The position numbers and the translations under genes are program-made. A stretch of 64,000 nucleotides of DNA from Candidatus Omnitrophota bacterium (GTDB lineage: Bacteria > Omnitrophota > Gorgyraeia > JABMRN01 > RBG-13-46-9). The stretch lies in assembly GCA_016782425.1 (NCBI GenBank), contig JADHYN010000001.1:67100-131099 (forward strand). Reading direction: 5' to 3'. Under the pieces are notes generated by a model, which did not search any database, had not been told where the DNA came from, and saw only the letters and a program-made list of their open reading frames with translations. This document shows positions 1 through 64,000 of this stretch, piece by piece. The number at the start of each line of letters is the position of its first letter. The stretch's first letter is position 1.

Positions 1-772
1 TTAATATATCTTTTGTTTTCAGGCAATCTCCGATAGGGTCCGGGCTCTCATTTATAATGGTTATGTCGACTTTACTTTTTACTACATGCCCAAGAAGCAG
101 TTTTAACTCTTTTGTTCCGGTTATCAAATGGCGCCTTTCCCCTTTTTTCGTATACTCTATTCCCGAAAAATGCGCGTGAATATGCTTTATATTTTTTAGC
201 TTTTTGAAAACATTTCTATAATTTATTCTTCCTTCCCGCCCCAGAATATGCGCGAAATCAACACAGAGTTCGCACCCTGTTTCCCCGGCAAGACGCAAAA
301 GCTCGTCGAGACTACCGAACTGTGATTTTTTACCTGTTGTTTCGGGAGCCAGCGCTATGTCCCACTTCTTCTTTTTTATCGTGCGAAGCATGTCCTTGAT
401 TTCCTTTTTGACCATCATATACGTCTCGCCTTCCGACCTCGATTGGTAAAAACCCGCGTGGAACACCACGTATCGCGCCCCGAGATAATGGGCCCTTTCC
501 GAGCTTAAGAGAATTCTTTTCTTTGATTGTACAATTTTACAAGGCTCAAAAGATGCTAAATTAACGTAATAGGGACAATGAACAGAGAGTAAGATGTTTA
601 ATGCTTTAGCGAGTTTTCCTATGGCCTTTGCATCGTTATTTGATATCTGGACTCCGTAAGTAAACTCAACCTCCATAGCATCGAACCCGAGCTCATGCGC
701 TTTTTTAACTCCTTCAAGATTTCCTAAACCCCCGGAACCCGCCGGACCTATTTGTATATGGGGACGTTTCAC
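1..772 (-). CDS. AP endonuclease family 2 / xylose-isomerase-like TIM-barrel protein (endonuclease IV-like); 3' end runs off the window
   Basis: My own minus-strand translation from GTG at 772 gives VKRPHIQIGPAGSGG..VHCPYYVNLAS..VVFHAGF..LAPETTG..VDFAHI..HAHFSGIEY. This is an Endo IV-like H/E/D ligand pattern. There is no stop before position 1. The ORF is absent from the supplied track. Confidence 0.5.
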   Translation of the reverse strand, partial: MKRPHIQIGPAGSGGLGNLEGVKKAHELGFDAMEVEFTYGVQISNNDAKAIGKLAKALNILLSVHCPYYVNLASFEPCKIVQSKKRILLSSERAHYLGARYVVFHAGFYQSRSEGETYMMVKKEIKDMLRTIKKKKWDIALAPETTGKKSQFGSLDELLRLAGETGCELCVDFAHILGREGRINYRNVFKKLKNIKHIHAHFSGIEYTKKGERRHLITGTKELKLLLGHVVKSKVDITIINESPDPIGDCLKTKDIL

Positions 773-811
773 TTTGCCCTATCTTCTTTCACATTAAATA
801 GTTGCGACATC

Positions 812-1507
812 TTATTTTCCACTTGCTGTTTCGCTTGCAGCCTGAGGTAGCAAATCACAATACATAAATCTATCATCCCTTAATACGGTTTCGCCTTTTT
901 CATAATAGATTCTATTTTTAAAAATTGGGCCGTCATAAACAAACGTATGAAATTCCCCGTTTTCGCCGCAGGGATCGATAGTTTCCGGAAGTTCCGATAG
1001 AAACTGTTTATCAAATTCTCTTCCGGTGAATTTACCGTCGAGAAGTTTCGTATCCACGCAGGTCAAAATTGTCTTAAACCCCAGATCTATAAAAAGATTT
1101 GCCAGCTCCTCTGTATTCTTTTTCCACAGCGGAAATACGGCTTTCATTCCGACTTTCGACAAATTCGCCTCTCTGTAAGATCTTATATCCTCTAAAAAAA
1201 TATCTCCGAACGCTACTGATTCCAAGCCTTTACTCTTATAGAGCTCTAACGCGTTTTTCATCTTGTTTTTATACTCTTCGTGAGAAGAGTTTGCGGATAT
1301 TTCAATTTTTTCTAAAAGAATACCGAGAGACTTAGCCTGTTTTTCGAGAAGCGCTTCTCTTACGCCATGCATGCTGATTCTTCCGTAATCTTTTGTTACG
1401 GTCGTAAAAAGTGTTTTTATCGAGTACGCGGTATCTTTTTTTAGCTCGTAGAGAGCCAGTGCCGAATCCTTCCCCCCGCTCCATGTCATAATAATACTTT
1501 CCGGCAT
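812..1507 (-). CDS. Dph6/MJ0570-related ATP pyrophosphatase (adenine nucleotide alpha-hydrolase fold)
   Basis: N-terminal SGGKDS PP-loop motif (TWSGGKDSALAL), C-terminal GENGEFHTFV motif, and a GAGAGGA-type RBS upstream. Confidence 0.65.
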   Translation of the reverse strand: MPESIIMTWSGGKDSALALYELKKDTAYSIKTLFTTVTKDYGRISMHGVREALLEKQAKSLGILLEKIEISANSSHEEYKNKMKNALELYKSKGLESVAFGDIFLEDIRSYREANLSKVGMKAVFPLWKKNTEELANLFIDLGFKTILTCVDTKLLDGKFTGREFDKQFLSELPETIDPCGENGEFHTFVYDGPIFKNRIYYEKGETVLRDDRFMYCDLLPQAASETASGK

Positions 1508-1572
1508 TTGTTTTCCTCTCTTTTTAAATTATACTGCTAAAAACACTATCATTAAAGTATTTTTAACTAAAA

Positions 1573-1910
1573 AGAGGGTTACGGGCGTTGCTTGAGCGGC
1601 TTTCAAAAGTCGCGAATACCTTATCGCGCCATTTCGTTGCGCCTGCCTCGATAAAATATTTTAAGCTGCCTTTTGAGGCATTGCTATACAAAAAGGGGCC
1701 CCCGACGGGGTATGCGTAGCGGGACCTAAAAATCCTGAGCGGGCATGGTTTTTCGCCTCGCCATGCCGCAGGCGTGGCAAGGCGAAAAGAGCGAGGGATT
1801 TTTTAGAGCGAAGACCGCCTCGCTGGGGCGGTCGAGCGATCCCGCGTAGCATACCCCTGAGTGGGGACCACAAAGCAATGCCCTGAAGGTAGCTTAAAAT
1901 ATTTTCGAGG
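1573..1910. repeat. GC-rich nested inverted-repeat (MITE-like) element, copy A
   Basis: Positions 1573-1642 match the reverse complement of 51025-51094 at 67/70 nt. Internal arms pair 1646-1685 with 1874-1910 and 1707-1724 with 1840-1857. The element lies between the hypE stop and the next gene. Confidence 0.6.
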
Positions 1911-1914
1911 GGGA

Positions 1915-2901
1915 TCAACAAATTCGCGGGAGTTGGTCGGATTCAAGTTCGGGTAAGATTCGCATGGGTCCGAGAATGGTCTTAAGATGCACCTCTTTGG
2001 CGTGCGAGCGCACGACCTTCCCGATAATACGCGCGTCCTTACCCATGGCGCTTCGCACCCGGCAGGCATCATTTCGGCGCACAAAACAAAGAAATTTACC
2101 TTCGTTCGCGATATAAAGCGGGTCAAACCCGAGTATGTCGCAAAAGCGCGCGACGCGCGGCCTGACCGGTATTAATTTCTCGTCGATCTCGATACCGAGG
2201 TTTGAGAAATGAGCTATTTCATGAAGTACAGTGGCCACGCCCCCGCGCGTTGGATCCCGCAAAACATGTATATGACGCGATGCCTTAAGAGTTCTTTCCA
2301 CGTCAAAATTTAAGTTTATACAGTCGCTTTTTATGTTCGATATAAAACCCAATTTCTCCCGCGCATTTAGAACCGCAAGCCCATGCTCGGCAATAGGGCC
2401 GTTTATAATAATTTCGTCACCTTCGCGCGCTTTTGCGTCTATTTTCGAAGCATAACTGATTATGCCTATTCCGGAGGTATTTATAAAAATCTTATCGCAA
2501 GCGCCTTTCTCGACAACCTTTACGTCGCCGGTGATAACCTGAACCTTTGCTTTTTTTGCGGCGTTTTTTATGGAATCCGAGATTTCTAGAAGTATACTCG
2601 TTTCAAGCCCTTCTTCTATAATGAGCCCAAGAGATATATAGAGAGGCTTCGCGCCCTTCATGGCAATGTCGTTTACGGTCCCGAAAACCGCTAGTTTTCC
2701 TATATCGCTCCCCGGGAAAAATAGCGGGTTCACCACGTAAGAGTCCGTGCTAAAGGCAATTTTAGAGTTTCCGACGGTAAATTCGGCCGCGTCTGCCATC
2801 TCATCCAGGATTTTGTTGGAAAACTTAAGAGCAAGATGCTCTATAAGTTCATGCATGAGGCGTCCGCCGTTACCGTGGGCCAGAGTTATTTTATTTTCCA
2901 T
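1915..2901 (-). CDS. hypE: Hydrogenase maturation protein HypE
   Basis: AIR-synthase-like sequence ending in the canonical C-terminal PRIC motif. It overlaps hypD by 11 nt. Confidence 0.9.
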   Translation of the reverse strand: MENKITLAHGNGGRLMHELIEHLALKFSNKILDEMADAAEFTVGNSKIAFSTDSYVVNPLFFPGSDIGKLAVFGTVNDIAMKGAKPLYISLGLIIEEGLETSILLEISDSIKNAAKKAKVQVITGDVKVVEKGACDKIFINTSGIGIISYASKIDAKAREGDEIIINGPIAEHGLAVLNAREKLGFISNIKSDCINLNFDVERTLKASRHIHVLRDPTRGGVATVLHEIAHFSNLGIEIDEKLIPVRPRVARFCDILGFDPLYIANEGKFLCFVRRNDACRVRSAMGKDARIIGKVVRSHAKEVHLKTILGPMRILPELESDQLPRIC

Positions 2902-3901
2902 ATCTATAATACGCCGCGCAGGTGCCTTCAGATGAAACCATACAGGGCCCTACAGGATGCCGCGTTGTGCAAGCCTTTCCGAAAAGTTTGCAGTCGGCGG
3001 GCTTCTTCAAGCCCTTTAGGATTTCTCCGCATATGCAGCCTTTTTTCTTCAAAACGCTTCTTCTTTTTACCTTAAATATTCTTTCTGCATCAAAATCTTT
3101 GTATTTATTTCTTAATTTAAGGCCGCTTTTTTTAATAACCCCTAAACCGCGCCATTCTACACCCCGGGGTGTAAATACCTCTTTAAGCACATCTTGCGCA
3201 GTGGGGTTTCCTTTTTTTCTTACTGCACGCGCGTATTCTATTTCTACGCCATAATTTTTATCCCTGACCCGGCGAACGAGCTTTTCTATGCCTTTTAGAA
3301 TATCTCCCGGCTCAAATCCGGTTATAACGCAGGCTTTTTTATATCTCTTCGCGATTTTCTCGTACGGGACACTGCCTGTTATAACACTCACGTGCCCGGG
3401 GCATATAAAGCCGTCTATCTGAACCTCTCTTGAGCCCGCGATAGTGCGAAGCGCCGGAAATATGAGTTTAAAGTTCGATAGTATAGAAAAATTTTTTATT
3501 TTTCGCGCTCTCGCTTCTTTTAATACCGAGGCTACGGTAGGAGAAGTAGTTTCAAATCCCACTCCCATGAAGACTACCTTATGCTTTGGATTTTCTTCGG
3601 CTATTCGTAAAGCATCAAGCACAGAATAGACGATTCTTATATCAGAGCCTTTTTGCTTTGTCTCTTCGAAGCTTCCCGTGGAACCCGGAACGCGCATCAT
3701 ATCTCCGAACGTTGTCATTATTACGTCTTTTTGCCGGGCTATGTCTATTGCCGCATCTATGTCGCGTTCGCTTGTAACGCACACAGGGCACCCTGGCCCT
3801 GAAACAAGCTCTATCCATGCAGGCAGAAGCTTCTTTATACCGGCTCTGACTATAGCCATTGTGTGAGTACCGCAGACTTCCATTAATTTGATTGTATTCA
3901 T
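2891..3901 (-). CDS. hypD: Hydrogenase maturation protein HypD (N-terminally short)
   Basis: Motifs MEVCGTHT, GPGCPVCVT, GFETT, PGHVS and a C-terminal Cys cluster (CxxxxxCxxxHPxGxCMVSSEGxC). The ORF starts only 6 residues before MEVCG. Confidence 0.88.
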   Translation of the reverse strand: MNTIKLMEVCGTHTMAIVRAGIKKLLPAWIELVSGPGCPVCVTSERDIDAAIDIARQKDVIMTTFGDMMRVPGSTGSFEETKQKGSDIRIVYSVLDALRIAEENPKHKVVFMGVGFETTSPTVASVLKEARARKIKNFSILSNFKLIFPALRTIAGSREVQIDGFICPGHVSVITGSVPYEKIAKRYKKACVITGFEPGDILKGIEKLVRRVRDKNYGVEIEYARAVRKKGNPTAQDVLKEVFTPRGVEWRGLGVIKKSGLKLRNKYKDFDAERIFKVKRRSVLKKKGCICGEILKGLKKPADCKLFGKACTTRHPVGPCMVSSEGTCAAYYRYGK

Positions 3902-3907
3902 ATCTAG

Positions 3908-4078
3908 TTTTCGTCGGTCGATTGCGGTTGCGTCCCTAGCGGTCTGTATAGAAAATGTGGTGCTAGGGATTCCCTTCGGTCATCGCACGAATCGTCGGTT
4001 GTTAAACGGTTGCGTGCATTTTCTTCACGCAACCGAATAACGCAACCGTTTCTCGCGACACTACCTACCGACACAACC
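3908..4078. repeat. Palindromic intergenic element, family 2 (GGTTGCG-rich), copy a
   Basis: Shares the TCGGTTGCGGTTGCGTC left arm, the central hairpin CGGTTGCGTG..CACGCAACCG and the ACGCAACCGTTTCTCGCGAC..CCGACACAACC right arm with 25135-25258 and 34411-34529. Confidence 0.65.
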
Positions 4079-4080
4079 AT

Positions 4081-4302
4081 TCAACGACTAAACCTCTTTA
4101 GCTCCTTGAGTGCCCCCAAAGTATCATCCGCTTCCTGCTTGGTTACTTTACCGATAGCAAACCCGGCGTGGACAAGCACGTAGTCCCCTACCCTAACCCC
4201 GTCGAGAATCCCGAGCGAAATCTCTCGCCTTACCCCGCCGAAGTCAACGGTGGCGGTCTGTTTTTTTATTCGCTCAATTTTTGCCGGTACTGCAAGACAC
4301 AT
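4081..4302 (-). CDS. hypC: Hydrogenase maturation chaperone HypC
   Basis: Starts MCLAVPAKI (the Cys2 signature), is 73 aa long, and lies between hypF and hypD. Confidence 0.9.
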   Translation of the reverse strand: MCLAVPAKIERIKKQTATVDFGGVRREISLGILDGVRVGDYVLVHAGFAIGKVTKQEADDTLGALKELKRFSR

Positions 4303-5344
4303 AGTATTGTCCTAATGATATGTTCAGGTCATTAACCGGGTTCTTTTCGTTTATAAACACCCTGAATTCGGAAAGAGATAAAATTTTTATAGCCCTCATC
4401 TTTAAAAATTTGTTTTGGAATACGCCTCCTGAAAGAGCAACCGTTTTTATGTTTGTATCACCGGATATTTTCTTTACTGTATCTAATATGATGTTTGCCA
4501 TTGAATTATGGAAGTTGGTTGCTATTATACTTTTTTTCTTTTTCTTTTTAATGTCACGGAGCATTGCGTTAAATAAGGGCCTGACATCTATTTCGTAAGA
4601 GTTTTTTTGTTTTTTTATATTAAACTTATAGCTTCCGAGTTCACTTCTTTCGCACAGCTTCTCAAGTTTTAAGGGAGCTTCGGCTTCGAAAGACGCACGC
4701 ACGCATAAACCTAAAGTTGCGGCAGCTGCGTCAAAAATGCGGCCCGCGCTTGAAGTAAGCGGGCAATTTATTCTTTTCTTAAGCATTTCGAGAACACTTC
4801 TTTTTTCCTTTTTGCTTACTCTTTTTATAAAAGGTGCCGCCTTCTCGCCTATTATGCTTAACGCCATACGCCAGGGCTCTTTTATGCACTTTTCCCCTCC
4901 CGGCATTTCCCTGTAAGTAAAATGAGCGGCTCTTTTGAAACCTGCTTTATCTACCACAAGAAATTCGCCTCCCCAGATATTTCCGTCTGTTCCGTAGCCA
5001 GTACCGTCGAAGGATACGCCTATCACGGGCCCCTTGAGTCCATGCTCGAACATAACGCTTGCTATGTGGGCATGGTGGTGCTGGACAGGTTGCAGGTTAC
5101 AGGTTGCAGGTTGCAGATTGCAGGTCTTTGCAAAGCGGGTTGAAAAATAACCCGGGTGCAGATCATGAATAACAATATTCGGTTTAGATCTTTTTATTAC
5201 TTGATAAACCTCTGTTTTAAAAAACTCATAATTATTTGCATCGCCCAGGTCGCCTGTGTCAGGACCAAAACTTATATTCTGCCCGTCAGATATAAGAAAT
5301 CTGTTCTTTATGTCAGAACCTAACGCAAGTATTGTTTTATCCAT
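4274..5344 (-). CDS. hypF: HypF-like protein consisting only of the C-terminal Kae1/ASKHA-like domain
   Basis: Motifs VQHHHAHIASV and GVSFDGTGYGTDGNIWGGEF. At 356 aa it has no acylphosphatase, Zn-finger or YrdC-like region. Confidence 0.75.
   Translation of the reverse strand: MDKTILALGSDIKNRFLISDGQNISFGPDTGDLGDANNYEFFKTEVYQVIKRSKPNIVIHDLHPGYFSTRFAKTCNLQPATCNLQPVQHHHAHIASVMFEHGLKGPVIGVSFDGTGYGTDGNIWGGEFLVVDKAGFKRAAHFTYREMPGGEKCIKEPWRMALSIIGEKAAPFIKRVSKKEKRSVLEMLKKRINCPLTSSAGRIFDAAAATLGLCVRASFEAEAPLKLEKLCERSELGSYKFNIKKQKNSYEIDVRPLFNAMLRDIKKKKKKSIIATNFHNSMANIILDTVKKISGDTNIKTVALSGGVFQNKFLKMRAIKILSLSEFRVFINEKNPVNDLNISLGQYYVSCSTGKN
5085..5126. repeat. In-frame 6 x 7-nt tandem array inside hypF
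   Basis: Units are acaggtt gcaggtt acaggtt gcaggtt gcagatt gcaggtc. The 42 nt encode TCNLQPATCNLQPV just before the HHHAH motif. Confidence 0.8.
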
Positions 5345-5352
5345 TTTTTTCG

Positions 5353-5387
5353 GTAGCCTGAAACCTATGACCTGAGGCCTGTAACCT
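5353..5387. repeat. Intergenic 5 x 7-nt tandem array (NNNNCCT)
   Basis: Units are gtagcct gaaacct atgacct gaggcct gtaacct. The array fills the hypA-hypF spacer and overlaps the hypA stop. Confidence 0.7.
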
Positions 5388-5628
5388 ATTCCACATCAAA
5401 GGATACTACTTCGATCCGCGAAGCCGGAAAACTATTCATTTCCAGTTCCGCACTCTCAAGAACAGTCCCCTTAGCCAGGACATTAAACGTTTCTTTAAAA
5501 GATTCTTCTTTTATACCGGTGTAAATACCTATTTTAACGCGTAATTTTGACACTTTCCCGCCACCTTCTTTTTTAACATGCTCCGAAATCCCGTCTATAA
5601 TCGGCTGTATAAGGTGTGTTTCATGCAT
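5386..5628 (-). CDS. hypA: HypA-like nickel metallochaperone lacking the zinc-finger domain
   Basis: N-terminal MHE Ni-binding motif and a HypA-like core. It is only 80 aa with no CxxC pair, and ends ..EVVSFDVE. Confidence 0.6.
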   Translation of the reverse strand: MHETHLIQPIIDGISEHVKKEGGGKVSKLRVKIGIYTGIKEESFKETFNVLAKGTVLESAELEMNSFPASRIEVVSFDVE

Positions 5629-6082
5629 TTTGACTCTCCTCCACTAATCCCACTATTTCTATTATTGTTTTTTTTATCTCGTCGGACATGTTTTCATCAA
5701 AATTTATTCGTAATGGCTGTATACCCAAAAGATACATATCGGCTTTTGTTTCTTTGCTCAAATACTCAATTAAAACAGCAGGCGATAAATCGTGCGTCGT
5801 GAAGCCGGTTTTTAAAATTTCCTGTTTTTCTAAAAGCGCGTATTCTCCGGGCAGGCGATTTATGTCCGCGGCGTCAACAAAAAGCACAGTGTCCGGATTT
5901 TCCTTTATTATTTTTCCGAGATAATTTTCAGGGGCCGTTCCCGCGTCAATGCAAAGTGCCTTTACCTTTCCCTGTATTTTTTCAATAACTGAGGGGCCGG
6001 CTCCGTCATCGCCCTTTAGCGTGTTGCCTAGCCCAACGATAACAGTTTTGCCCTTTAGTATGTTACGAAAAATATTATTCAT
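5621..6082 (-). CDS. Hydrogenase maturation endopeptidase (HycI/HybD family)
   Basis: VIVGLGNTLKGDDGAGP motif, FVDAA and a TTHD-like motif, 153 aa, directly downstream of the hydrogenase genes. Confidence 0.85.
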   Translation of the reverse strand: MNNIFRNILKGKTVIVGLGNTLKGDDGAGPSVIEKIQGKVKALCIDAGTAPENYLGKIIKENPDTVLFVDAADINRLPGEYALLEKQEILKTGFTTHDLSPAVLIEYLSKETKADMYLLGIQPLRINFDENMSDEIKKTIIEIVGLVEESQNA

Positions 6083-6090
6083 TTTATTAT

Positions 6091-6118
6091 AGCTTAAAGC
6101 TTATAGCTTACAGCTACT
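6091..6118. repeat. Intergenic 4 x 7-nt array (AGCTTAN)
   Basis: Units are agcttaa agcttat agcttac agctact. On the mRNA strand the array gives TAG/TAA stops in all three frames. Confidence 0.75.
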
Positions 6119-6731
6119 TAGTGGTAAGTGTCGTCTCTCTCCTGCAACGAGCGCAGAGTATCTTGACCCGGTCAGACCGACCAAAGTCTTTCATACAAGA
6201 TATGATATTTTCATCTATAATGCCGAGAGATTTAAGGCGGGAAAGGTAAAGTGTAGGGTTCGAGTAGGTAAGTTCTCCTATTTTCTCGGAAATCCATTTA
6301 AGATGGTCTTTTGTGGCAATTACATCACCGCAAATCTCGCAGAGCGCAAGTTCTTTTTCGATTGTTTCCTGCGCCTGACTCCTATCAAAAAACGAGAGCT
6401 CCCAATCGTTCGAAAGCTTTATTCCCTGATTATCCGCTATACATGCAGCCTCGCACTGTCCGCAAAATATGCAGGTGTCAGTATAGTGTATCATTACGCG
6501 TTTCGGTACTTTGTTTTTATCTATAATATCTTTGTGCGCGATTGCTTCCACCGGGCACACCTCTTCGCATCCTAAGCATCCGACGCAGATTTTCTCGTCG
6601 AACTTTGGCTGGCCCCTGAAATTCGGGTGCGGCACGTGCGGCACCTTGGGAAATTTCGATGTGTACGGGCCCTTTATAAGCGCCTTCACTGCTTCTATAA
6701 TCTCACGTATTTTAGGTAATGGTATTCGCAT
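6114..6731 (-). CDS. 2x[4Fe-4S] ferredoxin subunit of the membrane hydrogenase (NuoI/HycF/MbhN-like) with a C-terminal CxxC..CxxC extension
   Basis: Motifs CVGCLGCEEVCP and CIFCGQCEAAC, plus CEICG..CARC in the tail. Confidence 0.75.
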   Translation of the reverse strand: MRIPLPKIREIIEAVKALIKGPYTSKFPKVPHVPHPNFRGQPKFDEKICVGCLGCEEVCPVEAIAHKDIIDKNKVPKRVMIHYTDTCIFCGQCEAACIADNQGIKLSNDWELSFFDRSQAQETIEKELALCEICGDVIATKDHLKWISEKIGELTYSNPTLYLSRLKSLGIIDENIISCMKDFGRSDRVKILCARCRRETTLTTK

Positions 6732-6744
6732 ATTTCTTTCTTAT

Positions 6745-6772
6745 AGCTTAAAGCTTACAGCCTATAGCTGTT
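6745..6772. repeat. Intergenic 4 x 7-nt array (AGCTTAN)
   Basis: Units are agcttaa agcttac agcctat agctgtt, the same family as 6091-6118 and 47003-47044. Confidence 0.75.
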
Positions 6773-7106
6773 ATAATTCGCCTTCTTTATCTTCTGTGTA
6801 TCGATCCACAACGCTTTCTTTGCAGAGCTTAACTCCTGAACGGTGAGCGCCGCGGGCAATCGCGTGCGCCGCAACCGGCGAGGTGAGAAGAATAAACAGA
6901 ATACAAAGGAGTGCTTTTATGCCTGCTGCACAAAAGCCTACTATTATAAAGGTTCCCATCAATATACTGCAGGTACCCAGGGTAACGCATTTCGTGGCAG
7001 CCTGGAGCCTGTTATACACATCAGGGAGCCGCACAAGGCCCAGGCACCCGAAAACGTCAAACAACAACCCCACGCTTATTAATATTAATCCGATAATATC
7101 ACTCAT
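6771..7106 (-). CDS. MrpG/MnhG-like membrane subunit (MbhC-like)
   Basis: MSDIIGLILISVG..LVRLPDVYNRLQA..AHAIARGA. I chose the start at 7106, which overlaps the upstream stop by 8 nt (stop codon 7099-7101). The longer track ORF (to 7175) adds an implausible Arg-rich extension. Confidence 0.75.
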   Translation of the reverse strand: MSDIIGLILISVGLLFDVFGCLGLVRLPDVYNRLQAATKCVTLGTCSILMGTFIIVGFCAAGIKALLCILFILLTSPVAAHAIARGAHRSGVKLCKESVVDRYTEDKEGEL

Positions 7107-7467
7107 CGAAATCCCTTCCCTCCAGATACTTGGAAAGCGCAAGCGTCGATATAAAACTCTGAAGCGCCCAGGCAATGCCTATATCAATATACCAGGACCT
7201 TCCTGTTGAAATAGTTAATACTGCGCAGAGACCCACGATCATGATTCCTAAAATATCTACGGCGACTATCCTGTCGGCACCCGTCGGTCCCTTCCATATT
7301 CTATAAAGCGTTAGAAAGCATGCAAGAATAATTATGTAAAGCGCCCTTCCTAAAAATCCTACATGCGGAAGATTCTGGTAAAAAAGAAATGGGAACGGCT
7401 TTATTATAATAAGGGATACGATGCCTATCAGTAACGCTGCACCTAAAAACCACCTGATAATCTTCAT
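7099..7467 (-). CDS. MrpF/MnhF-like membrane subunit (MbhB-like)
   Basis: Three predicted TM helices and the GPTGADRIVAVDILG motif. Confidence 0.7.
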   Translation of the reverse strand: MKIIRWFLGAALLIGIVSLIIIKPFPFLFYQNLPHVGFLGRALYIIILACFLTLYRIWKGPTGADRIVAVDILGIMIVGLCAVLTISTGRSWYIDIGIAWALQSFISTLALSKYLEGRDFDE

Positions 7468-7507
7468 CTTATTTATCTTTCCCTATTCGCGTTTATTCGT
7501 GTCCTAC

Positions 7508-8005
7508 TTAATCAAAAATTCGCTTTAGTATTTTTTCGAAACGCGCAACAATTATTTTCGTCGCCTCTTCAGTATCTTCGGTCTTGACGTATATCCAGTG
7601 AACATAAAGAACGCTTTTTTTGGTATCTATATCGACGCTCAACGTTCCCGGAGTAAGCGTTATAGAATTCGCCAGAAACGTAAGAGCCGTGTCTGACTTT
7701 AAGATTGTTTTAACCTTCACTATCCCGGGGCGTATCGGAAGCGCCGGATGCGCTACCCTGTAGGCCACTTCTATGTTTGCCTTAATAATCTCCCACAAAA
7801 ATATAGGAACATATTGAAAGAAAAAGTAAAAATACCTTTGGGGGTGCTTGAGGACATGGGGCCTCTGAATGAAAAGATCCCCTGTTAAAAACGCCACCAA
7901 GGCCGCGACGAAAACGCCCACGACCATATGCTGCCAGTCCGGCACCCAGCTTAAAAGGCACCATATAACAAATCCGAGAATAAAAAGAATAATTCTACTT
8001 TTCAT
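7508..8005 (-). CDS. MrpE/MnhE-like membrane subunit (MbhA-like)
   Basis: Two N-terminal TM helices with a soluble tail. Size and position in the Mrp module fit. Confidence 0.65.
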   Translation of the reverse strand: MKSRIILFILGFVIWCLLSWVPDWQHMVVGVFVAALVAFLTGDLFIQRPHVLKHPQRYFYFFFQYVPIFLWEIIKANIEVAYRVAHPALPIRPGIVKVKTILKSDTALTFLANSITLTPGTLSVDIDTKKSVLYVHWIYVKTEDTEEATKIIVARFEKILKRIFD

Positions 8006-8009
8006 ATCT

Positions 8010-9521
8010 TCACATAATAGCCTTGAGAACTACGCTTGCGTAATTTGATCCGTTTGAAATAACATCTACTGCCCTATCGAGAAACATCTCGCGCGCTGTT
8101 GGAATAATTAAAACGCCTCCTATGACGCATATAATGGCCAGGGATATCATGGATATTTTCATGAAAGCCGGGACCCCTTGTATTTTTTCCCATTTCTTTT
8201 TAAGCTCGCCGAAAAACGCGTATTTCATGACTTTCAGGAATGAAGCGAGCGTAAGAACGCTCGCTAAAACAGCCCAGAAGGCATAGCCATATCTTTGGGC
8301 CTGGACTACCGCGATTATAATTATCAGCTTGCTGAAGAACCCGTTAAAAGGAGGTATCCCGGCGATTGCCATGGAGGCAATTAAATTAGTCGTGCCGGTA
8401 ACCGGCATTTTATGAATAAGCCCGCCCATCTCCTTAAGCTGGCGCGTTCCTGTCTCATATTCAATAGCGCCTGAATTTAAAAAGAGAAGCGATTTAAATA
8501 CGGAGTGATTAAAAAGATGAAAAAGCCCTCCCAGTATTCCAAGAGGCGTGCCAAGGCCAAGCCCAAGAATCACGTATCCGATCTGGCTTATCGAGTGATA
8601 CGCGAGCAATCTTTTCAGATCCCACTGTCCGATCGCTAAAAAGACCCCTATCACCATAGAAAGTGCGCCCAAAAACATTAGTATGGATGAGATCTCGGCA
8701 GTTATGCCGAATATATTGTAGAATATCCTGATGAGCGCGTATATGCCGAGCGATTTTATTAAAACCCCTGAAAGCATAGCGGATATCGGCGCGGGTGCTG
8801 AAGGGTGCGCATCCGGAAGCCATGCGTGAAACGGGACAAGGGCGGATTTAAATCCGAACCCCATCAAAAACAGCACGCTTACCATGAGTATGATATTCGC
8901 GCTTTTACCTCCAGCGAGAACACTTGCCATATCCGCCATGTTCAATGTGGAGGTAAAACTGTATAAGAATACTATGCCAAGCAATATAAAAAGTGACGCA
9001 ACGGTTCCCATGACCGCGTATTTGAATGCCGCTTCAAGCTCGTGTTTTTCTGTGCCAAAGGCAACGAGCGCGTAACTCGCCACAGAGGCAATTTCAAGAA
9101 ATACAAACAGGTTGAATATGTCGCCCGTTATCACAACGCCGTTCATTCCCGCCACCATCAAAAGAAACAGAGTGTAGAATTTCCATTTCGAGGTGTAATG
9201 CTCCATATAATTTATCGAGAATACGCAGACGGCGCTCGCGATCAAATTTACGACAACAAGCATGAATACGCTCAATCCGTCCAGGACCATGGCAATTCCT
9301 ATGGGCGCTTTCCACGCGCCTACGCTGTATACAAGCGTGCCATAACTATTTATGGCCCAAACAGCGGCAATAGCCGCCAAAAGCGAACCTAGAGTCGCGA
9401 AAAATCCGAGTAAATCCGGAAGCGCCTTAAAACGCCTCCCGAGGATAGATATTAAAAATGATCCGGTAAGCGGTATCACCACAAAAAGCGGTATTATGTT
9501 TAATGCGGTCGTTTGGGTCAT
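8010..9521 (-). CDS. Antiporter-like subunit, MrpD/NuoN/MbhH family
   Basis: 503-aa polytopic protein with FHAWLPDAHPSAP and SQIGY motifs. Confidence 0.85.
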   Translation of the reverse strand: MTQTTALNIIPLFVVIPLTGSFLISILGRRFKALPDLLGFFATLGSLLAAIAAVWAINSYGTLVYSVGAWKAPIGIAMVLDGLSVFMLVVVNLIASAVCVFSINYMEHYTSKWKFYTLFLLMVAGMNGVVITGDIFNLFVFLEIASVASYALVAFGTEKHELEAAFKYAVMGTVASLFILLGIVFLYSFTSTLNMADMASVLAGGKSANIILMVSVLFLMGFGFKSALVPFHAWLPDAHPSAPAPISAMLSGVLIKSLGIYALIRIFYNIFGITAEISSILMFLGALSMVIGVFLAIGQWDLKRLLAYHSISQIGYVILGLGLGTPLGILGGLFHLFNHSVFKSLLFLNSGAIEYETGTRQLKEMGGLIHKMPVTGTTNLIASMAIAGIPPFNGFFSKLIIIIAVVQAQRYGYAFWAVLASVLTLASFLKVMKYAFFGELKKKWEKIQGVPAFMKISMISLAIICVIGGVLIIPTAREMFLDRAVDVISNGSNYASVVLKAIM

Positions 9522-9856
9522 CCGTTAAGCTCCCGTATCTTGGTTATGTCGAAAGTACCATACTTCTGGTAGATCCGCATGGCTATTCCTATAAGTAACG
9601 CTGTTGTCGCAAGGCCTATAACAATAGACGTAAGGACCACGGCCTGGGGAAGAGCGTCGACCATGTTTTCTATGGCCTGCTCCGGCGAATGTATCGGAGA
9701 GCGGCCGCCTATTTTATAGGCAACAAGAACAAAAAATAGATTCACCGCGTATTCGCAAATTATAATGCCTACTATGATCTTTATTATATTGCGCTTGCGC
9801 AAGACGCAGTAAAGCCCTATCAGAAAAAGCGAGAGACACAAAAGATATAAACTCAT
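9518..9856 (-). CDS. MrpC/NuoK-like membrane subunit (MbhG-like)
   Basis: 112 aa with three TM helices and 4-nt overlaps with both neighbours. Confidence 0.75.
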   Translation of the reverse strand: MSLYLLCLSLFLIGLYCVLRKRNIIKIIVGIIICEYAVNLFFVLVAYKIGGRSPIHSPEQAIENMVDALPQAVVLTSIVIGLATTALLIGIAMRIYQKYGTFDITKIRELNG

Positions 9857-10314
9857 TTCTTATTTTCCTTACTCTCTGTGTCAAATTTTAATAGCACAAG
9901 CGCGACAAATATCGCGAAAAGCCCGGCGCCTACCTTAAGGCCTATCGCTATATTGCAAAGTGGTATGATGCCTGCTGAAAAGAGCCTGAAGGGCTCGCCT
10001 TTCGCTAAAAAATTAATAAAGAAATAACCGCTCGTAAATCCTATAAGCGCTATGCTTAAAAATATAATCGCGCCCATTCCCTCAAAAAGTGACGTTACTC
10101 CGCGTGGAAGCTTCTCGAGCGCTACATCCTTGCCGTAGGCAAGCATGAGATGAACAAACGAAAGCGCCACTATTATACCCCCGGCGAAACCACCGCCCGG
10201 AGAGACATGGCCGTGAGACAGGATATGGATTCCGTAAAGAAATATAAGCCCGACCGTAAGACGGGTAATCGTCTTAACTATAACGCTCATGCCTTTGTCG
10301 TGTTCGCGGCTCAT
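9853..10314 (-). CDS. MnhB-domain membrane subunit (MbhF-like)
   Basis: The HGHVSPGGGFAGG motif is typical of the MnhB/MrpB domain. Confidence 0.65.
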   Translation of the reverse strand: MSREHDKGMSVIVKTITRLTVGLIFLYGIHILSHGHVSPGGGFAGGIIVALSFVHLMLAYGKDVALEKLPRGVTSLFEGMGAIIFLSIALIGFTSGYFFINFLAKGEPFRLFSAGIIPLCNIAIGLKVGAGLFAIFVALVLLKFDTESKENKK

Positions 10315-10316
10315 TA

Positions 10317-10868
10317 TTAATATTCCTCTTTATCGGATATAGTTTCGTCCGCTCGTTTTCTTCCGATGCGGCGCACAAGCGCCAGAACGCCTATTACAGC
10401 GGTAAAAAGAACAGTCGCTTCTCCTAAAGTATCAAATGCCCTGTAATCGAGAATAACCGACGCAATTATGTTTGCAGCGCCTGTTTTTGGCAGCCCTTCT
10501 TTAAGGTAAGTTTCTGCCACTCTCATGATCGGATAGCCGAATTCCGGAAGATCCTTGAAACATTTATATGCTACGACCAATATTACGCCTATGAAACAAA
10601 CCGCGATGAACGTGTTCAGAACCCACCTGCCGGAAGCAGAAAATGGGAGATCCTTGCGGAGCGTCGCCCGTATTAGAATTATAAGCGCGAGTATTTCGAC
10701 GACAAGCTGGGTAATCGCGACGTCCGGTGCTTTCAAAACAAGAAAAGCTATGGAAAGCACAAGGCCCACGGCACCCAAAGCAACAACAGAAGATAAAAGA
10801 TCTTTTACTTCAACAGCTATTATAGCGCCTATTATCATCGCAATAAGCAAAAGATGCAGGTCAATCAT
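10317..10868 (-). CDS. DUF4040 plus MnhB-N-like membrane subunit (MbhD/E-like fusion)
   Basis: APDVAITQLVVE in the DUF4040-like part, then ILDYRAFDTLGE in the MnhB-like part. Confidence 0.6.
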   Translation of the reverse strand: MIDLHLLLIAMIIGAIIAVEVKDLLSSVVALGAVGLVLSIAFLVLKAPDVAITQLVVEILALIILIRATLRKDLPFSASGRWVLNTFIAVCFIGVILVVAYKCFKDLPEFGYPIMRVAETYLKEGLPKTGAANIIASVILDYRAFDTLGEATVLFTAVIGVLALVRRIGRKRADETISDKEEY

Positions 10869-10872
10869 ACAT

Positions 10873-12525
10873 TCACCTTAGCAATATAAAAAATAAAACC
10901 ATCATGCCAAGCAAGCACCAAGCCAGATATGTGGGGAGAACGCCGTTATGAAGGTATCGAAGGAAACCATTGAATCCAAATGTAAGCTTACTGCCTACTT
11001 CATATATGTCAAAGAATTTCTTGTTCGCGAGTTCATATATGAACTTAAGTATCCCTATTTCCTGTATGGTATTATAGAATTCTGTTCCGGAGAGACGCAT
11101 TTCGGGAACATCGCTTACTCTTTCTCCTCCCACGAATATTTCTGTTTCCCTCGGCTTCACGGCTTTTCCTAAAAGATATATAATGATACCTATTATAATA
11201 CCGGCTACTAACAGTATTGTTGCCGGCGCGGCCCACCAGCTACCTATAAAGCTTACAGGTTCTCCTATAGCCGGTAAGATAAACATCTTTAGAGGGACCC
11301 TGTAAACCAGGACGCCGAAGAGAACGCACAAGCCCGCCAGCGTAACCATGGGGATCCACATCGTGGGCCCGACTTCGCGTATTGGGTTCTGTGCGCTACG
11401 CACTTCGTCGAAAGGTTGGCCAAGAAATACCGCATGAATAAGTTTCATGAAACTCGCCAGTGTCAGAGCGCTACCGAACATCGCAGCTACGAGCCATATG
11501 AACCAGAGATGATTGCCATTTTTAGCTGTTTCAATAATACCCTGGTAAATCATCCATTTTGAAGCAAAGCCATTAAAGGGCGGAACGCCGGATATGGCAA
11601 GAGATGCAATGAGAAAAGCTATAAATGTAATAGGCATCATTTTCGCAAGCCCACCGAGTTTATCAAGATTCGTGGTACCGGTTCTTTTTTCGACAGCTCC
11701 ACCTGATAAGAAAAGGCCGGATTTGTATATCGCGTTATTAAGCATGTGAAAAAGGCCGCCCGCAATTCCTATGGGATTTCCTGTCCCTATTCCAAGCACC
11801 ATGTATCCTACCTGGCTGACCGCGTGATACCCCAGGAGTCTTTTTAAATCATGCTGCACAAGTGCCATCATGACCGCGGCCACGATACTAACGCTTCCTA
11901 TTACCATTAGAAACGTATTCATGGCGAAATTCATCTTAAATATATAAAGGGAGATCCTTGCGAGAAAATAAATACCCAGAAGCTTATCAAGTGACGCCGG
12001 AAGAAATGCTGTAACCGGAGTCGGCGCGTCTTCAGCCGTGTCCGGAACCCATGTGTGAAAAGGCATGGCTCCTGCCTTCGCAAACGCGCCTGCAGCAAGG
12101 CATAGATACGCAAGAATTGCGGCTTTGCTGTTAAGCGCGATATTCAAGCCGTCCATTTTAAAAGTTCCTGTCATCACCCAGATAAGCGCTATACCGAAAA
12201 GCATGAAGGCGTCGGTACCGCCTATTATTATGAAGGCTTTTTTAGCCGTAGCTTGAGTCCTTTTCTTATCTCCGAATCCTATTAAGAGATAAAGAAGAAG
12301 TCCTAAAAATCCCCAGAATATGACAAAAAGTATAAGATTGTTCGCAAAAACAGCCGCCATCGAGACTAAAAGCGTAAGTATTAGATAAAGGTAATAACTG
12401 ATAAGTCTCTTTTCTTTCCGCATGAATCCGAGAGAATAAATTATCGTTATGACAGAAAAAAATACTATGAATATGCTTACAAATATAGATAGGTTATCAA
12501 ATCTAAAAAGCTGATCGATTGTCAT
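10873..12525 (-). CDS. Second antiporter-like subunit, NuoL/MrpA family
   Basis: 550-aa polytopic protein with FHTWVPDTAEDAPTP and SQVGY motifs. Confidence 0.8.
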   Translation of the reverse strand: MTIDQLFRFDNLSIFVSIFIVFFSVITIIYSLGFMRKEKRLISYYLYLILTLLVSMAAVFANNLILFVIFWGFLGLLLYLLIGFGDKKRTQATAKKAFIIIGGTDAFMLFGIALIWVMTGTFKMDGLNIALNSKAAILAYLCLAAGAFAKAGAMPFHTWVPDTAEDAPTPVTAFLPASLDKLLGIYFLARISLYIFKMNFAMNTFLMVIGSVSIVAAVMMALVQHDLKRLLGYHAVSQVGYMVLGIGTGNPIGIAGGLFHMLNNAIYKSGLFLSGGAVEKRTGTTNLDKLGGLAKMMPITFIAFLIASLAISGVPPFNGFASKWMIYQGIIETAKNGNHLWFIWLVAAMFGSALTLASFMKLIHAVFLGQPFDEVRSAQNPIREVGPTMWIPMVTLAGLCVLFGVLVYRVPLKMFILPAIGEPVSFIGSWWAAPATILLVAGIIIGIIIYLLGKAVKPRETEIFVGGERVSDVPEMRLSGTEFYNTIQEIGILKFIYELANKKFFDIYEVGSKLTFGFNGFLRYLHNGVLPTYLAWCLLGMMVLFFILLR

Positions 12526-12538
12526 CTCTTTTTATCCC

Positions 12539-13717
12539 TTACCGCTTACCCCTTAGCTTTTCTGTCTTCTCCTGCGAAAGTTTTACTAAATCCTCGCCGG
12601 TATATAATTTCTTTCCTTTTATATTGCGCACAGCCATCCTCTCCGTGCAGCAATAGCAAGGATCTATCGCGGCAAGAATTATTGTCGCATCCGATATCGT
12701 TTCTCCCACAACGGTCGCTTTATATGTAGGCAAATTCATGAATGTTGGCGCTCTTACTTTGTGACGCGCAGGCCTGTTTGTGCCGTCAGAACGAACGTAA
12801 TGAAACGTCTCGCCTCTAGGAGCCTCGATATGTCCTATCCCTTCTCCGGGCGGAATGCTTTTTAGGTTGAGGTCTATTTCACCTTTCGGCAAATTCAGGA
12901 GACAGTGCTTCATTATTTTTACCGCCTCAAACATTTCAAGCACTCTTACGATAACCTTATCAAAAACATCGCCGTTCTGCGTTACTATCATATCCCACTC
13001 TACTGCATCGTAAGCTCCGTACGACGAGTCTTTTCTCACGTCTCTTGCAACGCCTGAAGCCCTGGAAGTGGGCCCGAGAGCCGAATAGTTTAGGGCCTCT
13101 TCTTTGGTTAAAACGCCTATTCCTTTCGTGCGGGCGTGAAGAACAGGATCATCTATTACGGCTTTTTTAAGCATATTAAGAGTTGGTACGATAGAATCTA
13201 TTTTTTTAATACACCCTGGTATGTCTTCGGATTTAATATCGCGCCTTACCCCACCCGGCTTAAACATAGCGTAGTTGTTTCTGTTGCCGGAAAGAATTTC
13301 CATTACATCCAGAATTTCTTCCCTCAACTTCCAAGCCCACATATAAACCGTATTATACCCCAGGAAATGCCCGGCAAGGCCGAGCCACAAAAGATGAGAA
13401 TGAATTCTCTCACCTTCGGCTATTATGGTCCGTATGTACTTGGCCCTCTCGGGAACCTCAACCGGTATTATGTCCTCGACGGCTCTGGTATAAGCAAACG
13501 GATGGCTCGTAGAGCAAATCCCGCATATTCTTTCTATGACAAAGGTTGACTGATCGAACGTCTTCATCTCTGAAAGTTTCTCTATGCCACGGTGGTTGTA
13601 CCCCACGCGGACGTCTATATCCACAACTCTCTCACCCTCAACGGTAAGAGTAAAAAATTCCGGCTCTTCCTGCAGCGGATGATACGGGCCTATTGGTACT
13701 ATTGTTCGTTTACTCAT
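12539..13717 (-). CDS. Group 4 membrane-bound [NiFe]-hydrogenase large subunit (NuoD/MbhL/HycE-like)
   Basis: N-terminal RICGICSTSH and C-terminal DPCYCCTER motifs mean all four Ni-ligand Cys are present. A 32-aa tail follows the R. Confidence 0.9.
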   Translation of the reverse strand: MSKRTIVPIGPYHPLQEEPEFFTLTVEGERVVDIDVRVGYNHRGIEKLSEMKTFDQSTFVIERICGICSTSHPFAYTRAVEDIIPVEVPERAKYIRTIIAEGERIHSHLLWLGLAGHFLGYNTVYMWAWKLREEILDVMEILSGNRNNYAMFKPGGVRRDIKSEDIPGCIKKIDSIVPTLNMLKKAVIDDPVLHARTKGIGVLTKEEALNYSALGPTSRASGVARDVRKDSSYGAYDAVEWDMIVTQNGDVFDKVIVRVLEMFEAVKIMKHCLLNLPKGEIDLNLKSIPPGEGIGHIEAPRGETFHYVRSDGTNRPARHKVRAPTFMNLPTYKATVVGETISDATIILAAIDPCYCCTERMAVRNIKGKKLYTGEDLVKLSQEKTEKLRGKR

Positions 13718-13718
13718 A

Positions 13719-13781
13719 TAGTTTTTAGTTATCAGTTTTCAGCTATCGTTTCTGATAACTGATTACTGAAGACTGATTACT
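13719..13781. repeat. Intergenic 9 x 7-nt array
   Basis: Units are tagtttt tagttat cagtttt cagctat cgtttct gataact gattact gaagact gattact. The array fills the spacer between the NuoC-like and large-subunit genes. Confidence 0.7.
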
Positions 13782-13784
13782 GCT

Positions 13785-14258
13785 TCATACTCCTCTATCT
13801 CGTATTGCCTTCTTATCCCATTCCTTATAGTCGCACCGCAACGGGTACACACCTTCCGGCCATTGGTCCGGCAAAAGAAGCCGTCTCAAATCCGGGTGGC
13901 CCTTGAAATTGATTCCCAAAAGCTCATACATCTCACGCTCGATCCAGTTCGCCGCCTCAAAAAGCGGCGCGAGAGAATCGATTTCAGGCTTAACTTTATC
14001 GAGTTTTACCTTGAACGAAATAAGTAAATTTATATCTTCGATAGTAAAATGATATAAAATTTCTATGGCACTTCTTGTATCCACCCCTGACGCAATATTG
14101 AACCGCGCGCAAAGTTCCCTGAATATATATTCAGAAACAATGCGGATCGATTCCGGTTTGATTTCGATATAAACTCTCTTCGGAGATTTATCGAATACTT
14201 CTAGTATGTCGCTTTTAAAGCGCTCTTTTATATCTTTTAAGATTTCGCTGCGCGTCAT
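13785..14258 (-). CDS. NuoC/MbhK-like 30-kDa subunit
   Basis: [27 protein letters not shown] motif, 157 aa. Confidence 0.8.
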
Positions 14259-14680
14259 GCGTTTCCTTTCAACTTCTCGATCAACTTTACTGCTCCCGCA
14301 ATGATCGCCTCTGGCTTAGGCGGGCATCCCGGGATATACGCGTCTACCGGTATGATCTTATCTAAAGGCACCGGACAATTATAACTTTGCATAAACATGC
14401 CTCTTGACATGGCGCATTCACCTATTGCGACTACGAGGCACGGCTTCGGCGCCTGCTCATACAATCTTTTCATCCTTGTAACCGACTGCCTGTTACATGA
14501 GCCGGTTACTAAAAGAACATCCGCATGCTTTATGCTGCCGGCGAGAATCATGCCGAAGCGCTCAATGTCAAATCTCGGCGTAAGGCAATCCAGGATCTCT
14601 ATGTCGCAGTTATTGCAGCTTCCCGTCGAGAGGTGAAAAACCCACGGAGATTTAAGCAGTGCTTTAAGCTTAAGGCTCAT
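14255..14680 (-). CDS. Hydrogenase small subunit, NuoB/MbhJ-like
   Basis: Cys ligand pattern CNNC..GSC..GECA..IPGCPP for the proximal [4Fe-4S] cluster. Confidence 0.85.
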
Positions 14681-14683
14681 TTA

Positions 14684-15607
14684 TTATAATCCTTTAAATG
14701 CTAATATGACCGCTATAATTGCCAGGATCGTAACCGGCCCCCAGAAAAATCTGACCGCCTGGTCTATTCGTACCCTCGGATTTGTATTTCTTATAACCGT
14801 TATAATAGCTACAAGACCCACATATTTTAACACGCCGTACAATAAATGTATACCGTCGGTCCTTAGTCCTCCCATGAAAATTATCATGAGAAAAAATGGC
14901 AACACGAAAAGCAACATGTTCTTCATGAGTTTATACACGGCGAGCGGCGTTCCCGAATATTCTATCAGCACCCCGCCTGCAATCTCTGTTTCAGCTTCAG
15001 GCATATCAAAAGGAACAAGTGCCAGTTTTGCCTGCACGCAAAGGATAGCCACGATAAGCGCCAAAGCGCCTGATAAACTTCCTGCAAAAACACCGTTTGA
15101 GGCCTGATAAGTTAATAGACTTCCGATTCTAATGGAAAAACCCGAGTGTATAACCGGCACGAGCACTGCAAGGACAAAAGGAAGTTCGTAGCTTAAAACA
15201 AGCTTCATTTCTCTTGAGGCTCCTATGCTCGCTAAAGGGTTGCTCGAAGCAAATCCGCCCATGATAATACTTATAGAAGGAATTGTTAAAACATAGAGCA
15301 CGACTATGAGGTCTCCCAAAAAAGTATTTTGTGTGTTTATATTGTTCATCCAGAGAATTGTCGAAACAAGCATGACGCTTGCCAGGCCAAAAAGTGGCGC
15401 ACCTAAAAAAGCTGCTTTCGACGCTCCTCGGGGAACGAGCGTTTCTTTGCCTAAAAGTTTTACGATGTCGATTAACGGCTGCAAAACCGGCGGCCCGACC
15501 CTGTATTGAACCCTGGCCGTGACCTTTCTGTCAATCCAGCTCGCCACAAGCCCGATCACCGCCGTTAAGAAAAAACCATATAAGATAAAATAAAGTAAAT
15601 AAATCAT
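14684..15607 (-). CDS. NuoH/MbhM/HycD-like membrane subunit
   Basis: Polytopic protein with RKVTARVQYRVGP and ETEIAGG motifs. I chose the start at 15607 (MIYLLYF) because the longer track ORF runs into a repeat element. Confidence 0.85.
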   Translation of the reverse strand: MIYLLYFILYGFFLTAVIGLVASWIDRKVTARVQYRVGPPVLQPLIDIVKLLGKETLVPRGASKAAFLGAPLFGLASVMLVSTILWMNNINTQNTFLGDLIVVLYVLTIPSISIIMGGFASSNPLASIGASREMKLVLSYELPFVLAVLVPVIHSGFSIRIGSLLTYQASNGVFAGSLSGALALIVAILCVQAKLALVPFDMPEAETEIAGGVLIEYSGTPLAVYKLMKNMLLFVLPFFLMIIFMGGLRTDGIHLLYGVLKYVGLVAIITVIRNTNPRVRIDQAVRFFWGPVTILAIIAVILAFKGL

Positions 15608-15617
15608 CACTGGTCTC

Positions 15618-15709
15618 GTTCCGATAGACGATAGACGATCGTGCCCTGCGGGCACTCGGACGATAGACGATTCGTCCTTTCGTACTTTCGTCCTTTCGTC
15701 CTTCGTAGC
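15618..15709. repeat. Palindromic intergenic element, family 1 (GTTCCGA..TCGTCCTTTCG), copy a
   Basis: gttccgatagacga .. cgtgccctgcgggcactcg .. tcgtcctttcgtactttcgtcctttcgtcc. Related to 22793-22889, 36877-36991 and 37800-37915. Confidence 0.65.
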
Positions 15710-15716
15710 TTAGTTT

Positions 15717-16232
15717 TCACGCTCGTTCCCTGTCCCAGTGTGTCGAATGCACTATTAAGTTGTCTCCCACCAGAAACGTGTTTTCACCTAATTCAACATC
15801 TCCTTTTTTTAAACTCAAGGCCCCGTAAGGGCAGCTCTTTATGCAAAGAGGCTCATTATTTTCTTTTCTTCTATCCAGGCATAAATCGCAACTACTGACT
15901 AAAAACGGCACCAGTTCCGGATAAATCGTTCCGTAAGGACATGCATGAGAACATGACTTACAGCTAATACAACGCATGTTGTGCCTTACGAGCAGCTTAT
16001 CTTTTTCTTTGTCCTGCTCGAGCGCGTCTTTCGGGCACGCATTAACACAATGCGCCTCCTCGCACTTCCTGCATACCAGAACATAGGTAGCGAGTTCCGC
16101 TATGGAAATTATTCCGTTATTGCCCGGAGTCTGCGTGTGATAAAAATAGCTGCATTTTATCTCGCACTTTTTACATTCGCCGGTAGCGCATGCGTCGAGA
16201 TCAATATAAAGCCTATCGTTACTTGTGCCCAT
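15717..16232 (-). CDS. Poly-[4Fe-4S] ferredoxin (HycB/CooF-like)
   Basis: Four Cys clusters, including CRKCEEAHCVNACP, CISCKSCSHACP and CDLC..CIKSCP. Confidence 0.75.
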   Translation of the reverse strand: MGTSNDRLYIDLDACATGECKKCEIKCSYFYHTQTPGNNGIISIAELATYVLVCRKCEEAHCVNACPKDALEQDKEKDKLLVRHNMRCISCKSCSHACPYGTIYPELVPFLVSSCDLCLDRRKENNEPLCIKSCPYGALSLKKGDVELGENTFLVGDNLIVHSTHWDRERA

Positions 16233-16235
16233 CTT

Positions 16236-17054
16236 TTAATCCCAAATCTCGTGGTAATTTTTTATCTGGCTATACTTAAATACCGGGCCATCCTTGCAGG
16301 CATAATATATGCCTATCCTGCAGTGCCCGCACTTACCTATCCCGCAGGACATATTTTTTTCCATCGAAAGATATATATTTTCATCCTGAAACCCCATGTC
16401 AAGAAGCTTCATGGTAGCATATTTCATAGCTATAGGCGGACCGCAGACAATTCCGATTCCGTTTTTGCAGTCCATACTAATGCCGTCCATTATGGTTGTA
16501 ACAACACCGACGTTTTCCTTCCAAGTCGGGTCACCCTTGTCGACGGTAAGCCGCATATCCACGCTTTTATGCTCTTTTTTCCACTCGTTTATTTCTTTTT
16601 TGTAAAGAAAGTCCTGCGGCGTTTTGCACCCGCCCCTGTAGATAACTTTCTTAAAATCACCTATATTCTCGAAAAGCTCGTACATGAGCGCCCTTAAAGG
16701 AGCAAGTCCGCATCCGCCGCCTACTACAAGGATTTCTTTGTTCCTAAAATCCTCCAAGGGGTAGCCTTTTCCGAGAGGACCCCTTAAGCCCACAGTGTCA
16801 CCCTTCTTAAGTTCGTGTATCTTTTCAGTAACCTTGCCTACTTTCATGACAGTTACTTCCATCATGTCCTTAACAGACGACCTCGAAGAAGGTGTAAACG
16901 GCGCTTCGCCGACGCCCGGAACGGTTAACTCTATAAACTGGCCCGCGCGAAATTCTATGGGTTCGACCGGTTTTAGCCGTAACGTCTTTATGTTGGACGT
17001 TTCCGTGATTACGTCGAGAACCTCTGTTTTTATGGGCCTGTAAGGATTATTCAC
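16236..17054 (-). CDS. FAD/NAD(P)-binding plus [2Fe-2S] oxidoreductase, sulfhydrogenase gamma (HydG)/AsrB/PyrK-like
   Basis: RAGQFIEL, GPLGKG and VVGGGCGLAPL motifs, plus the C-terminal CGIGKCGHCRIG. Confidence 0.8.
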   Translation of the reverse strand: MNNPYRPIKTEVLDVITETSNIKTLRLKPVEPIEFRAGQFIELTVPGVGEAPFTPSSRSSVKDMMEVTVMKVGKVTEKIHELKKGDTVGLRGPLGKGYPLEDFRNKEILVVGGGCGLAPLRALMYELFENIGDFKKVIYRGGCKTPQDFLYKKEINEWKKEHKSVDMRLTVDKGDPTWKENVGVVTTIMDGISMDCKNGIGIVCGPPIAMKYATMKLLDMGFQDENIYLSMEKNMSCGIGKCGHCRIGIYYACKDGPVFKYSQIKNYHEIWD

Positions 17055-18072
17055 CTTTGACCAGCCTTTTTAATACTTTTCGTATATCGATTTTAGCGGG
17101 GCACGCTGTAATACAGCGGCCGCAGCCGGTACATGCGTAAAAATCAGCCACTTTCGGGAAATAGTAGAATTTTTTCTCGAACCTGTTTCGAAGGCGCATC
17201 CAAAGCTTCGCCCTGGGGTTGGCGCCGCCCGCAACGCGCGCGAAATCCTTTATCATGCAGGAATCCCAGATTCTGAGACGGGCTAAATTTTCCTTATTTT
17301 TTTCATCGTAGAGAAGGAAGCAGTGGCACGTGGGACAGACAGTATTGCACGCGCCGCATTCAACGCACGCTCTTGCCTCATCCTTCCATATATCTGATTC
17401 AAAATTTTTCTCGATTATGCCCTTGAGGCTCTCCTGGCGCGGGACATTGTTTTCTTTTATGTTGCGTTCAACATCTTTTGTAACTTTTTTTCGTTGTTCG
17501 TCTTTTTGCGACTTAGCTCGGGTTTTTACACTTTCAAAAAGGTTTGCATGCGCATCAATAGTAGCCTTACCTTTTTCCGAACCGGTTTCCGCTATAAAAC
17601 CGCCTTCAACAGAAGAAAGGTTAATATCAAAATCTTTCTCAGGGTACGGGGTTACGCCTACAGCAAGGCAAAAACACGTATCTATCGCCGAGGTGCAGTC
17701 AGCGCTGATAATAAGGTTATTTTCTCTATTTCGTATATAAAACGGGTCCTTGTAGTCATGATTTAAAAACACATGGTCCTGAACCTTGAACCCCTTAAGA
17801 TCGCAGGCCTTTACCCCTACGATAGCGAGAGGCTTCTTATTCATTTGCGGAGAAGTATTTTTAAAGCCTTCCGCCACTATCTCTCTTGCGTGACTAAAAA
17901 ACGCCTTTGCCGGCTCAAAGGCCCTTACTTCACCTATTATTATATCTTCTCTTGGCGTGTCGTACTTTTTGTAAAACCTTTGTTTGTCCTTTTTTACGGG
18001 CACAAATACGTTAAAAGTATTTTTTAATTTGTCTAAAAATTTAAAAAAATTGTCGTTTGAGATATAGTGCAA
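17047..18072 (-). CDS. Fe-S subunit, sulfhydrogenase beta (HydB)/AsrA-like
   Basis: CVECGACNTVCPTCHCF and CTGCGRCITACP motifs, 341 aa, overlapping the HydG-like gene by 8 nt. Confidence 0.72.
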   Translation of the reverse strand: MHYISNDNFFKFLDKLKNTFNVFVPVKKDKQRFYKKYDTPREDIIIGEVRAFEPAKAFFSHAREIVAEGFKNTSPQMNKKPLAIVGVKACDLKGFKVQDHVFLNHDYKDPFYIRNRENNLIISADCTSAIDTCFCLAVGVTPYPEKDFDINLSSVEGGFIAETGSEKGKATIDAHANLFESVKTRAKSQKDEQRKKVTKDVERNIKENNVPRQESLKGIIEKNFESDIWKDEARACVECGACNTVCPTCHCFLLYDEKNKENLARLRIWDSCMIKDFARVAGGANPRAKLWMRLRNRFEKKFYYFPKVADFYACTGCGRCITACPAKIDIRKVLKRLVKGE

Positions 18073-18078
18073 AGCGTC

Positions 18079-18708
18079 CTACCTCTTATTGGCCAAAAAA
18101 TAAGAGAGCGTCTCGAGCTCTCTTGATAAATCTACGTTTTTTATTTTAACGTTTTCCGGCACGGAAATTGAAGCGGGGGCAAAATTTAAAATGCACTCCA
18201 CGCCTGATGACACCAGTTTATCCGCAACGCCTTGAGCGCTCTCAGCCGGAACCGCCACCACGCCTATGGTCACTTTTTTATCCTTTATATTTTTTAAGAT
18301 CTCTGAAATGTTTTGGATCGTCACGTTGCTTATTTTCTTTCCGATTTTTTTATCTTCCGAGTCAAATGCCGCGACCATGTTCAGGTTGTGCGTCTTGAAT
18401 CCCGGGTACGTAAGAAGCGCTGACCCCAGGTGCCCGGCCCCCACTACAGCTACGTTCCAGACCTTGTTTTTACCAAGTATTTTCTCAAGGGCGGTTTTAA
18501 GTTCTTCCGTATCATACCCGGCGCCACTTGTCCCGAATTGCCCCACGTGCCCCAGGTCTTTTCTCACCTGCACGTCGCTTAAGTTTACCCTTTCCCCGAG
18601 CTCTGCCGACGAGATTGTCCGGATATTCATGCCGCAAAGGACTACAATCTCCCTCAAATATAAAAAGAGCCTTGAAACAGTGCTTTCGGGAATTTTTTTA
18701 TTGCTCAT
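18079..18708 (-). CDS. rex: Redox-sensing transcriptional repressor Rex
   Basis: N-terminal IPESTVSRLFLYLR winged helix and the Rossmann motif VAVVGAGHLGSAL. Confidence 0.85.
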   Translation of the reverse strand: MSNKKIPESTVSRLFLYLREIVVLCGMNIRTISSAELGERVNLSDVQVRKDLGHVGQFGTSGAGYDTEELKTALEKILGKNKVWNVAVVGAGHLGSALLTYPGFKTHNLNMVAAFDSEDKKIGKKISNVTIQNISEILKNIKDKKVTIGVVAVPAESAQGVADKLVSSGVECILNFAPASISVPENVKIKNVDLSRELETLSYFLANKR

Positions 18709-18731
18709 TGCTCGTTCCGTTCTTCACGAAC

Positions 18732-18760
18732 TTTGTACCATTTTTCACGGAATTAGTCAA
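18732..18760 (-). promoter_or_regulatory. Candidate sigma70-type promoter for the rex-hydrogenase array
   Basis: On the minus strand, TTGACT, a 17-nt spacer, then TACAAA, about 25 nt upstream of the rex ATG. Confidence 0.45.
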
Positions 18761-18768
18761 GAAAAAAC

Positions 18769-18797
18769 TTGACAATATTCGTTAAATAGAATACAAT
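18769..18797 (+). promoter_or_regulatory. Candidate sigma70-type promoter for the Rrf2-TauE-DUF2490 unit
   Basis: TTGACA (18769-18774), a 17-nt spacer, then TACAAT (18792-18797), with the ATG at 18823. Confidence 0.55.
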
Positions 18798-18822
18798 CCC
18801 TATAAACAAAGTAGGGAATTGC

Positions 18823-19224
18823 ATGAGACTAACGACAAAAAGCGAATATTCGATACTGGCTCTCATTTACATTGCCCGCCATAAAAAGGTTGGCTTCGTA
18901 AAAATTGGAGCTATTTCTTCCAAGTACGATATCCCCCACAAATACCTCGAGCATTTGCTTCTTGTGCTTAAACAAAACAGGTTCCTGAAAGCGCGTCGAG
19001 GTGCCGCGGGAGGCTATATACTGGCTCTGCCTCCCCGGAAAATACGCATAGCAGATATTATCCGTCTAATGGACGGGGCGCTCGCGCCGACAGAATCGGT
19101 AAGTACGTATTTTTTCTCACATACGCCCCTAGAAAAAGAAAAAAAAATAATGTTTGTTTTCAAGGAAATAAGGGACTACATTTCAAAGAAGATGGAAAAA
19201 CTAAAGCTTTCTGACCTGGTATAA
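18823..19224 (+). CDS. Rrf2-family transcriptional regulator (no Cys cluster)
   Basis: MRLTTKSEYSILALIYIA..GAAGGYILA wHTH signature. Confidence 0.85.
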   Translation: MRLTTKSEYSILALIYIARHKKVGFVKIGAISSKYDIPHKYLEHLLLVLKQNRFLKARRGAAGGYILALPPRKIRIADIIRLMDGALAPTESVSTYFFSHTPLEKEKKIMFVFKEIRDYISKKMEKLKLSDLV

Positions 19225-19237
19225 AAAGGAGACATAA

Positions 19238-19999
19238 ATGGAAGATACAAAGCTTCTTTTTCTTATACCCTTGGCGTTCGTCTGCGAGTTTATTGATTCA
19301 AGCCTCGGCATGGGATATGGGACAAGCCTCACCCCTATTCTTCTTCTCATGGGATTTCAGCCGCTTCAGGTAGTGCCAGCCGTTCTTCTTTCTGAATTCG
19401 TATCCGGAATCACGGCTGCCTCGTTTCATCATACTATACAAAATGTGGATTTTAAGCTCAAATCCAAGGATACGCATATCGCCGTTGTTCTGGCTGTATT
19501 TTCTGTAATAGGGACTGTCGCTGCCGTATTTCTGGCAATAAAATTACCTGCTCGTATTTTAAAGCTCTGGATCGGCTGGATAGTCGTCTTCATGGGCGTT
19601 TTTATATTGGCTACTTTTAAAAGACCCCCCAGATTTACTTGGAAAAAAATTACGATTCTCGGTACTATTGCCTCTTTTAATAAGGGCATGTCAGGCGGTG
19701 GATACGGCCCTCTCGTCATGGGTGGGCAGATGCTTTCCGGAATAGGCGTAAAAAATGCGGTAGCGATCACGTCTTTAGCCGAAGGGGTTACCTGCCTTGC
19801 GGGTGTAATAGTATATTTTTTCGCCTCGACTAAAATTGACTGGACACTTGCGCCATGGTTAATGACCGGCGCAGTTCTATCGGTGCCCTTGGCAGCGCAT
19901 ATTTTAAAGCGCATTCCTGAGAAAAAGGCTAAAATCATAGTGGCTATTGTTATGGTACTGCTTGGATCGCTGACATTGTTTAAGGTATTTGCAAAATAA
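19238..19999 (+). CDS. TauE/SafE (TSUP) family anion permease
   Basis: 253-aa polytopic protein with internal two-fold repeat features (GMGYG, GGGYGP). Confidence 0.75.
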   Translation: MEDTKLLFLIPLAFVCEFIDSSLGMGYGTSLTPILLLMGFQPLQVVPAVLLSEFVSGITAASFHHTIQNVDFKLKSKDTHIAVVLAVFSVIGTVAAVFLAIKLPARILKLWIGWIVVFMGVFILATFKRPPRFTWKKITILGTIASFNKGMSGGGYGPLVMGGQMLSGIGVKNAVAITSLAEGVTCLAGVIVYFFASTKIDWTLAPWLMTGAVLSVPLAAHILKRIPEKKAKIIVAIVMVLLGSLTLFKVFAK

Positions 20000-20010
20000 C
20001 AAAAGAAAAA

Positions 20011-20670
20011 ATGTATAAGAAAATAGCTTTGTTATCTCTTGGTTTTTCGCTGCTTTCTTTTTGTTCGGCTCGCGCTTTTCAAAACGGAGATTTTCAATAC
20101 TGGAACGTCGAAACAATTCAGGTTAAGATTTCAGATAAAGCAAAACTTGGTATCCAGGAAGAATTTCGTTTTGGTGACAACGCCAGTACCTGGTACTATA
20201 ATCACACTGACATTGGGATTAAATATAAAACTAACAAATATCTGGAAACGGGCGTGTTTTACCGTCAGATTATCGAGAAGAAAAGTAAGCACTGGAACCC
20301 GGAATACAGGCCTCACATTGACGCCACGTTACAAATTGATCTTTTTAGTTTCAGGCTAAAAGATCGAAACAGGATCGCTTACAGGATCCGTGGAAATAAA
20401 CACGGTACCTGGAGCTATAGAAATAAAGCCTACATTGGATTACCGTTTGATATACGGAACATAAAATTTACTCCTTACGTCGCGGACGAGATCTTTATAC
20501 AAACCGACACAAAGGGCATAAGCCGAAATCGGCTATATCTGGGCATGAAGTTTCCGTTCGTCGAGAAATTAACCGTGGATGTATTCTATCTTAGGCAGGC
20601 CACAAGGGGCGCAAAAGATAAGTGGACGGATTATAACATATTCGGAACAAGCGCAACTATCTCTTTCTAA
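20011..20670 (+). CDS. Outer-membrane beta-barrel-like protein (DUF2490-like)
   Basis: Signal peptide (..SFCSARA), alternating aromatic beta-strand pattern and a C-terminal Phe. Confidence 0.55.
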   Translation: MYKKIALLSLGFSLLSFCSARAFQNGDFQYWNVETIQVKISDKAKLGIQEEFRFGDNASTWYYNHTDIGIKYKTNKYLETGVFYRQIIEKKSKHWNPEYRPHIDATLQIDLFSFRLKDRNRIAYRIRGNKHGTWSYRNKAYIGLPFDIRNIKFTPYVADEIFIQTDTKGISRNRLYLGMKFPFVEKLTVDVFYLRQATRGAKDKWTDYNIFGTSATISF

Positions 20671-20677
20671 GCCAAAT

Positions 20678-21316
20678 CTATTTAAAAATAAACCCTGTTT
20701 CGTTCGACCAGAATAAAAGATCCAGCGCCCCGAGCGGTATATTGTTTTTTTTAGCAAATTTCCTCATTTTATTTTCTATTTCCAGGTAATTTTTTTTCGT
20801 GATTGTTTCCGGAACTTTTTTGACGACTCTTTCTTTCTTAAGATTCCGGATAACATGCCTGTCTATTATCGCGATATCCCTGCCAAGCCCTATGTTTCTC
20901 AGAAAATGGCTCGCCTCTTTGTAGCCCAACCCTTTTATTTCTTTAACAAGTTTATCGCGAATAAAAAAAACGTTTTTTGTTCCTAAAAATTCTTTGCACC
21001 GAAGCCTGCCTTTTTTCGTAAGCGCTTTCCTGGCAAGTACAATATATTCGGCTTTTTTGTTATGAAAGCGCACCCAGCGCTTTAATATTGGTTTTATTTT
21101 GTTCGCAGAGCCTTCCAGGAGAAGTTTTTTCTTACGTAACTTGCAAAGCGCCTTATTGCAGTTTACTGCTTTTGATTGAGGGGTAAGAAGACAAAAACAT
21201 AGTTCCGCAAATATATGCTCATCTTCATTACCAAGATTTTTCTCAAACTCTTCCAGCCGCTTCGTGATCTCTTTTCTCTTCTTCTTATACTCAGCAACAA
21301 TAAGGGGACGTTTCAC
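20678..21316 (-). CDS. 8-oxoguanine DNA glycosylase/AP lyase, Ogg2-type HhH-GPD
   Basis: GLGYKEASHFLRNIG (HhH with the catalytic Lys) and IIDRHV (Asp). GTG start. Confidence 0.7.
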   Translation of the reverse strand: MKRPLIVAEYKKKRKEITKRLEEFEKNLGNEDEHIFAELCFCLLTPQSKAVNCNKALCKLRKKKLLLEGSANKIKPILKRWVRFHNKKAEYIVLARKALTKKGRLRCKEFLGTKNVFFIRDKLVKEIKGLGYKEASHFLRNIGLGRDIAIIDRHVIRNLKKERVVKKVPETITKKNYLEIENKMRKFAKKNNIPLGALDLLFWSNETGFIFK

Positions 21317-21455
21317 TTTATTCTAATCCTTTTAATATCAATGAGTTGCAACCTGCTGTTTTCCATTTTGCCATTACCTTATTTTTTTTGGAAAAGGACG
21401 TGTTATAACCCTATTACCTGCAATAAGTTACAACAAGATGAAACGTCCCCTTATT
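21299..21455 (-). promoter_or_regulatory. 17-nt perfect inverted repeat able to pair with the ogg start codon region
   Basis: AATAAGGGGACGTTTCA (21299-21315) is the exact reverse complement of 21439-21455. The arms are 123 nt apart, and the downstream arm covers 2 of the 3 nt of the GTG start (21314-21316) plus codons 2-6. Confidence 0.4.
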
Positions 21456-21457
21456 AG

Positions 21458-21646
21458 TCATGAAGCTAGTTTTATGAGGTTTTCGGCGAGTTTTATATGT
21501 GCTGCTTCGTCATTTCTTATGGAAACCAGTTTCTCTTTTATCTTCTCATCTTCCAGCTGGTCGATGTAATGATTGTAAAAGTGTTTCGCCCGTTTCTCCA
21601 GTTCCAGTATCGCATAGAATTCTTTTCTTAAAATCTCAATACTCAT
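21458..21646 (-). CDS. Small helical protein, possible ferritin-like half (ExxH)
   Basis: 62 aa with a heptad-like helical pattern and NDEAAH. It overlaps the upstream ORF by 11 nt. Confidence 0.35.
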   Translation of the reverse strand: MSIEILRKEFYAILELEKRAKHFYNHYIDQLEDEKIKEKLVSIRNDEAAHIKLAENLIKLAS

Positions 21647-21878
21647 CTTTTGAAGCCTTTCTCACGTCCTCAATTATATTATCTATCACTTCTTTGTGCC
21701 TTGTAGAATCGCGATAGAGTTTTGTAAGTATTGCGTTTATTTTTTCTTTTTTTTGAGGGTCAACGTTCTTTGTTTCTTTTAAAAGACTTTTGGAAAACTT
21801 AGCAAAGAGCGTTACCATGCCTTCTTCAACGTATGTAAGCTCATGGAGCCCTCCGAGCAGCCTTGTCTTTGAGATCAT
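21636..21878 (-). CDS. Small helical protein, possible ferritin-like half
   Basis: 80 aa, overlapping the trxB stop by 4 nt, with an E-rich helix pair. Confidence 0.35.
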   Translation of the reverse strand: MISKTRLLGGLHELTYVEEGMVTLFAKFSKSLLKETKNVDPQKKEKINAILTKLYRDSTRHKEVIDNIIEDVRKASKDEY

Positions 21879-22786
21879 GCTCCTCCTTTTGATCGCGCTA
21901 AATATCTGAATACGGAAAGTGTAGCCTTCGCGCCCTCTCCTGCGGCTATTATGATCTGTTTTTCAGGTATGTCAGTAACGTCACCGGCTGCAAATATGCC
22001 GGATATGCTTGTTTCATTATACGAATTTATTTTTATTTCGCCTTTTTTATTCTTTTCAAGGGATCTAAGAAACGCCGAGTTCGGAACAAGGCCTATTTCC
22101 ACAAAAATGCCCTCGAGAGGAATTTTTCTTTCGGCGCCACGCACTTTTATTTTTAACCCGTTTACCATTTTGTCCCCGGTAATCTCCAGGATCTCGGCGC
22201 CGGTTACGATCTCGACCTTTTTGTCATATCTTGCTTTTTCTTCCAGTATCGCGTCACCCGTTATCTTATTTGATGCTTCTATAAGATAGATCTTCTTCGC
22301 GATTTTCATAAGCTGTATTACAGCTTCTAAACCTGCGTTTCCCCCGCCTATTACAGCTACATCTTTTCCGGCAAACACAGGCCCGTCGCAAGTCGCGCAG
22401 TAGGTAACTCCTTTGTTTTTGAATTGTTTTTCGCCTGGGATACCGAGTTCACGCGATTTTTTACCGGAGGCGATAATGACGGTTTTTGTTTCGTATTCAC
22501 CGCTTTCTGTCTTGATCTTTATACTATTGCTTTCTTTTGTGAGGCGTTTTACTTTTTCACCTTCTTTAAGAGGAACCTCGTATTTTTTCATGTGTTCGGC
22601 AAACTTTGCCACAAGGCTTGTTCCTGCGATGAACTGGTATCCTGTGTAGTTCTCTATGTCCCCGCTCCACGCTGTCTGTCCTCCTATGTCCTCGCTGATA
22701 ACAAGAAAATTCATGCGTTTCCGCGCAGCATATACGCTTGCTGTTATCCCTGCTGGGCCTGCTCCTATTATTACGAGATCGTACAT
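21875..22786 (-). CDS. trxB: Thioredoxin-disulfide reductase-like flavoprotein
   Basis: IIGAGPAG, the redox-active CATCDG, and VIGGGNAG motifs. Confidence 0.85.
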   Translation of the reverse strand: MYDLVIIGAGPAGITASVYAARKRMNFLVISEDIGGQTAWSGDIENYTGYQFIAGTSLVAKFAEHMKKYEVPLKEGEKVKRLTKESNSIKIKTESGEYETKTVIIASGKKSRELGIPGEKQFKNKGVTYCATCDGPVFAGKDVAVIGGGNAGLEAVIQLMKIAKKIYLIEASNKITGDAILEEKARYDKKVEIVTGAEILEITGDKMVNGLKIKVRGAERKIPLEGIFVEIGLVPNSAFLRSLEKNKKGEIKINSYNETSISGIFAAGDVTDIPEKQIIIAAGEGAKATLSVFRYLARSKGGA

Positions 22787-22792
22787 ACGCGC

Positions 22793-22889
22793 CTTCCGTT
22801 ACGATGGACGAGGGGACGACCGCTCGCTTCGCTCGCTAGGACGATGGACGATTCGTCCATCGTCTTTTCGTCCTTTCGTCCCTCGGAAC
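22793..22889. repeat. Palindromic intergenic element, family 1, copy b
   Basis: ttccgttacgatggacga..gacgaccgctcgcttcgctcgct..tcgtcctttcgtccctcggaac. Confidence 0.65.
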
Positions 22890-23923
22890 TAGAAAATTGC
22901 ATTAGCCAGAATCCCAAACAAAACAACCTGTGGCACAGTGACGATCGGCAGCCACATAGCTGTCCTCTTGCCTATATTGTGCCATATGAGGCCTATCTCC
23001 GTATAGTCGGTCGCTACACCTGCCATCAAAAATACAAAGCTGTTGCCGAGGGCTCCTGTCTGCCGAAAAATCTCAAACGCCATGGGAGCCGAGCCTTCGG
23101 AACATACCTCTATTACGGTCGCCAACGCAAGCGTAACAAAAAGTCCGAGCATGGTGGGCCCCATGTAGCTTTTGAAAAATTCAGGGGGGATATAGGCCCC
23201 GGCAAGGCTCGCAAGAGCCATGCCTATAAAAACCCACCATAAAACCATGTTTCCGAGCGACAAGGTGCCGGCATATATACCTTTGATATCCTCTTTTATT
23301 TGTTGAAAAGAAAAATTGTACTGCTTTACTCTTTTTTTAATGTCATCTGTTATAGAGAAATCGTCTTTTGTGTATACAATATTATTATTTTTTTCGATAA
23401 GATTCTTCTTTTCCAGGAACTGAAACACAAACCCCGTTATAATGGCAATTACGAATGCGCTTATAATTATAAATAATGCCTTGAGCCCGAAAAAACCTAA
23501 GAGCATTATTGTGATCGTAAGATTGGCCCAGGGACTCGCCAGAAGAAATGATACTACAGCGGGATTCGAGGCGCCTTTTTTGTGAAGTTCTATAGATAAT
23601 GCCAATATTCCGTGCGAACACGCGCTTGCGAGAAATCCCAGGAGAACAGAATAAAAAATAGTTCTTTTTTTTGGTTTTGCCAGGATGTGTGAAATATATT
23701 CTCTTGGGACGTAATACTCCATGGCTCCTCCGAGAACAAGTCCCAGGAGTATCGCCCACCAGATTTTGCCAAGATATGCAAACAAGGACTGTCTGAATGG
23801 CGCAAGAAATGTAACCGGGTAAGAAATCAATACGAGAAAAGCCAGGATAGAAGCAGTTATGAACGTTTTATTTAGATATAACGGGACAGCGTTTTTCTTG
23901 CAGCAGGCCGGATCTTTTGTCAT
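22889..23923 (-). CDS. Permease, COG0701/DUF318 (YraQ/ArsP-like)
   Basis: 344-aa polytopic protein with an N-terminal CC pair and a two-domain permease layout. Confidence 0.65.
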   Translation of the reverse strand: MTKDPACCKKNAVPLYLNKTFITASILAFLVLISYPVTFLAPFRQSLFAYLGKIWWAILLGLVLGGAMEYYVPREYISHILAKPKKRTIFYSVLLGFLASACSHGILALSIELHKKGASNPAVVSFLLASPWANLTITIMLLGFFGLKALFIIISAFVIAIITGFVFQFLEKKNLIEKNNNIVYTKDDFSITDDIKKRVKQYNFSFQQIKEDIKGIYAGTLSLGNMVLWWVFIGMALASLAGAYIPPEFFKSYMGPTMLGLFVTLALATVIEVCSEGSAPMAFEIFRQTGALGNSFVFLMAGVATDYTEIGLIWHNIGKRTAMWLPIVTVPQVVLFGILANAIF

Positions 23924-23924
23924 T

Positions 23925-24161
23925 TTATATGCCGAGTGATTTCTTTATAGCGTCTTTATCAAAGCCGGTGATGATATCGCCTTCTATGTCGAGAACCGGA
24001 ACGCCCATCTGTCCGGATTTGTCTATCATTTCCTGCGCTTTTTCCTGGTTTGAGGAAACGTCTATGTCTTCGAAATTTATGTTATTATCTTTAAAAAATT
24101 GCTTTACTTTTATGCAGTACGGGCACGTGGGGGTTGAATAAATTGCTACTTTTTTCGCCAT
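23925..24161 (-). CDS. Glutaredoxin-like protein (CPYC)
   Basis: IYSTPTCPYCIKVKQFF..GVPVL. Confidence 0.8.
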   Translation of the reverse strand: MAKKVAIYSTPTCPYCIKVKQFFKDNNINFEDIDVSSNQEKAQEMIDKSGQMGVPVLDIEGDIITGFDKDAIKKSLGI

Positions 24162-24186
24162 AATTTTTTCCTTTCATTAATAAAAG

Positions 24187-24660
24187 TTAAAAAGCCAGGA
24201 CTTCCTTTATGTTTTCCAGATCTTTTACGTGCTTTTCTTCTTCCTTAATAAGGGTATCTATCAGATTATCCTGCTCTTTTGGCACGATTTTTTTCATACC
24301 TTTGTAAAACTCTATGGACTCTCTTTCAAACCCAAGCGCAGTCTCAAGCGCTTCTTCCGTTGTTTTCGCATTTTTAGCGTACAGAACGCCTTTTGCTCTT
24401 TGTGTAAATACGTACTGGCTTGCAAGCGCGTTCATGTGGGAAAAATACTCCTCGGGGTACGCTTCTTTCGGCTCGTATTCTTTAACCGTATGCAGGATTT
24501 TCTTGAATACATCTATGTGATGCGCTTCCTGTTCGGCCAGGTAAGAAAAAAGATCCTTTGCTTTCGGTTTCCTTGTATTCTTGACAAGCTCTTCGTAAAA
24601 CTCTTTTCCGTTTATCTCTATTTGCACGCCGAGCTCTACTATTTCACTTGCTGTAAACAT
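24187..24660 (-). CDS. Rubrerythrin/ferritin-like di-iron protein without a rubredoxin domain
   Basis: Two E..ExxH-type motifs (EQEAHH, EEEKHV) in a four-helix pattern. Confidence 0.6.
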   Translation of the reverse strand: MFTASEIVELGVQIEINGKEFYEELVKNTRKPKAKDLFSYLAEQEAHHIDVFKKILHTVKEYEPKEAYPEEYFSHMNALASQYVFTQRAKGVLYAKNAKTTEEALETALGFERESIEFYKGMKKIVPKEQDNLIDTLIKEEEKHVKDLENIKEVLAF

Positions 24661-24670
24661 GTTTTTCTCC

Positions 24671-25111
24671 TTATAGAGCTACTTCTTTCGCCCACGCCCC
24701 GTGAAGGGTGCACAACTCTATAGCTGTCAACGTACCAGAACTTGCCTTAAGATGCAATGCCGCTGCAGGATTAAGCTTTCCAGGCATTAAAATAACTCTC
24801 GAAATGAATTCCTTATCCAGGTAAAAATCAATATGCGTAATAAAGTGCTTCTTCTCCATGGGGTGTATTATTTCGCCCATTTTAACGTGCACATCAGTGC
24901 AGCCTTCTATAAGGCCGCATTTCTTCAATACAAGAACCACTGGTATGTGCTTTTTTTCAAGATCCGTCAGGTTCTTGGGATCGGCCGGAGTTTTGATAGC
25001 ATCGATTTTTTCTTCAAAAGATGCCTTTGGCGCGTGACATACCGGACAGTTCTCAGGGGCGTTACCATTGATCGCGATATAGCCGCATACTTTGCATACG
25101 TAGATTTTCAT
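24671..25111 (-). CDS. Superoxide reductase with an N-terminal rubredoxin-type CxxC..CxxC domain
   Basis: N-terminus CKVCG..CPVCH. The SOR core has KHIPV, HPMEKKHFITH and CTLHG. Confidence 0.72.
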   Translation of the reverse strand: MKIYVCKVCGYIAINGNAPENCPVCHAPKASFEEKIDAIKTPADPKNLTDLEKKHIPVVLVLKKCGLIEGCTDVHVKMGEIIHPMEKKHFITHIDFYLDKEFISRVILMPGKLNPAAALHLKASSGTLTAIELCTLHGAWAKEVAL

Positions 25112-25134
25112 GAGATTTCCTTTTTTTGGTTTTT

Positions 25135-25258
25135 GTCAATCGGTTGTGGTTGTATCGCGCAAAACGTCGGCCGTCGAATGGTTGCGTGTTTTTTTTCGCA
25201 CGCAACCCACTGACGCAACCGATTCTCGCGACGCCACCGCAAACGCAAACGCAACCGA
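25135..25258. repeat. Palindromic intergenic element, family 2, copy b
   Basis: gtcaatcggttgtggttgtatcgcg..ggttgcgtg-T8-cgcacgcaacc..acgcaaccgattctcgcgacgc. Confidence 0.65.
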
Positions 25259-25265
25259 AAGCATA

Positions 25266-25862
25266 TTAATAATTCTCACACAATACTTCGTAATACGCCT
25301 TGGGGTGCGCACAAGCCGGGCATTTATCCGGCGCAAATTTCCCCTCGTGCACATAACCACAGTTACGGCATTTCCATTTTACAGCCGCGTCCTTCTCGAA
25401 AACTTTCCCGTCTTTTATGTTTTTCAGAAGCTTTCTGTAACGGGTTTCGTGCTCTTCTTCAACTTCAGCTATTTCTTTAAACTGCACCGCAACTTCTTCG
25501 AATCCTTCTTTTCGCGCTGTGCGCTCGGCTTCTTTGTAAAGCTTTGTCCACTCAAGGTTCTCACCCGTAGCCGCGGCCAAAAGATTCTTAGGCGTATCCC
25601 CTATTACCCCTGCCGGGTAAGATGCCTGGATTTGGAGCTCTCCGCCTTCAAGAAACTTAAAAAAGCGCTTTGCGTGTTCTTTTTCGTTATCAGCTGTCTC
25701 TAAGAAAATAGCTGCGATTTGCTCGTAGCCTGCTTTCTTAGCTACGCCACCGAAATATGTATACCTGTTTCTTGCCTGCGACTCACCTGCAAATGATGCC
25801 AGAAGATTCTTTTCTGTTTCGGTTCCTTTAATCGATTTTGTTTTTTTTGCTGTCTCTGCCAT
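25266..25862 (-). CDS. rbr: Rubrerythrin
   Basis: The di-iron domain (GESQARNRY, EKEHAKRF, EEEHETRY) plus a C-terminal CRNCG..CPAC. The start at 25862 has an AAGGAG RBS. The track's longer start lies in a repeat. Confidence 0.9.
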   Translation of the reverse strand: MAETAKKTKSIKGTETEKNLLASFAGESQARNRYTYFGGVAKKAGYEQIAAIFLETADNEKEHAKRFFKFLEGGELQIQASYPAGVIGDTPKNLLAAATGENLEWTKLYKEAERTARKEGFEEVAVQFKEIAEVEEEHETRYRKLLKNIKDGKVFEKDAAVKWKCRNCGYVHEGKFAPDKCPACAHPKAYYEVLCENY

Positions 25863-25871
25863 AAAGTCTCC

Positions 25872-25910
25872 TTTTCGTCTATCGTCCTTTCGTCCTTTCG
25901 TCCTTCGTAA
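25872..25910. repeat. Partial family-1 element (right half only)
   Basis: tcgtctatcgtcctttcgtcctttcgtccttcgtaac, between the desulforedoxin stop and the rbr start. Confidence 0.5.
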
Positions 25911-25912
25911 CA

Positions 25913-26032
25913 CTACGTCCTCTCCATTGGCTGGCCGCAGCACACTAGTTCCCCGCCTCCGGATTTAGTAACCTTCACTTCATTTCCACAAATTTCACAC
26001 TTATATTCCTCCCCTATTTTTTCTACCTGCAT
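25913..26032 (-). CDS. Desulforedoxin-like 39-aa protein (not in the supplied ORF track)
   Basis: Codon-by-codon translation gives [39 protein letters not shown]. It has the CxxC..CC Dx signature and a GTGAGG RBS. Confidence 0.7.
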
Positions 26033-26048
26033 ATGAGCCTCACTTTCT

Positions 26049-26471
26049 TTATTTTATAAAATCCATGTAAACTGCCAATAAAATCGCCGCTGCCGAAAGC
26101 CCGAATATAAACACATAGTTTATGGTTTCCTTCCGAGAATTCAGGCCGCATAAAATAGCTGATATGAGATTATAGTCCTCATCTTTAAGGGCCTTTCTGT
26201 CTTTTACTTTTTCTACAAGCTTCCGACCTATTATTATTTTTGCTCTTGCTCTATTGATGCGAAATTTATATACGAAAAAAGCAAAAAAACCACCGACTCC
26301 TATATACCAGGCGATTTTCGAATATACCGGATTAACGTGTACCAATACGGTCACGACCCTTATGGCTATCGTAGCGACAATGCCTATTATAAAAAATATC
26401 CAGGACGTAAAGGAGTCCCTACAATTCTTGTATTCCGTACAATTAACACATTTATTGTTTTCAATAGCCAT
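26049..26471 (-). CDS. Membrane protein with an N-terminal Cys motif ([10 protein letters not shown]); function unknown
   Basis: Three to four TM helices. I chose the start at the second Met to limit the overlap with the upstream gene. Confidence 0.4.
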
Positions 26472-27201
26472 GTTTTTCGTATCCCGCAAAGTTTTCTTTA
26501 TGTATTTGATTATCGCCAAGTTGCAGTTCGTTTTTTAATAATAAATCCAAGGCGCCTACCATGCCCGGCGGACCGCATACAAAAAAATGCCTGTCTTTAT
26601 AATCAGGTATTACTTTTTTTATCATATCACTTTTTATCCGTCCGTAAAGCCCTTTCCACGTTTGAGCAGAGTCTTTTTCTTCATCCGTAACAGTATAAAC
26701 AATACGTATATTCCGGTCTCTTAATGCCATGCTGTCAAGGTCTTCTTTGAACGGAATATCACTTACGCGCTTATTGCTATATAAAAGAATTATATCTCTA
26801 TCAAGCTTTGCATCGCAAGTAAATTTGCACATGCTACGTATGGGCGTTATGCCGATGCCGCCGGAAAGAAATGCTATTTTCTTTTCATTCCCGAAGGTGA
26901 ATATGCCTAAAGGAAGCTTTATATGTACCCTATCGCCTTTTTTGAGCTTAAGAAGGGCCTGCGAAAAAGGGCTTTCGGTTATTCTCTTGGTAAACTCTAT
27001 ATAGCCTTTTTCCGTGGGCGAGTTGGAAAATGAAAAATATTTGGATTCGGGCTTACCGGCTACTGTTATAGTCAGCTGGAAAAACTGCCCTGCCTTAAAC
27101 TCTATATCATTCGATGCAGCAAACCGAAAACTTATAATATCATGTGTTCTTTTTAGTATATCTATTATTTTAGTGTCAAGCTCTTGCATCTTACCTCGCA
27201 A
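26461..27201 (-). CDS. FNR-like FAD/NAD(P)-binding oxidoreductase
   Basis: KAGQFFQL, YFSFSNSP, FLSGGIGITP and FVCGPPGMV motifs. Confidence 0.7.
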   Translation of the reverse strand: MRGKMQELDTKIIDILKRTHDIISFRFAASNDIEFKAGQFFQLTITVAGKPESKYFSFSNSPTEKGYIEFTKRITESPFSQALLKLKKGDRVHIKLPLGIFTFGNEKKIAFLSGGIGITPIRSMCKFTCDAKLDRDIILLYSNKRVSDIPFKEDLDSMALRDRNIRIVYTVTDEEKDSAQTWKGLYGRIKSDMIKKVIPDYKDRHFFVCGPPGMVGALDLLLKNELQLGDNQIHKENFAGYEKHGY

Positions 27202-27601
27202 GATTCTTTATGAGATCTTTTATGGTAATCGAATTCAATACTCTTATTGCATTTTTTTCTATGCCATCCAGCGCTTTTTTCAGCTTACATACTTTTATGT
27301 GCGGGCATAGTCTTTTTATAAAAACGTGCTCACTTAATTGTATTTTACCCTGAAATGCTTCAATTACTTCTCTAACCCTTATAAGCCCGGGTTTGCGCAT
27401 TAAAACAAAACCGCCACCCTTTCCCCTTGTTGACTTGAGAAATCCTTTTTTATTAAGGTGCTGAAGTATTTTTCTCAAGAAGGGTTTTGTTATTTTTGAT
27501 TCCTTAACAAGCCCCTTTACGGAAAGAACTTTTTTCTCATTTTTAGCTATATAGCAAAGCGCGCGTATCGCGTAATCAGTATTTCTGGTAATTAGTTTCA
27601 T
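27191..27601 (-). CDS. Rrf2-family regulator with candidate cluster-binding Cys residues
   Basis: MKLITRNTDYAIRALCYIA wHTH, with C-terminal Cys residues in ..RLCPHIKVCKL. Confidence 0.85.
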   Translation of the reverse strand: MKLITRNTDYAIRALCYIAKNEKKVLSVKGLVKESKITKPFLRKILQHLNKKGFLKSTRGKGGGFVLMRKPGLIRVREVIEAFQGKIQLSEHVFIKRLCPHIKVCKLKKALDGIEKNAIRVLNSITIKDLIKNLAR

Positions 27602-27609
27602 TTCTCTTT

Positions 27610-28161
27610 TTATATGCTGTACGCTACGATTTCGGAAAGCACCACTATGTCTTCTGTTTCAAAAATATCGGCTATATTCTTATCAAAAAGCACGTTAGCT
27701 TCCGGGCCAAATTCATCATCGCCCCGCCACATCGTAATAAGAATGGGCACCTTTTCTAAAGGCTCGAGGATCACGCTTATATCCGCCATTTGCACGGCTT
27801 TGGCTTTAAATCGCTCTACGAGCTTTGCGAGTTTTTCCGGGAAGTCTCCGTATTTTTCTTTTATTACGTCTATTACCCTTTTTTTAAACGTCGGGTAATA
27901 CCCCTCGCCTCCTGCAAGTTCCTTGAAAGAAATCCAGTCGCCTGAAACAGGCCGAAGGCCTTCAAGGTGTTTGGTTAAATAATGCATGGCTATTATGCTT
28001 GTATAATCCTTTGCCGGTATGCCGGAGGGTACCGAAAGAACCTTTTGTTTTTCGAGGTCTATCATATAATTAGTGGATAGGAATTTTACTGTATGGTTTT
28101 TTTTGTCCGATACTTTTTTGAGATCCTTCCATGATTTTGAAAGAGCCTGTTCGTATCCCAT
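27610..28161 (-). CDS. DUF3786-like protein
   Basis: 183 aa. The family is recalled from the N-terminal pattern only. Confidence 0.45.
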   Translation of the reverse strand: MGYEQALSKSWKDLKKVSDKKNHTVKFLSTNYMIDLEKQKVLSVPSGIPAKDYTSIIAMHYLTKHLEGLRPVSGDWISFKELAGGEGYYPTFKKRVIDVIKEKYGDFPEKLAKLVERFKAKAVQMADISVILEPLEKVPILITMWRGDDEFGPEANVLFDKNIADIFETEDIVVLSEIVAYSI

Positions 28162-28166
28162 CCGTT

Positions 28167-28649
28167 TTATTTTCTGGCGGAGAGTTTCTTATCTATTTCT
28201 TTTATGCCTTTTTCTCCAGCCTTCTTTATTTCCTCCAATATGCCGGCCGGGGTAGATTCTTCTTCGCGCTGCTCTTTAACAAACCACTGAAGAAAATTTT
28301 CCGTTTCCGTATCTTTTTCGGTTCTCGCCAGTTCAACAAGGGCTTTAATAAGGCCTGTCACCTTTTTTTCGTGAGCGAGCGTTTTTTCAAACAGATCCTG
28401 CCCGGATGTAAAGTCTTGCGGCGGCTCGTCAATCGCTTTTAGCATGGCCCTTTGTCCGTTTTTGTTTATGTAGTTGAGGATAACTTTTGCGTGAGCTATT
28501 TCTTCTTTCCATTGAGCATAAAACCAGTTGGCAAAACCACCAAGCCCTGTTGATGCGGCATAGTCTGACATGCCTAGATAGAAATAGCCGGAATAGATCT
28601 CTTTATTCATCTGTTCGCTTAAGTTCTCAAGTATTTTTTTACTTAGCAT
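28167..28649 (-). CDS. ftn: Ferritin
   Basis: NKEIYSGYFYL, EEIAHA and a ferroxidase-centre Glu/His pattern, 160 aa. Confidence 0.85.
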   Translation of the reverse strand: MLSKKILENLSEQMNKEIYSGYFYLGMSDYAASTGLGGFANWFYAQWKEEIAHAKVILNYINKNGQRAMLKAIDEPPQDFTSGQDLFEKTLAHEKKVTGLIKALVELARTEKDTETENFLQWFVKEQREEESTPAGILEEIKKAGEKGIKEIDKKLSARK

Positions 28650-28890
28650 TTTTATTGCCTCTCTCTTTTAGGTATTTTTTATACACTTCGTCTCCTACGC
28701 ACTCTTTGGCGTACTTACACCAATCTAGGCAAGCAGGTGAATTTTTTCGGGTCACTATTTTTTTGCACTTCGGGCATTTTATCTTTGTCTCATCCGTCCA
28801 TATCTCTATTTTTTCTCCGCAGAATGAACATTTTATCTCTTCAGGCTGTGGCCGGCTGAATTTCTGCGACCCCGGACACTTAAAGATCAT
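28639..28890 (-). CDS. Cys-rich zinc-ribbon protein
   Basis: CSFCG..CPKC ribbon plus the CLDWCKYAKEC motif. Confidence 0.45.
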   Translation of the reverse strand: MIFKCPGSQKFSRPQPEEIKCSFCGEKIEIWTDETKIKCPKCKKIVTRKNSPACLDWCKYAKECVGDEVYKKYLKERGNKNAK

Positions 28891-29576
28891 ATTTTATCAC
28901 CTTTTATACTGACAGTCACTTCTTTAAAAGGTATTTTCTTTCCTGATGCGGCAATAGCCCCTTTTACCATACTTACAAGGCCAAAACAGCACGGCACTTC
29001 CATATGTGCCGAAGTAATGGATTTTACGTCATTTTGCTTCAATATATCTGTAAGCTTCTTACTATAATATTGTGCATCGTCAAGCTTAGGACAGCCTACA
29101 AGAAGCACTTTCCCGGAAAGTAAATCATTATGAAAATCCGCATACACAAAGGGAACACAATCCGCAGCCACAAGAAGATCAGCCCCATTAAAATAAGGCG
29201 CAAACACCGGAACAAGCCTTATCTGAAGGGGCCAATTTCCAAGCTGTGAGATCTGGGTTCCGGATGCCTTGTCCCGAATACCGGACTTCTTGCTCTTATT
29301 AAGATCCATGACTTTTGAGCCTGGACACTTGCCCTGAGCATGGAGATTCTCGTGAGCCTTCTTTTTATCGAACGATTCGACTTCGCGTTCCTCTATTGTA
29401 ATGGCCCCCTCTGGGCAGTGGCCTATGCACGCACCCAGGCCGTCACAAAAAACCTCACTTACAAGGCGCGCCTTTTCGTTTATAATCTGCAAAGCTCCTT
29501 CAGCGCAATTTGGAACGCATTGGCCGCATCCGTTACATTTATCTTCATCAATTTTAATTATCTTTCGCTTCGACAT
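28887..29576 (-). CDS. 4Fe-4S dicluster domain protein with a Cys-rich C-terminal domain
   Basis: CNGCGQCVPNC, CDGLGACIGHCP, GCPKLDD and EVPCC motifs, with an AAGGAG RBS. Confidence 0.6.
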   Translation of the reverse strand: MSKRKIIKIDEDKCNGCGQCVPNCAEGALQIINEKARLVSEVFCDGLGACIGHCPEGAITIEEREVESFDKKKAHENLHAQGKCPGSKVMDLNKSKKSGIRDKASGTQISQLGNWPLQIRLVPVFAPYFNGADLLVAADCVPFVYADFHNDLLSGKVLLVGCPKLDDAQYYSKKLTDILKQNDVKSITSAHMEVPCCFGLVSMVKGAIAASGKKIPFKEVTVSIKGDKI

Positions 29577-29603
29577 AATTAACTCCTTAAAAATTTGGGC
29601 AGT

Positions 29604-29684
29604 TTAGAGTGATGCCCAGCACCGCATATTGCAGCCTTCTTTGCAGTGAGCAACCGCTCTAAGCATGGATTTTCTGGTCCACAT
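29604..29684 (-). CDS. Candidate 26-aa Cys-rich leader ORF
   Basis: MWTRKSMLRAVAHCKEGCNMRCWASL. There is a perfect AAGGAGG 6 nt upstream of the ATG. The ORF is below the track's size cut-off. Confidence 0.3.
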   Translation of the reverse strand: MWTRKSMLRAVAHCKEGCNMRCWASL

Positions 29685-29704
29685 GGTAAACCTCCTTGTT
29701 AGTT

Positions 29705-29734
29705 AAATGATACCATATTGGTATCATTTGTCAA
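29705..29734 (-). promoter_or_regulatory. Promoter with an overlapping 10-5-10 palindromic operator
   Basis: AAATGATACC-atatt-GGTATCATTT (29705-29729) abuts the minus-strand -35 TTGACA (29729-34) and covers the TATCAT -10. Confidence 0.5.
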
Positions 29735-29754
29735 GTCTTTTCACGAAACTTTTT

Positions 29755-30921
29755 TTATAGAGAAGATTTTAGTATAGAAACTATATCGCGCTCGGCAAGT
29801 GTTTTAAAGGACCCTACTTTACCCCAGTCTTGGATTGCGCTTTGGGCCATTTTGAGAAAATGATCAGATGGAATGTTTACTTCTTTTAGCGTTACGGGAA
29901 GGCCAAGAGTTTTAAAAAAGTTTTTTGTTTTTTCTATTGCTTCGAAAGCGATGCTTTCTTTCGCCTTATGCTTGTCGATACCCCATACATTTATTCCGTA
30001 GTCAGCGAATTTATTGATTGTTTTCCCGCTTAAGACATGCTTCATCCAGTTCGGGACTACGATCGCCAATCCCGCTCCGTGGCTTATGTCGTATATGGCA
30101 GAGAGTTCATGCTCTATGGCGTGAGATGCCCAATCCTCTTCCTTACCCTCGCCTATCAAATCATTTAATGCGAGCGTCCCGGCCCATAGAATATTTGCGC
30201 GGGCATCATAGTCAGCTGGTTTTTTACATGCAACAGGGCCGTACTTTAAGCATACTTTTAAAAGCGCCTCTGCAATGCGGTCCTGGACGTCTGCAGCATG
30301 GGTGTGACTGAAATATTGCTCAAAGATATGCGCCATTATGTCAGCGACACCGGCGGCAGTGTGATAGCGGTTAACCGTATACGTGTATTCCGGGTCAAGA
30401 ACGGAGAAGCAAGGCCTGAGAACAGGCGAACCTATGGCAAGCTTTCGTTTTGTATCTTCTTTGGTAATAACCGTATTCCCGTTCATTTCAGATCCTGTCG
30501 CAGCCAGCGTAAGCACTGTTCCTATTGGAAGCGCTTTTACAGGACGCACCCCTTTCGAAAAAAAGTCCCACACATCTCCTTTATATAAGACCCCGCAAGC
30601 TATGGCTTTCGAAGCATCTATTACGCTCCCGCCTCCCACTGCAAGTATAAAATCTATTTTTTCTTTTTTGCAAAGCTCTATGCCCTGATATACGCTTTTA
30701 AGACGGGGATTTGGAAGAATTCCGGAAAGCTCGATGAAGGGTATTTTGGCCTTTTTGACTTGTTTTATTACAGCGTCAAATATGCCATTACGTTTTACGC
30801 TGCCCTGGCCCGTTACAACCAGTATCTTTTCGGCGCGTTTTTTAAGCTCTGCTTCAATTGCTTCTACTTGCCCCTTGCCAAAATAAATGATTGTCGGTAT
30901 ATTATGTGTAAAGTTTATCAT
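29755..30921 (-). CDS. Iron-containing alcohol dehydrogenase (YqhD/BdhA-like)
   Basis: GGGSVIDASK and the His-rich metal site (HIFEQY, HAIEHELS), 388 aa. Confidence 0.9.
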   Translation of the reverse strand: MINFTHNIPTIIYFGKGQVEAIEAELKKRAEKILVVTGQGSVKRNGIFDAVIKQVKKAKIPFIELSGILPNPRLKSVYQGIELCKKEKIDFILAVGGGSVIDASKAIACGVLYKGDVWDFFSKGVRPVKALPIGTVLTLAATGSEMNGNTVITKEDTKRKLAIGSPVLRPCFSVLDPEYTYTVNRYHTAAGVADIMAHIFEQYFSHTHAADVQDRIAEALLKVCLKYGPVACKKPADYDARANILWAGTLALNDLIGEGKEEDWASHAIEHELSAIYDISHGAGLAIVVPNWMKHVLSGKTINKFADYGINVWGIDKHKAKESIAFEAIEKTKNFFKTLGLPVTLKEVNIPSDHFLKMAQSAIQDWGKVGSFKTLAERDIVSILKSSL

Positions 30922-30933
30922 GTTCTGTTTCTT

Positions 30934-30963
30934 AATGAAACCATATTGACATTATCTTGTCAA
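30934..30963 (-). promoter_or_regulatory. Second copy of the operator/-35 module, upstream of the adh gene
   Basis: aatgaaaccatattgacattatcTTGTCAAgtct aligns with 29706-29738 (aatgataccatattggtatcatTTGTCAAgtct). Confidence 0.4.
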
Positions 30964-31010
30964 GTCTCCTGAAACTATCGCTCCGTAAGCTTATTGTATC
31001 CCTCATTTTT

Positions 31011-32219
31011 TTAATCCTTAAAAGGCCTTTCCTTAAGCGATTTAAAGGCGTATCCTGACTGCGCGCTCGGCACGGGAGCTACGGGATCGGTCAAAAGAAA
31101 ATCTTTCTTTTCGATCCGCTCCTTCAGTATGTTTGCGATCTCCAACGCCTTTCTATAACTGGAAAGGCTTGCCGTAGGAACTTCATTGCCCCGGACAGTT
31201 ATCTTACCGGACTTTAGCTCTTCGTAGTTTTTTTCATCCAATGAACCTGGTTTTCCGTTAGGATATGCGTCGCTATAATCAACTACCTGGGCCCATATTT
31301 CCCTGTCTCTAACAGCTGTGTATTGACATATTTCCTCATTCAGAATGGGTATGGGAATGCCTATACCTACTGTAAGCGTTACTCCATATCCCTGAAACGA
31401 CGAACCCTTGAGCCATTTTGGACTCATCTGTTTAAGGTCCCCTAAAACAGCCAGCGTACCTGCCGGTGCCTGCGGCACTCCGTTATCCTTGCGCTTAACA
31501 GAAGGGTTGTGCTGGGTTCCGTGCCATACCACATATCCTTCGCCTCCACCCAGGAATATCTTCGTACCTATACCTATCGTCTTATAGTACGGGTCGTTTA
31601 AAAGCGGCGAAAGCTGGCCTGCCGAGCAATAGTTTGCATTTCCAAGTTTCGGTTTCAGCGTACCCATATAGGTATATATGACTTTTTCTGACAGGTTAAC
31701 CGCTACATTGTAATTCTGATAAGCGTTTCGCGGATTAAAAAGTACCGCCTCATTCAGATCTTTGATGTTTATGAGCGTTTTTAATTTCTTCCGCGGATAG
31801 CAGTCAGTACCGTAGGCAGTTGCCTCAAGTTTCAGATCCTTGCCGGCCACTAGATCCTCGATTACGTGGGCTCCCCCATATTCAAACGCGCCGGGAAAAA
31901 CTTTGTTGCATGGGTCATCGTCCGCGAGCATTGTCGCTCCTATATAAAGATCAACTGCTGCAAATCCAGCATGGGTGGGCACACCGTTTATATAAGCTTT
32001 TCCACCGCCTATTTTCATCTTTGGCTTTGTGTGGCCTATGTTTAGATAAGCTCCGGATGAGCACATAGGGCCGAAGGTGCCGGTGGTAACCACGTCTACT
32101 TTCTCGGCTGCTTTTTTTACGCCGAGTTTGTCCACAATATCTATAATTTCTTCCGCTGTCACGACAACAGCATGCCCTTTTTTTATCTTCTCGTTGATCT
32201 CTTTTATCGTCTTTGCCAT
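31011..32219 (-). CDS. DUF39/COG1900-type homocysteine biosynthesis protein
   Basis: VVTTGTFGPMCSSG and other family-typical motifs, adjacent to cysK. Confidence 0.65.
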   Translation of the reverse strand: MAKTIKEINEKIKKGHAVVVTAEEIIDIVDKLGVKKAAEKVDVVTTGTFGPMCSSGAYLNIGHTKPKMKIGGGKAYINGVPTHAGFAAVDLYIGATMLADDDPCNKVFPGAFEYGGAHVIEDLVAGKDLKLEATAYGTDCYPRKKLKTLINIKDLNEAVLFNPRNAYQNYNVAVNLSEKVIYTYMGTLKPKLGNANYCSAGQLSPLLNDPYYKTIGIGTKIFLGGGEGYVVWHGTQHNPSVKRKDNGVPQAPAGTLAVLGDLKQMSPKWLKGSSFQGYGVTLTVGIGIPIPILNEEICQYTAVRDREIWAQVVDYSDAYPNGKPGSLDEKNYEELKSGKITVRGNEVPTASLSSYRKALEIANILKERIEKKDFLLTDPVAPVPSAQSGYAFKSLKERPFKD

Positions 32220-32245
32220 TTTTTTCTCCTTTTTAAAATAAGACT

Positions 32246-33172
32246 TTACTTCTCGTCAAACAAACCCGTGGAAAGATACCTTTCTCCCGAATCCGGTAAA
32301 ATTGCAACAATAAGTTTATTTTTATTTTCTTTTCTCTTTCCTACCTCAATTGCCGCCCATACTGCTGCGCCGGAAGAAATACCCGTAAATAACCCTTCTT
32401 CTTTGGCTAATCTTCTTGCGGTTATCGCCGCATGTTCGTTTGTCACCTGAATTATCTCGTCTAATAAATCTCTCCTTAATACACCAGGAATAAATCCTGC
32501 GCCAATACCCTGGATCTTGTGCGGGCCGGGCCTTCCTCCGGAAAGGATCGGTGAATCTTTTGGCTCAACAGCGATAGCTTTAAAGTCTTTTTTTCGCTTC
32601 TTAATTACTTCGCTTATGCCAGTAATCGTTCCCCCTGTGCCGACTCCGGAAACCACTATATCCACCCTGCCATCCGTATCCTTCCATATCTCTTCAGCCG
32701 TGGTCTTGCGATGAACTTCAGGGTTTGCCGGATTCTTAAATTGTTGGGGTACAAAATATTGTGAATTACTTTTTGCCAGCTCTTCTGCTTTTTCTACGGC
32801 CCCTTTCATGCCTTCGTTTCCGGGCGTCAGGATTGTTTTAGCGCCTAAGGCCTTTAATAGGGACCTTCTCTCAAGGCTCATAGTATCAGGCATCGTAAGA
32901 ATAAGTTTATACCCTCTTGCGGCACAGGCAAAAGCCAGGGCTATACCTGTATTTCCGCTTGTAGGCTCAACAATAACAGAATCCTTGGTTATTGCTCCTT
33001 CTTTTTCTCGAGCCTCTATCATACTTATCCCTATTCTGTCCTTGACGCTCGAAAGTGGATTAAAAAATTCAAGCTTCCCTACAATATCAGCATGAACTCC
33101 TGATGTTATTCTATTCAGCCTTACCAGCGGCGTGTTTCCTATTAACTCTGTAATATCTTTTGCTATTTTCAT
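32246..33172 (-). CDS. cysK: Cysteine synthase A (O-acetylserine sulfhydrylase)
   Basis: [11 protein letters not shown] (the PLP Lys), EPTSGNTG and [10 protein letters not shown] motifs. Confidence 0.9.
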
Positions 33173-33189
33173 TTTTTTATCCTTTATTT

Positions 33190-33612
33190 TTATATCTGGT
33201 ACGCAATAGCACTTTCTATTCCTTTTGCCCGTTTTACTATATCCTCGAAAGTAATTTTATCCAGCACCCGGGCCATTGCATCCTCTACTTCATTCCATAT
33301 CTTCGTAAATACAACTTTCTTTTTTCCGGCAGAATCAGCCACCGGTAAAAACGGTCCTCCCATCTGGCGCATTACTTCCCCGAGGCTTATTTCATTCGAC
33401 TCCTTGGCAAGATTATACCCTCCACTCTTTCCTCTGGCACTTACAACTAATCCCATCCTTTGCAGCTGGATCAGAATTTGTACCAGGTATTTTATGGGTA
33501 TCCCCTGTTTTCGCGATATGTCTTTTGTATGGAGAGGATTTTTATTTGGCCGGTGTAGCGCCAACTCAAGGAGTGCCCTACAAGCATAATCGCATCTAGC
33601 TGAAATCCTCAT
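33190..33612 (-). CDS. Rrf2-family regulator (CymR/IscR-like)
   Basis: [18 protein letters not shown] wHTH, first gene of the cysK unit. Confidence 0.85.
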
Positions 33613-33655
33613 ACACGGTCCTTTCTAATCATTATTATGTTTATCAACATAGTAA

Positions 33656-33684
33656 AGTATGCCATTTTTTTCCTTTTTTGTCAA
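33656..33684 (-). promoter_or_regulatory. Candidate promoter for the Rrf2-cysK-DUF39 unit
   Basis: On the minus strand, TTGACA (33679-84), a 17-nt spacer, then CATACT (33656-61). Confidence 0.5.
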
Positions 33685-33702
33685 TAGAAATATTAATTCT
33701 TT

Positions 33703-33750
33703 CCAAAAAAATACCTCTCATCCTTTTGTTGCGCCAAAAAGATGAGAGGT
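33703..33750 (-). terminator. Rho-independent terminator after the Isf-like gene
   Basis: A 10-bp stem (ACCTCTCATC / GATGAGAGGT) with an 18-nt loop, followed on the minus strand by ATTTTTTT. Confidence 0.65.
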
Positions 33751-33796
33751 AAATTATTTGCTCTATATTGCCTTTATCGAGCTGCCTACTGTGGTG

Positions 33797-34393
33797 TTAC
33801 ATTGAAGGTTTCCTAGGTTTCTCCGTAATTCTTATACCTAATTCAAATGCCTTATCGAGAAGTTCCTTCTGCTCCAAAACCGCACCTTTGTAATCTAACC
33901 CTTTACACAAAAGCTCTTCCTTATAATTTAAGCTTGCGGTCGCAAAGAAGTTTTTGATTATGGATTTTGCGTTTGCGAGAAAATCATCTCTTTTAGACGC
34001 CTCGACTAAAATAAGCGCCCCGGTTTTTTTTTCTGTCCTCTGTCCTCTGCCTTCTGTCTTCTGTGTCATATACTTATAGCGCCAGGCGCATTGGAACCTG
34101 TCGATAAGGATTTTCGACTGGGCGCTTAAAGACCCGAAGAATATAGGCGAGGCAAAGATTACAGCGTCTGCTTCTTTTATTTTCTTAAAGGTTTCCTGAA
34201 AGTCGTCCTCTATCTTGCACGTGCCGTCACCTTTGACATCTTTGCACTCCTGGCACGGAACCATTTTCAAATCATTCAGGACTATTTTTTCCGTCTTAGC
34301 GCCCTTTGAACGGGCGCCAATAAGCGCCTTCTCAAGAAGCGTATCTGTGTTGCCGTTTTTTCGGGGGCTACCTAGTATGCCGAGTATGTACAT
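33797..34393 (-). CDS. Iron-sulfur flavoprotein / NADPH-dependent FMN reductase-like
   Basis: ILGSPRKNGNT flavodoxin-like start and a CQECKDVKGDGTC compact Cys motif. Confidence 0.7.
   Translation of the reverse strand: MYILGILGSPRKNGNTDTLLEKALIGARSKGAKTEKIVLNDLKMVPCQECKDVKGDGTCKIEDDFQETFKKIKEADAVIFASPIFFGSLSAQSKILIDRFQCAWRYKYMTQKTEGRGQRTEKKTGALILVEASKRDDFLANAKSIIKNFFATASLNYKEELLCKGLDYKGAVLEQKELLDKAFELGIRITEKPRKPSM
34033..34067. repeat. In-frame 7-nt tandem array inside the Isf-like gene
   Basis: Units are ctgtcct ctgtcct ctgcctt ctgtctt ctgtgtc, preceded by a T-run. The array encodes ..TQKTEGRGQRTEKK.. Confidence 0.75.
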
Positions 34394-34410
34394 ATCTTTT
34401 ATCGTTTTTC

Positions 34411-34529
34411 GTCAATCGGTTGCGGTTGCGTCGCGTGAAACGTCAATCGTCAGTCGGTTGCGTGAATATCGACGCGGCCGAACGACGCAACCGTTTCTCG
34501 CGACGCAAACTACCGACACAACCACAACC
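34411..34529. repeat. Palindromic intergenic element, family 2, copy c
   Basis: gtcaatcggttgcggttgcgtcgcg .. acgcaaccgtttctcgcgacgcaaactaccgacacaaccacaacc. Confidence 0.65.
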
Positions 34530-34533
34530 AAAA

Positions 34534-34758
34534 CTAACTAACTTGCTCTACCCCTTTAACCTCCGGTATCTCACGTTTCAAAGTCGCTTCGATGCCGGAT
34601 TTAAGCGTCATCTGACTCATCGGGCAATGACTGCAGGCCCCCACAAGCCTTACCTTTACTATGCCGTCCGACGTTACCTCTATTAACTGAACATCTCCGC
34701 CGTCTCTCTGGAGCGCCGGGCGTATTTTCGCTATTACTGCTTCAACTTTTTCTTTCAT
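34534..34758 (-). CDS. NifU C-terminal-domain (Nfu-type) Fe-S carrier
   Basis: GGDVQLIEV..GACSHCPMSQMTLK. Confidence 0.8.
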   Translation of the reverse strand: MKEKVEAVIAKIRPALQRDGGDVQLIEVTSDGIVKVRLVGACSHCPMSQMTLKSGIEATLKREIPEVKGVEQVS

Positions 34759-34771
34759 TATTACCCCTTTT

Positions 34772-35740
34772 CTATAGATATGTTCCGTTTTCGAGATACC
34801 CTACATAGTCCTTCACCGCGTCTTTTAGCGTGAAAAACTTATGCTTTGTTCCCGCCTTTTTAAGTTTCGTAAGATCCGCCTCTGTAAAATATTGATATTT
34901 GTCGCGTAAACTTTGCGGCATATCTACATATTCTATGTTCGGCTTCTTGCCTAGAGCCGCAAAAAGCGCTTCGGCAAGCGCGTTCCAGGTCTGGGCATAC
35001 CCGGTTCCTATATTAAATATGCCGCGCATCTCGGGATTCTTAAAGAAATGATAAACAAGCTCCATAGTGTCCTTCACGTAGATAAAGTCTCTTTTCTGCT
35101 CGCCGTCTGCATAATCAGGCCGGTGGGATTTAAAAAGTCGAATTTTCCCTGTTTCTTTTATCTGTTTGTAGCCCTTATTCACCATACTTCGCATGTCGTC
35201 CTTATGGCTTTCGTTCGGCCCGTATACGTTAAAAAATTTGAATCCGACGAATTCTTTTTGTAGCCTGTTCTTTAAAACCCATAGGTCGAAGGCGTGTTTT
35301 GAGTAACCGTAAACATTTAAAGGCTTGAGCCCGGGTGTAACCTTGTCGTTATCCGAATACCCATCCTTGCCGCTACCGTACGTGGCAGCACTTGAAGCAT
35401 ACAGAAATCTTTTTCGGTTTTTAAGCGCCCATTGGGCAAGGCGTTTTGAATACACGTAATTATTTTCCATCATGTACGTGGCGTCTGTTTCAGTGGTGGA
35501 TGTGCACGCGCCCATGTGTATGATAACGTCGATTTTGTTCTTTAATGATGGGTCATCGAGAAGCGATAAAAACTTATCCTTCTCCACGTAATCCTCGAAA
35601 CGCTTGCCAACAAGGTTTTTCCATTTTTCAGAACCGGCCAGGTGATCCACGATGATTATATCTTGAATACCGGCCGCATTAAGCTTCCAAACAATGGCGC
35701 TTCCTATGAACCCGGCGCCACCCGTAACTAAAACTTTCAT
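34772..35740 (-). CDS. hldD: ADP-L-glycero-D-manno-heptose 6-epimerase
   Basis: VTGGAGFIGS, YGYSK, and overall HldD-like length and sequence. Confidence 0.8.
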   Translation of the reverse strand: MKVLVTGGAGFIGSAIVWKLNAAGIQDIIIVDHLAGSEKWKNLVGKRFEDYVEKDKFLSLLDDPSLKNKIDVIIHMGACTSTTETDATYMMENNYVYSKRLAQWALKNRKRFLYASSAATYGSGKDGYSDNDKVTPGLKPLNVYGYSKHAFDLWVLKNRLQKEFVGFKFFNVYGPNESHKDDMRSMVNKGYKQIKETGKIRLFKSHRPDYADGEQKRDFIYVKDTMELVYHFFKNPEMRGIFNIGTGYAQTWNALAEALFAALGKKPNIEYVDMPQSLRDKYQYFTEADLTKLKKAGTKHKFFTLKDAVKDYVGYLENGTYL

Positions 35741-35749
35741 ATTATCCTC

Positions 35750-36859
35750 CTAAGCATTGGCGCATTCGATGATCCTATCTATATCAACATAGCGCTCGAC
35801 CATTTTTATTATTATATCCACTTTTATTCTGTCTTCCGGTTTTATCTTTACTTTTATGCCGTGTATTTTAGCTGCAACCGAATAAGTATCTTTACCCGAG
35901 AGAAGTGTCGGGATTTTAGCGTCTTCCAGACGCTTGAGTACCAAGTTGCTCGGCTTCCGGCCGCCTGAAAGCACGAGTCCTGATATGCTACTTTCTTTTC
36001 TTTTACTTTTCGTCTGTAGATCTATTATAGCATTTATTATATCTATCTTATCAAAAGCAGTTATGAGAAGAGAGTTCTCTTCGACGTATTTCAGGGCTTC
36101 GCTTGCTTCCATAGCGCCCACGAGGATTTTATCAACCGGGCTGTCAAGGTAATCTTTGCCGCACAGAAGCTCTATTTTTAATTCCTCCAAAATTTCGCGC
36201 ACCGTAGGAAGGGCCAGGCGCTTTTGATAAGGCATAACACCTAATACGGGCGTTTTCTTTTTTTCAAACCCCATGCGCACGTACTTATTAATTTTTGCGA
36301 ATTTACCGGGAAGCACCTTGTTCACGACAACGCCGGCGAGTTTTACGCGTTCGGTATCAAAAAGGGATTTGTTAAGCATGGCCTCGTCTATCGGCCGCCC
36401 TATCCCTCCGGGCGTAAGAAGCACTACCTCGGCGTTTAATAGACGCGCAACTGTCGCGTTGGATAGGTCAAATACGGATCCGACACCGGCATGGCCGGTG
36501 CCCTCTATAATAACAAAATCCGAGTCTTCTGCCACTTTATCAAACGAGTCTTTTATGTCTTTCGCGTAGTTTCCTCCTGCCTTGCCTTCTATATACTTTT
36601 CAGTGAACCCTTTTTCGACTGCTATGGGAGAAAGGTCTTTTATATTATGCTCTCTTGAGACATTAAAAATTTTATCGATAAGAACCGAATCCTCGTCTAC
36701 CTTGAACCCCTGTTCCATGAGGTACCTCTGCCCGATAGGTTTTATAAAACCTATCCTCTTAAATCTTTTCGTAAGGGCGGCGATGAGCCCGAGGGAAAAT
36801 GTAGTCTTTCCCTCGTTTTGAAGTGTCGCCGCTATAAAGATACGTTTAGGTTGGGACAT
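35750..36859 (-). CDS. BioD-like P-loop plus DRTGG domain protein (phosphotransacetylase N-terminal-like)
   Basis: ATLQNEGKTT P-loop and GFIKPIG motif. There is no Pta catalytic domain. Confidence 0.55.
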   Translation of the reverse strand: MSQPKRIFIAATLQNEGKTTFSLGLIAALTKRFKRIGFIKPIGQRYLMEQGFKVDEDSVLIDKIFNVSREHNIKDLSPIAVEKGFTEKYIEGKAGGNYAKDIKDSFDKVAEDSDFVIIEGTGHAGVGSVFDLSNATVARLLNAEVVLLTPGGIGRPIDEAMLNKSLFDTERVKLAGVVVNKVLPGKFAKINKYVRMGFEKKKTPVLGVMPYQKRLALPTVREILEELKIELLCGKDYLDSPVDKILVGAMEASEALKYVEENSLLITAFDKIDIINAIIDLQTKSKRKESSISGLVLSGGRKPSNLVLKRLEDAKIPTLLSGKDTYSVAAKIHGIKVKIKPEDRIKVDIIIKMVERYVDIDRIIECANA

Positions 36860-36876
36860 CTTATCTATACTTTCTA

Positions 36877-36991
36877 GTTCCGATGGACGATGCCTGCCTG
36901 CCGGTCAGGCAGGGACGACCGCTCGCTCACGCTCGCTCGGACGAGAGACGAATCGTCCTTTCGTCCTTTCATCCCTTCGTCCTTTCGGAAC
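36877..36991. repeat. Palindromic intergenic element, family 1, copy c (complete)
   Basis: The ends GTTCCGATGGACGA and TCGTCCTTTCGGAAC flank an internal hairpin (gcctgcctgccggtcaggcaggg) and the cgctcgctcacgctcgct core. Confidence 0.7.
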
Positions 36992-36996
36992 GTTGT

Positions 36997-37785
36997 TTAC
37001 TTCGTTCTGTACGCCTCCAAGAATGAATCGCAATAAATATTTTTATTCAGTATAAGTTCGGCGGTTATCGCCGCGTCCATAAGGAGTTTATCAAGCGGGT
37101 CGCATATCGCTGCTGTTAGGCCGTTAGCTATAGCCATAACCAAGTAGATCCTGTTTATAAGCGGCCTCTCCTTCGTGCTCTGGGAGGCGTTGCTTAAGCC
37201 TACTATTGTCTTTGGCGCCGGGTCGCACAAAAGCGCGAATTCTTTTATTGATTCCATAATTTCCGGGCCTTGAGCCTGCGCCACATTGACAGGCATGACA
37301 ATTGGGTCGAGATACAGGTCGCTCATTGGGACGCCCGCCTCCTGGCATTTTGTCACTATTTTGACCGCGTGCTCCATTCGCTCATTCTTGTCTCTGGGTA
37401 TCCCGCTTTTTCCCATGGCAAGCCCTATCAATGAAGCATTGTATTTTAAAGCCAGGGGAACAAGCACCTCAAGCTTTTCATCGTCGGAGCTCGTTGAATT
37501 TATCATGGCTTTGTTTTTAGCCAGTTTCAACCCCTCTTCTATTACGTCGGCCTTAGTGCTATCAAGGCACAAGGGCGCGTCGCATGATTCCTGGATAGTT
37601 TCAACGAGCCATTTCATCGCATCTTTAGGATTTTTCGTATAAGGGCCCGTGTTTACATCAAGCATGGAAGCGCCTGCCGCGCGCTGGTCCTTGGCAAGTT
37701 TTTGTATAACGCCTTTATCCTTTTCTTCTATCGCCTTACCCACGGCCTTATACATGCCGTTAATCAACTCGCCTACAACTAACAT
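36997..37785 (-). CDS. acsE: Methyltetrahydrofolate:corrinoid/Fe-S protein methyltransferase
   Basis: Pterin-binding TIM-barrel sequence (GASMLDVN, INSTS). I chose the ATG at 37785, 4 nt after GAGGAGG; the track starts at the TTG at 37788. Confidence 0.85.
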   Translation of the reverse strand: MLVVGELINGMYKAVGKAIEEKDKGVIQKLAKDQRAAGASMLDVNTGPYTKNPKDAMKWLVETIQESCDAPLCLDSTKADVIEEGLKLAKNKAMINSTSSDDEKLEVLVPLALKYNASLIGLAMGKSGIPRDKNERMEHAVKIVTKCQEAGVPMSDLYLDPIVMPVNVAQAQGPEIMESIKEFALLCDPAPKTIVGLSNASQSTKERPLINRIYLVMAIANGLTAAICDPLDKLLMDAAITAELILNKNIYCDSFLEAYRTK

Positions 37786-37799
37786 CAAACCTCCTCATA

Positions 37800-37915
37800 G
37801 TTCCGATGGACGATGGGCGACCGCTCGCTTCGCTCGCTTGGACGAATGGACGATTACTTTATGCCGTTATATTCGAATCGTCCTTTCGTCCCTCGTCCCT
37901 TCGTCCTTTCGGAAC
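37800..37915. repeat. Palindromic intergenic element, family 1, copy d (complete)
   Basis: Same ends as 36877-36991, with a shared gaccgctcgcttcgctcgct core. Confidence 0.7.
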
Positions 37916-37916
37916 G

Positions 37917-38879
37917 TTATTTATTTCCCATTAACTTCCCGATATATCCTCTCGTCACATCCACTGCCTTAGGATGCCGCATGACGAGAATATCTGCTCC
38001 TGCCTGCAGCATGCACGCGGCTGTCGAGGCTTCCCATAGAATGCCCCTTGATTCTTCCTCGCCCCATTCCGGAGCCTGTGAAAAAAGGGTCTTCGCCTCT
38101 TTAGCGCGCCATGCCTCCTGCCCGATAAAGGCTATGAAGGGCATCGAGAGCATTTTATCGTCGATTAAGGCGGCATATCTGGCACGCTCCATTATCGAAT
38201 ATGCGTATTCCATGCCGTAGCCCAGCGCCCCGATCGTAGGATTTATGACGATCTTGTCGAGTGGAAATCCCATTTCGCTTATAAGGATATTTGCCTGTTT
38301 CGCTATGTTGATATCGATAGGAGATTCGGCTATTATGTTGTGCCCGTCCGCAAGACAGCTGGCAGTAAGTGTCTTGTAGTTTTTTTCTGTCGCGTCGCCC
38401 AGAAGGCAACGCTCGCCCTTTGCAGCCTGGCTCACCTTGGATAAAACGATATTGTCTTTTTCGTCATCACCCGAACCCAATATGATAAGTGGCACTTTTA
38501 CCGCCTGCAAAACGTCTTTAATGAGCTTTGCCGAATCCTCTGCCGATTTATTTCCGAAATCAGGATGCGTGCCGGCAAGCTTCACGCATATGATTTCCGC
38601 CTTGAATTCATCCTGGCATTTAACGGCCCATTTGGCCGGGTCCTTCAAAGCGTCGCCAAAAGGTTTTTTAAGCACTTCCGGCCAGTCCACCGGTTCCGTG
38701 TCCAGGACCTCCATGGCTATGCGAGGCATGTTCGGCATGTCGCCTTCGTGAAACAAAAAAGGAAGCGTTGTCTCCCCTCCGACCGTAATCTTTGAGGCCC
38801 TTGTCCCGCCTTCGGCGTTTGTGGCACCTATTGTGATTTCAGCTATTTTCCCGGGCCATTTTTCCTTCAACAATTCCAT
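37917..38879 (-). CDS. acsD: Corrinoid/Fe-S protein small subunit
   Basis: CdhD/AcsD-like TIM-barrel sequence, between cooC and acsE. Confidence 0.85.
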   Translation of the reverse strand: MELLKEKWPGKIAEITIGATNAEGGTRASKITVGGETTLPFLFHEGDMPNMPRIAMEVLDTEPVDWPEVLKKPFGDALKDPAKWAVKCQDEFKAEIICVKLAGTHPDFGNKSAEDSAKLIKDVLQAVKVPLIILGSGDDEKDNIVLSKVSQAAKGERCLLGDATEKNYKTLTASCLADGHNIIAESPIDINIAKQANILISEMGFPLDKIVINPTIGALGYGMEYAYSIMERARYAALIDDKMLSMPFIAFIGQEAWRAKEAKTLFSQAPEWGEEESRGILWEASTAACMLQAGADILVMRHPKAVDVTRGYIGKLMGNK

Positions 38880-38890
38880 TCAAGCTCCTT

Positions 38891-39622
38891 TCAAGCTATT
38901 TCTTCTATCTTTTTTGCGATAATGTTATCGTTTTTCAATGAAAAAACAGGCTTACCGTGTAAGGCCATGTTCTCTATGGTGTTATCGTATGGCAACGTAG
39001 CTTTTACTTTAAGTTCTGTTTTATCTATTTCCTTTTGTAAAGGACCAAGGTCCTCTTTTGCCTTATTTACAATAAGGGCCTTTTCCTTTGTTTTTATCTT
39101 TAATTCATCCACGAGCCTTGAAATTCTCGCCGCCGAGCGCATTCCGACAGCAGTAGAATCGCTCACTATAAAAAGTCTGTCCACGGCGCGGACAAGGCGC
39201 CTTGAGAGATGCTCCATGCCCGCCTCGTTATCGATAATAATATAGTCGTAATTTTTCATCAGACGCGCTATAAGGTCGCGTAGAAGGTTATTAATAAAAC
39301 AATAGCACCCGGGTCCTTCGGGCCTGCCCATGCTCAAAAGGTCAAACCCTTCCTCTTCGTTCAGTATTTCCTGTATTTTCATATCAAGGTAGCGGTCCTT
39401 TGTCATGCCCTTCGGGATGCTTTCTGAATTTTCAGATATGTCGTCAACTATCTCCACTATGCTTGAAACATTCTTCACGCCGAGAACCTCACCGAGATTC
39501 GCATTGGGGTCAGCGTCTATAGCGAGCACAGAGCCCGCCTTTTTGCTCTTAAGGGCTTTAACAATCAAAGCTGCGAGAGTGGTTTTGCCTGTTCCGCCTT
39601 TTCCGGCTACTGCTATTATCAT
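38891..39622 (-). CDS. cooC: CODH/ACS nickel-insertion ATPase (CooC/AcsF family)
   Basis: GKGGTGKTT P-loop and the GPGCYC metal motif. Confidence 0.85.
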   Translation of the reverse strand: MIIAVAGKGGTGKTTLAALIVKALKSKKAGSVLAIDADPNANLGEVLGVKNVSSIVEIVDDISENSESIPKGMTKDRYLDMKIQEILNEEEGFDLLSMGRPEGPGCYCFINNLLRDLIARLMKNYDYIIIDNEAGMEHLSRRLVRAVDRLFIVSDSTAVGMRSAARISRLVDELKIKTKEKALIVNKAKEDLGPLQKEIDKTELKVKATLPYDNTIENMALHGKPVFSLKNDNIIAKKIEEIA

Positions 39623-39639
39623 TGATCTTTTTTTATATT

Positions 39640-39752
39640 GATTACACTGATTCTCTGCTTCTAATAAGATGCAACCAAGATTACACAGATAAAATATAAT
39701 CTGCGTAATCGATGTTGCACAATTTTTGAGCAGGAAATCTGTGTAATCATTT
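39640..39752. repeat. GATTACAC-type nested palindromic element, copy a
   Basis: GATTACAC occurs at 39640 and 39679. Its inverse G(C/T)GTAATC occurs at 39703 and 39741. Positions 39716-39751 match 41741-41776 at 34/36 nt. Confidence 0.65.
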
Positions 39753-39753
39753 T

Positions 39754-41682
39754 TTATTTTACGCTAGGAAACTTCTCCAGGTTCGTATGCGGAAAAAATA
39801 AACTTGAGATGTATTCATCCATGTACGCCGGATCCTTGCTTAATTCGACATATGTCATTTTTCTTGCCGTGTCTTCAGCCTTTTTCATAGTATCGTATGA
39901 AAGCAAAATCTCGCGTGAACCTATAAGCGAGCTGTTCCCCACGAATTTGAATTTCTTCCTGTCAACGTCAGGTAAAAGGCCTATAGTAACGGCGTTTTCT
40001 ATGTCAAGATATGTGCCAAATCCTCCGGCTATGTAAATTTTATCGATTTGGTCAAATGTAAGATTGAATTTTTTCACGAGGATTGCTGCCGCCGAAAAAA
40101 TAGCCCCTTTTGAACGTTTTATGTTTTCGATGTCGCTTTCTTTTATCACAATATCGTACCCGCAGCATGCTTTATTCTTAGGAACTACCACATATTCTAA
40201 TTCGCCGTCTTTTTTTCTTATCTTTTTCGTCTTGGCATCGGCGTTGAGTCTTCCGTCTCTTTTCATAATGTCTTTTTTAAGCATTTGGGCTAGAAGGTCT
40301 ATATACCCGGAACCGCATATGCCCATTGGTTTTGAGTTTGCTATTGTTTTGACCTTGGCATTAAGCTTTGCATCTATTTCAACACGCTCAATAGCGCCTT
40401 TTATGGCCCTCATCCCGCAGGAAACGCCGCTCCCCTCAAATGCCGGGCCGGCCGAAGCCGAACAGCAAGCCATCCACTCTTTATTGCCAAAAGCGATCTC
40501 GCCGTTTGTTCCTATGTCCAAGAGAAGCGTGAGCGCCTCCTCATTGTCTATGCCGCAAGCTATGACACCGGCTACAATATCCCCTCCCACATAAGTGCTG
40601 ACGCCCGGTATGCATGCCAGAAGCCCGCGCGGATGTATTTTAATACCGGATTCCGCGGCTCTTATGACAGGAACGAAATTAGCTGTTGAAACATACGGCT
40701 CTTTTCTTATGTAGGTCGGGTCAACGCGCAAAAGAAGGTGCATCATAGTGGTATTGCCTGCGCACATAACGCCTGTTACATTATTGAGCGCAACGCCATG
40801 CTCCTCTGTTAACTCCTTAATAATGGAGTTCATGTTATCTATGACAGCGTGGTGCAGCCTTTCCAGGCCGCTTTCTTCCGTAGCGAACATTATCCTTGTT
40901 ATCACGTCATCGCCGAACATTACCTGTTTATTATGCGTTCCTTTTGTTCCGAGGACTTTTTTTGTATTGAGATCCACCAGCTGGCCTGAAACAGTTGTCG
41001 TGCCGATATCAAATGCCACGCCATAATTTTGTTTTGATGTGTTGCCGGGCTCGATGATAACGATCTCCGTAGTTTCATTGCGCTTGCCGAGCGTCACTGT
41101 TACCTTCCAGTCGCTGTGCCGTAAAAGGGCGCCGAGACGCCTTATATTCCTTAAGCCGGCTTGCATTATGGAAATTTTGTATTTTGATTTTATTTCCCGT
41201 ATTAAGCGCTCATAGTCGCTGACCGAATCGTTCAATGTGGGACGAGGCAACTCTGCGTAGACCTTGGTCGATACAGGGCTATGAGTAAAAATGCCTTCGT
41301 CTATAATGGGTTTGCCCTTGTCGACTTCCGCGCTTTCCGAATAAAGCCCCTTCAAGCGGTACACCCGGGCTTGTTCTTTTTTGGTTTTATCAAGCTCAAG
41401 CCTTGATTGAGGCGGGATATAAACTTCCAGATTGCCTTCAACAGTTGTAAGGCAGGCTAAACAAAAATTTTTCTTTTTTTCTTCCGGCGTTATCCGCCCC
41501 GTGGGCTCTGTCTGAAACTTGCCTTTTTTAATGACAACCTTGCACCTTCCGCATACGCCCTCTCCCCCGCAGCTTGAATTTATATAGACACCGGCCGCAA
41601 CAGCGCTTGCCAAAAGGTCCGCACCTTTTCTTACCTCGATCGTCTTATTACTCGGCTTGAAGATAATTTTGCATTTTTCCAT
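39754..41682 (-). CDS. Reductive activator of the corrinoid/Fe-S protein (RACo; [2Fe-2S] plus ASKHA ATPase)
   Basis: N-terminal CGGEGVCGRCKV plant-type ferredoxin motif, and DIGTTT/DIGTNGE ASKHA phosphate motifs. Confidence 0.85.
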   Translation of the reverse strand: MEKCKIIFKPSNKTIEVRKGADLLASAVAAGVYINSSCGGEGVCGRCKVVIKKGKFQTEPTGRITPEEKKKNFCLACLTTVEGNLEVYIPPQSRLELDKTKKEQARVYRLKGLYSESAEVDKGKPIIDEGIFTHSPVSTKVYAELPRPTLNDSVSDYERLIREIKSKYKISIMQAGLRNIRRLGALLRHSDWKVTVTLGKRNETTEIVIIEPGNTSKQNYGVAFDIGTTTVSGQLVDLNTKKVLGTKGTHNKQVMFGDDVITRIMFATEESGLERLHHAVIDNMNSIIKELTEEHGVALNNVTGVMCAGNTTMMHLLLRVDPTYIRKEPYVSTANFVPVIRAAESGIKIHPRGLLACIPGVSTYVGGDIVAGVIACGIDNEEALTLLLDIGTNGEIAFGNKEWMACCSASAGPAFEGSGVSCGMRAIKGAIERVEIDAKLNAKVKTIANSKPMGICGSGYIDLLAQMLKKDIMKRDGRLNADAKTKKIRKKDGELEYVVVPKNKACCGYDIVIKESDIENIKRSKGAIFSAAAILVKKFNLTFDQIDKIYIAGGFGTYLDIENAVTIGLLPDVDRKKFKFVGNSSLIGSREILLSYDTMKKAEDTARKMTYVELSKDPAYMDEYISSLFFPHTNLEKFPSVK

Positions 41683-41700
41683 TTGTGTTTATTTTTATAA

Positions 41701-41776
41701 ATGATTAGACAGATAGACAGTCAATCTGTGTAATCTATACTGCACAATTTTTGAACAGGAAATCGGTGTAATCATT
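41701..41776. repeat. GATTACAC-type palindromic element, copy b
   Basis: atgattagacagat..atctgtgtaatc..atcggtgtaatcatt. It overlaps the acsC stop codon. Confidence 0.65.
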
Positions 41777-43109
41777 TACTAAGATTCCTTAAAAATACCG
41801 GTATCCCCGAGGCCTCGCGCGGGCCGACAATCACCTTTTTGCCGGATTCCTCTTCAAGCTTTCCGCTTAAAACAGACACATAACCCGGGAGTATGACTTC
41901 ATTATGCTTTACTTTATCCTTTAAGCCTAATTTCTCGAATGATTGCGCAATTGTTTCCGCTGTGAACTTGTCCGCTGCCCATGCCGTAAGCACTGACATG
42001 CCCTCTGAATCGCACGTAACTATAAAGGCGGGCACCTTGCTTGACTCTACCTCTCCTTCTACCGTGTAATAAGTGAGAGAAAAATTTGTCGTTATAAGAA
42101 CGGGGGATTTATCCGTAACCTGCCCTATCTCGTAGATTTTCGGCTCCACTTGAAGAGGCTTCTGCGGATCAGTGTATATATTCTGCCTGGCTGTCAGGAT
42201 CGGAAGAACCTGCCACGGGTTTCTTCCCTTCATTACTACTATGCTCGCGTATTTCGCCACGTATGTAGTCGCCTCTATTGCCTCCTCCAGCGGGTTCGTC
42301 GATTCAACAAAAGCGATCACGGGATAGCCAAAAGTTCTGAATGACTTCTTAAGCGCGAGCTTGCGCATTTGCGTGAAATCCCATATTTTTTCCGGAAGGC
42401 CCTTTTTACCCGTATCGAGAACCAGGTCCCGAACGCCCTCGGTATTTACGTTTTTGATGAGCGCCTCAAGTTCCTCAAGGCTCGGCGCGCTAACAACGAG
42501 TGGAGCCTTATATTCCTTAGAAAGACCGGCCATTTCTTTAAAGTTTTCTTTTGTCGCGCGGCATATAAGAGGGGCTTTTCCTTTTGTCTCTTCCAGGCCT
42601 ATTTTCATTACCTGAGCGTCATCGGTAACCAAAGCAAGCGGCAAATCAGACGCAGCCAGGACTAATTTGACTGCATTTGCAAATTTATTTCCATCACCGC
42701 TTTTACATAATACGGAGATTAGGTTTACTTCTATTTTCTGCCCTACCCTCTCGAAGTTGAGCTTTTTTATTTCATCGATAGATTTCTTCATATCGTCTTC
42801 GCTCAATGTATCTTCTATGCTAAAGCCTATGCCGGTAGGATGGTAGAACTTTTCCTCATGCCTGAACATAACTGTTTCATTTCCAACCTCGAGCTTCGCC
42901 TCTCCCACCCCTACCGTAATGAGTTTGATCGGAGGCTCGGCAGCGCTTTCGAGAGATTTTTTGGCCGTCTCCGATACGTGCGGGCACTTATCAAGCGCAA
43001 CCTTCTTCGCGGCAAGCTGCATGGCGAAAGCAAGGCACGTCGGGAACCCGCAGTCTTTGCAGTTTGTCTTGGGCAAAAGTTTATATATTCCTAATCCGGA
43101 TAATGCCAT
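41772..43109 (-). CDS. acsC: Corrinoid/Fe-S protein large subunit
   Basis: N-terminal CKDCGFPTCLAFA [4Fe-4S] motif and 445 aa of CdhE/AcsC-like sequence. Confidence 0.9.
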   Translation of the reverse strand: MALSGLGIYKLLPKTNCKDCGFPTCLAFAMQLAAKKVALDKCPHVSETAKKSLESAAEPPIKLITVGVGEAKLEVGNETVMFRHEEKFYHPTGIGFSIEDTLSEDDMKKSIDEIKKLNFERVGQKIEVNLISVLCKSGDGNKFANAVKLVLAASDLPLALVTDDAQVMKIGLEETKGKAPLICRATKENFKEMAGLSKEYKAPLVVSAPSLEELEALIKNVNTEGVRDLVLDTGKKGLPEKIWDFTQMRKLALKKSFRTFGYPVIAFVESTNPLEEAIEATTYVAKYASIVVMKGRNPWQVLPILTARQNIYTDPQKPLQVEPKIYEIGQVTDKSPVLITTNFSLTYYTVEGEVESSKVPAFIVTCDSEGMSVLTAWAADKFTAETIAQSFEKLGLKDKVKHNEVILPGYVSVLSGKLEEESGKKVIVGPREASGIPVFLRNLSK

Positions 43110-43124
43110 ATGTTCTCCCTTCGA

Positions 43125-43176
43125 TGGGGACAGGTCTCTTAGCTTTTGTTTAAATGCATGATGAGACCTGTCCCCA
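43125..43176 (-). other. 14-bp perfect intercistronic hairpin between acsB and acsC
   Basis: TGGGGACAGGTCTC (43125-38) pairs with GAGACCTGTCCCCA (43163-76) across a 24-nt loop. No T-tract follows. Confidence 0.6.
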
Positions 43177-43181
43177 CTAAA

Positions 43182-46100
43182 TTACATTAATGGATCCATC
43201 GTAACAGCAGGATGCCCTTTTTCTGTTAAAAATTTTACGAGCGCTTCTGATTCAGTCGCGTTCTCTTCTGTAGCGATTTTATCAAATAAATCCGCTGCGC
43301 CGTCTTCCTCGCAACGCTTTTTAAGTTTGCCGACAAGCGCTTCTTTAAGTTCTTTCGGCATCCACACCAGACGTTTCAGGCCTCCGTCCGCAATCAGGAA
43401 TTTTTTACTTACTATGTAAAGCCTTCCCACACCCATGAACCCAGGTGTCTGGTTTCCGCCGCCAACAGAGCCCGCAAGCGTTGAAAACTTCATTCCTGCC
43501 GGCGTAAATCCGGCGTACTCGCGGTTTACCACCATAAATCCGTTTGCCTCCGGTAATATCGCTATGATACATTCAAAACACCCGCAAGCTGTGTCTGGAA
43601 ATGTCATAATTGAATACGCGTGGAACCTTTCAATAGCTTTATTTGACTTTTGATAAATAAATTCATTTACACCTTTCCATTCACCTTTTACGGGATCGAT
43701 AATCTCACCTTTTTTAACCGGCTGGTTTGGGCCTGTTGGACTAAGTTCATAACAAGCTTTCGCATCAATGTAACTATAGGCGCCGCACAAGCCTATTCTT
43801 TCTGGCTTAACTATACATACATGATTTGGCGCAAATGATTGGCAGTTTTTGACTACAATCCCATTTACTAAATAATTATGCGGACCAGGTACGCTAAAAT
43901 TGTAAACTGCCTTTTGGTTATATTCAATGCTTTCTATCTTCTTTACCTTAACAAAATTAATTTTGGAATAACACCAAGCATAGAGTTCTTTAAATAAGCT
44001 GTTTCCGGTATTGATGTTGGGCTTTAATTCATCCAAAAGTGCTGCTAGTTTTTCTTTCGAAATACGATATTTAAATTCTATCCAGTCGTTTATTATTCCG
44101 CGATCAACTGCGGAAAGGTGTGACTTGATAATCTTAAGTGAGCTAAATAATTTATCAACTATACGACTGCAAAGCCAAGGAACCGTATCCGTCCTTATAG
44201 TGTGGTATTTGTCTTGGTTAAATTTCAGGGTTTCCATTCGCGCTTTTTTACCGGAATGCTTAGATGAGACAGCCGTTGTAAACTTCTCATATTCAACTCT
44301 GTTTTGTACACAAACTTGGTAACAACCCGTGGCTTTTCTAATTGTGGTATGTATGCCCAATTTTTTAAATAAGAAATAAACATGCTGCGCTTCTTTGTAC
44401 CCTTTTGTAGAAATGGCAACTCCTGACTGTGTAACATGTCCGTCACCATCGAATAGCCCTTTAAGAAAAGAGCCGATAAATGTTGAAGGAAAGCGAGAAA
44501 TAACGCTCCCTTGCCATTTCATACTTCTGTTTGCCGGCCTAATTCCTAAATTAACTATGATGCTTGCTATAACAGGAGCATAAAGTTCGACCGTCCATGT
44601 CTTCTTGTGATGTTCAGCATATCTTGGCTTTGTTCTAACCCTACATTTATCAGCAAAATATCGTTCTGCAATGTTGCAAAATTCTTTAATTAGAGAATAC
44701 TCGGAATTTGTAAAAGTAATTCTAAGGGGTATTCCATCTTTAGATCTACTGTCATAACGAATTGTCCCGTCAGCAGCTATAAGACCTGCTATATACATAA
44801 AATCTTCTTTAAGAATTGTCTTTTTGAGAGACTGACCACGACTATTACCAAGTCTTGAAATCTTATGTTTAGCTGCATCCCAATCTAAGCTGATGTTTTC
44901 AAGAATCGCTTTTATTTCACTTATTTTGAGACGATTTGGTCCATTTATTCTACGTTTTTGTAAACCGCGATAGAACCTGTGATATTTAATACCTATCTGC
45001 TTTGCCGCTTTTTGAAGAGAGTTATATTTTGACAAAACTCGATCCCTTAACCACCCTATGAAATCCTCATCATAAACTTTAAGCGCATCCAAAACGAAAT
45101 CTATTAAATAGAATTCGTTTTTGGTTTTGTTTTCTACTGCATGAAGTAAAGTTTGTTTTGGAGAAAGCACATAGTCTACGTTTGTTATGTCACCTGCCTC
45201 AATCCAATCCAAACCCTGTTTAGTATCAACAAGAATGCGATGATTCTTGGTTAAAGTTATTGAATTTCCATCTCTTAAGGTAATTTTTATAAGTTTTTTT
45301 GGGGCAGGGTGTGCAAATAATTCTCCTATTGCTTTCTTTTTAATGCCCTGATTCTCGAAAGATAATACCTCTACATCATGTTTATCTGCTACAGTTTCTA
45401 TCACTCTTTCTATGGTATCAAAGGATCCATCCTTGAGAGTTATTAATTCTCCCTGCGGTACGCACAAAGTACACGAATAAAACGTATCCACGCTTTCGTC
45501 AGTCATGCCTTCAATGCGCGCATCACGCTCCTCGTAGGACTTAACCGCTTCAGGCATGATGCGCTCCACATCTTCTTTTTTCGTGTAAATAGTTATTTGC
45601 GCTTTATCCACTATTTTTCCGTACGTGTCATGGAAACGCGCGTGGAGTATCGTGCCAAAGTGTTTTAATTTAAAGCCCTTTTTCACAGCCTCCTTTGAAA
45701 TTCGTATCCAGCACATATTGCGTTGGCCCATATGGAATACGCCCATTGCCTCATTTAAAAATGAGTGGGCCTGTCTTTCCAGTATAGGTTCGAAATCAGG
45801 CTGCATTTTTCTTCCCGCGACTTCCATTAGAATGCCCAGGGGATAAGCCTCGCCCTCTTTCATATCGTCTATTTCCGGGCCTACTACCTCTATTTTGCCA
45901 TCTTCTACTTCGTCCAACGATTTTGACCGGGTAAATTCAAAAGCCGACGAGAATTTTCCCCCGAACTGGACATACATGTTCTGCCTTCTCACTCTCTCCC
46001 CTTCAAACGCGGCGCTGTAAGCGACGGGAACAGGGATTTTAGAAAGCTTTACCTTCACGCCCCGCACTTCTATCGAGCGCTGTACTATTTTCTTATAGTC

Positions 46101-46979
46101 AAACTCTTTTACGAGGTGCTCATAAGTACAGATGCCAGTGGGCTTTATTTCCGGTATATCCGTATCAGCTATGATAGGAAACCCCATATTTATAGCACCG
46201 GCGCCTGTTGCGTATTTAATATCGTCGAGCGGCCCGAGCGTTAAACCAAAAGCAAATACTCTTTCCTTGCAATATAAAAGGCAGTCTTTGGCGTTGCCAG
46301 CTTTTATGCCGCCGAACGTAAGCGCCCCGCGTATTGCCCAGTGCAAAGGATAAATCCCTGAAATCGTATCTCTTCCGTAAGGAACTATGTAGGTATCCCA
46401 GCCCATTTCCACTTTTTCTTCTATTAGCTGGTCTATTATGCTTTTTCCGTTAGATGATGACCCGACAAAAGTCATGATGTTGCGCTTTTGAAATTCACGC
46501 ACTATCTCAACGGCTGTTTTATTATCAGGCGCGGCTCCGAGAATCGCGGCAAAGCCCGGCATCCTCCCGTCGACAAGCTGTATGCCAAGTGTTCTTAATA
46601 TAGTATCGCTAAAAAAGCCGTTGCAGTCTTTTTGCGGCTCCTGATTGTAGAGATACCGCAGCACGCATATAATTTCCTCGGCTAAAAGAGCGGCAATCCC
46701 GGAATCAAGAGCGTCCCCGAGATACGGAAGCCACAAGTCTTTTGTCGGTTCATCGTGTATGAGGGATTTCGCTTCTTTTAATACCGGCAAAACTTCGTTT
46801 AAGGTTTTTACCTCTGCCCCGAGAAGCGCATTCGCCATGGGAAGGTAAAAAGCGGTTTCCGGGAATTCTATTTTTTGGTCTTTTCCTTTTTCCTCGAGCG
46901 CTTTATTTAAAAACTCTTCGGCCTGTTTTACAAGTTCCCGAGCGCCGCGTATGGCCGCTCCAGCCACTATCTTCGACAT
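43182..46979 (-). CDS. acsB: Acetyl-CoA synthase catalytic subunit AcsB, interrupted by an intein
   Basis: The flanks (505 + 220 aa) are colinear AcsB and carry CTL/C-QSFAPNHVC and ACGCFEC A-cluster motifs. The whole 1265-aa ORF is in one frame. Confidence 0.9.
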   Translation of the reverse strand: MSKIVAGAAIRGARELVKQAEEFLNKALEEKGKDQKIEFPETAFYLPMANALLGAEVKTLNEVLPVLKEAKSLIHDEPTKDLWLPYLGDALDSGIAALLAEEIICVLRYLYNQEPQKDCNGFFSDTILRTLGIQLVDGRMPGFAAILGAAPDNKTAVEIVREFQKRNIMTFVGSSSNGKSIIDQLIEEKVEMGWDTYIVPYGRDTISGIYPLHWAIRGALTFGGIKAGNAKDCLLYCKERVFAFGLTLGPLDDIKYATGAGAINMGFPIIADTDIPEIKPTGICTYEHLVKEFDYKKIVQRSIEVRGVKVKLSKIPVPVAYSAAFEGERVRRQNMYVQFGGKFSSAFEFTRSKSLDEVEDGKIEVVGPEIDDMKEGEAYPLGILMEVAGRKMQPDFEPILERQAHSFLNEAMGVFHMGQRNMCWIRISKEAVKKGFKLKHFGTILHARFHDTYGKIVDKAQITIYTKKEDVERIMPEAVKSYEERDARIEGMTDESVDTFYSCTLCVPQGELITLKDGSFDTIERVIETVADKHDVEVLSFENQGIKKKAIGELFAHPAPKKLIKITLRDGNSITLTKNHRILVDTKQGLDWIEAGDITNVDYVLSPKQTLLHAVENKTKNEFYLIDFVLDALKVYDEDFIGWLRDRVLSKYNSLQKAAKQIGIKYHRFYRGLQKRRINGPNRLKISEIKAILENISLDWDAAKHKISRLGNSRGQSLKKTILKEDFMYIAGLIAADGTIRYDSRSKDGIPLRITFTNSEYSLIKEFCNIAERYFADKCRVRTKPRYAEHHKKTWTVELYAPVIASIIVNLGIRPANRSMKWQGSVISRFPSTFIGSFLKGLFDGDGHVTQSGVAISTKGYKEAQHVYFLFKKLGIHTTIRKATGCYQVCVQNRVEYEKFTTAVSSKHSGKKARMETLKFNQDKYHTIRTDTVPWLCSRIVDKLFSSLKIIKSHLSAVDRGIINDWIEFKYRISKEKLAALLDELKPNINTGNSLFKELYAWCYSKINFVKVKKIESIEYNQKAVYNFSVPGPHNYLVNGIVVKNCQSFAPNHVCIVKPERIGLCGAYSYIDAKACYELSPTGPNQPVKKGEIIDPVKGEWKGVNEFIYQKSNKAIERFHAYSIMTFPDTACGCFECIIAILPEANGFMVVNREYAGFTPAGMKFSTLAGSVGGGNQTPGFMGVGRLYIVSKKFLIADGGLKRLVWMPKELKEALVGKLKKRCEEDGAADLFDKIATEENATESEALVKFLTEKGHPAVTMDPLM
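43845..45464 (-). mobile_element. 540-aa intein with a LAGLIDADG homing-endonuclease domain inside acsB
   Basis: It begins at Cys506 (CVPQGELITL) and ends ..NGIVVKN, followed by the +1 Cys (CQSFAPNHVC). LAGLIDADG-type motifs are YIAGLIAADGTI and FLKGLFDGDGHV. Confidence 0.85.
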
Positions 46980-47002
46980 ATGAATATTCTCCTTTTGCTT
47001 CC

Positions 47003-47044
47003 AGCTTAAAGCTTACAACTTAAAGCTTACAGCTTATAGCTTAT
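47003..47044. repeat. 6 x 7-nt array (AGCTTAN) between the FAD oxidoreductase gene and acsB
   Basis: Units are agcttaa agcttac aacttaa agcttac agcttat agcttat. The array supplies the last codons and the TAA stop of the upstream gene. Confidence 0.8.
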
Positions 47045-48316
47045 TACGGTATCTCTAAATTCTTCTTCGCTAAACTTATCTTTGAACTTTCGTACCAGCG
47101 GTAACATTTTGGCATAATTAAAACTATCCTCGTACAGCATATCCTTTATACTCGATACGTCTATTTTCCTTTTTATTAAAACGCTTATTACGCCCGCCGC
47201 AGATATATCCCCCACAAGCACCATTCCGACGATTATATTATTTTTAAGAATAAATTTTTTGTAATTTTCGCCTCTTGTTGCATTTATAATTTCAGAACCC
47301 CCTTCTTTCGGCTTTGTAATGCCCATCGAAATCGAGGCAAGGCCGAAGAAATCCACCGAGTTCATCGAGAGCGAGCCTTCATAAATTTGTTTTTTGCCCA
47401 GCATATTGAAAGCGGCTACTCTTCCCTGCGCTACGGCGCATGGCCATAGCGCGTTCACGCGCGGCGTGCCTCTGGCTATGTCGCGCGTTTCTGCTACATC
47501 TCCCGCGGCAAAAATATTTTCATCAGAAGTCTCGAGGTATTGGTTCACGGTTATTCCCTGATCAACTTTAAGCCCGCTTTTTTTGGCTATTTCTACGTTT
47601 GGTTCTACGCCTTTACCTATTATAACGAGCTCACATTTAATTGTTTTGCCGTTATCAAGAACAACTTCCTCTATCGCACCTTTTCCTTTTATTTCCTTTG
47701 CCGCTACACAAGTTTCTATTTTTATCCCGCTTGCCGCAAGCTTACCGGCTATTATCGTCGCGGCCTCCGGATCAACCATCTGTGATAAGACATGCTGGCT
47801 TCTTACGACTACCGTTACTTCCTTGCCCTTAACCCTTAGCGCGTACGCGTCTTTTAAGCCTATGAGGCCACCGCCTAAAACAACCACATGTTTTACTTTA
47901 TCAAGCATTTTTATTATTCGGCGTGCGTCCTCAATGTTCCGCACAGTAAAGACGCCTCTTTTGTCCGCGCCTTTTATGTCAACCGTTTTCGCCGATGCAC
48001 CCGTAGCTATGAGCAGCTTGTCGTATAGTACCTTTGTTTCATCATCAAGAAGCATTTCTTTCTTTTTTCTGTCGATAGATATGGCCTTCTTGCCGAGATA
48101 CGTTTTGATTTTGTTTGCTTTATAAAAATCCCTATCTTTAAAATAAAGTTTTTCCTCACCTATTGAACCGGCAATAAGATATGTTAAAAGGCACCTCGAG
48201 TAAAGTAGAGATTCCTCCTCTGATATAAGCGTAATATCGCACTTTTTGTCATTTTTCCGCAGCACTTCGGCTGCGTTCACTCCGGCTGCGCTACCGCCTA
48301 TGATTACATATTTCAT
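47027..48316 (-). CDS. FAD/NAD(P)-dependent pyridine nucleotide-disulfide oxidoreductase (CODH-associated)
   Basis: VIIGGSAAG and VVLGGGLIG dinucleotide motifs. I chose the start at 48316, which forms an ATGA overlap with the cooF stop. The track's longer start is Cys/Arg-rich junk. Confidence 0.8.
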   Translation of the reverse strand: MKYVIIGGSAAGVNAAEVLRKNDKKCDITLISEEESLLYSRCLLTYLIAGSIGEEKLYFKDRDFYKANKIKTYLGKKAISIDRKKKEMLLDDETKVLYDKLLIATGASAKTVDIKGADKRGVFTVRNIEDARRIIKMLDKVKHVVVLGGGLIGLKDAYALRVKGKEVTVVVRSQHVLSQMVDPEAATIIAGKLAASGIKIETCVAAKEIKGKGAIEEVVLDNGKTIKCELVIIGKGVEPNVEIAKKSGLKVDQGITVNQYLETSDENIFAAGDVAETRDIARGTPRVNALWPCAVAQGRVAAFNMLGKKQIYEGSLSMNSVDFFGLASISMGITKPKEGGSEIINATRGENYKKFILKNNIIVGMVLVGDISAAGVISVLIKRKIDVSSIKDMLYEDSFNYAKMLPLVRKFKDKFSEEEFRDTVISYKL

Positions 48317-48810
48317 TTCTCTTTCGCTTTTTTTTCTTCGATGCGTTTTCTGAATTCCTCTTCCGTTCCAGCAAATAACGCCCCTGTCGGGCACGCAACA
48401 ACGCAAGCATAATCGTCCCTATCCGGGCAGAGGTCGCATTTTACCGCAATGTGATTCTCAACATCTCTCACGATAGCACCAAAGGGGCATGCCATCACGC
48501 ACATCCAGCATCCGACGCATTTTTCCTTATCCTGTATTGTAGCCCCTGTCTTTTCGTCTTTCGAAAGAGCACCTGACATGCACGCCGTGATGCATGGCGC
48601 ATCCTGGCAGTGCTGGCAATGCAGTGAAATAATTATCTTGCCGGAAGATTCGGCCTTTACCCTCTTTTTGGGTAAAGGTTTTTCTTTTAAAGCGTTGTAA
48701 ATATTTTTTGATTTTGAATGTTCAACCGCGCAAGCCATTTCGCATGAGCGGCACCCGATGCATTTGGTTATATCGCAATATATTTTTATATTTTTTGTTT
48801 TTGTTTTCAT
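48313..48810 (-). CDS. cooF: CooF-type poly-[4Fe-4S] ferredoxin
   Basis: Four CxxCxxCxxxC-type clusters (CIGCRSCEMAC, CQHCQDAPC, CVGCWMCVMACP, CDLC..C). Confidence 0.85.
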   Translation of the reverse strand: MKTKTKNIKIYCDITKCIGCRSCEMACAVEHSKSKNIYNALKEKPLPKKRVKAESSGKIIISLHCQHCQDAPCITACMSGALSKDEKTGATIQDKEKCVGCWMCVMACPFGAIVRDVENHIAVKCDLCPDRDDYACVVACPTGALFAGTEEEFRKRIEEKKAKEK

Positions 48811-50738
48811 TTCTTTACTGTTGCTGTTTTTTCCTTATACATAACTTCGCCGAGTTTTAGCGCTTTGCGCTTTTTATCGATGTGCTTAATCATCATGTGC
48901 GCTGCTTTTATAGGGTCCGCTTCAAAAGCGAACTTACCGCCCATTGTATGTTCGATTTCATTCGTTATGTAATTTGTTACGTTTTCGCTTCCCATCACAG
49001 GTTGAGGCGTTCCGAACACGGTGTAGACACCGCTACCGACAAAATAAAAGCCTATCGAGATTGCTTTCTCGCTCATCCACTCGGGTGCAGCACCCGCTGC
49101 CGGTAGATCGCTTATATCTTCGCCAAGGCCACCTTCCGCTACGACCGCGGAAAGAATAAGAAGAATTCTCGAATTATCCACGCATGAGCCGACATGTAAA
49201 ACAGGCGGTATGCCGACCGCTTCGCAAACCTCGCGAAGGCCCACGCCGGCGTACTCATATGCGCTTTCGGGCGTCAATAGGCCCGCTTTGGCGCAGGCAA
49301 TAGCAGAGCATCCTGTCTGGACAACGAGAACATCGTTCCTTAAAAGCTCTTTCACCATTTCAACGTGCGCCCAGTCGTGTTTTATGTTCGGATTATTGCA
49401 GCCAACAACGCCGGCAGCCCCTCTCAAGCGACCTGAAATTATCGCGTCGTTTAAAGGTCTTACGGTAAAGCGATATTTTCCGCCTAATATCCTGAAGGCA
49501 TTTTCCGTTGTAAACCCGGCTACGAGGCCTTTTATCTCTTTGGGAATGTCAACTCTTTGTTGAACTCTATTTTTGTAGTTCTCAACTCCCTTTCGTATTA
49601 TGTTTTTTGCTATCTCAAGCGCTTTTTCTTCTTTGAATTCCACGTGTTCTACACCGGGAAATTTGCATTTCGGAGAAGTAGTGACAAGCTTTGTATGGAA
49701 ACAGTTAGCCACGCTAGAAAGCGCCGGCATTATGCACTGAACGTCAACCATCATCAGTTCCACAGAACCGGTAAGTATCGCGAGTTCCTGCTGCAGAAAA
49801 TTACCAGCCGAAGGCAGGCCGTGGCGCATGAGAATTTCATTTGCCGTGCAGCACATTCCGACAAGATTTATGCCTTTGGCTCCGTATTTTTTAGCAAGAG
49901 CCAGAAGCTCCGGGTCCTTAACCGCGTCTGTTACAACATCTGAAAGTGTCGGTTCGTGGCCATGAACAACGATATTAACGTGGTCTTTCTTAAGAGTGCC
50001 TAAATTTACAGTGGCGCGGATTGGTTCAGGAGAGCCGAACAAAATATCAGAAAGCTCTGTAGCTATCATCGATCCACCCCAGCCGTCGCCGAGCGCCGCG
50101 CGCATTCCGTGATTTATAACGTTTTTGTAATCGTTATCGACACCTATATGGGTGCGGTGCATGATTTCTACGATTTCTCGATCGATTCCGCGTGGAGCTA
50201 TGCCAAGCTTACGCCAGATTTCCTGTCTTTTTTTGGGCGCAAGCGAAAGAAGCCGTAGCTCACCGTGTTGCTGCCCAAATTCCGCAAGACATTTCTCTCC
50301 GAGTTCCTTGCCTATTTTTTCCGTGCTTTTTCCTTTTGTATCTATCCCGTAAACTTGAGCCGTTCTTTTAAGTTTTTCCGTGCCCTTTAGATGATAATCA
50401 TGCGCTTCGCCGTCTGCGGCCAGAAGAAGCGCATGCGCTATATCCCTTCCGTGATCCGAATGCGCCGCAGCGCCTGATGCAATCATTCTTACAAGGTTTC
50501 GCGCTACAATTGTGTCTTTTGAGGCTCCACAGATACCTGTTTGCGGGCCATCCCCGAACGGGTCTATCCTGCACGGGCCCATGTTGCAGATTTTACAGCA
50601 TATTCCGAGCTCGCCGAAACCGCACTGTGGTTGCATGGCGTCGTAACGGTCCCATACAATTTCGATGTTTTCTTTCTCGGCTTTTTGTATCATTTTTTGG
50701 CTGGCAGGGTCGTATGAGCGCTTCTCGTGTCGCTTCAT
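48807..50738 (-). CDS. cooS: Anaerobic Ni-Fe carbon monoxide dehydrogenase catalytic subunit
   Basis: N-terminal CGFGELGICCKICNMGPCRI, with internal GHEP.. and C-cluster Cys context, 643 aa. Confidence 0.92.
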   Translation of the reverse strand: MKRHEKRSYDPASQKMIQKAEKENIEIVWDRYDAMQPQCGFGELGICCKICNMGPCRIDPFGDGPQTGICGASKDTIVARNLVRMIASGAAAHSDHGRDIAHALLLAADGEAHDYHLKGTEKLKRTAQVYGIDTKGKSTEKIGKELGEKCLAEFGQQHGELRLLSLAPKKRQEIWRKLGIAPRGIDREIVEIMHRTHIGVDNDYKNVINHGMRAALGDGWGGSMIATELSDILFGSPEPIRATVNLGTLKKDHVNIVVHGHEPTLSDVVTDAVKDPELLALAKKYGAKGINLVGMCCTANEILMRHGLPSAGNFLQQELAILTGSVELMMVDVQCIMPALSSVANCFHTKLVTTSPKCKFPGVEHVEFKEEKALEIAKNIIRKGVENYKNRVQQRVDIPKEIKGLVAGFTTENAFRILGGKYRFTVRPLNDAIISGRLRGAAGVVGCNNPNIKHDWAHVEMVKELLRNDVLVVQTGCSAIACAKAGLLTPESAYEYAGVGLREVCEAVGIPPVLHVGSCVDNSRILLILSAVVAEGGLGEDISDLPAAGAAPEWMSEKAISIGFYFVGSGVYTVFGTPQPVMGSENVTNYITNEIEHTMGGKFAFEADPIKAAHMMIKHIDKKRKALKLGEVMYKEKTATVKK

Positions 50739-50811
50739 GCTATCTCCTTTTCGCTTATATAATCTTATTTTAAGATTAATGGGGGGTTATATTAATAAAT
50801 AACGCGTTTCG

Positions 50812-50841
50812 ATTTTAGCATTAAGGGGTAGGGTTAGTCAA
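50812..50841 (-). promoter_or_regulatory. Candidate promoter for the cooS-acs array
   Basis: On the minus strand, TTGACT (50836-41), an 18-nt spacer, then TAAAAT (50812-17), about 70 nt upstream of the cooS ATG. An AAGGAG RBS is present. Confidence 0.4.
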
Positions 50842-50895
50842 GGAAAAGAGGAGGAGGCTGCGTGCGGGATAGCACTTCTACGACTTGATTTAAGA

Positions 50896-51094
50896 AGAGG
50901 GTTACGGGCATTGCTTTCGCTTGACGTTTCCGCCAGAGGCGGACCCGCCTCGGGCGGGCGCTCGGGGATGCGCGCCCTTCGCTCACTCTACAAAAGTCGC
51001 TCATGCCCTACTGCGCAAAAGATTGCGCAACGAAATGGCGCGATAAGGTATTCACGACTTTTGTACGCCGCTCAAGCAACGCCCGTAACCCTCT
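50896..51094. repeat. MITE-like element, copy B, with terminal inverted repeats
   Basis: The ends AGAGGGTTACGGGCATTGCT and its inverse ..GCAACGCCCGTAACCCTCT flank a GC-rich hairpin interior. The right 70 nt match copy A in inverted orientation. Confidence 0.65.
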
Positions 51095-51326
51095 TTTATT
51101 CTAGTTATCGCCTTAAGGGCGCCCACTGTGCAGCCTTCAAAAAATGGACTATTAGGCTTCCGAGGCGCGCCTGCCGAGCGGCGAACTTTTGCGCCGAATT
51201 CGTATTGTTTACACCCTCGCCAGCAACCTTTTGGTATTCTTATAGCAATAGATGGGGTGAGCAGCGAGGTAGGCGCGGTTCGGAAGCTTATACGCACAAA
51301 ACGCAGTGTTCCGCTTTTTGCTTTAA

Positions 51327-54300
51327 TTAAGCTGACTGGAGAGTGCGCAAAATACCAAGATATTCTTTCTCGAGTTCAGGGGTCAGTGGGCCTACGGGGC
51401 GTAGGATATAAACTCTAAAGACAAGGCCGCTTTGCCTCATGTGAACCGCTACATTTAAGGCTTCGGCAAATGAATATGTAGAGTGCTTGTATAAACCCAC
51501 CAGAACCACAGGAACCTTAAGACTCGCTAAATTCTGCGGGTGTCCTCCAGGCCCTTTGATGAGAGCAAGTACGTCCCCGGCTCCTTCGGCTTTCATCACT
51601 TCAAGAAGCGCTCTTGCCTCTTTGGCATAATCCGATTGGGATTTTGGATGGGCTTTTATTAATCTCGGCTTTTCTCGGATAAGTTCATCCAGTGTTTTTG
51701 TAGTTACCTTTATTTTTCGGGAAGCGCGCTCTATCATATTTCTCATTATCTTTCCGTTTTTCTCTTTTCGCGCGTAAAGAAATACTGTCCCCCCTGCCAG
51801 CAAATCATGTTTTATAAGAACATCTTTAACCGTTTTTTCGAAGTCCACTACGGCAACTTCTTCTAACAGATCGTCTGCGTAAATCGCAATGCTCTGGCCC
51901 TTTACATCGTCCTCGCCTAAAATCTCGTCCGCTTCCTTAGCCCGCTTATTATATTCTTCCAGATTCTCACGACGTAATATTTCATTGAAAATGATGAATT
52001 CTTTTTCCTCGTCTAAATCAGTTTTGGCCGCAAGCACTTCCTGCTTTCCGAGCAATATCCTTAATCTCGCAAAATCGATCGAGTGCGGAATGCCTTGCGA
52101 ACGTTGGAGACGGGCATATAACTTATCAACCGCTTTCTGTATTTCACCAAGCCGCATTTCTCCAACAGCTTTTTCTCCGGGCCGCCTGGTTCCCGAGGAC
52201 ATCTTTGTTGGTAATGAATATTTTTCGGTTTCCTCCCCATCAACTCGCAAGTCTTTCCTGATCTTGCTTCTTAAGTTTTCCACAAGCACGTCCAGTCTTT
52301 CGTCAGTTATTGATAATCTTTCAAGTATTCTCGTTTTATGCGTGTCCTGCCCTGCCTCGGATAGTACAGCTTCTAATTGTTGCGTCATTTCTTCTCTGTC
52401 AGCCACGTAACGGCTCCTTATCGTCTCATAGCCCCTGCGAAAACCGCGTAAATAGTTTTCCATGTTATCTATGAAAGTTTGCCTGTCATGAGGAAGGACC
52501 CAGCCCGTTAAAGAATACATAGTCCTGGAAGCCTCGTAGAAATCCTCTTCTGGCGATTTCTCAAGATAGCGCCTGGTAAGCAGGTTCTCTCTGTCTATAT
52601 TTACAATTGCCCTTTTTTTAATATCCAGCAATTCTTCTTCGGAATATCTTTTTATCTTTTTGATATTTATTACAAGATTATGCCATCTATCGCACATTCC
52701 AAGGACATGTGCCTCGGCCATGGCAGCGCCCAAAGAAAAGAAAAACTTTTCCATAAATTCTTCGTTCGCGGAATGCGTACCCAACTCACTTAGAAAATCA
52801 ACCATGTCCACGCCGCGTATTTCGCGTATATAGACGTACCGCTTTCCCTCTTCCACCCAAACATGAACACCTCTTATGGCGTCAATTAACCTGTTTCCCG
52901 TAATGTGCGAAATATTGTCAAAATCGCCGCTTATCTCTTTGTCCTTTATTACCGTCCTCATCGGAAATCCATGTTCATCTATGATTACCGCGAAATACGG
53001 CATAGTCATAGCCATGTCGCATATATATCTGGAAATAGCCATCCTGCCGCTTTTTCTCCTTAACATTTTTGATCCGGGAAAATCTTTCATTATATGTTCT
53101 GAAAGTTGTCCTGCGCTACCTTCCGGAACGTCGGTAAATATCGTTCTGTGCGAAGCGGTTGTTCTTTGAACCGTAGCTCCTTCAAGGAAAACTAATTCTT
53201 TCATATCGTCAAAAATTCCTCCTACGGAATCCCTGCCCGGCAATTCAGAAATTGCTTCCTTCTGAAACCGCGTTAAAAGTTCTCTTTTTTTCATCCGGTC
53301 AAGTTTTCTAATGCACTCTAAATCGGCTTCCCCTCCGATGTCGCCCGTTTCTTTCCGCTTAACAAGCGCCAGCGCGACTTCGGCAAGCGCCTCTTTTCTC
53401 GGAATGTCGTCTCTGTCCCGCAATTTTTTAAAGAATGACCCTATTGAGGTCAGTTCTTCCGGCGAGGCGCTTTCTATGCGCTCTGTTAATGGCCTTATCG
53501 CATCTACCAGCAGCTCCTGGCTAACGCCTATTTGGTCATTATTCTCATTCGCCTTAAAAGCCTCAATAGCCCGCCGCGCTTCTTCAATCATACCTTCAAT
53601 GGGTTGAGAAATAGCCACAGAACCAATTCCAAAACCTGGTTTAGAGATGGGTTTTTGTTCATAGCCATGAACATCTGCAAAAAGTATTCCTTCTTCATCT
53701 TTAACATCAACGCGTGATGAGGGAACATCTTCTTCGGAAAAAATAAATGATGATGGGGGCCTATGTAAACCCTTGGGCCCGCCAAAATTTACGAAAACAA
53801 CCGGTTTCTTACATCGTATTGCAAGTTTCTTCGGCCATGCAACCGCTTCGGCCATATCAGTCCCTGCAGGTAACAGGATCACGTCTACTTCCTCAAGTAA
53901 TGAATACAAAGCTGTATCCAAGGATCTTTTAATTACATTTTTGCATTCGCTGCATATAAAAAGCGCTGCTTTGGTGCCGTTGATTACAAAGAATCGATTT
54001 TGCATGTTTCTCTCAAATTTATGGAATACGAGCGGCTCCTGTTTTGGCCGCAATATAGTATATGTGCAATTATATGACCCGGCCTTCTCTTGCTGATCCT
54101 TTCTGGTAGTTTCGATAAAATAACCAGCCGCAATACCAGTAGTTTCAACAAGTTTCTGGAGCGTTGAAATCCTATTTTCAGGATCAACATTGATGGAATT
54201 AGGGTCATCCATTGTTTCAGGGAAAATTACAATATCGGGCTTCCATGTTCCCCAGGTATTCATGACTTTAAGAATTTCAGCTATTCGATTTGTGTTATTA

Positions 54301-57300
54301 TGAAAATTATTTTCGGAAAGCTGAACGCCGCAAACCTTAAATGCATCATTTGCAGGTTGACGACGCGCGTACACGGATAATTCTAAATGTTCTGTTTTAA
54401 GACAAATAGGGACAGCTCTATTTTCCACGCCGATCTGCGACGCCGCCTCCGGACCTCGCAAGTCCGTAGAGGTCGGCTTTTGGCCATTGGTTATATCTTC
54501 CGCGCGCACAGCGCTGCCTGCGGCGCCGCGGTCTATCCCGCCCATGAGTATATTTTCCTCGGATGCGCTGTCGAGCCTTAGCAATTCCTCAATGGAAAGC
54601 GAACTATCGCTTATAAGTGACCCGCGAAGCGCGGAACATTCTTCGGAAAAACCGTCACTCTCATCAAGCTCTCCCTCCAAAAGCTTGCCTACCTTATCAT
54701 AGAAGCCGGTTATAATATCTTTCTGGTTAAACGCAAGTTGGTCAGACAGGATCTGCAGTAAATCTCTTGCATTACTTATATCGCTCGCAAAGTCAGATTC
54801 ATCCTTAGAACTTTCAATAGTGTCATAGTCAAAAACACTTAAAAGATTTGTGTTGTAGGGGCTTAAGACACTTCCATCTATGTTATGCATTTTACTGCGT
54901 TTGCCGCTTTTGAGAAGCGTATTCATGTTATGTGCAAGGTAAGAGGCCAGCCTGAGCCTGAAAGCCGCGGCTTTCAGTATGAATTCTACGGCTTTGTCCT
55001 TATCGAGCGACCGTCCGGAGGCATCTTCAACTACTATTTTCTGACCGTCTTTTCGTATTGTTAACCCGTAGTATCCAAAAAACAGCCTTAAGGTCTCTGG
55101 TTTATCCATTGAAAGCTCACTTGTTCTCGTGGAGACGGCTGTTTTGTAAAACATAACATACATGTCCTGGTCCATGCCAAGCATCTCCAGGGCCTTTTCG
55201 CGCTCGAGAAGGATTGTCTCTCCCATGTCGGCAAGAAGCGCGTTCCTTGTATTTTTACTGGCCATTGCTCGGCGCCTATCCGTTATTGCCGCGGGTATGG
55301 CCAGCGGCCTGAAGCCTGTTTCCGGGGAGAAGAAGATGTCTTCTTTGACGTTGAGTATCTCGGTAAGCGCTTTTATGTCGGGACGGGTCCTCATGAGCTT
55401 GCGGAACGCTCTGTGAAGGGATGAGGTTAATGCGGGGTCTATCTCGCTCTTTATAACTCCGCCGTCAAATCTTCCTATTTCGTTAACATCATAAAAAATA
55501 TGAAGCCCCGGAATAGTGCTAAATGCGTAAAAATTGCCCGAGCCCTTAAAGACAAAAGACGGTTCGCTATCTGTGTGACGCGATCTTCCGTGCGTTTCGG
55601 AATTAACGCCTGAGACCATGGGAATTAAAAATAGGTTATTTATCGCTTTGAGGCCGGTCGCATCCTTAAGGCTCCTGCCAAGAATAGCATTCCTTTTAAA
55701 TACAGTATTGCCTCTTACGTCTTTTACCTTTCCTACAGGAATTATGATTCCTTTTTTTACGGCCTCCTGCACGCTTTTCATGTCCGAATCTCTGCCCGGT
55801 ATCATGATAGCGGGAACGAGGATGGTATTGGGAATGCTTGAGGCAAAAATGACCTTCTTTTTAAGAAGCCCGATGAGTTTTATTCTCTCTTTGTTTTCTG
55901 TGTTTTTTAATTCATCTTCAAGCTCTCTTATAAGGGATTCGCGTTTTTCGGGCGTTGCTTTTTTTCCGGCGCGAAGTGAAAAAATAATTCTGAGGAGATC
56001 AAATCTCTTCTCCTCGCATAGCCTTATGAGGGAAGATAACTTTTTAGGTTCCAGTTCACGGGATATGAATTCCAGATGTTTAATGTTTTCCGATATAAGT
56101 CGTGCGTTATCTCCTATTGTTTCTACATAACCAGCTAAATCTAGAGCGTTTATGTCAGTATGAGAAAAGTTTAATCCTGTAGCTTTGGCAAGCTCGATAA
56201 GAGCGAGGGATTTTTCGTAAGAGTCTTCTATTTCATCTATTGCGCCTCGGGCGAGTTTAAGGTCCTTACGGGTTTTAGTTGCTTTGGCAAGTTCTATAAG
56301 GGCGAGGGATTTGTAGTGAGGACGCTGTATTTTATCTATTGCGCCTCGGGCGAGTTTAAGGTCCTTACGGGTTTTAGCTGCTTTGGCAAACTCTAAAAGG
56401 GCGAGGGATTTTTCGTAAGGATACGGTATTTCATTCATTGCGCGGCGTATTTTTTTATTCAAGGCGATTTCCTCAAGCACATTAGAAGCTTCTTCTAAAT
56501 ATGCCTTGCGTACGGGTTCTTCGTCATCCACAGGTAATGTCGCCATTGCAAGCACCCCGCCTCTTATAAACTTCTCAAGATTATACAATCCATGAATAAG
56601 CATAATAAGCGGAAGAGCATATGAAGGAATAAAGAATATAAAAGCAAGATATGCTGTTCGGATTAAGAGGACTATTCTTAGTATATCTCTTTTGTCCTTG
56701 TAATTAGCGGATTTTTTTTCGATAATGCCATTGTTTACTTTTAAAACATACCAGAAGTGCACGGCAAAGAAGAGAAAGAAACTTACACAGGAATTCGCGA
56801 TTACATGATTGAATAATGGCGCTTCCTCGATGATAATACCGCTAAAGATATATTCTTCTATCATGCTTGCTAAGAAAACAAAAATTCCTATTGAAAATTT
56901 CGAAACGTTTTTAGCTTGTAACCAACTAATCAGTTTCCACCAAAGGCCTGGAACCATGCCCAGCGGAACTTCGTGTCGGCCGGAAGTAAGGCTACTATCG
57001 CCTATCTCTTCCTCGCGCGCGGAGGTAGCCGTTTCAGGCAGGCTCCATTCTGATATTTTCGGCGGGACCTCTTCATTCAGTTTCTCGCTTACCGCTATAG
57101 AACGCGTAAATGGTTTCCTTGAATGATTCACAACTGCTCTTGAGAAAGTAGAACCACCAAATATTTCATATTCAGAATACGTTTCTTGTTCGGAACGTAA
57201 ATATTTACGCTTAAGGTGTTTTGCTATTTTTACTATCATATGAGCAAAATCAATGATATAGCTTAAAACTATAACGCCGACAACAATAACACCCGCAATA

Positions 57301-60300
57301 ATCGCAAACAATGAATCCGCGCGATAAAGCATCTTAAAACCGCGCCCAAAAACGCAACCTGTGACCAAACTGGTAAGAAATGCTAAAATTACTGTTTTTC
57401 TAATTGCTTTCTTATATTTTCCAAAATCCGGTTTACCGGAACTAGATTGTAGTGCCGTTACGGCCGCAGAAGGCGTGGCTTTCACCGCACCATCCTCCGA
57501 AACTACTTTCGGAACTGGCTTGCGCCCGGTATGGGAATCAAGAAATCCTATATCTTTACCTTCGGTTCCTTCGGTACTGAATGGTTCTATAGGATGTCCA
57601 AAACTTAAAAGAGTAGCTTCTTGCCTGCTATCACCCGCCTCTTTTTCGCACGCGGGGGTAAGCAAGGCTTCTGGTTCATCCAATCTACGAACTTCTTCGG
57701 ACTTTACCGCTGATAACATTTTTCCTATGTCAAGAACTTGTATTGTGGTTTCCGGTTTGCGTTGATATATTTCAAAAAGGTTTTCTATTTTTGTAATGTC
57801 GAATTCATCTTCAACGTCAAGCCAATTTTCGCTTGAAAAGAATACTACATATTTCGCGCCCGGCTTAAGCCCTGTAGGGCTTAGTAATTTTTCTTTTAAT
57901 CTTTGCTTAAAATCTTCCATGCTTTCCTGGCTTAACAGACTCCCTGGCCAGTGAAAAATAATGTCAAACTCTGACAGATCTCGACCAAAATAATCGCCTT
58001 GTTTAAAATGGACGTTCTGAGAGCCGAGATTTTCTAATCCCCGGCTACCTGCAATTTCTCTATAGAAAATAAGTTTCGCTTTTCTGGCTAGTTGGGCATT
58101 TAATTCATTGCCATAAGTATCCAACCCCAAAGCAGCCATTGCGGCCATCAGCCTGCCGTCACCAAAGCCCATATCATAAAATTTAGCGCAAGACGGTACA
58201 TTTAATTTTTTGCACAGCCGCCAAAACGCTTCGATCCCAGCCATCGATATAGGCAAATATTCGCATGTAGGCTCATTGACGCCATGTGTGCTATATAAAC
58301 TCGAGACATTATCTATGATTTGCATTTCTTCTTCGGTTAAGTCCACATCAAGCATGATTTCATCTGCTTCTGAACCGCGTAGGCCCGAAGCGCTCAAATT
58401 CTCCTTCCCTTCGTCGCCGCGCGAAACTGTATTCGCTGCAAAATCAACCTGTGCTCTACCTTGATATTTTTTTGATAACGTGGCGAATAAGAGCTTTCTC
58501 ACTCCGAATGGTATGAATGGAATGTTGGCTAAAATAAGATTGAACCAGTGCGGGGTAGATTGACGTATGGCTAATAATTCATGTAGAATATGTCTGTGAG
58601 TTGCGCCGTTAAGAAGTTTTGCATAGATGTTTACAGGAGCATCCAGACGCATTTTTCTTCCTGTCTCTACTCCCGCATACAGCCAGAACGCGGGCCATTT
58701 TTGATGGCCTGAAACAATAAAGTTTATACCTAGCTTTTCAATATCCAGGTGCTCTTTTGTCAGTCTTTCATATAGTTCTAATGCCTTTTTCACGATTGGC
58801 GCATCATTATAAGCTACTGATGGTTTCATCCTGAATCTTCGTTCTAAGCTACCCAGCTCTTCTTTCACATCTTTTTCAGTCGCTCCCAGTAAGTTGCGCT
58901 CGGCAGGCTTCATCTCTCCGTCAAAATCCGCTTCACCCTCTATTTCTACGAGCCACTTGGTGCGACAGATATCAGAAATCACATAAAGACTTACAGAATC
59001 AGTGAAAATTTTTCTGCATATATCTTTCACACGCTCCGGATCATGAGTGCGTTTGACATAAACCCTTATCTGATGCACATCTTTAAAAGCCGGTTTTGCG
59101 GTTATCCTATGTTGCGCAAGATTGGGTTGTGACATCAAGACCGCGATATTGTCAATCGTAACCCACGTTTGGGCCTCGATAGCGGTTTTAGCGTAAATAG
59201 CTGCCTGCCGGCCAGGCTCACCAAAGTTTTTCATTTCAACCTGAAAGCCGCGTGCTCTTAATGCATCCGGGCCTCCGGCAACTAAGGCTATGTTCTTTAT
59301 CTTAACCCATGTGGGCACATAGTTATCATCGGGATATAAAACATCTTCTCCCTTTACAGAAGCTGTTCCGGAAATATACAGCTTAACCTTTTTACTCGCT
59401 TTTCTTACAACCGCCTTTGCCCTTTCGAATTTAGGGGATGGCTTTGATCCTTTTTCGTCTCCGACAAGAACGCGCTGGCTGTAATTATAAGGGGCTATCT
59501 GTTCGGGGTTTTCAACAGGCACTATCGAAATAGCGGTTTCATCTGTCTTAGCGGCTATGAATTCAATGGTAACGCCCCCGGCATCAATACCTATACCTGT
59601 TGCAGAGGCATAACCGTTTTTGAAAGCTGACGCTGCGTAATATTTTGCCCGGATACCGCAGAATATAGTGTAATTATTCGTCTTGCCATCGCCTTCCACG
59701 GGTATTTCTACGATGTCCTCTACATAATTCCATTGCCGCACGACGTCGTCAAAGCTTAATCCCTCTCTATCCAGAATAGCTTTCATGATAGAGAAGACTT
59801 CTTCAGATTGGGCGTGCCTACCTTGAATTTCTTCGCCGGCTGTTATACCGGTTACATGTAAAAATTTTGAGCCCCCTATTTTTATAACCGCGTATCGCAC
59901 GCTGCGGAAAACCTTATGCTCAATTTTTAAATCACGGCCTTTCAAAGGTAAAAGCACTGTTACTTCCATGCTAACATTCGAGCCGTCAACAGATGGCTGG
60001 GCTACGAAGCTTGCGGGCATAGAATTGTTTTCGTAGAAACGATCTATGCAAGCTGTGAGGTTTTCTTTTTTAGCAAAATAATCGTGCCCTTTCGCTGCTT
60101 TTATAAAGACTGTTTGTTTTATTATGGCACCTTTTTCAGCGCCCAATTTAGCCAGATTCTTTCGCAGCGTAGACAGGCAATTCTTGAGTTGCTCCTCGTG
60201 GCTGCCGGCTTCTTCAGGAATAATAGTAAACTTGATTTCCCGGTAAACTCCGTTATCGATCTCTTTGTAAGAGGTTTTGCCGGGCCGGTCAGCGGGCCTT

Positions 60301-61913
60301 TCATCTAAGCCGGGCTCCGGAACCGCCTCCGGGCTTCGCGGGTTCGAAGCAGCGGCCTCAACTGCATTTATCAAATCAGGCATTCGAGAAACATAGTGCA
60401 AAGTAATATCCGGAGTTTCTTGCCGGGAGGTATCTTCATTAAGATGCCCGTCTTTAAACAACTTGTATGTTAATCCATTGTTTTCCAGTGTTTTCAAAAT
60501 TGTTTTGCGAAAATCATAAGGGTCGTGCTCTTCAGGGTATGTAAATCTGCCTGCGGGTAAATAAAAATGTTTTTGTAGTTTTTCTCCACTCTTAATTCTC
60601 TGTGCGATTCTTCTGATTATGCAATCAATTGCCAGATCCCAGCAAACTATTACGCTACCACCAAGCATTACTATATGAGATTCATCTTCAGGGCCCAGTA
60701 TTTCGTCTACCTGCACAGCGCTTATTTCTCCTATAGGAGATGGGAAGACAGTAACGCCTTCAGGAAGTTGTTTGTTTTTAAACTCATTTATCTCGGGAGA
60801 GTCCATTAATAGATATTTTCGTAATATTTTTCCATTTTTAACAATACCGGCTTTTTTTAGCCTATTCTCAACATGATCGGCATCGGATAAAAAAGAGACA
60901 CTGTGCACTTCTACTATAACGGGTAGGACATTTTCAACTTTGGGAGTTGGGATGTCTGTTCCCCCTGCGCGCATAGCGCCGGGCTCCGGAACCGCCTCTG
61001 GATTATGTAGGTCCGTAGCAGTATCTTTCTCTCTACTATCGACTGACGACTGACGACCATCGACTGATTCCGCCCGGTCAAACACGAAGCCGTTAGCGTA
61101 AGCAGTTTCTATTATGTCTTTACGAAGTTCGGGATTATGGAATTCCTGTCCGAAGTATTGCCTACCCTTGCGTGCAAGGTAAAATTCAGAATGTCCCGCG
61201 ATAATAGGATTGATAGCTTTGTAAAAGCGCCATTCGTTCAGCGTAAAATCCCGGCGCCGTGAAACAAGGTTCTTTCGCACGAGAAACTCGAGCTCGAAGC
61301 CCCGCGCTATTATATCGTTCAGCACGAGTTCGCTGTGAAGATCAGGCTCAGTATGAAGTTTTCTTTTATCCTCCGGAAAAAGCTCAAGATAAGATTTAAG
61401 AATGGCCCTTTTGGAAAAAACTTCTTGTCGTATCTTCTCGTGTCTGTCTTTTTCTCTCTTTCTTTTGGCTTCATCCGGGTCAATGCTATGCGCCATCATC
61501 TGCATGAGGGCTTCTATCTCCTCATGGATAACAGCGCGGATAACCTTTATGCGATCCTGTTTGATTTTTTCTGAAACAAGAATTTTTCCGTCATTCTCAA
61601 GAAGCAGCGCATCGGGCCAGTCACGCTGTTCCATTATGCGCCTGTAGAGTTCTTTTTGTTCAGGGTTATCGGAATAGACAAGGCGGCGGGACTTTTCAAG
61701 CGCCATTATCCAGCCTTCGCCTCGTACAGCAGGATTAAGAACTCCCGGACTTGGCGCAAGCGTCCCTCGACTCTGCTCGGGACTCCCGTTGGTCGCGCGT
61801 GCCTCTTCTATGCCGGGAATGCTGTTTAAAAACACAAGGCATGCCAGGCACATAGCTACAAATCTTATACTTATATGACTCTTTAGCTTAAACATATAGA
61901 TAAAATATAGCAT
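51327..61913 (-). CDS. Giant 3528-aa multidomain protein of unknown function
   Basis: The reading frame is uninterrupted for 10.6 kb. There is an N-terminal signal/TM segment. Motif-level domain calls are listed in the findings: RidA-fold FkbO-like, SAM-MTase DMGFGDG, TM block with CPBP-like EExxxS/FxxxH/HxxxN, 33-aa repeats, CN-hydrolase E-K-C, and a DRWHN kinase-like loop. Confidence 0.8.
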   Translation of the reverse strand: MLYFIYMFKLKSHISIRFVAMCLACLVFLNSIPGIEEARATNGSPEQSRGTLAPSPGVLNPAVRGEGWIMALEKSRRLVYSDNPEQKELYRRIMEQRDWPDALLLENDGKILVSEKIKQDRIKVIRAVIHEEIEALMQMMAHSIDPDEAKRKREKDRHEKIRQEVFSKRAILKSYLELFPEDKRKLHTEPDLHSELVLNDIIARGFELEFLVRKNLVSRRRDFTLNEWRFYKAINPIIAGHSEFYLARKGRQYFGQEFHNPELRKDIIETAYANGFVFDRAESVDGRQSSVDSREKDTATDLHNPEAVPEPGAMRAGGTDIPTPKVENVLPVIVEVHSVSFLSDADHVENRLKKAGIVKNGKILRKYLLMDSPEINEFKNKQLPEGVTVFPSPIGEISAVQVDEILGPEDESHIVMLGGSVIVCWDLAIDCIIRRIAQRIKSGEKLQKHFYLPAGRFTYPEEHDPYDFRKTILKTLENNGLTYKLFKDGHLNEDTSRQETPDITLHYVSRMPDLINAVEAAASNPRSPEAVPEPGLDERPADRPGKTSYKEIDNGVYREIKFTIIPEEAGSHEEQLKNCLSTLRKNLAKLGAEKGAIIKQTVFIKAAKGHDYFAKKENLTACIDRFYENNSMPASFVAQPSVDGSNVSMEVTVLLPLKGRDLKIEHKVFRSVRYAVIKIGGSKFLHVTGITAGEEIQGRHAQSEEVFSIMKAILDREGLSFDDVVRQWNYVEDIVEIPVEGDGKTNNYTIFCGIRAKYYAASAFKNGYASATGIGIDAGGVTIEFIAAKTDETAISIVPVENPEQIAPYNYSQRVLVGDEKGSKPSPKFERAKAVVRKASKKVKLYISGTASVKGEDVLYPDDNYVPTWVKIKNIALVAGGPDALRARGFQVEMKNFGEPGRQAAIYAKTAIEAQTWVTIDNIAVLMSQPNLAQHRITAKPAFKDVHQIRVYVKRTHDPERVKDICRKIFTDSVSLYVISDICRTKWLVEIEGEADFDGEMKPAERNLLGATEKDVKEELGSLERRFRMKPSVAYNDAPIVKKALELYERLTKEHLDIEKLGINFIVSGHQKWPAFWLYAGVETGRKMRLDAPVNIYAKLLNGATHRHILHELLAIRQSTPHWFNLILANIPFIPFGVRKLLFATLSKKYQGRAQVDFAANTVSRGDEGKENLSASGLRGSEADEIMLDVDLTEEEMQIIDNVSSLYSTHGVNEPTCEYLPISMAGIEAFWRLCKKLNVPSCAKFYDMGFGDGRLMAAMAALGLDTYGNELNAQLARKAKLIFYREIAGSRGLENLGSQNVHFKQGDYFGRDLSEFDIIFHWPGSLLSQESMEDFKQRLKEKLLSPTGLKPGAKYVVFFSSENWLDVEDEFDITKIENLFEIYQRKPETTIQVLDIGKMLSAVKSEEVRRLDEPEALLTPACEKEAGDSRQEATLLSFGHPIEPFSTEGTEGKDIGFLDSHTGRKPVPKVVSEDGAVKATPSAAVTALQSSSGKPDFGKYKKAIRKTVILAFLTSLVTGCVFGRGFKMLYRADSLFAIIAGVIVVGVIVLSYIIDFAHMIVKIAKHLKRKYLRSEQETYSEYEIFGGSTFSRAVVNHSRKPFTRSIAVSEKLNEEVPPKISEWSLPETATSAREEEIGDSSLTSGRHEVPLGMVPGLWWKLISWLQAKNVSKFSIGIFVFLASMIEEYIFSGIIIEEAPLFNHVIANSCVSFFLFFAVHFWYVLKVNNGIIEKKSANYKDKRDILRIVLLIRTAYLAFIFFIPSYALPLIMLIHGLYNLEKFIRGGVLAMATLPVDDEEPVRKAYLEEASNVLEEIALNKKIRRAMNEIPYPYEKSLALLEFAKAAKTRKDLKLARGAIDKIQRPHYKSLALIELAKATKTRKDLKLARGAIDEIEDSYEKSLALIELAKATGLNFSHTDINALDLAGYVETIGDNARLISENIKHLEFISRELEPKKLSSLIRLCEEKRFDLLRIIFSLRAGKKATPEKRESLIRELEDELKNTENKERIKLIGLLKKKVIFASSIPNTILVPAIMIPGRDSDMKSVQEAVKKGIIIPVGKVKDVRGNTVFKRNAILGRSLKDATGLKAINNLFLIPMVSGVNSETHGRSRHTDSEPSFVFKGSGNFYAFSTIPGLHIFYDVNEIGRFDGGVIKSEIDPALTSSLHRAFRKLMRTRPDIKALTEILNVKEDIFFSPETGFRPLAIPAAITDRRRAMASKNTRNALLADMGETILLEREKALEMLGMDQDMYVMFYKTAVSTRTSELSMDKPETLRLFFGYYGLTIRKDGQKIVVEDASGRSLDKDKAVEFILKAAAFRLRLASYLAHNMNTLLKSGKRSKMHNIDGSVLSPYNTNLLSVFDYDTIESSKDESDFASDISNARDLLQILSDQLAFNQKDIITGFYDKVGKLLEGELDESDGFSEECSALRGSLISDSSLSIEELLRLDSASEENILMGGIDRGAAGSAVRAEDITNGQKPTSTDLRGPEAASQIGVENRAVPICLKTEHLELSVYARRQPANDAFKVCGVQLSENNFHNNTNRIAEILKVMNTWGTWKPDIVIFPETMDDPNSINVDPENRISTLQKLVETTGIAAGYFIETTRKDQQEKAGSYNCTYTILRPKQEPLVFHKFERNMQNRFFVINGTKAALFICSECKNVIKRSLDTALYSLLEEVDVILLPAGTDMAEAVAWPKKLAIRCKKPVVFVNFGGPKGLHRPPSSFIFSEEDVPSSRVDVKDEEGILFADVHGYEQKPISKPGFGIGSVAISQPIEGMIEEARRAIEAFKANENNDQIGVSQELLVDAIRPLTERIESASPEELTSIGSFFKKLRDRDDIPRKEALAEVALALVKRKETGDIGGEADLECIRKLDRMKKRELLTRFQKEAISELPGRDSVGGIFDDMKELVFLEGATVQRTTASHRTIFTDVPEGSAGQLSEHIMKDFPGSKMLRRKSGRMAISRYICDMAMTMPYFAVIIDEHGFPMRTVIKDKEISGDFDNISHITGNRLIDAIRGVHVWVEEGKRYVYIREIRGVDMVDFLSELGTHSANEEFMEKFFFSLGAAMAEAHVLGMCDRWHNLVINIKKIKRYSEEELLDIKKRAIVNIDRENLLTRRYLEKSPEEDFYEASRTMYSLTGWVLPHDRQTFIDNMENYLRGFRRGYETIRSRYVADREEMTQQLEAVLSEAGQDTHKTRILERLSITDERLDVLVENLRSKIRKDLRVDGEETEKYSLPTKMSSGTRRPGEKAVGEMRLGEIQKAVDKLYARLQRSQGIPHSIDFARLRILLGKQEVLAAKTDLDEEKEFIIFNEILRRENLEEYNKRAKEADEILGEDDVKGQSIAIYADDLLEEVAVVDFEKTVKDVLIKHDLLAGGTVFLYARKEKNGKIMRNMIERASRKIKVTTKTLDELIREKPRLIKAHPKSQSDYAKEARALLEVMKAEGAGDVLALIKGPGGHPQNLASLKVPVVLVGLYKHSTYSFAEALNVAVHMRQSGLVFRVYILRPVGPLTPELEKEYLGILRTLQSA
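56181..56438. repeat. 99-nt tandem repeat (2 full units plus 1 partial) inside the giant ORF
   Basis: 56241-56278 and 56340-56377 are identical (38 nt). Each unit encodes a 33-aa helical repeat, ..YEKSLALIELAKATKTRKDLKLARGAIDEI.. Confidence 0.85.
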
Positions 61914-61961
61914 ATAATCACATGCGAAGTGTCACAGAAAGGTAAAAATTTTATCGCTTAA

Positions 61962-62111
61962 CCGTTAAGGGCGCCCCTTGTGGGCGCCCGTACAATAATG
62001 ATTATTTGTTTCGTGGGAGGCGATTTTATGGTCGCCGGGTAGGTGGCCGTAGGGGCGACCTTTATGGTCGCCCTATCGTTATTTCCTTAAGAGCGCCCAC
62101 AAGGGGTGTCC
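61962..62111. repeat. REP/BIME-like cluster of GC-rich hairpins downstream of folD
   Basis: Hairpins include GGGCGACCTTTATGGTCGCCC and GCGCCCACAAGGGGTG. About 100 nt are roughly 90% identical by eye to 63181-63288, inside the RAYT gene. Confidence 0.75.
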
Positions 62112-62954
62112 CTATGATAATTTAAACGCAGTTACGACATTCCGCATGAGCATGGTGACGGTGAGCGGCCCTACTCCGCCAGGGACAGGGGTTATGAATG
62201 AGGCTCTGTCTTTTGCAGGCTCAAATTCCACGTCGCCTACGATTCTTTCACCGACGCGGTTGATGCCTACGTCGATAACAATAGCGCCCGGTTTTATCCA
62301 CTCGCCCTTTATGAGGCCGGCTTTACCGACCGCGACCACGAGTATCTCGGCCCGTTTTACGTGCTCGGGCAAAACACCGCGCTCTCCGGTGGCAATGTGG
62401 CAGACTGTAGTAGTGACAAAGCTATTTAAAAGAAGAAGCGCCAGGGGTTTGCCTACGATTTCAGAGTGGCCGACGATGACTGCTTCCTTGCCATAAAGAT
62501 TCTCACGCGTTGATTCTATAAGCTCGAAGGCAGCCTGCGCCGTGCATGGCGCTACGGATGCGTCCCCGAGAAGAACGTGGCCCAGATTCTCCGGGTGCAT
62601 TCCCTCGGCGTCTTTCGCGGGAGAAATAGACCTAATGATCAGCCTATGGTCGATCCCTTTCGGAAGCGGAAGCTGGACGATAATACCTGATACGCTATTA
62701 TCTTTATTCAAGGATTTTATCTCGGTAACAAGAGTGTCCTGTTTAGTATCCGCGCCTAACGTTTTCAGACCATACTCTATTCCGAGAGCCTCGGCGGTTT
62801 TTTTCTGTGCCCTTATATAAACAGCTGAAGAGGTATTCTCCCCTACCTGGATGCTTACAAGTTTTGGCTTTTCCTTAAAAGACGCGATCTTTTTCTTCAA
62901 CGCTTCTTTTATGCTTGCCGCTATCGCCTTACCTTCTAATAACTGTGCGCTCAT
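62112..62954 (-). CDS. folD: Bifunctional methylene-THF dehydrogenase/methenyl-THF cyclohydrolase
   Basis: LLEGKAIA.., VQLPLP and GHSEIVGKPL motifs. The start at 62954 has GGAGGAG 6 nt upstream. Confidence 0.9.
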   Translation of the reverse strand: MSAQLLEGKAIAASIKEALKKKIASFKEKPKLVSIQVGENTSSAVYIRAQKKTAEALGIEYGLKTLGADTKQDTLVTEIKSLNKDNSVSGIIVQLPLPKGIDHRLIIRSISPAKDAEGMHPENLGHVLLGDASVAPCTAQAAFELIESTRENLYGKEAVIVGHSEIVGKPLALLLLNSFVTTTVCHIATGERGVLPEHVKRAEILVVAVGKAGLIKGEWIKPGAIVIDVGINRVGERIVGDVEFEPAKDRASFITPVPGGVGPLTVTMLMRNVVTAFKLS

Positions 62955-63531
62955 AATTTTCTCCTCCATTGGTAAAATATTCATCGCGCTCCCATTGGCC
63001 AGGATTATTTATTATGTATTCCCGAATACGGTTTGAATCTTGCTCATCACGGATTACATGTTCATAAAAATTTCGTTGCCAGAGGTGTTTACCGAATCGT
63101 GGCCAATTATTGATTTTTACGTTACGGATGTATTCATTGGTTGTAATGGATTTAAACGCACCAATAATTTCGCCCAACGTAGGGGCGACCTTTATGGTCG
63201 CCGGGGAGGTGGCCGTATGGGCGACCTTTATGGTCGCCCTATCGTTTATTCCGTTAAGGGCACCCACAAGGGGTGCCCCTACGATAACGATGATTCCGTG
63301 TAAATGGTTTGGCATGACGATGGATTCATCTACCTCAACATTTGGAAAATGTTCCGGTAATTTCCGCCACCATTCGTCAACCATATATCCCTCGTTATTT
63401 AATATCATTTTGCCGTCACTCACATCGCCAAATATGCATTTACGGTCGTTTACACATACGGTCACATAATACATGCCATCTTGTGTATAATCGTAATTTT
63501 TTAATCTTATCGATTTTCGGTTGCCTGACAT
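62929..63531 (-). CDS. REP-associated tyrosine transposase (RAYT, IS200/IS605-like Y1 HUH family)
   Basis: HUH motif MPNHLHGII and a C-terminal WQRNFYEHVIRDE..YIINNP Tyr region. Its start overlaps the metF stop (TAATG), and its tail overlaps the folD RBS and start. Confidence 0.8.
   Translation of the reverse strand: MSGNRKSIRLKNYDYTQDGMYYVTVCVNDRKCIFGDVSDGKMILNNEGYMVDEWWRKLPEHFPNVEVDESIVMPNHLHGIIVIVGAPLVGALNGINDRATIKVAHTATSPATIKVAPTLGEIIGAFKSITTNEYIRNVKINNWPRFGKHLWQRNFYEHVIRDEQDSNRIREYIINNPGQWERDEYFTNGGENYERTVIRR
63179..63290. repeat. REP cluster copy embedded in frame in the RAYT gene
   Basis: It encodes VGAPLVGALNGINDRATIKVAHTATSPATIKVAPT, between the HUH and Tyr motifs. Confidence 0.75.
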
Positions 63532-64000
63532 TATCGATTAACCTTGCCCAACACTTCCCTTGTAGGCTCTACTTTATTTAACGCGTAGAAATGGAGCCCC
63601 GGCGCGCCCCTTTTAAGAAGGTCATTGCATTGTTCGACAGCGAATTTTACACCGGCTTTATACATCTCTTCTTTATTACCGTCAAGCGGCTTGAAAATAT
63701 CGTGCACCTTCTGCGGAATAGTAGCGCCACAGGTCTTGCAGAAGCGGAGAAGCACTTGATAGTCCGTTATAGTGATAACGCCCGGCAAGATTCTCACATT
63801 GACGCCGACTTTTTTGGCCCTGTCTAAATATTCGGAATAATCTTTGTTGTCAAAGAAAAGCTGCGTTATGACAAATTCTCCGCCTGCGTCTATTTTAATC
63901 TTAAGGTATTTCGTATCCGTTGCCTTATCAGGGCAGTTCGTATGCCCTTCGGGAAATCCGGCCACGCCAATTGAGAAGAAATCGCCGAATGTTTTTATAA
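63531..64000 (-). CDS. metF: Methylenetetrahydrofolate reductase, 5' end outside the window
   Basis: GFPEGH.., ITQLFFD and LPGV..I motifs. The ORF stays open to position 64000. Confidence 0.85.
   Translation of the reverse strand, partial: IKTFGDFFSIGVAGFPEGHTNCPDKATDTKYLKIKIDAGGEFVITQLFFDNKDYSEYLDRAKKVGVNVRILPGVITITDYQVLLRFCKTCGATIPQKVHDIFKPLDGNKEEMYKAGVKFAVEQCNDLLKRGAPGLHFYALNKVEPTREVLGKVNR

What the first reader, a model, noticed from the sequence alone, without database searches (positions are those of the whole stretch)
43845..45464. LAGLIDADG intein inserted in the A-cluster CxxC motif of acetyl-CoA synthase (AcsB)
The acsB ORF is 1265 aa, but residues 1-505 plus 1046-1265 (725 aa) form a complete, colinear AcsB.

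The 540-aa insert has these features:
- It starts with Cys (..DTFYSCTL|CVPQGELITLKDG).
- It ends ..HNYLVNGIVVKN| and is followed by Cys (|CQSFAPNHVCIVKPER).
- It contains two LAGLIDADG-type motifs (YIAGLIAADGTI, FLKGLFDGDGHV).
- It looks AT-richer than the flanks.

Removing it restores C-T-L-C-Q-S-F-A-P-N-H-V-C. By homology to Moorella AcsB, that is the Cys506/Cys509/Cys518 [4Fe-4S]/Ni-bridging motif. The +1 splice nucleophile would therefore be the cluster-to-nickel bridging cysteine, and ACS cannot assemble its active site without splicing.

The penultimate intein residue is Lys rather than the usual His. I am not aware of a characterised AcsB intein.
Basis: partly seen in the sequence, partly recalled or inferred. 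Interest (0 to 1): 0.8.

Follow-up and report, generated by a model that had tools for sequence, protein, structure and literature searches.

The report
Intein splitting acetyl-CoA synthase's metal site
The gene for acetyl-CoA synthase, the key enzyme of the Wood-Ljungdahl carbon-fixation pathway, is interrupted exactly at a metal-binding cysteine by a 540-residue self-splicing mobile element (an intein with a homing endonuclease), which almost certainly has to cut itself out before the enzyme can build its nickel-iron-sulfur centre.

Summary
ORF 43182-46979 (-) is a 1265-aa AcsB. Residues 506-1045 (window 43845-45464) are a class-1 intein carrying a LAGLIDADG homing endonuclease. It sits between Leu and the cysteine equivalent to Moorella Cys509, the thiolate that bridges the [4Fe-4S] cluster to the proximal nickel.

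Evidence:
- Pfam and NCBIfam intein and LAGLIDADG models match.
- Both AcsB halves abut on one residue of solved ACS structures.
- A confident AlphaFold model resembles PI-TkoII and PI-PfuI.
- Intein-less 725-aa alleles exist at up to 89% extein identity.
- The intein is the lowest-GC stretch of the window.

The element is not unique. I found 37 same-site inteins among the best AcsB hits and about 27 in GTDB species genomes labelled with at least eight phylum-level names. All have Cys1, TxxH, C-terminal Asn and Cys+1, plus two conserved oddities: Lys instead of the penultimate His (31 of 37) and Asn instead of Asp at block F:4 (37 of 37). Related pairs give dN/dS of 0.08-0.18, endonuclease domain included. 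Intein and extein divergence are decoupled.

I found no paper describing an AcsB intein. Splicing itself is inferred, not shown.

Verdict: a new member of a known kind.

The parts
43182..46979 (-). acsB precursor gene (1265 aa): N-extein, intein and C-extein in one reading frame
   Evidence: ORF. NCBIfam NF040764 CODH_ACS_al_bet, 1005 bits, in two stretches. E 5e-206 to solved ACS structures.
45465..46979 (-). N-extein, AcsB residues 1-505. It ends ...DTFYSC(-3)TL(-1).
   Evidence: Pfam CODH_A_N and CdhC.
45471..45473 (-). Cys at extein position -3 (equivalent to Moorella Cys506, a [4Fe-4S] ligand). It is a possible disulfide partner of intein Cys1.
   Evidence: Precedent: the Cys-3/Cys1 disulfide in the Pab MoaA intein (PMC3922620, PMC10663303).
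43845..45464 (-). Intein, 540 aa: a Hint splicing domain split by a LAGLIDADG endonuclease and helical accessory domains
   Evidence: AlphaFold model pLDDT 90.7, pTM 0.91. Foldseek to PI-TkoII (2cw7) E 1e-20, TM 0.64.
45426..45464 (-). Block A, CVPQGELITLKDG. Cys1 (45462-45464) is the step-1 nucleophile.
   Evidence: C1 is invariant in 37 of 37 same-site inteins. TIGR01445.
45240..45251 (-). Block B, T72-K-N-H75 (TxxH)
   Evidence: T72 and H75 are invariant.
44766..44795 (-). LAGLIDADG motif 1, YIAGLIAADG (acidic residue D232)
   Evidence: G227, L228, A230 and G233 are invariant; D232 is at least 90% conserved. Pfam LAGLIDADG_3.
44436..44468 (-). LAGLIDADG motif 2, FLKGLFDGDGH (acidic residue D341)
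   Evidence: G336, F338, D339, G340, D341 and G342 are invariant.
43860..43907 (-). Block F, VYNFSVPGPHNYLVNG. It has Asn522 where Asp (F:4) is usual; His529 is present.
   Evidence: V520, Y521 and N522 are invariant; H529 is at least 90% conserved. The usual residue at F:4 is given in PMC4031507.
43845..43859 (-). Block G, IVVKN: penultimate Lys539 in place of His, and terminal Asn540
   Evidence: N540 in 37 of 37. Penultimate residue: K in 31 of 37, R 2, and S, H, Q, A once each. TIGR01443.
43842..43844 (-). Cys+1. It is the splice nucleophile and is equivalent to Moorella Cys509, the thiolate bridging the [4Fe-4S] cluster to the proximal nickel (Nip).
   Evidence: Role of Cys509: PMC2707248, PMC10299331.
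43182..43844 (-). C-extein, AcsB residues 1046-1265 plus the stop codon. It is most of the A-cluster domain and holds C515, C525 and the C592-G-C594 nickel motif (extein numbering).
   Evidence: Pfam ACS_CODH_B_C: residues 1045-1265 match profile positions 24-245..

Best explanation
This is a class-1 intein carrying a LAGLIDADG homing endonuclease. It is inserted in frame in acsB between Leu505 and the cysteine equivalent to Moorella Cys509.

The gene is translated as a 1265-aa precursor that cannot hold an A-cluster. Its first two [4Fe-4S] ligands (the C-x-x-C) are separated by 540 residues, and the bridging cysteine is locked in a peptide bond at the splice junction.

Inferred steps of splicing:
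1. Cys1 attacks the Leu(-1) carbonyl, helped by Thr72 and His75.
2. Cys+1 takes over the N-extein, giving a branched thioester.
3. Asn540 cyclises. Lys539 and His529 probably take the role usually played by the penultimate His.
4. An S-to-N shift restores ...YSCTL-CQSFAPNHVC...

The result is a normal 725-aa AcsB, which can then receive its Fe-S cluster and nickel (a CooC-like ATPase gene lies in the same operon).

At the DNA level, the endonuclease cuts intein-less acsB alleles at this highly conserved site and the element is copied in (homing). That would explain its sporadic spread across phyla.

Shown here: the anatomy, homology, fold, insertion site, presence/absence polymorphism, purifying selection in relatives, and discordance between intein and host divergence.

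Inferred, not shown: splicing activity, endonuclease activity, and the role of Lys539.
For: - Intein and endonuclease models match above their curated cut-offs.
- Both AcsB halves meet at one residue of solved ACS structures.
- The cysteine spacing is identical to the Moorella A-cluster ligands (roles from PMC2707248, PMC10299331).
- The AlphaFold model is confident (pLDDT 90.7, pTM 0.91). Its best PDB matches are the intein endonucleases PI-TkoII (E 1e-20, TM 0.64), the TliVMA intein, PI-PfuI and PI-SceI. I-DmoI and I-SceI match the endonuclease core.
- A precise empty site exists: L001 (protein P0024) reads ...TGTACCTTG|TGCCAGTCA... with no insert, at 89% protein identity and about 75-77% nucleotide identity in the exteins.
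- 37 same-site inteins were found among the best 126 AcsB hits. All have Cys1, terminal Asn and Cys+1.
- Invariant across them: C1, T72, H75, both LAGLIDADG cores, K368, V520-Y521-N522, N530, N534 and N540.
- 27 complete same-site copies occur in GTDB species genomes titled Omnitrophota, Aerophobetes, Anaerolineae/Chloroflexota/Thermoflexus, Bipolaricaulota, Fraserbacteria, Armatimonadota and Clostridia. Poribacteria appears.
- Across 19 related pairs, dN/dS is 0.08-0.18 overall, 0.01-0.12 in the N-terminal Hint part and 0.06-0.19 in the endonuclease domain.
- Divergence is decoupled. Window versus P0009: exteins 94% aa and 88-90% nt, intein 44% aa and 54% nt. P0022 versus P0093: extein 49%, intein 55%.
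- The intein is the lowest-GC stretch of the 64-kb window.
- acsB sits in a complete acs operon: CooS/AcsA, AcsC, RACo, a CooC-like ATPase, AcsD, AcsE and FolD. It is the only acsB and the only intein in the window, so the pathway needs a spliced product.
- Inteins without a penultimate His are known to splice; about 5% of functional inteins lack it (PMC4031507).
Against: - There is no experimental or proteomic evidence of splicing for this or any AcsB intein.
- Two assisting residues are non-canonical: Lys instead of His at G:6 and Asn instead of Asp at F:4. I know of no characterised intein with this pair.
- The dN/dS evidence comes from relatives in Chloroflexota, Aerophobetes and Omnitrophota. 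The window's own intein has no relative above about 61% identity, so its selection state is inferred only from its retention of every family-invariant residue.
- Only 64 kb of the genome is visible, so a second, intein-less acsB elsewhere cannot be excluded.
- Taxon names are the submitters' record titles and were not checked.
Confidence: 0.88

Rival explanations
1. Same element, but splicing is conditional. The precursor carries three cysteines at the junction: Cys-3, Cys1 and Cys+1. Under oxidising conditions a Cys-3/Cys1 or Cys1/Cys+1 disulfide would block splicing. Binding of Fe, Ni or Zn to these thiolates could do the same. Oxygen-labile ACS would then mature only in a reduced cell, and the intein would act as a post-translational switch rather than a pure parasite.
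For: - C-T-L|C places a Cys at -3, exactly the arrangement of the native redox trap in the Pyrococcus abyssi MoaA intein. A Cys1/Cys+1 disulfide blocks the Pab PolII intein (PMC3922620, PMC10663303).
- The arrangement is invariant in all 37 same-site inteins.
- The nearest non-AcsB relatives sit in other CxxC or Fe-S motifs, in three of five host families with a Cys at -3.
- Divalent cations inhibit several inteins (PMC4031507).
- The family persists under purifying selection.
Against: - The Cys at -3 is there because it is an A-cluster ligand that the host cannot change, so its presence needs no regulatory explanation.
- Inteins typically land in the most conserved active-site motifs anyway.
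- No data on redox or metal dependence exist.
- Frequent intein-less alleles in close relatives show the host does well without it.
Confidence: 0.2
2. The intein is splicing-dead, crippled by Lys at G:6 and Asn at F:4. This acsB would then be a disabled gene, and the organism does not use it or relies on another copy.
For: There are non-canonical residues at two assisting positions. Only 64 kb of the genome is seen. No experiment has been done.
Against: - The same Lys/Asn pair is conserved in dozens of intact, uninterrupted precursors across many phyla.
- dN/dS is about 0.1-0.2 in both the splicing and endonuclease parts.
- The exteins stay 87-96% identical to close relatives and keep all A-cluster ligands.
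- The operon is intact.
- A dead intein in a dead gene would accumulate stops and frameshifts.
Confidence: 0.05
3. The insert is a permanent, non-excised domain of a specialised AcsB, for example a DNA-binding or regulatory module derived from an intein.
For: Large inserts derived from Hint or LAGLIDADG domains do exist in some proteins. The insert is under purifying selection.
Against: - It splits the C-x-x-C of the [4Fe-4S] cluster and occupies the position of the bridging Cys.
- All splice-junction residues (Cys1, TxxH, Asn, Cys+1) are invariant. A retained domain would not need them.
- 725-aa alleles without it are the majority among close relatives.
Confidence: 0.02
4. It is an assembly or binning artefact: a chimeric contig joining acsB to an unrelated intein gene.
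For: The source is a metagenome-assembled genome.
Against: - The identical 1265-aa protein is on record from 5 contigs in several sources.
- The insert is in frame and exact to the codon.
- Dozens of independent assemblies carry homologous inteins at the same codon.
Confidence: 0.01

Closest known systems
PI-TkoII (Thermococcus kodakarensis Pol intein-2, PDB 2cw7) and PI-PfuI (PDB 1dq3): archaeal inteins with LAGLIDADG endonuclease and extra DNA-binding domains
   Same: Overall multi-domain fold: a Hint domain split by a LAGLIDADG core plus helical accessory domains, and a similar size (537 against 540 aa). Foldseek gives E 1e-20, TM 0.64 for PI-TkoII and E 1.5e-16 for PI-PfuI. Both have two LAGLIDADG motifs with acidic residues.
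   Different: Only about 15% sequence identity. The hosts are replication proteins of archaea, not a bacterial metabolic metalloenzyme. As far as I recall, those inteins have the usual block G His. This one has Lys at G:6 and Asn at F:4.
Pyrococcus abyssi MoaA intein (native redox trap; Callahan et al. 2011, as described in PMC3922620 and PMC10663303)
   Same: An intein in an oxygen-sensitive metabolic enzyme. A native N-extein Cys at -3 lies next to catalytic Cys1 and can disulfide-bond and block step 1. The AcsB junction reads C(-3)-T-L-|C1.
   Different: Redox control is shown for MoaA and only conjectured here. No sequence comparison with the MoaA intein was made. The original paper could not be read.
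Mycobacterium tuberculosis SufB intein
   Same: An intein interrupting a protein of iron-sulfur metabolism, whose activity depends on splicing (PMC8891592, title and abstract seen).
   Different: SufB is a cluster-assembly scaffold, not the catalytic metalloenzyme. The insertion is not, to my knowledge, at a cluster ligand. I did not compare the sequences.
Functional inteins lacking the penultimate His (for example Ssp DnaE and the inteins of Chen, Benner and Perler 2000)
   Same: They splice without His at G:6. About 5% of functional inteins are of this kind, and other residues take over in Asn cyclisation (PMC4031507).
   Different: In the cases I know, the replacement is Ala, Gly, Phe and the like. 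A family-wide conserved Lys, coupled to Asn at F:4, has not been characterised as far as I could find.
Uncharacterised metagenomic inteins in [NiFe]-hydrogenase large subunit, NuoB-like small subunit, 2-oxoacid:ferredoxin oxidoreductase beta and HdrA-like proteins (found here)
   Same: These are the nearest relatives outside AcsB: 195-280 bits to the AcsB-intein profile, against 176 bits or less for MCM and similar inteins. They have Cys1 and Cys+1, a non-His penultimate residue (Ser, Gly or Lys), and insertion at cysteine motifs, three of the five host families with a Cys at -3.
   Different: Identity is 25-31%. Most keep Asp at F:4. The host proteins differ. None is characterised.

Membership tests
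Class 1 intein (Hint splicing domain) | N-terminal nucleophile Cys, Ser or Thr at position 1 (block A) | tested here: met
   Cys1 at 45462-45464. It is invariant in 37 of 37 same-site homologs. TIGR01445, 49.8 bits.
Class 1 intein (Hint splicing domain) | Block B TxxH motif | tested here: met
   T72-K-N-H75. T72 and H75 are invariant.
Class 1 intein (Hint splicing domain) | Block F with Asp (or Cys or Trp) at F:4 and His at F:13 | tested here: inconclusive
   The block is present (VYNFSVPGPHNY). His529 is present. F:4 is Asn522, invariant in the family, which is not one of the common residues listed in PMC4031507. My assignment of N522 to F:4 rests on a by-eye alignment to the usual VYD/VFD...HNF pattern.
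Class 1 intein (Hint splicing domain) | Block G: penultimate His and C-terminal Asn (or Gln/Asp) | tested here: inconclusive
   Asn540 is present and invariant. The penultimate residue is Lys539 (K in 31 of 37 homologs), not His. His at G:6 is dispensable in about 5% of functional inteins (PMC4031507), so this does not exclude membership.
Class 1 intein (Hint splicing domain) | Cys, Ser or Thr as first C-extein residue (+1) | tested here: met
   Cys+1 at 43842-43844, invariant.
Class 1 intein (Hint splicing domain) | Hint fold | tested here: met
   Pfam Intein_splicing, 70.8 bits against a cut-off of 35.8. The AlphaFold model (pLDDT 90.7) matches intein crystal structures at E 1e-20 to 1e-9.
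Class 1 intein (Hint splicing domain) | In-frame insertion in a conserved host protein, with intein-less alleles whose sequence is continuous across the site | tested here: met
   725-aa alleles. DNA of L001 is continuous at the site. Alignment to solved ACS structures.
Class 1 intein (Hint splicing domain) | Demonstrated protein splicing (excision plus extein ligation) | not testable with these tools
   This needs expression with SDS-PAGE or MS, or metaproteomics.
Class 2 / class 3 inteins | Class 2: no N-terminal nucleophile (Ala1). Class 3: Trp B:12, Cys F:4, Thr G:5 triplet with no Cys1/Ser1. | tested here: not met
   Cys1 is present. F:4 is Asn and G:5 is Val. The element is therefore not class 2 or class 3.
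LAGLIDADG homing endonuclease (double-motif, monomeric) | Two LAGLIDADG helices, each ending in a catalytic acidic residue | tested here: met
   YIAGLIAADG (D232) and FLKGLFDGDGH (D341). The cores are invariant. Pfam LAGLIDADG_3, 65.9 bits, two stretches. I-DmoI and I-SceI are structural matches, TM about 0.65-0.73 normalised to the target.
LAGLIDADG homing endonuclease (double-motif, monomeric) | Site-specific cleavage of the intein-less allele | not testable with these tools
   The evidence is indirect only. dN/dS is 0.06-0.19 in the endonuclease domain of relatives, and intein and extein divergence are discordant.
Bacterial acetyl-CoA synthase AcsB (host protein) | Full-length match to the AcsB family model, and A-cluster ligands Cys506/509/518/528 and Cys595-Gly-Cys597 (Moorella numbering) | tested here: met
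   NF040764, 1005 bits against a cut-off of 800. Extein C503/C506/C515/C525 and C592-G-C594 have identical spacing. E 5e-206 to solved ACS structures.
Bacterial intein-like (BIL) domain | A Hint domain in variable, non-conserved host proteins, usually without an endonuclease and without a +1 nucleophile requirement | tested here: not met
   The host is a highly conserved enzyme, the insertion site is fixed, Cys+1 is invariant and an endonuclease is present.

The most novel reading that the evidence does not exclude
The AcsB inteins (site a here, site b at Cys595 elsewhere) and their nearest relatives in [NiFe]-hydrogenase, NuoB-like, OFOR-beta and HdrA-like proteins may form a clade specialised on metal-ligand cysteines of oxygen-labile anaerobic enzymes.

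In this reading, the junction thiols (Cys-3, Cys1, Cys+1) make splicing depend on redox state or metal availability. The replacement of the canonical His at G:6 by Lys, Ser or Gly, and of Asp at F:4 by Asn in the AcsB lineage, would be an adaptation to that chemistry. The inteins would then act as maturation gates for carbon fixation and hydrogen metabolism, not only as parasites.
Probability: 0.15. Interest if true: 0.85.

Novelty: new member of a known kind. Interest (0 to 1): 0.6.

Why it matters
1. Most described inteins sit in replication, recombination and repair proteins. Here one sits in the central enzyme of the Wood-Ljungdahl pathway, and its +1 nucleophile is the thiolate that bridges the [4Fe-4S] cluster to nickel. 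Protein splicing is therefore an obligatory step before metallocluster assembly.

2. The element is widespread, not a one-off. It occurs in Omnitrophota, Chloroflexota, Aerophobetes, Bipolaricaulota and others. A sister intein occupies the second A-cluster motif. This gives a natural system for asking whether inteins gate the maturation of oxygen-sensitive enzymes.

3. The conserved Lys (G:6) and Asn (F:4) pair is an untested catalytic variant for Asn cyclisation.

4. There is a practical consequence. NCBI names these proteins 'hypothetical protein' or 'LAGLIDADG family homing endonuclease'. Automated metabolic reconstructions of such MAGs could therefore miss acsB.

Tried and rejected
- The genome-collection scan with the single intein protein found nothing. 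It worked only with a 10-sequence alignment.
- The word-index homolog search with the intein alone returned only 6 hits. The full-length query was far more informative.
- Literature searches found no report of an AcsB intein or of hydrogenase inteins. The terms were intein with acetyl-CoA synthase, Wood-Ljungdahl, Omnitrophica, acsB/cdhC/carbon monoxide dehydrogenase, and hydrogenase. The apparent 'acsB' co-occurrences were journal names. One hit, on Desulfonema, concerned GyrB and DnaE inteins only.
- The original redox-trap papers are not held, so I relied on two reviews.
- A 2024 ACS paper had no ligand numbering.
- Cluster look-up gave almost no organism names.
- Considered and rejected, with reasons in the rival explanations and membership rows: class 2 or class 3 intein, BIL domain, permanently retained insert, pseudogene, assembly chimera.
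- The + strand ORF 44011..44322 (103 aa), antisense within the intein, was dismissed as a by-product of AT-rich sequence. It was not tested further.
- dN/dS could not be computed for the window's own intein. Its closest DNA relatives are saturated at synonymous sites (about 54% nt identity).
Full report
**Observation**

The minus-strand ORF 43182..46979 encodes 1265 aa. Residues 506-1045 map to window 43845..45464 and are exactly 540 aa. They start CVPQGELITLKDG and end GIVVKN, and they sit between ...DTFYSCTL and CQSFAPNHVC.... Removing them leaves 725 aa.

NCBIfam places the protein in the bacterial acetyl-CoA synthase family (NF040764, 1005 bits, matched in two stretches). phmmer against PDB sequences aligns the two halves to residues up to 508 and from 508 onward of Carboxydothermus ACS. 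The N-terminal half aligns up to residue 509 of Moorella 1oao_C (E about 1e-200).

The extein cysteines are C503, C506, C515, C525 and C592-G-C594. Their spacing is the same as Moorella Cys506/509/518/528 and Cys595-Gly-Cys597. Cys509 is the thiolate that bridges the [4Fe-4S] cubane to the proximal nickel. Cys595 and Cys597 bind the two nickels (PMC2707248, PMC10299331). The insert therefore lies inside the C-x-x-C, immediately before the bridging cysteine. It is 23 profile positions into the Pfam C-terminal A-cluster domain.

**What the insert is**

- Pfam Intein_splicing scores 70.8 bits and LAGLIDADG_3 scores 65.9 bits in two stretches. TIGR01445 (N-terminal splicing region) and TIGR01443 (C-terminal) also match. 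All are above their curated cut-offs.
- An AlphaFold2 model built on an alignment of 37 sequences is confident (mean pLDDT 90.7, pTM 0.91).
- Its best PDB matches are whole intein endonucleases: PI-TkoII (E 1e-20, TM 0.64 both ways), the TliVMA intein, PI-PfuI and PI-SceI. The free-standing enzymes I-DmoI and I-SceI match the endonuclease core.
- The secondary structure reads as follows: beta-rich Hint part (1 to about 105), helical region (about 106-215), LAGLIDADG core (about 216-400), second helical region (about 401-500), and closing Hint strands (about 501-540).

**Presence/absence and family**

The identical protein is in NCBI as a 'hypothetical protein' of a Candidatus Omnitrophica MAG. 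Close relatives of the host gene mostly lack the insert: 725 aa, up to 89% identity. One such allele (L001) reads straight through the site at the DNA level.

Among the best 126 AcsB hits, 37 carry an intein at this very codon. All begin with Cys, end with Asn and are followed by Cys. A scan of one genome per GTDB species found 27 complete copies at the same site. The record titles name Omnitrophota, Aerophobetes, Anaerolineae, Chloroflexia, Thermoflexus, Bipolaricaulota, Fraserbacteria, Armatimonadota and Clostridia. A Poribacteria record appeared. These names are the submitters' and were not checked.

Invariant residues across the family are C1, T72 and H75 (TxxH), both LAGLIDADG cores, K368, V520-Y521-N522, N530, N534 and N540.

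Two deviations from the textbook intein are conserved family traits:
- The penultimate residue is Lys in 31 of 37 (otherwise Arg twice, and Ser, His, Gln, Ala once each).
- Block F:4 is Asn in all. Asp, then Cys or Trp, are the usual residues (PMC4031507).

About 5% of functional inteins lack the penultimate His (PMC4031507). This does not argue against splicing, but the Lys/Asn pair is uncharacterised as far as I could find.

**Selection and mobility**

I computed dN/dS for 19 pairs of same-site inteins at 70-95% aa identity, taken from the GTDB loci. It is 0.08-0.18 overall, 0.01-0.12 in the N-terminal Hint part and 0.06-0.19 in the endonuclease domain. Both activities therefore appear to be maintained. 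The pairs are not independent, and none involves the window's own intein.

Intein and host divergence are only loosely coupled (Spearman 0.45):
- Window versus P0009: exteins 94% identical in protein and 88-90% in DNA, but inteins only 44% and 54%.
- P0037 versus P0060: 95% against 54%.
- P0022 versus P0093: the intein (55%) is more similar than the extein (49%).

The window's intein is the lowest-GC 1620-bp stretch of the whole 64 kb (0.357 against a mean of 0.439, sd 0.025). Its GC3 is 0.29, against 0.49 and 0.39 in the exteins. Together with the empty sites, this is the pattern expected of a homing element that moves between lineages.

**Context**

acsB lies in a full acs operon. The neighbouring genes encode:
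- CODH (Prismane family), a ferredoxin and a pyridine-nucleotide-disulfide oxidoreductase upstream;
- AcsC, the corrinoid activator RACo, a CooC-like ATPase, AcsD, the methyltransferase AcsE and a DRTGG protein downstream;
- FolD further upstream.

A profile scan of all six frames finds no other intein in the window. The pathway therefore depends on this gene's product.

**Mechanism (inferred)**

The precursor cannot assemble the A-cluster. Standard class-1 splicing would restore C-T-L-C-Q-S-F-A-P-N-H-V-C:
1. Cys1 forms a thioester.
2. Transesterification to Cys+1 gives the branched intermediate.
3. Asn540 cyclises.
4. An S-to-N shift forms the peptide bond.

Lys539, with His529, probably substitutes for the missing His at G:6 in the third step. 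The endonuclease would cut empty acsB alleles at this conserved site.

**Rivals**

A dead intein, a retained domain and an assembly artefact are all disfavoured. The evidence against them is the invariance of the junction residues, the purifying selection, the intact operon, the abundance of empty alleles, and the many independent assemblies.

A more interesting variant cannot be excluded. The junction carries Cys at -3, 1 and +1. A native Cys-3/Cys1 disulfide gates the P. abyssi MoaA intein, and a Cys1/Cys+1 disulfide blocks the Pab PolII intein (PMC3922620, PMC10663303). Splicing of this oxygen-labile enzyme might therefore be redox- or metal-conditional. However, the -3 Cys is a cluster ligand that would be there anyway.

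**Beyond the window**

*A second insertion site.* Other AcsB proteins carry a second intein immediately before the Cys595-equivalent of the C-G-C nickel motif...P[EM]T[SA]|C...[KA]N|CGCFEC. There are mini forms (144-169 aa) and full forms (447-531 aa), and some proteins carry both inteins. The site-a profile hits the full-length site-b inteins at E 1e-55 to 1e-77. They share Asn at F:4 and a non-His penultimate residue (Lys 10, Ala 9). The two families are therefore sister clades.

*Nearest relatives outside AcsB.* An exhaustive search of 1.84 billion representatives gave only 7 hits at E of 1e-30 or better. The nearest non-AcsB relatives score 195-280 bits against the AcsB-intein profile, whereas MCM-type inteins ending His-Asn score 176 bits or less. 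All have Cys1, Cys+1 and a Ser, Gly or Lys penultimate residue. Their junctions are:
- [NiFe]-hydrogenase/Complex1_49kDa large subunits: ERICGI|C...N|C[SG]xxH
- NuoB-like small subunits: DCGS|C...N|CNGC
- OFOR beta-like TPP proteins: the C-terminal junction reads ...SN|CYDNE in four of them (CYNNH in P0171); the N-terminal junction, seen in only two, differs (DFIYV|C in P0139, RFLYI|C in P0168)
- An FAD/Fer4 oxidoreductase: DC[AS]I|C...N|CIEGP
- Cbf5-like proteins

I found no literature on any of these.

**Novelty and score**

This is a bona fide intein of a known kind, in a host protein and at a site for which I could find no description. It has a conserved, uncharacterised catalytic-residue variant. 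It is scientifically attractive as a candidate maturation gate for carbon fixation and relevant to MAG annotation, but it is mechanistically conventional until shown otherwise. Interest 0.6.

Noticed in passing
Not in the window. Seen in relatives P0011, P0020, P0022, P0023, P0025, P0032, P0034, P0037, P0043 and others, and in loci L031 and L032. The equivalent empty site in the window is before Cys at 43584-43586.: A second AcsB intein site lies immediately before the first Cys of the C-G-C nickel motif (Moorella Cys595). There are 19 clean examples: mini-inteins of 144-169 aa and full ones of 447-531 aa. Some proteins carry both inteins (1650-1830 aa). They are clear homologs of the site-a inteins (E 1e-55 to 1e-77 for the full-length ones) and share Asn at F:4 and a Lys or Ala penultimate residue. 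The window's AcsB has this site empty.
   Followed up: partly
Proteins P0138, P0139, P0142, P0145, P0147, P0149-P0151, P0156, P0159, P0161, P0168, P0171 and P0179: The nearest non-AcsB relatives of this intein sit at cysteine motifs of other anaerobic redox enzymes: the [NiFe]-hydrogenase/Complex1_49kDa large subunit L1 motif RxCGxC, a NuoB-like small subunit, a TPP-enzyme beta subunit and an FAD/Fer4 oxidoreductase. Some also sit in Cbf5-like proteins. All have Cys1 and Cys+1 and a non-His penultimate residue, and three of the five host families have a Cys at -3. I found no literature on them.
   Followed up: partly
window 51327-61913 (-): A giant 3528-aa ORF lies directly upstream of the CODH/ACS operon. 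Pfam gives only two weak matches near residues 570-790 (Ribonuc_L-PSP and the FkbO/Hyg5-like N-terminal domain), and the rest is unannotated.
   Followed up: no
window 43182-46979, and NCBI names: Intein-containing AcsB proteins are named 'hypothetical protein' or 'LAGLIDADG family homing endonuclease' in NCBI records. The key Wood-Ljungdahl enzyme could therefore be overlooked in annotation-based metabolic reconstructions of these MAGs.
   Followed up: no
Site-a intein family (alignment A2): The same-site inteins fall into at least two subtypes. A 539-540-aa type includes the window, P0001, P0008 and P0016, with ...RYDSRSKDG.P.R.TFTNSE and ATGCYQV. A roughly 545-555-aa type has an extra segment in the endonuclease domain. 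Near-identical hosts can carry different subtypes: window versus P0009 has exteins at 94% and inteins at 44%.
   Followed up: partly
window 47027-48406 (-) and 48313-48810 (-): A pyridine-nucleotide-disulfide oxidoreductase with a rubredoxin-reductase-like C-terminal domain, and a 2x[4Fe-4S] ferredoxin, lie between cooS/acsA and acsB. The same arrangement is seen in the intein-less locus L001. The listed ORF start of the oxidoreductase (TTG at 48406) overlaps the ferredoxin gene by about 90 nt, so the true start is probably further downstream.
   Followed up: no
locus L026 (Anaerolineae, JAFGMS010000234.1): The tblastn match to the intein spans 2208 nt instead of about 1620. The translation after the expected end does not return to the CQSFAP extein. 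This could be an extra insertion or a disrupted copy.
   Followed up: no

Follow-up and report, generated by a model that had tools for sequence, protein, structure and literature searches.

A probable subclass 2.4-type RAYT gene with REP palindromes in frame between metF and folD in Candidatus Omnitrophota

In-frame insertions of REPs in tnpA-REP genes have been described as a unique feature of subclass 2.4 (Quentin, Siguier, Chandler, and Fichant 2018, BMC Genomics 19:475; PMC6006769). In this subclass, the insertion lies between the HuH motif and the tyrosine, in the beta3/alphaC loop, and varies in length and sequence; the median HuH-Y distance is 88 aa, compared to 58 to 67 aa in most subclasses (PMC6006769). 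The REPs of subclass 2.4 either are of the "double foot" type or have a GT[AG]G foot and a stem with three basal G-C pairs; the proteins lack a C-terminal extension domain and are scattered over many phyla, including Cyanobacteria and Bacteroidetes (PMC6006769). An 8-aa insertion at the end of alphaB is a further feature of the subclass, of which Calothrix K9PHU2 is an exemplar (PMC6006769). TnpA-REP of Escherichia coli belongs to subclass 2.2, in which the REP stems are longer and bulged and the protein is extended at its C-terminus (PMC6006769). In-frame GTAG/CGTC REPs, often dimers encoding 20 to 30 aa or more, are described by Di Nocera 2013 (PMC3733652) as tolerated, presumably in loops.

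The locus presented here lies in a window of 64,000 nucleotides, which is the whole stretch of DNA that was analysed. It is very probably best explained as a subclass 2.4-type RAYT gene that carries its own locus-specific REPs in frame in the DNA of the beta3/alphaC loop and that was inserted, in one lineage, into an operon. Feature coordinates are given in Table 1.

Table 1. Positions of genes, protein motifs, and REPs in the window
Feature	Position	Strand	Evidence
RAYT / TnpA-REP gene, 200 aa, intact ORF	62929..63531	-	Family profiles, AF2 model, Foldseek
metF (MTHFR), 3' part; stop 63531-63533	63531..64000	-	
folD, 280 aa; RBS GGAGGAG 62961-62967; ATG 62954-62952	62112..62954	-	
HUH motif NHLHG, residues 75-79 (H76, H78), on strand 76-83	63295..63309	-	
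W151-R161 (WQRNFYEHVIR), GTAG-recognition equivalent	63049..63081	-	Alignment to 4ER8 residues 91-121
Y172, catalytic tyrosine equivalent (REYIINNP)	63016..63018	-	Aligns with E. coli Y115
Intragenic REP module, three GTAG-type GC hairpins, 110 nt; encodes residues ~84-118 (VGAPLVGALNGINDRATIKVAHTATSPATIKVAPT)	63178..63287		
REP A1: GTAG foot + GGCGACC / TTTAT / GGTCGCC; 7-bp perfect stem	63179..63202	+	
REP A2: foot mutated to GTAT + GGGCGACC / TTTAT / GGTCGCCC; 8 bp, three basal G-C pairs	63215..63239	+	
REP B: GTAG + GGGCACCC / CTTGT / GGGTGCCC; orientation opposite to A1/A2	63258..63282	-	
External copy of whole module: A1' degenerate, A2 intact (62049-62073), B'' degenerate	62012..62120		
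Second, partial external copy: B-type hairpin (61969-61989) + flanks; 77% over 57 columns	61952..62006		
Half copy of B-type REP + left flank, spacer between giant ORF and hcp	51111..51126	+	

Gene layout and insertion site

The preliminary description placed the RAYT gene between metF and folD without a break in the operon, and the layout bears this out. The RAYT ATG (63531 to 63529) and the metF stop TAA (63533 to 63531) share one base, the common T at 63531 (TAATG). As had also been described, the 3' tail of the RAYT gene (stop at 62931 to 62929) runs over the folD start and RBS (62967 to 62961), so that the last ~12 RAYT codons overlap the RBS and the first 8 codons of folD. Compared to its family, the RAYT protein has 14 extra residues, which represent read-through into the folD RBS region. 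The gene points in the same direction as the folate operon, and its translation is probably coupled to that of metF. Since an identical protein with the same neighbours was present in four independent assemblies, the metF-RAYT-folD arrangement is not an assembly artefact. A 100% identical protein is annotated as a transposase of Candidatus Omnitrophota.

Comparison with related genomes revealed metF-folD junctions free of the RAYT gene (L210 to L213), in which metF abuts folD and folD is 79 to 90% identical to that of the window; these empty sites back the claim that the gene is wedged into an otherwise continuous operon. The closest empty-site relative carries a solo REP at the metF-folD site. 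The RAYT gene is a lineage-specific insertion that fits precisely into the gap from the metF stop to the folD RBS. Its closest homologs (65 to 69% identity; L085 to L088) lie in unrelated gene contexts; conserved synteny of the RAYT with folate operons was therefore rejected. No known RNA family was detected at gathering score in positions 61500 to 64000. A role of the REPs as sense-strand intrinsic terminators was not supported, the terminator-like matches being on the + strand, antisense to the operon.

Family, fold, and catalytic residues

The RAYT protein matched the NCBIfam family REP_Tyr_transpos (NF047646; E = 1.6e-15) with 57.2 bits, below the curated cut-off of 80. With the insert (residues 84 to 118) deleted, a single continuous match was obtained, covering profile positions 6 to 131 of 146 with 62.3 bits. 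The insert splits the Y1_Tnp domain, which explains why the Pfam score (20.8 bits) fell just short of the gathering threshold of 23. With family scores under the curated cut-offs, the protein is therefore not an equivalog of the E. coli-type RAYT but a divergent relative; NF047646 probably has the E. coli-type subclass at its centre.

The best 30 Foldseek matches to the AF2 model, which has a core pLDDT above 90, were all Y1 transposases, with the TnpA proteins of IS608, ISDra2, and IS200 and the TnpA-REP structure 4ER8 among them. The TnpA proteins of IS608 and ISDra2 perform HUH and tyrosine chemistry on hairpins of single-stranded DNA. A sequence search of the PDB also found 4ER8, weakly (E = 0.078). 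The identification as a RAYT was thus upheld by the REP_Tyr_transpos match, its continuity without the insert, and the structural matches. By family and predicted fold, the ORF is a RAYT (TnpA-REP), that is, a putative HUH/Y1 single-strand-DNA endonuclease.

Residues H76, H78, and Y172 were invariant in the family alignment. The HUH motif (NHLHG) had been located correctly in the preliminary description, but its tyrosine region had not: WQRNFYEH is not catalytic, and the true equivalent of the catalytic tyrosine is Y172 in REYIINNP. Residues W151, Q152, E157, H158, and R161 align one to one with W94, Q95, E100, H101, and R104 of E. coli TnpA-REP, which have roles in binding of the GTAG foot (PMC6006769). 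The H78-Y172 spacing is 94 residues, or 59 without the 35-aa insert. The family alignment stops ~12 residues past the NNP motif and shows no conserved C-terminal extension.

REPs inside and outside the gene

The REPs of the intragenic module are built from a GTAG foot (mutated in A2), a stem of 7 to 8 bp with three basal G-C pairs, and a 5-nt loop, and REP B and REP A2 form an inverted pair with the feet outward. The module is a composite of two direct REPs and one inverted REP, with a REPIN/BIME-like pair. Its minimum free energy (MFE) z score was -6.3, whereas a control segment within the gene scored -0.5. In codons, REP B reads GTA GGG GCA CCC CTT GTG GGT GCC and encodes VGAPLVGA. In the structure model, module-encoded residues 87 to 114 had pLDDT values below 50 and formed a loop between the HUH strand (76 to 83) and the helix at 119 to 141. 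This low-confidence surface loop is predicted to be peripheral to the core. The frame remains open through the insert, as had been stated. GTAG-GGGCGACCTTTATGGTCGCCC and the B hairpin are candidate single-stranded substrates of the enzyme.

The in-frame module had been described as roughly 90% identical to a REP cluster past folD, and formal alignment of 63178 to 63287 with 62012 to 62120 gave 98 identical positions over 111 columns (88.3%), including three 1-nt gaps; the ungapped blocks of 62 and 42 nt were 94% and 86% identical, respectively. This external copy is a direct repeat of the intragenic module, 1166 nt away, and overlaps the final codons and stop of folD; the folD product ends 3 aa earlier at its C-terminus than those of relatives, at a stop (TAG) supplied by a degenerate REP foot of the module. 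In the second, partial copy, the loop is flipped (CTTGT for ACAAG) and one stem pair is changed from A-T to G-C. The motif fragment reported near 51108 to 51126 was confirmed as CCTTAAGGGCGCCCAC at 51111 to 51126, half a hairpin only; a search with CCTTAAGGGCGCCCAC gave 3 matches at ≤2 mismatches, compared to 0.03 expected. In the ~70 kb of sequence covered for this genome, REPs of this family were found only at the RAYT locus, past folD, and as this one half copy. There are no REPs directly at the ends of the RAYT gene, the matching external array being one gene further on, and past folD only the module matched, with no other part of the RAYT gene there.

The least credible account of the similarity is chance, low complexity, or assembly artefact. 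It has nothing to draw on beyond the GC-rich, palindromic character of the sequence; the two hairpin patterns quoted in the preliminary description each occurred at 3 sites in 64 kb, whereas 0 matches were expected from shuffles, the 88% identity spans 111 columns that include non-palindromic spacers, and the gene with its neighbours was recovered in four independent assemblies.

The position of the insert was conserved across RAYT homologs, among them cyanobacterial and Bacteroidota genes (E = 1e-43 to 1e-55). Of 80 homologous genes from many phyla, 66 (82%) had a perfect hairpin with a GT[AG]G foot at this loop, compared to 0 of 80 control segments. The remaining 14 had no canonical hairpin in the loop. 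Median MFE z scores were -3.8 for the loop and -0.25 for controls, and 45 distinct stems were represented. Double-foot hairpins also occurred (e.g., L030, L052, L058, and L064). GTAG was read in frame 0 in 58 cases, in frame 1 in 6, and in frame 2, where it would give a TAG stop, in none; CTAC was read in all three frames.

Peptides of the form VGAPLVGA ... RATxxVAPT were present at the insert in homologs, in which G85, A86, and A116 are invariant and P117 and T118 nearly so, and a few beta3-codon bases lie within external copies. These observations favour the reading, judged highly improbable, that the module is ordinary conserved protein sequence and that the external copies are decayed pieces of a former RAYT copy. 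However, GTAGGGGC translates as V-G-A and GCCCCTAC as A-P-T, which are the REP foot and stem base in translation. Stem changes are compensatory, some of them synonymous (GCA/GGT in the window versus GCG/GGC in L088) and others non-synonymous (T/V in the window versus P/G in L086), and the same element is read in different frames. In addition, the same hairpin is dispersed in contigs without a RAYT, external homology ends at the REP edges in 106 of 111 copies, and no further part of the RAYT gene lies past folD. Because stems vary with compensatory changes and frames differ, the conserved unit is the DNA palindrome and not the peptide. The preliminary description had named ordinary conserved protein sequence with unrelated DNA as its own counter-case; the peptides of homologs did prove similar, but as translations of the REP foot and stem base.

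Insert sequences were associated with their own loci. For 38 of 79 loci (48%), 14-mers of the insert were also present elsewhere in the locus, compared to 6.5% of cross-locus pairs, and 18.5% of insert nucleotides were common to the rest of the locus, compared to 1.9% for the remaining gene. In the close relatives L086 to L088, internal REPs match copies directly flanking the gene. A scan of JGI metagenomes recovered the same stem in >120 contigs from other organisms, and 96 of 102 copies had no RAYT in the locus. REPs with this stem lay in long stop-to-stop ORFs in 53% of cases, compared to 79% for random positions, a modest depletion in a crude test. Long composite modules in the gene interior and immediate flank were 86 to 97% identical at L001, L005, L009, L087, and the window. 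At the window, the paralogous composite and the partial copy past folD indicate that the two sites have recently exchanged sequence by copying or gene conversion.

A general gene-to-flank (donor) direction of copying was not supported, since adjoining RAYT coding sequence was carried by only 5 of 111 external copies, although a few loci suggest it: the external copy at L087 carries 9 nt of alphaC codons, and of those at the window, one carries 5 nt of coding flank and the other matches it at 10 of 13 nt.

The intragenic array might instead be a selected cis-element rather than a tolerated passenger, either as a protected master copy from which the flanking arrays are repeatedly seeded or homogenised, or as a hairpin by which the RAYT or the mRNA structure controls expression of the gene itself. 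Near-universality in the family (66 of 80 genes), the fixed position with a strong frame bias (58 in frame 0 versus 6 in frame 1), composites common to interior and flank at several loci (86 to 97%), and the few external copies whose coding flank points from gene to flank (L087 and the window) all accord with selection. Nevertheless, this account is considered unlikely: coding flank accompanies few external copies (5 of 111), 14 of 80 genes lack a canonical loop hairpin, predictions place the insert in a peripheral, disordered loop, and tolerance alone could explain persistence, because in-frame REPs occur in many unrelated genes (PMC3733652). If selection were the case, enzyme and substrate would be co-inherited, and subclass 2.4 would be a self-contained REP "generator" and not a chance target of its own repeats.

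In the preferred explanation, a subclass 2.4-type RAYT with its own REPs in the loop, the enzyme would recognise the REPs through the GTAG foot, by analogy with E. coli TnpA-REP. The REPs may have been spread and homogenised by RAYT activity or by recombination between copies, the REP-encoded loop would be tolerated since it is peripheral, and the array past folD would act as other post-ORF REPs do.

Comparison with known systems

The trait itself is already published, and the RAYT locus opens no new kind of system; what is new are the local details (the empty sites, the solo REP, and the folD stop derived from a REP) and the survey numbers. The locus is a clean, well-bounded example of a little-known published oddity, a domesticated transposase gene holding its own putative substrate repeats. 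The empty-site relatives date the arrival of the RAYT and show an ORF-only fit, from stop codon to next RBS, in an essential C1 operon. The 80-locus survey quantifies the 2018 description, with hairpins in 82% of genes, 45 stem variants, and avoidance of TAG-creating frames, and adds the finding that matches were ~sevenfold commoner within a locus than across loci. Annotation of such proteins should treat recurring peptides like VGAPLVGA and RATxxVAPT as translated REPs and not as protein motifs.

Among known systems, the TnpA proteins of IS200/IS605 elements (IS608 and ISDra2) were the best structural matches to the RAYT. These elements are multicopy, with subterminal hairpins and often tnpB, whereas only one RAYT gene is present in the window, and its product contains a loop of ~35 aa encoded by REPs. 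An IS200/IS605 element was rejected here, with a single RAYT and no IS ends in the window and an NCBIfam transpos_IS200 score of 19 to 20 bits against a cut-off of 55; no element ends flank the RAYT because the ORF abuts metF and folD.

With E. coli TnpA-REP (Nunvar 2010, PMC2817692; 4ER8), the RAYT shares the HUH/Y1 fold, the W/Q/E/H/R foot contacts, REPs with a 5' GTAG, and a single-copy gene tied to its own REP family. The two differ in that identity is ~20%, with a sequence match only over the C-terminal motifs, and in that the REPs of E. coli flank the gene and are not inside it.

The REPs described by Di Nocera and the Rickettsia palindromic elements resemble the RAYT insert as palindromes in frame within coding genes. 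The host genes in PMC3733652 are unrelated ones, such as DNA repair genes and tRNA synthetases, and no transposase was found in the supplementary files covered; in contrast, the host here is the presumed REP enzyme and the site recurs family-wide.

The RAYT is provisionally assigned to subclass 2.4 on its sequence and model features. It departs from the published description in its host phylum, Candidatus Omnitrophota, and in its tight fit between the stop of metF and the RBS of folD, with no REPs directly at its ends. As in subclass 2.4, residues 84 to 118, between beta3 (76 to 83) and alphaC (119 to 141), are encoded by REPs, three in this case; the HuH-Y distance is enlarged (94 residues); the REPs (GGGCGACC/GGTCGCCC and GGGCACCC/GGGTGCCC) have three basal G-C pairs; and a conserved C-terminal extension is absent. 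The intragenic-REP trait is not peculiar to this locus but is the published hallmark of subclass 2.4.

The RAYT gene and its product

The 200-amino-acid (aa) open reading frame (ORF) has the same orientation as metF and folD and is all that separates the metF stop from the folD ribosome-binding site (RBS). The junctions proposed in the preliminary description were read directly in the sequence: the metF stop and the ORF ATG share a base (TAATG), and the last ~12 codons of the ORF cross the folD RBS and the first eight folD codons. On a longer contig from the same organism, the operon order was purH, folE, an unknown gene, fhs, an FTCD_C gene, metF, the ORF, and folD. An identical ORF flanked by the same genes was present in four independent assemblies; its host is a "Candidatus Omnitrophota" metagenome-assembled genome.

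Features of the metF-folD region and of the REP module (window positions)
Feature	Position	Strand	Detail
metF (MTHFR), 3' part	stop 63533-63531	-	
RAYT ORF	63531-62929	-	200 aa
folD RBS	62967-62961	-	GGAGGAG
folD	ATG at 62954, stop 62114-62112	-	
Module inside ORF	63178-63287		
REP A1 and A2			GTAG/GTAT foot, then GGGCGACC-TTTAT-GGTCGCCC
REP B, inverted			GTAG foot, then GGGCACCC-CTTGT-GGGTGCCC
Module just past folD	62012-62120		
Second external copy, partial	61952-62006		77% identity
Half copy	51111-51126		
3,528-aa ORF	51327-61913	-	between folD and hcp
hcp (Prismane)	48807-50738		

The ORF protein matched the NCBIfam profile REP_Tyr_transpos (E = 1.6e-15) in two pieces and scored just under the threshold for Pfam Y1_Tnp. 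Deletion of residues 84 to 118 gave a single continuous REP_Tyr_transpos alignment (profile positions 6 to 131 of 146), although at 62 bits against a cutoff of 80; the protein is therefore a divergent RAYT carrying an insertion. All of the top 30 Foldseek matches in the PDB were Y1 transposases (ISDra2, IS608, IS200, and Escherichia coli TnpA-REP 4ER8), with the highest identity (20%) to 4ER8, and the original identification as a RAYT was borne out by these matches and the profile. In an AlphaFold model built on 40 homologs, the core was modeled confidently, and residues 87 to 114 formed a loop outside it (pLDDT below 50), between the HUH strand (76 to 83) and a long helix (119 to 141). The peptide WQRNFYEHVIR, initially taken for the catalytic tyrosine region, aligns with the GTAG-recognition residues of 4ER8 (W94, Q95, E100, H101, and R104; 5/5 conserved). 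The catalytic tyrosine equivalent is instead Y172 (REYIINNP), which matches E. coli Y115 and was invariant in the alignment of RAYT homologs.

REP hairpins within the gene and around it

The modules inside the ORF and just past folD, estimated by eye as roughly 90% identical, shared 98 identities over 111 columns (88%), in the same orientation and 1,166 nt apart. Each of the three hairpins has canonical REP anatomy, with a GT[AG]G foot at the 5' end and a stem that opens with three G-C pairs at its base, and their patterns had zero matches in shuffled sequence. The coding strand of the module (GTA GGG GCA CCC CTT GTG GGT GCC ... AGG GCG ACC ATA AAG GTC GCC CCT ACG) is translated as VGAPLVGA ... 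RATIKVAPT. The partial copy has a flipped loop and a compensatory change in one stem pair. Compared with the hairpin at 63258-63278, its B-type hairpin (61969-61989) has the same flanks in direct orientation, an inverted loop (CTTGT versus ACAAG), and a G-C pair in place of one A-T pair of the stem, a pattern expected of template switching or strand exchange in a palindrome. The motif fragment first placed at 51108-51126 proved to be a half copy, and no further GTAG hairpins of this kind were found in the 64-kb window or 5.7 kb beyond.

The protein had 2,765 homologs (E ≤ 0.001; 170 to 280 aa). In nearly all, the segment at the insert position was variable and often included peptides resembling VGAPLVGA and RA(T/G)T(R/K)(V/P)APT, a recurrence that could be misread as ordinary conserved protein sequence. 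A DNA survey covered 80 homologous loci, drawn from genomes across many phyla; one or more perfect hairpins with a GT[AG]G foot were present in the loop of 66/80 genes versus 0/80 for equal-length control segments of those genes (median folding z-score, -3.8 versus -0.25). The 120 hairpins comprised 45 distinct stem sequences. Stems of close relatives differed by compensatory pairs, both synonymous (GCA...GGT in the window versus GCG...GGC in locus L088) and peptide changing (T/V versus P/G in locus L086). For GTAG, the reading frame was 0 in 58 cases and 1 in 6 but never 2, where a TAG stop would arise; CTAC, the inverted foot, used all three frames. Ordinary conserved protein sequence, the alternative raised in the preliminary description, was made very unlikely by the hairpin counts, the 45 stems, the compensatory changes, and the varied frames. 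The conserved V-G-A and A-P-T are no more than a translated REP foot and stem base, with the DNA palindrome as the conserved unit in the loop.

A Chitinophagaceae homolog (L067, ~2342-2620) carried one double-foot REP (peptide VGAENFLPLQ) at two in-frame sites: in two copies within the beta3/alphaC loop and once more immediately ahead of the WQRNY motif. A 2.9-kb metagenome contig (L139) contained two RAYT genes of the same family (511-1068 and 2313-2879), both with the GTAGGGGCGACC...GGTCGCCC REP within the coding sequence.

Insert 13-mers recurred elsewhere in their own locus in 36/75 loci, covering 18.5% of insert nucleotides; the figure for the remainder of the gene, 1.9%, is close to chance. 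The 14-mers matched their own surroundings in 38/79 loci versus 6.5% of cross-locus pairs. In the closest relatives (L086 to L088), internal REPs matched copies that flank the gene directly on its upstream and downstream sides, as in the classical REPtron arrangement. More than 120 JGI metagenome contigs contained hairpins with exactly the window A stem. Of the 102 copies in the 80 such loci retained, 96 had no RAYT in the locus; the A hairpin is a dispersed REP type and not a gene fragment. At five loci (L001, L005, L009, L022, and L087), composite modules of 65 to 170 nt within the gene had counterparts with 86 to 97% identity, in direct orientation, immediately upstream of the RAYT start; internal and flanking arrays therefore seem often to evolve in concert in this family.

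Insertion site and neighboring genes

On contigs with FolD 79 to 90% identical to that of the window, folD directly followed metF with no RAYT, in agreement with the proposal that the gene was wedged into this junction. Because its closest homologs (65 to 69% identity) lie in unrelated genomic contexts, the gene is a lineage-specific arrival in the operon. The metF-folD spacer was 9 to 10 nt in two more distant relatives and 59 nt in the closest ones (L210, 967-1025, and L211, 1199-1257), in which a solo double-foot REP, GTAGGGGAGGCTTAAGCCTCCCCTAC, occupied the exact site of the RAYT gene. This REP, with A-run and T-run arms at its flanks and a stem type unlike that of the window REPs, could mark an independent REP insertion into this junction or be what a lost REPtron left behind. 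FolD of relatives ends in AFKLQSRI* or AFKLQHRS*, whereas that of the window ends in AFKLS* and is 3 aa shorter. The external module begins at TTA TCA TAG, so the folD stop TAG is supplied by a degenerate REP foot (ATAG; 62112-62120).

The 3,528-aa ORF had Pfam hits only to a RidA/L-PSP-like domain and an FkbO/Hyg5 chorismatase-like N-terminal domain. In L212 and L213, hcp directly followed folD, so this giant gene is a lineage-specific insertion; L210 has it too. REP material lies on both sides of it (61952-62120 and the half copy). In the folate and Wood-Ljungdahl neighborhood of a relative (L213; CP070780.1), precomputed Pfam hits placed intein and LAGLIDADG domains in both the GTP cyclohydrolase I gene and the acetyl-CoA synthase (CdhC/ACS) gene.

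Probable copying of the module and published systems

By analogy with E. coli TnpA-REP, the RAYT would bind single-stranded REP hairpins, read the GTAG foot through the conserved W/Q/E/H/R residues, and cleave and rejoin DNA near the REP. Either this activity or plain recombination between copies would account for a recent exchange of the entire composite module between the inside of the gene and the post-folD array, with selection retaining only stop-free, in-frame REP versions in the tolerant loop. When the gene was tested as donor, external copies that carried adjacent coding sequence were rare (5 of 111); the carried-over bases in the window copies (5 nt in one and 10/13 nt in the other) and in L087 (9 nt) hint at gene-to-flank copying. 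A regulatory or master-copy role for the intragenic array seems quite improbable. Overall, the observation was confirmed, its interpretation was supported, and the tyrosine motif was corrected.

In their classification of TnpA-Y1 proteins, Quentin, Siguier, Chandler, and Fichant (2018; PMC6006769) described REPs inserted inside the tnpA-REP genes themselves as "a unique feature" of subclass 2.4. These insertions keep the reading frame and are peripheral in the model, the REPs either combine a GT[AG]G foot with three basal G-C pairs or are double-foot REPs, and the proteins have an enlarged HuH-Y distance (median, 88 aa) and no C-terminal extension (PMC6006769). In-frame GTAG REPs in many other genes were reported by Di Nocera et al. 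(2013; PMC3733652). Compared by published description, the window protein agreed with subclass 2.4 in every feature tested (for example, H78 to Y172 spans 94 aa). The finding therefore correctly rediscovers a trait already published, with a phylum and genomic context that are new to PMC6006769.
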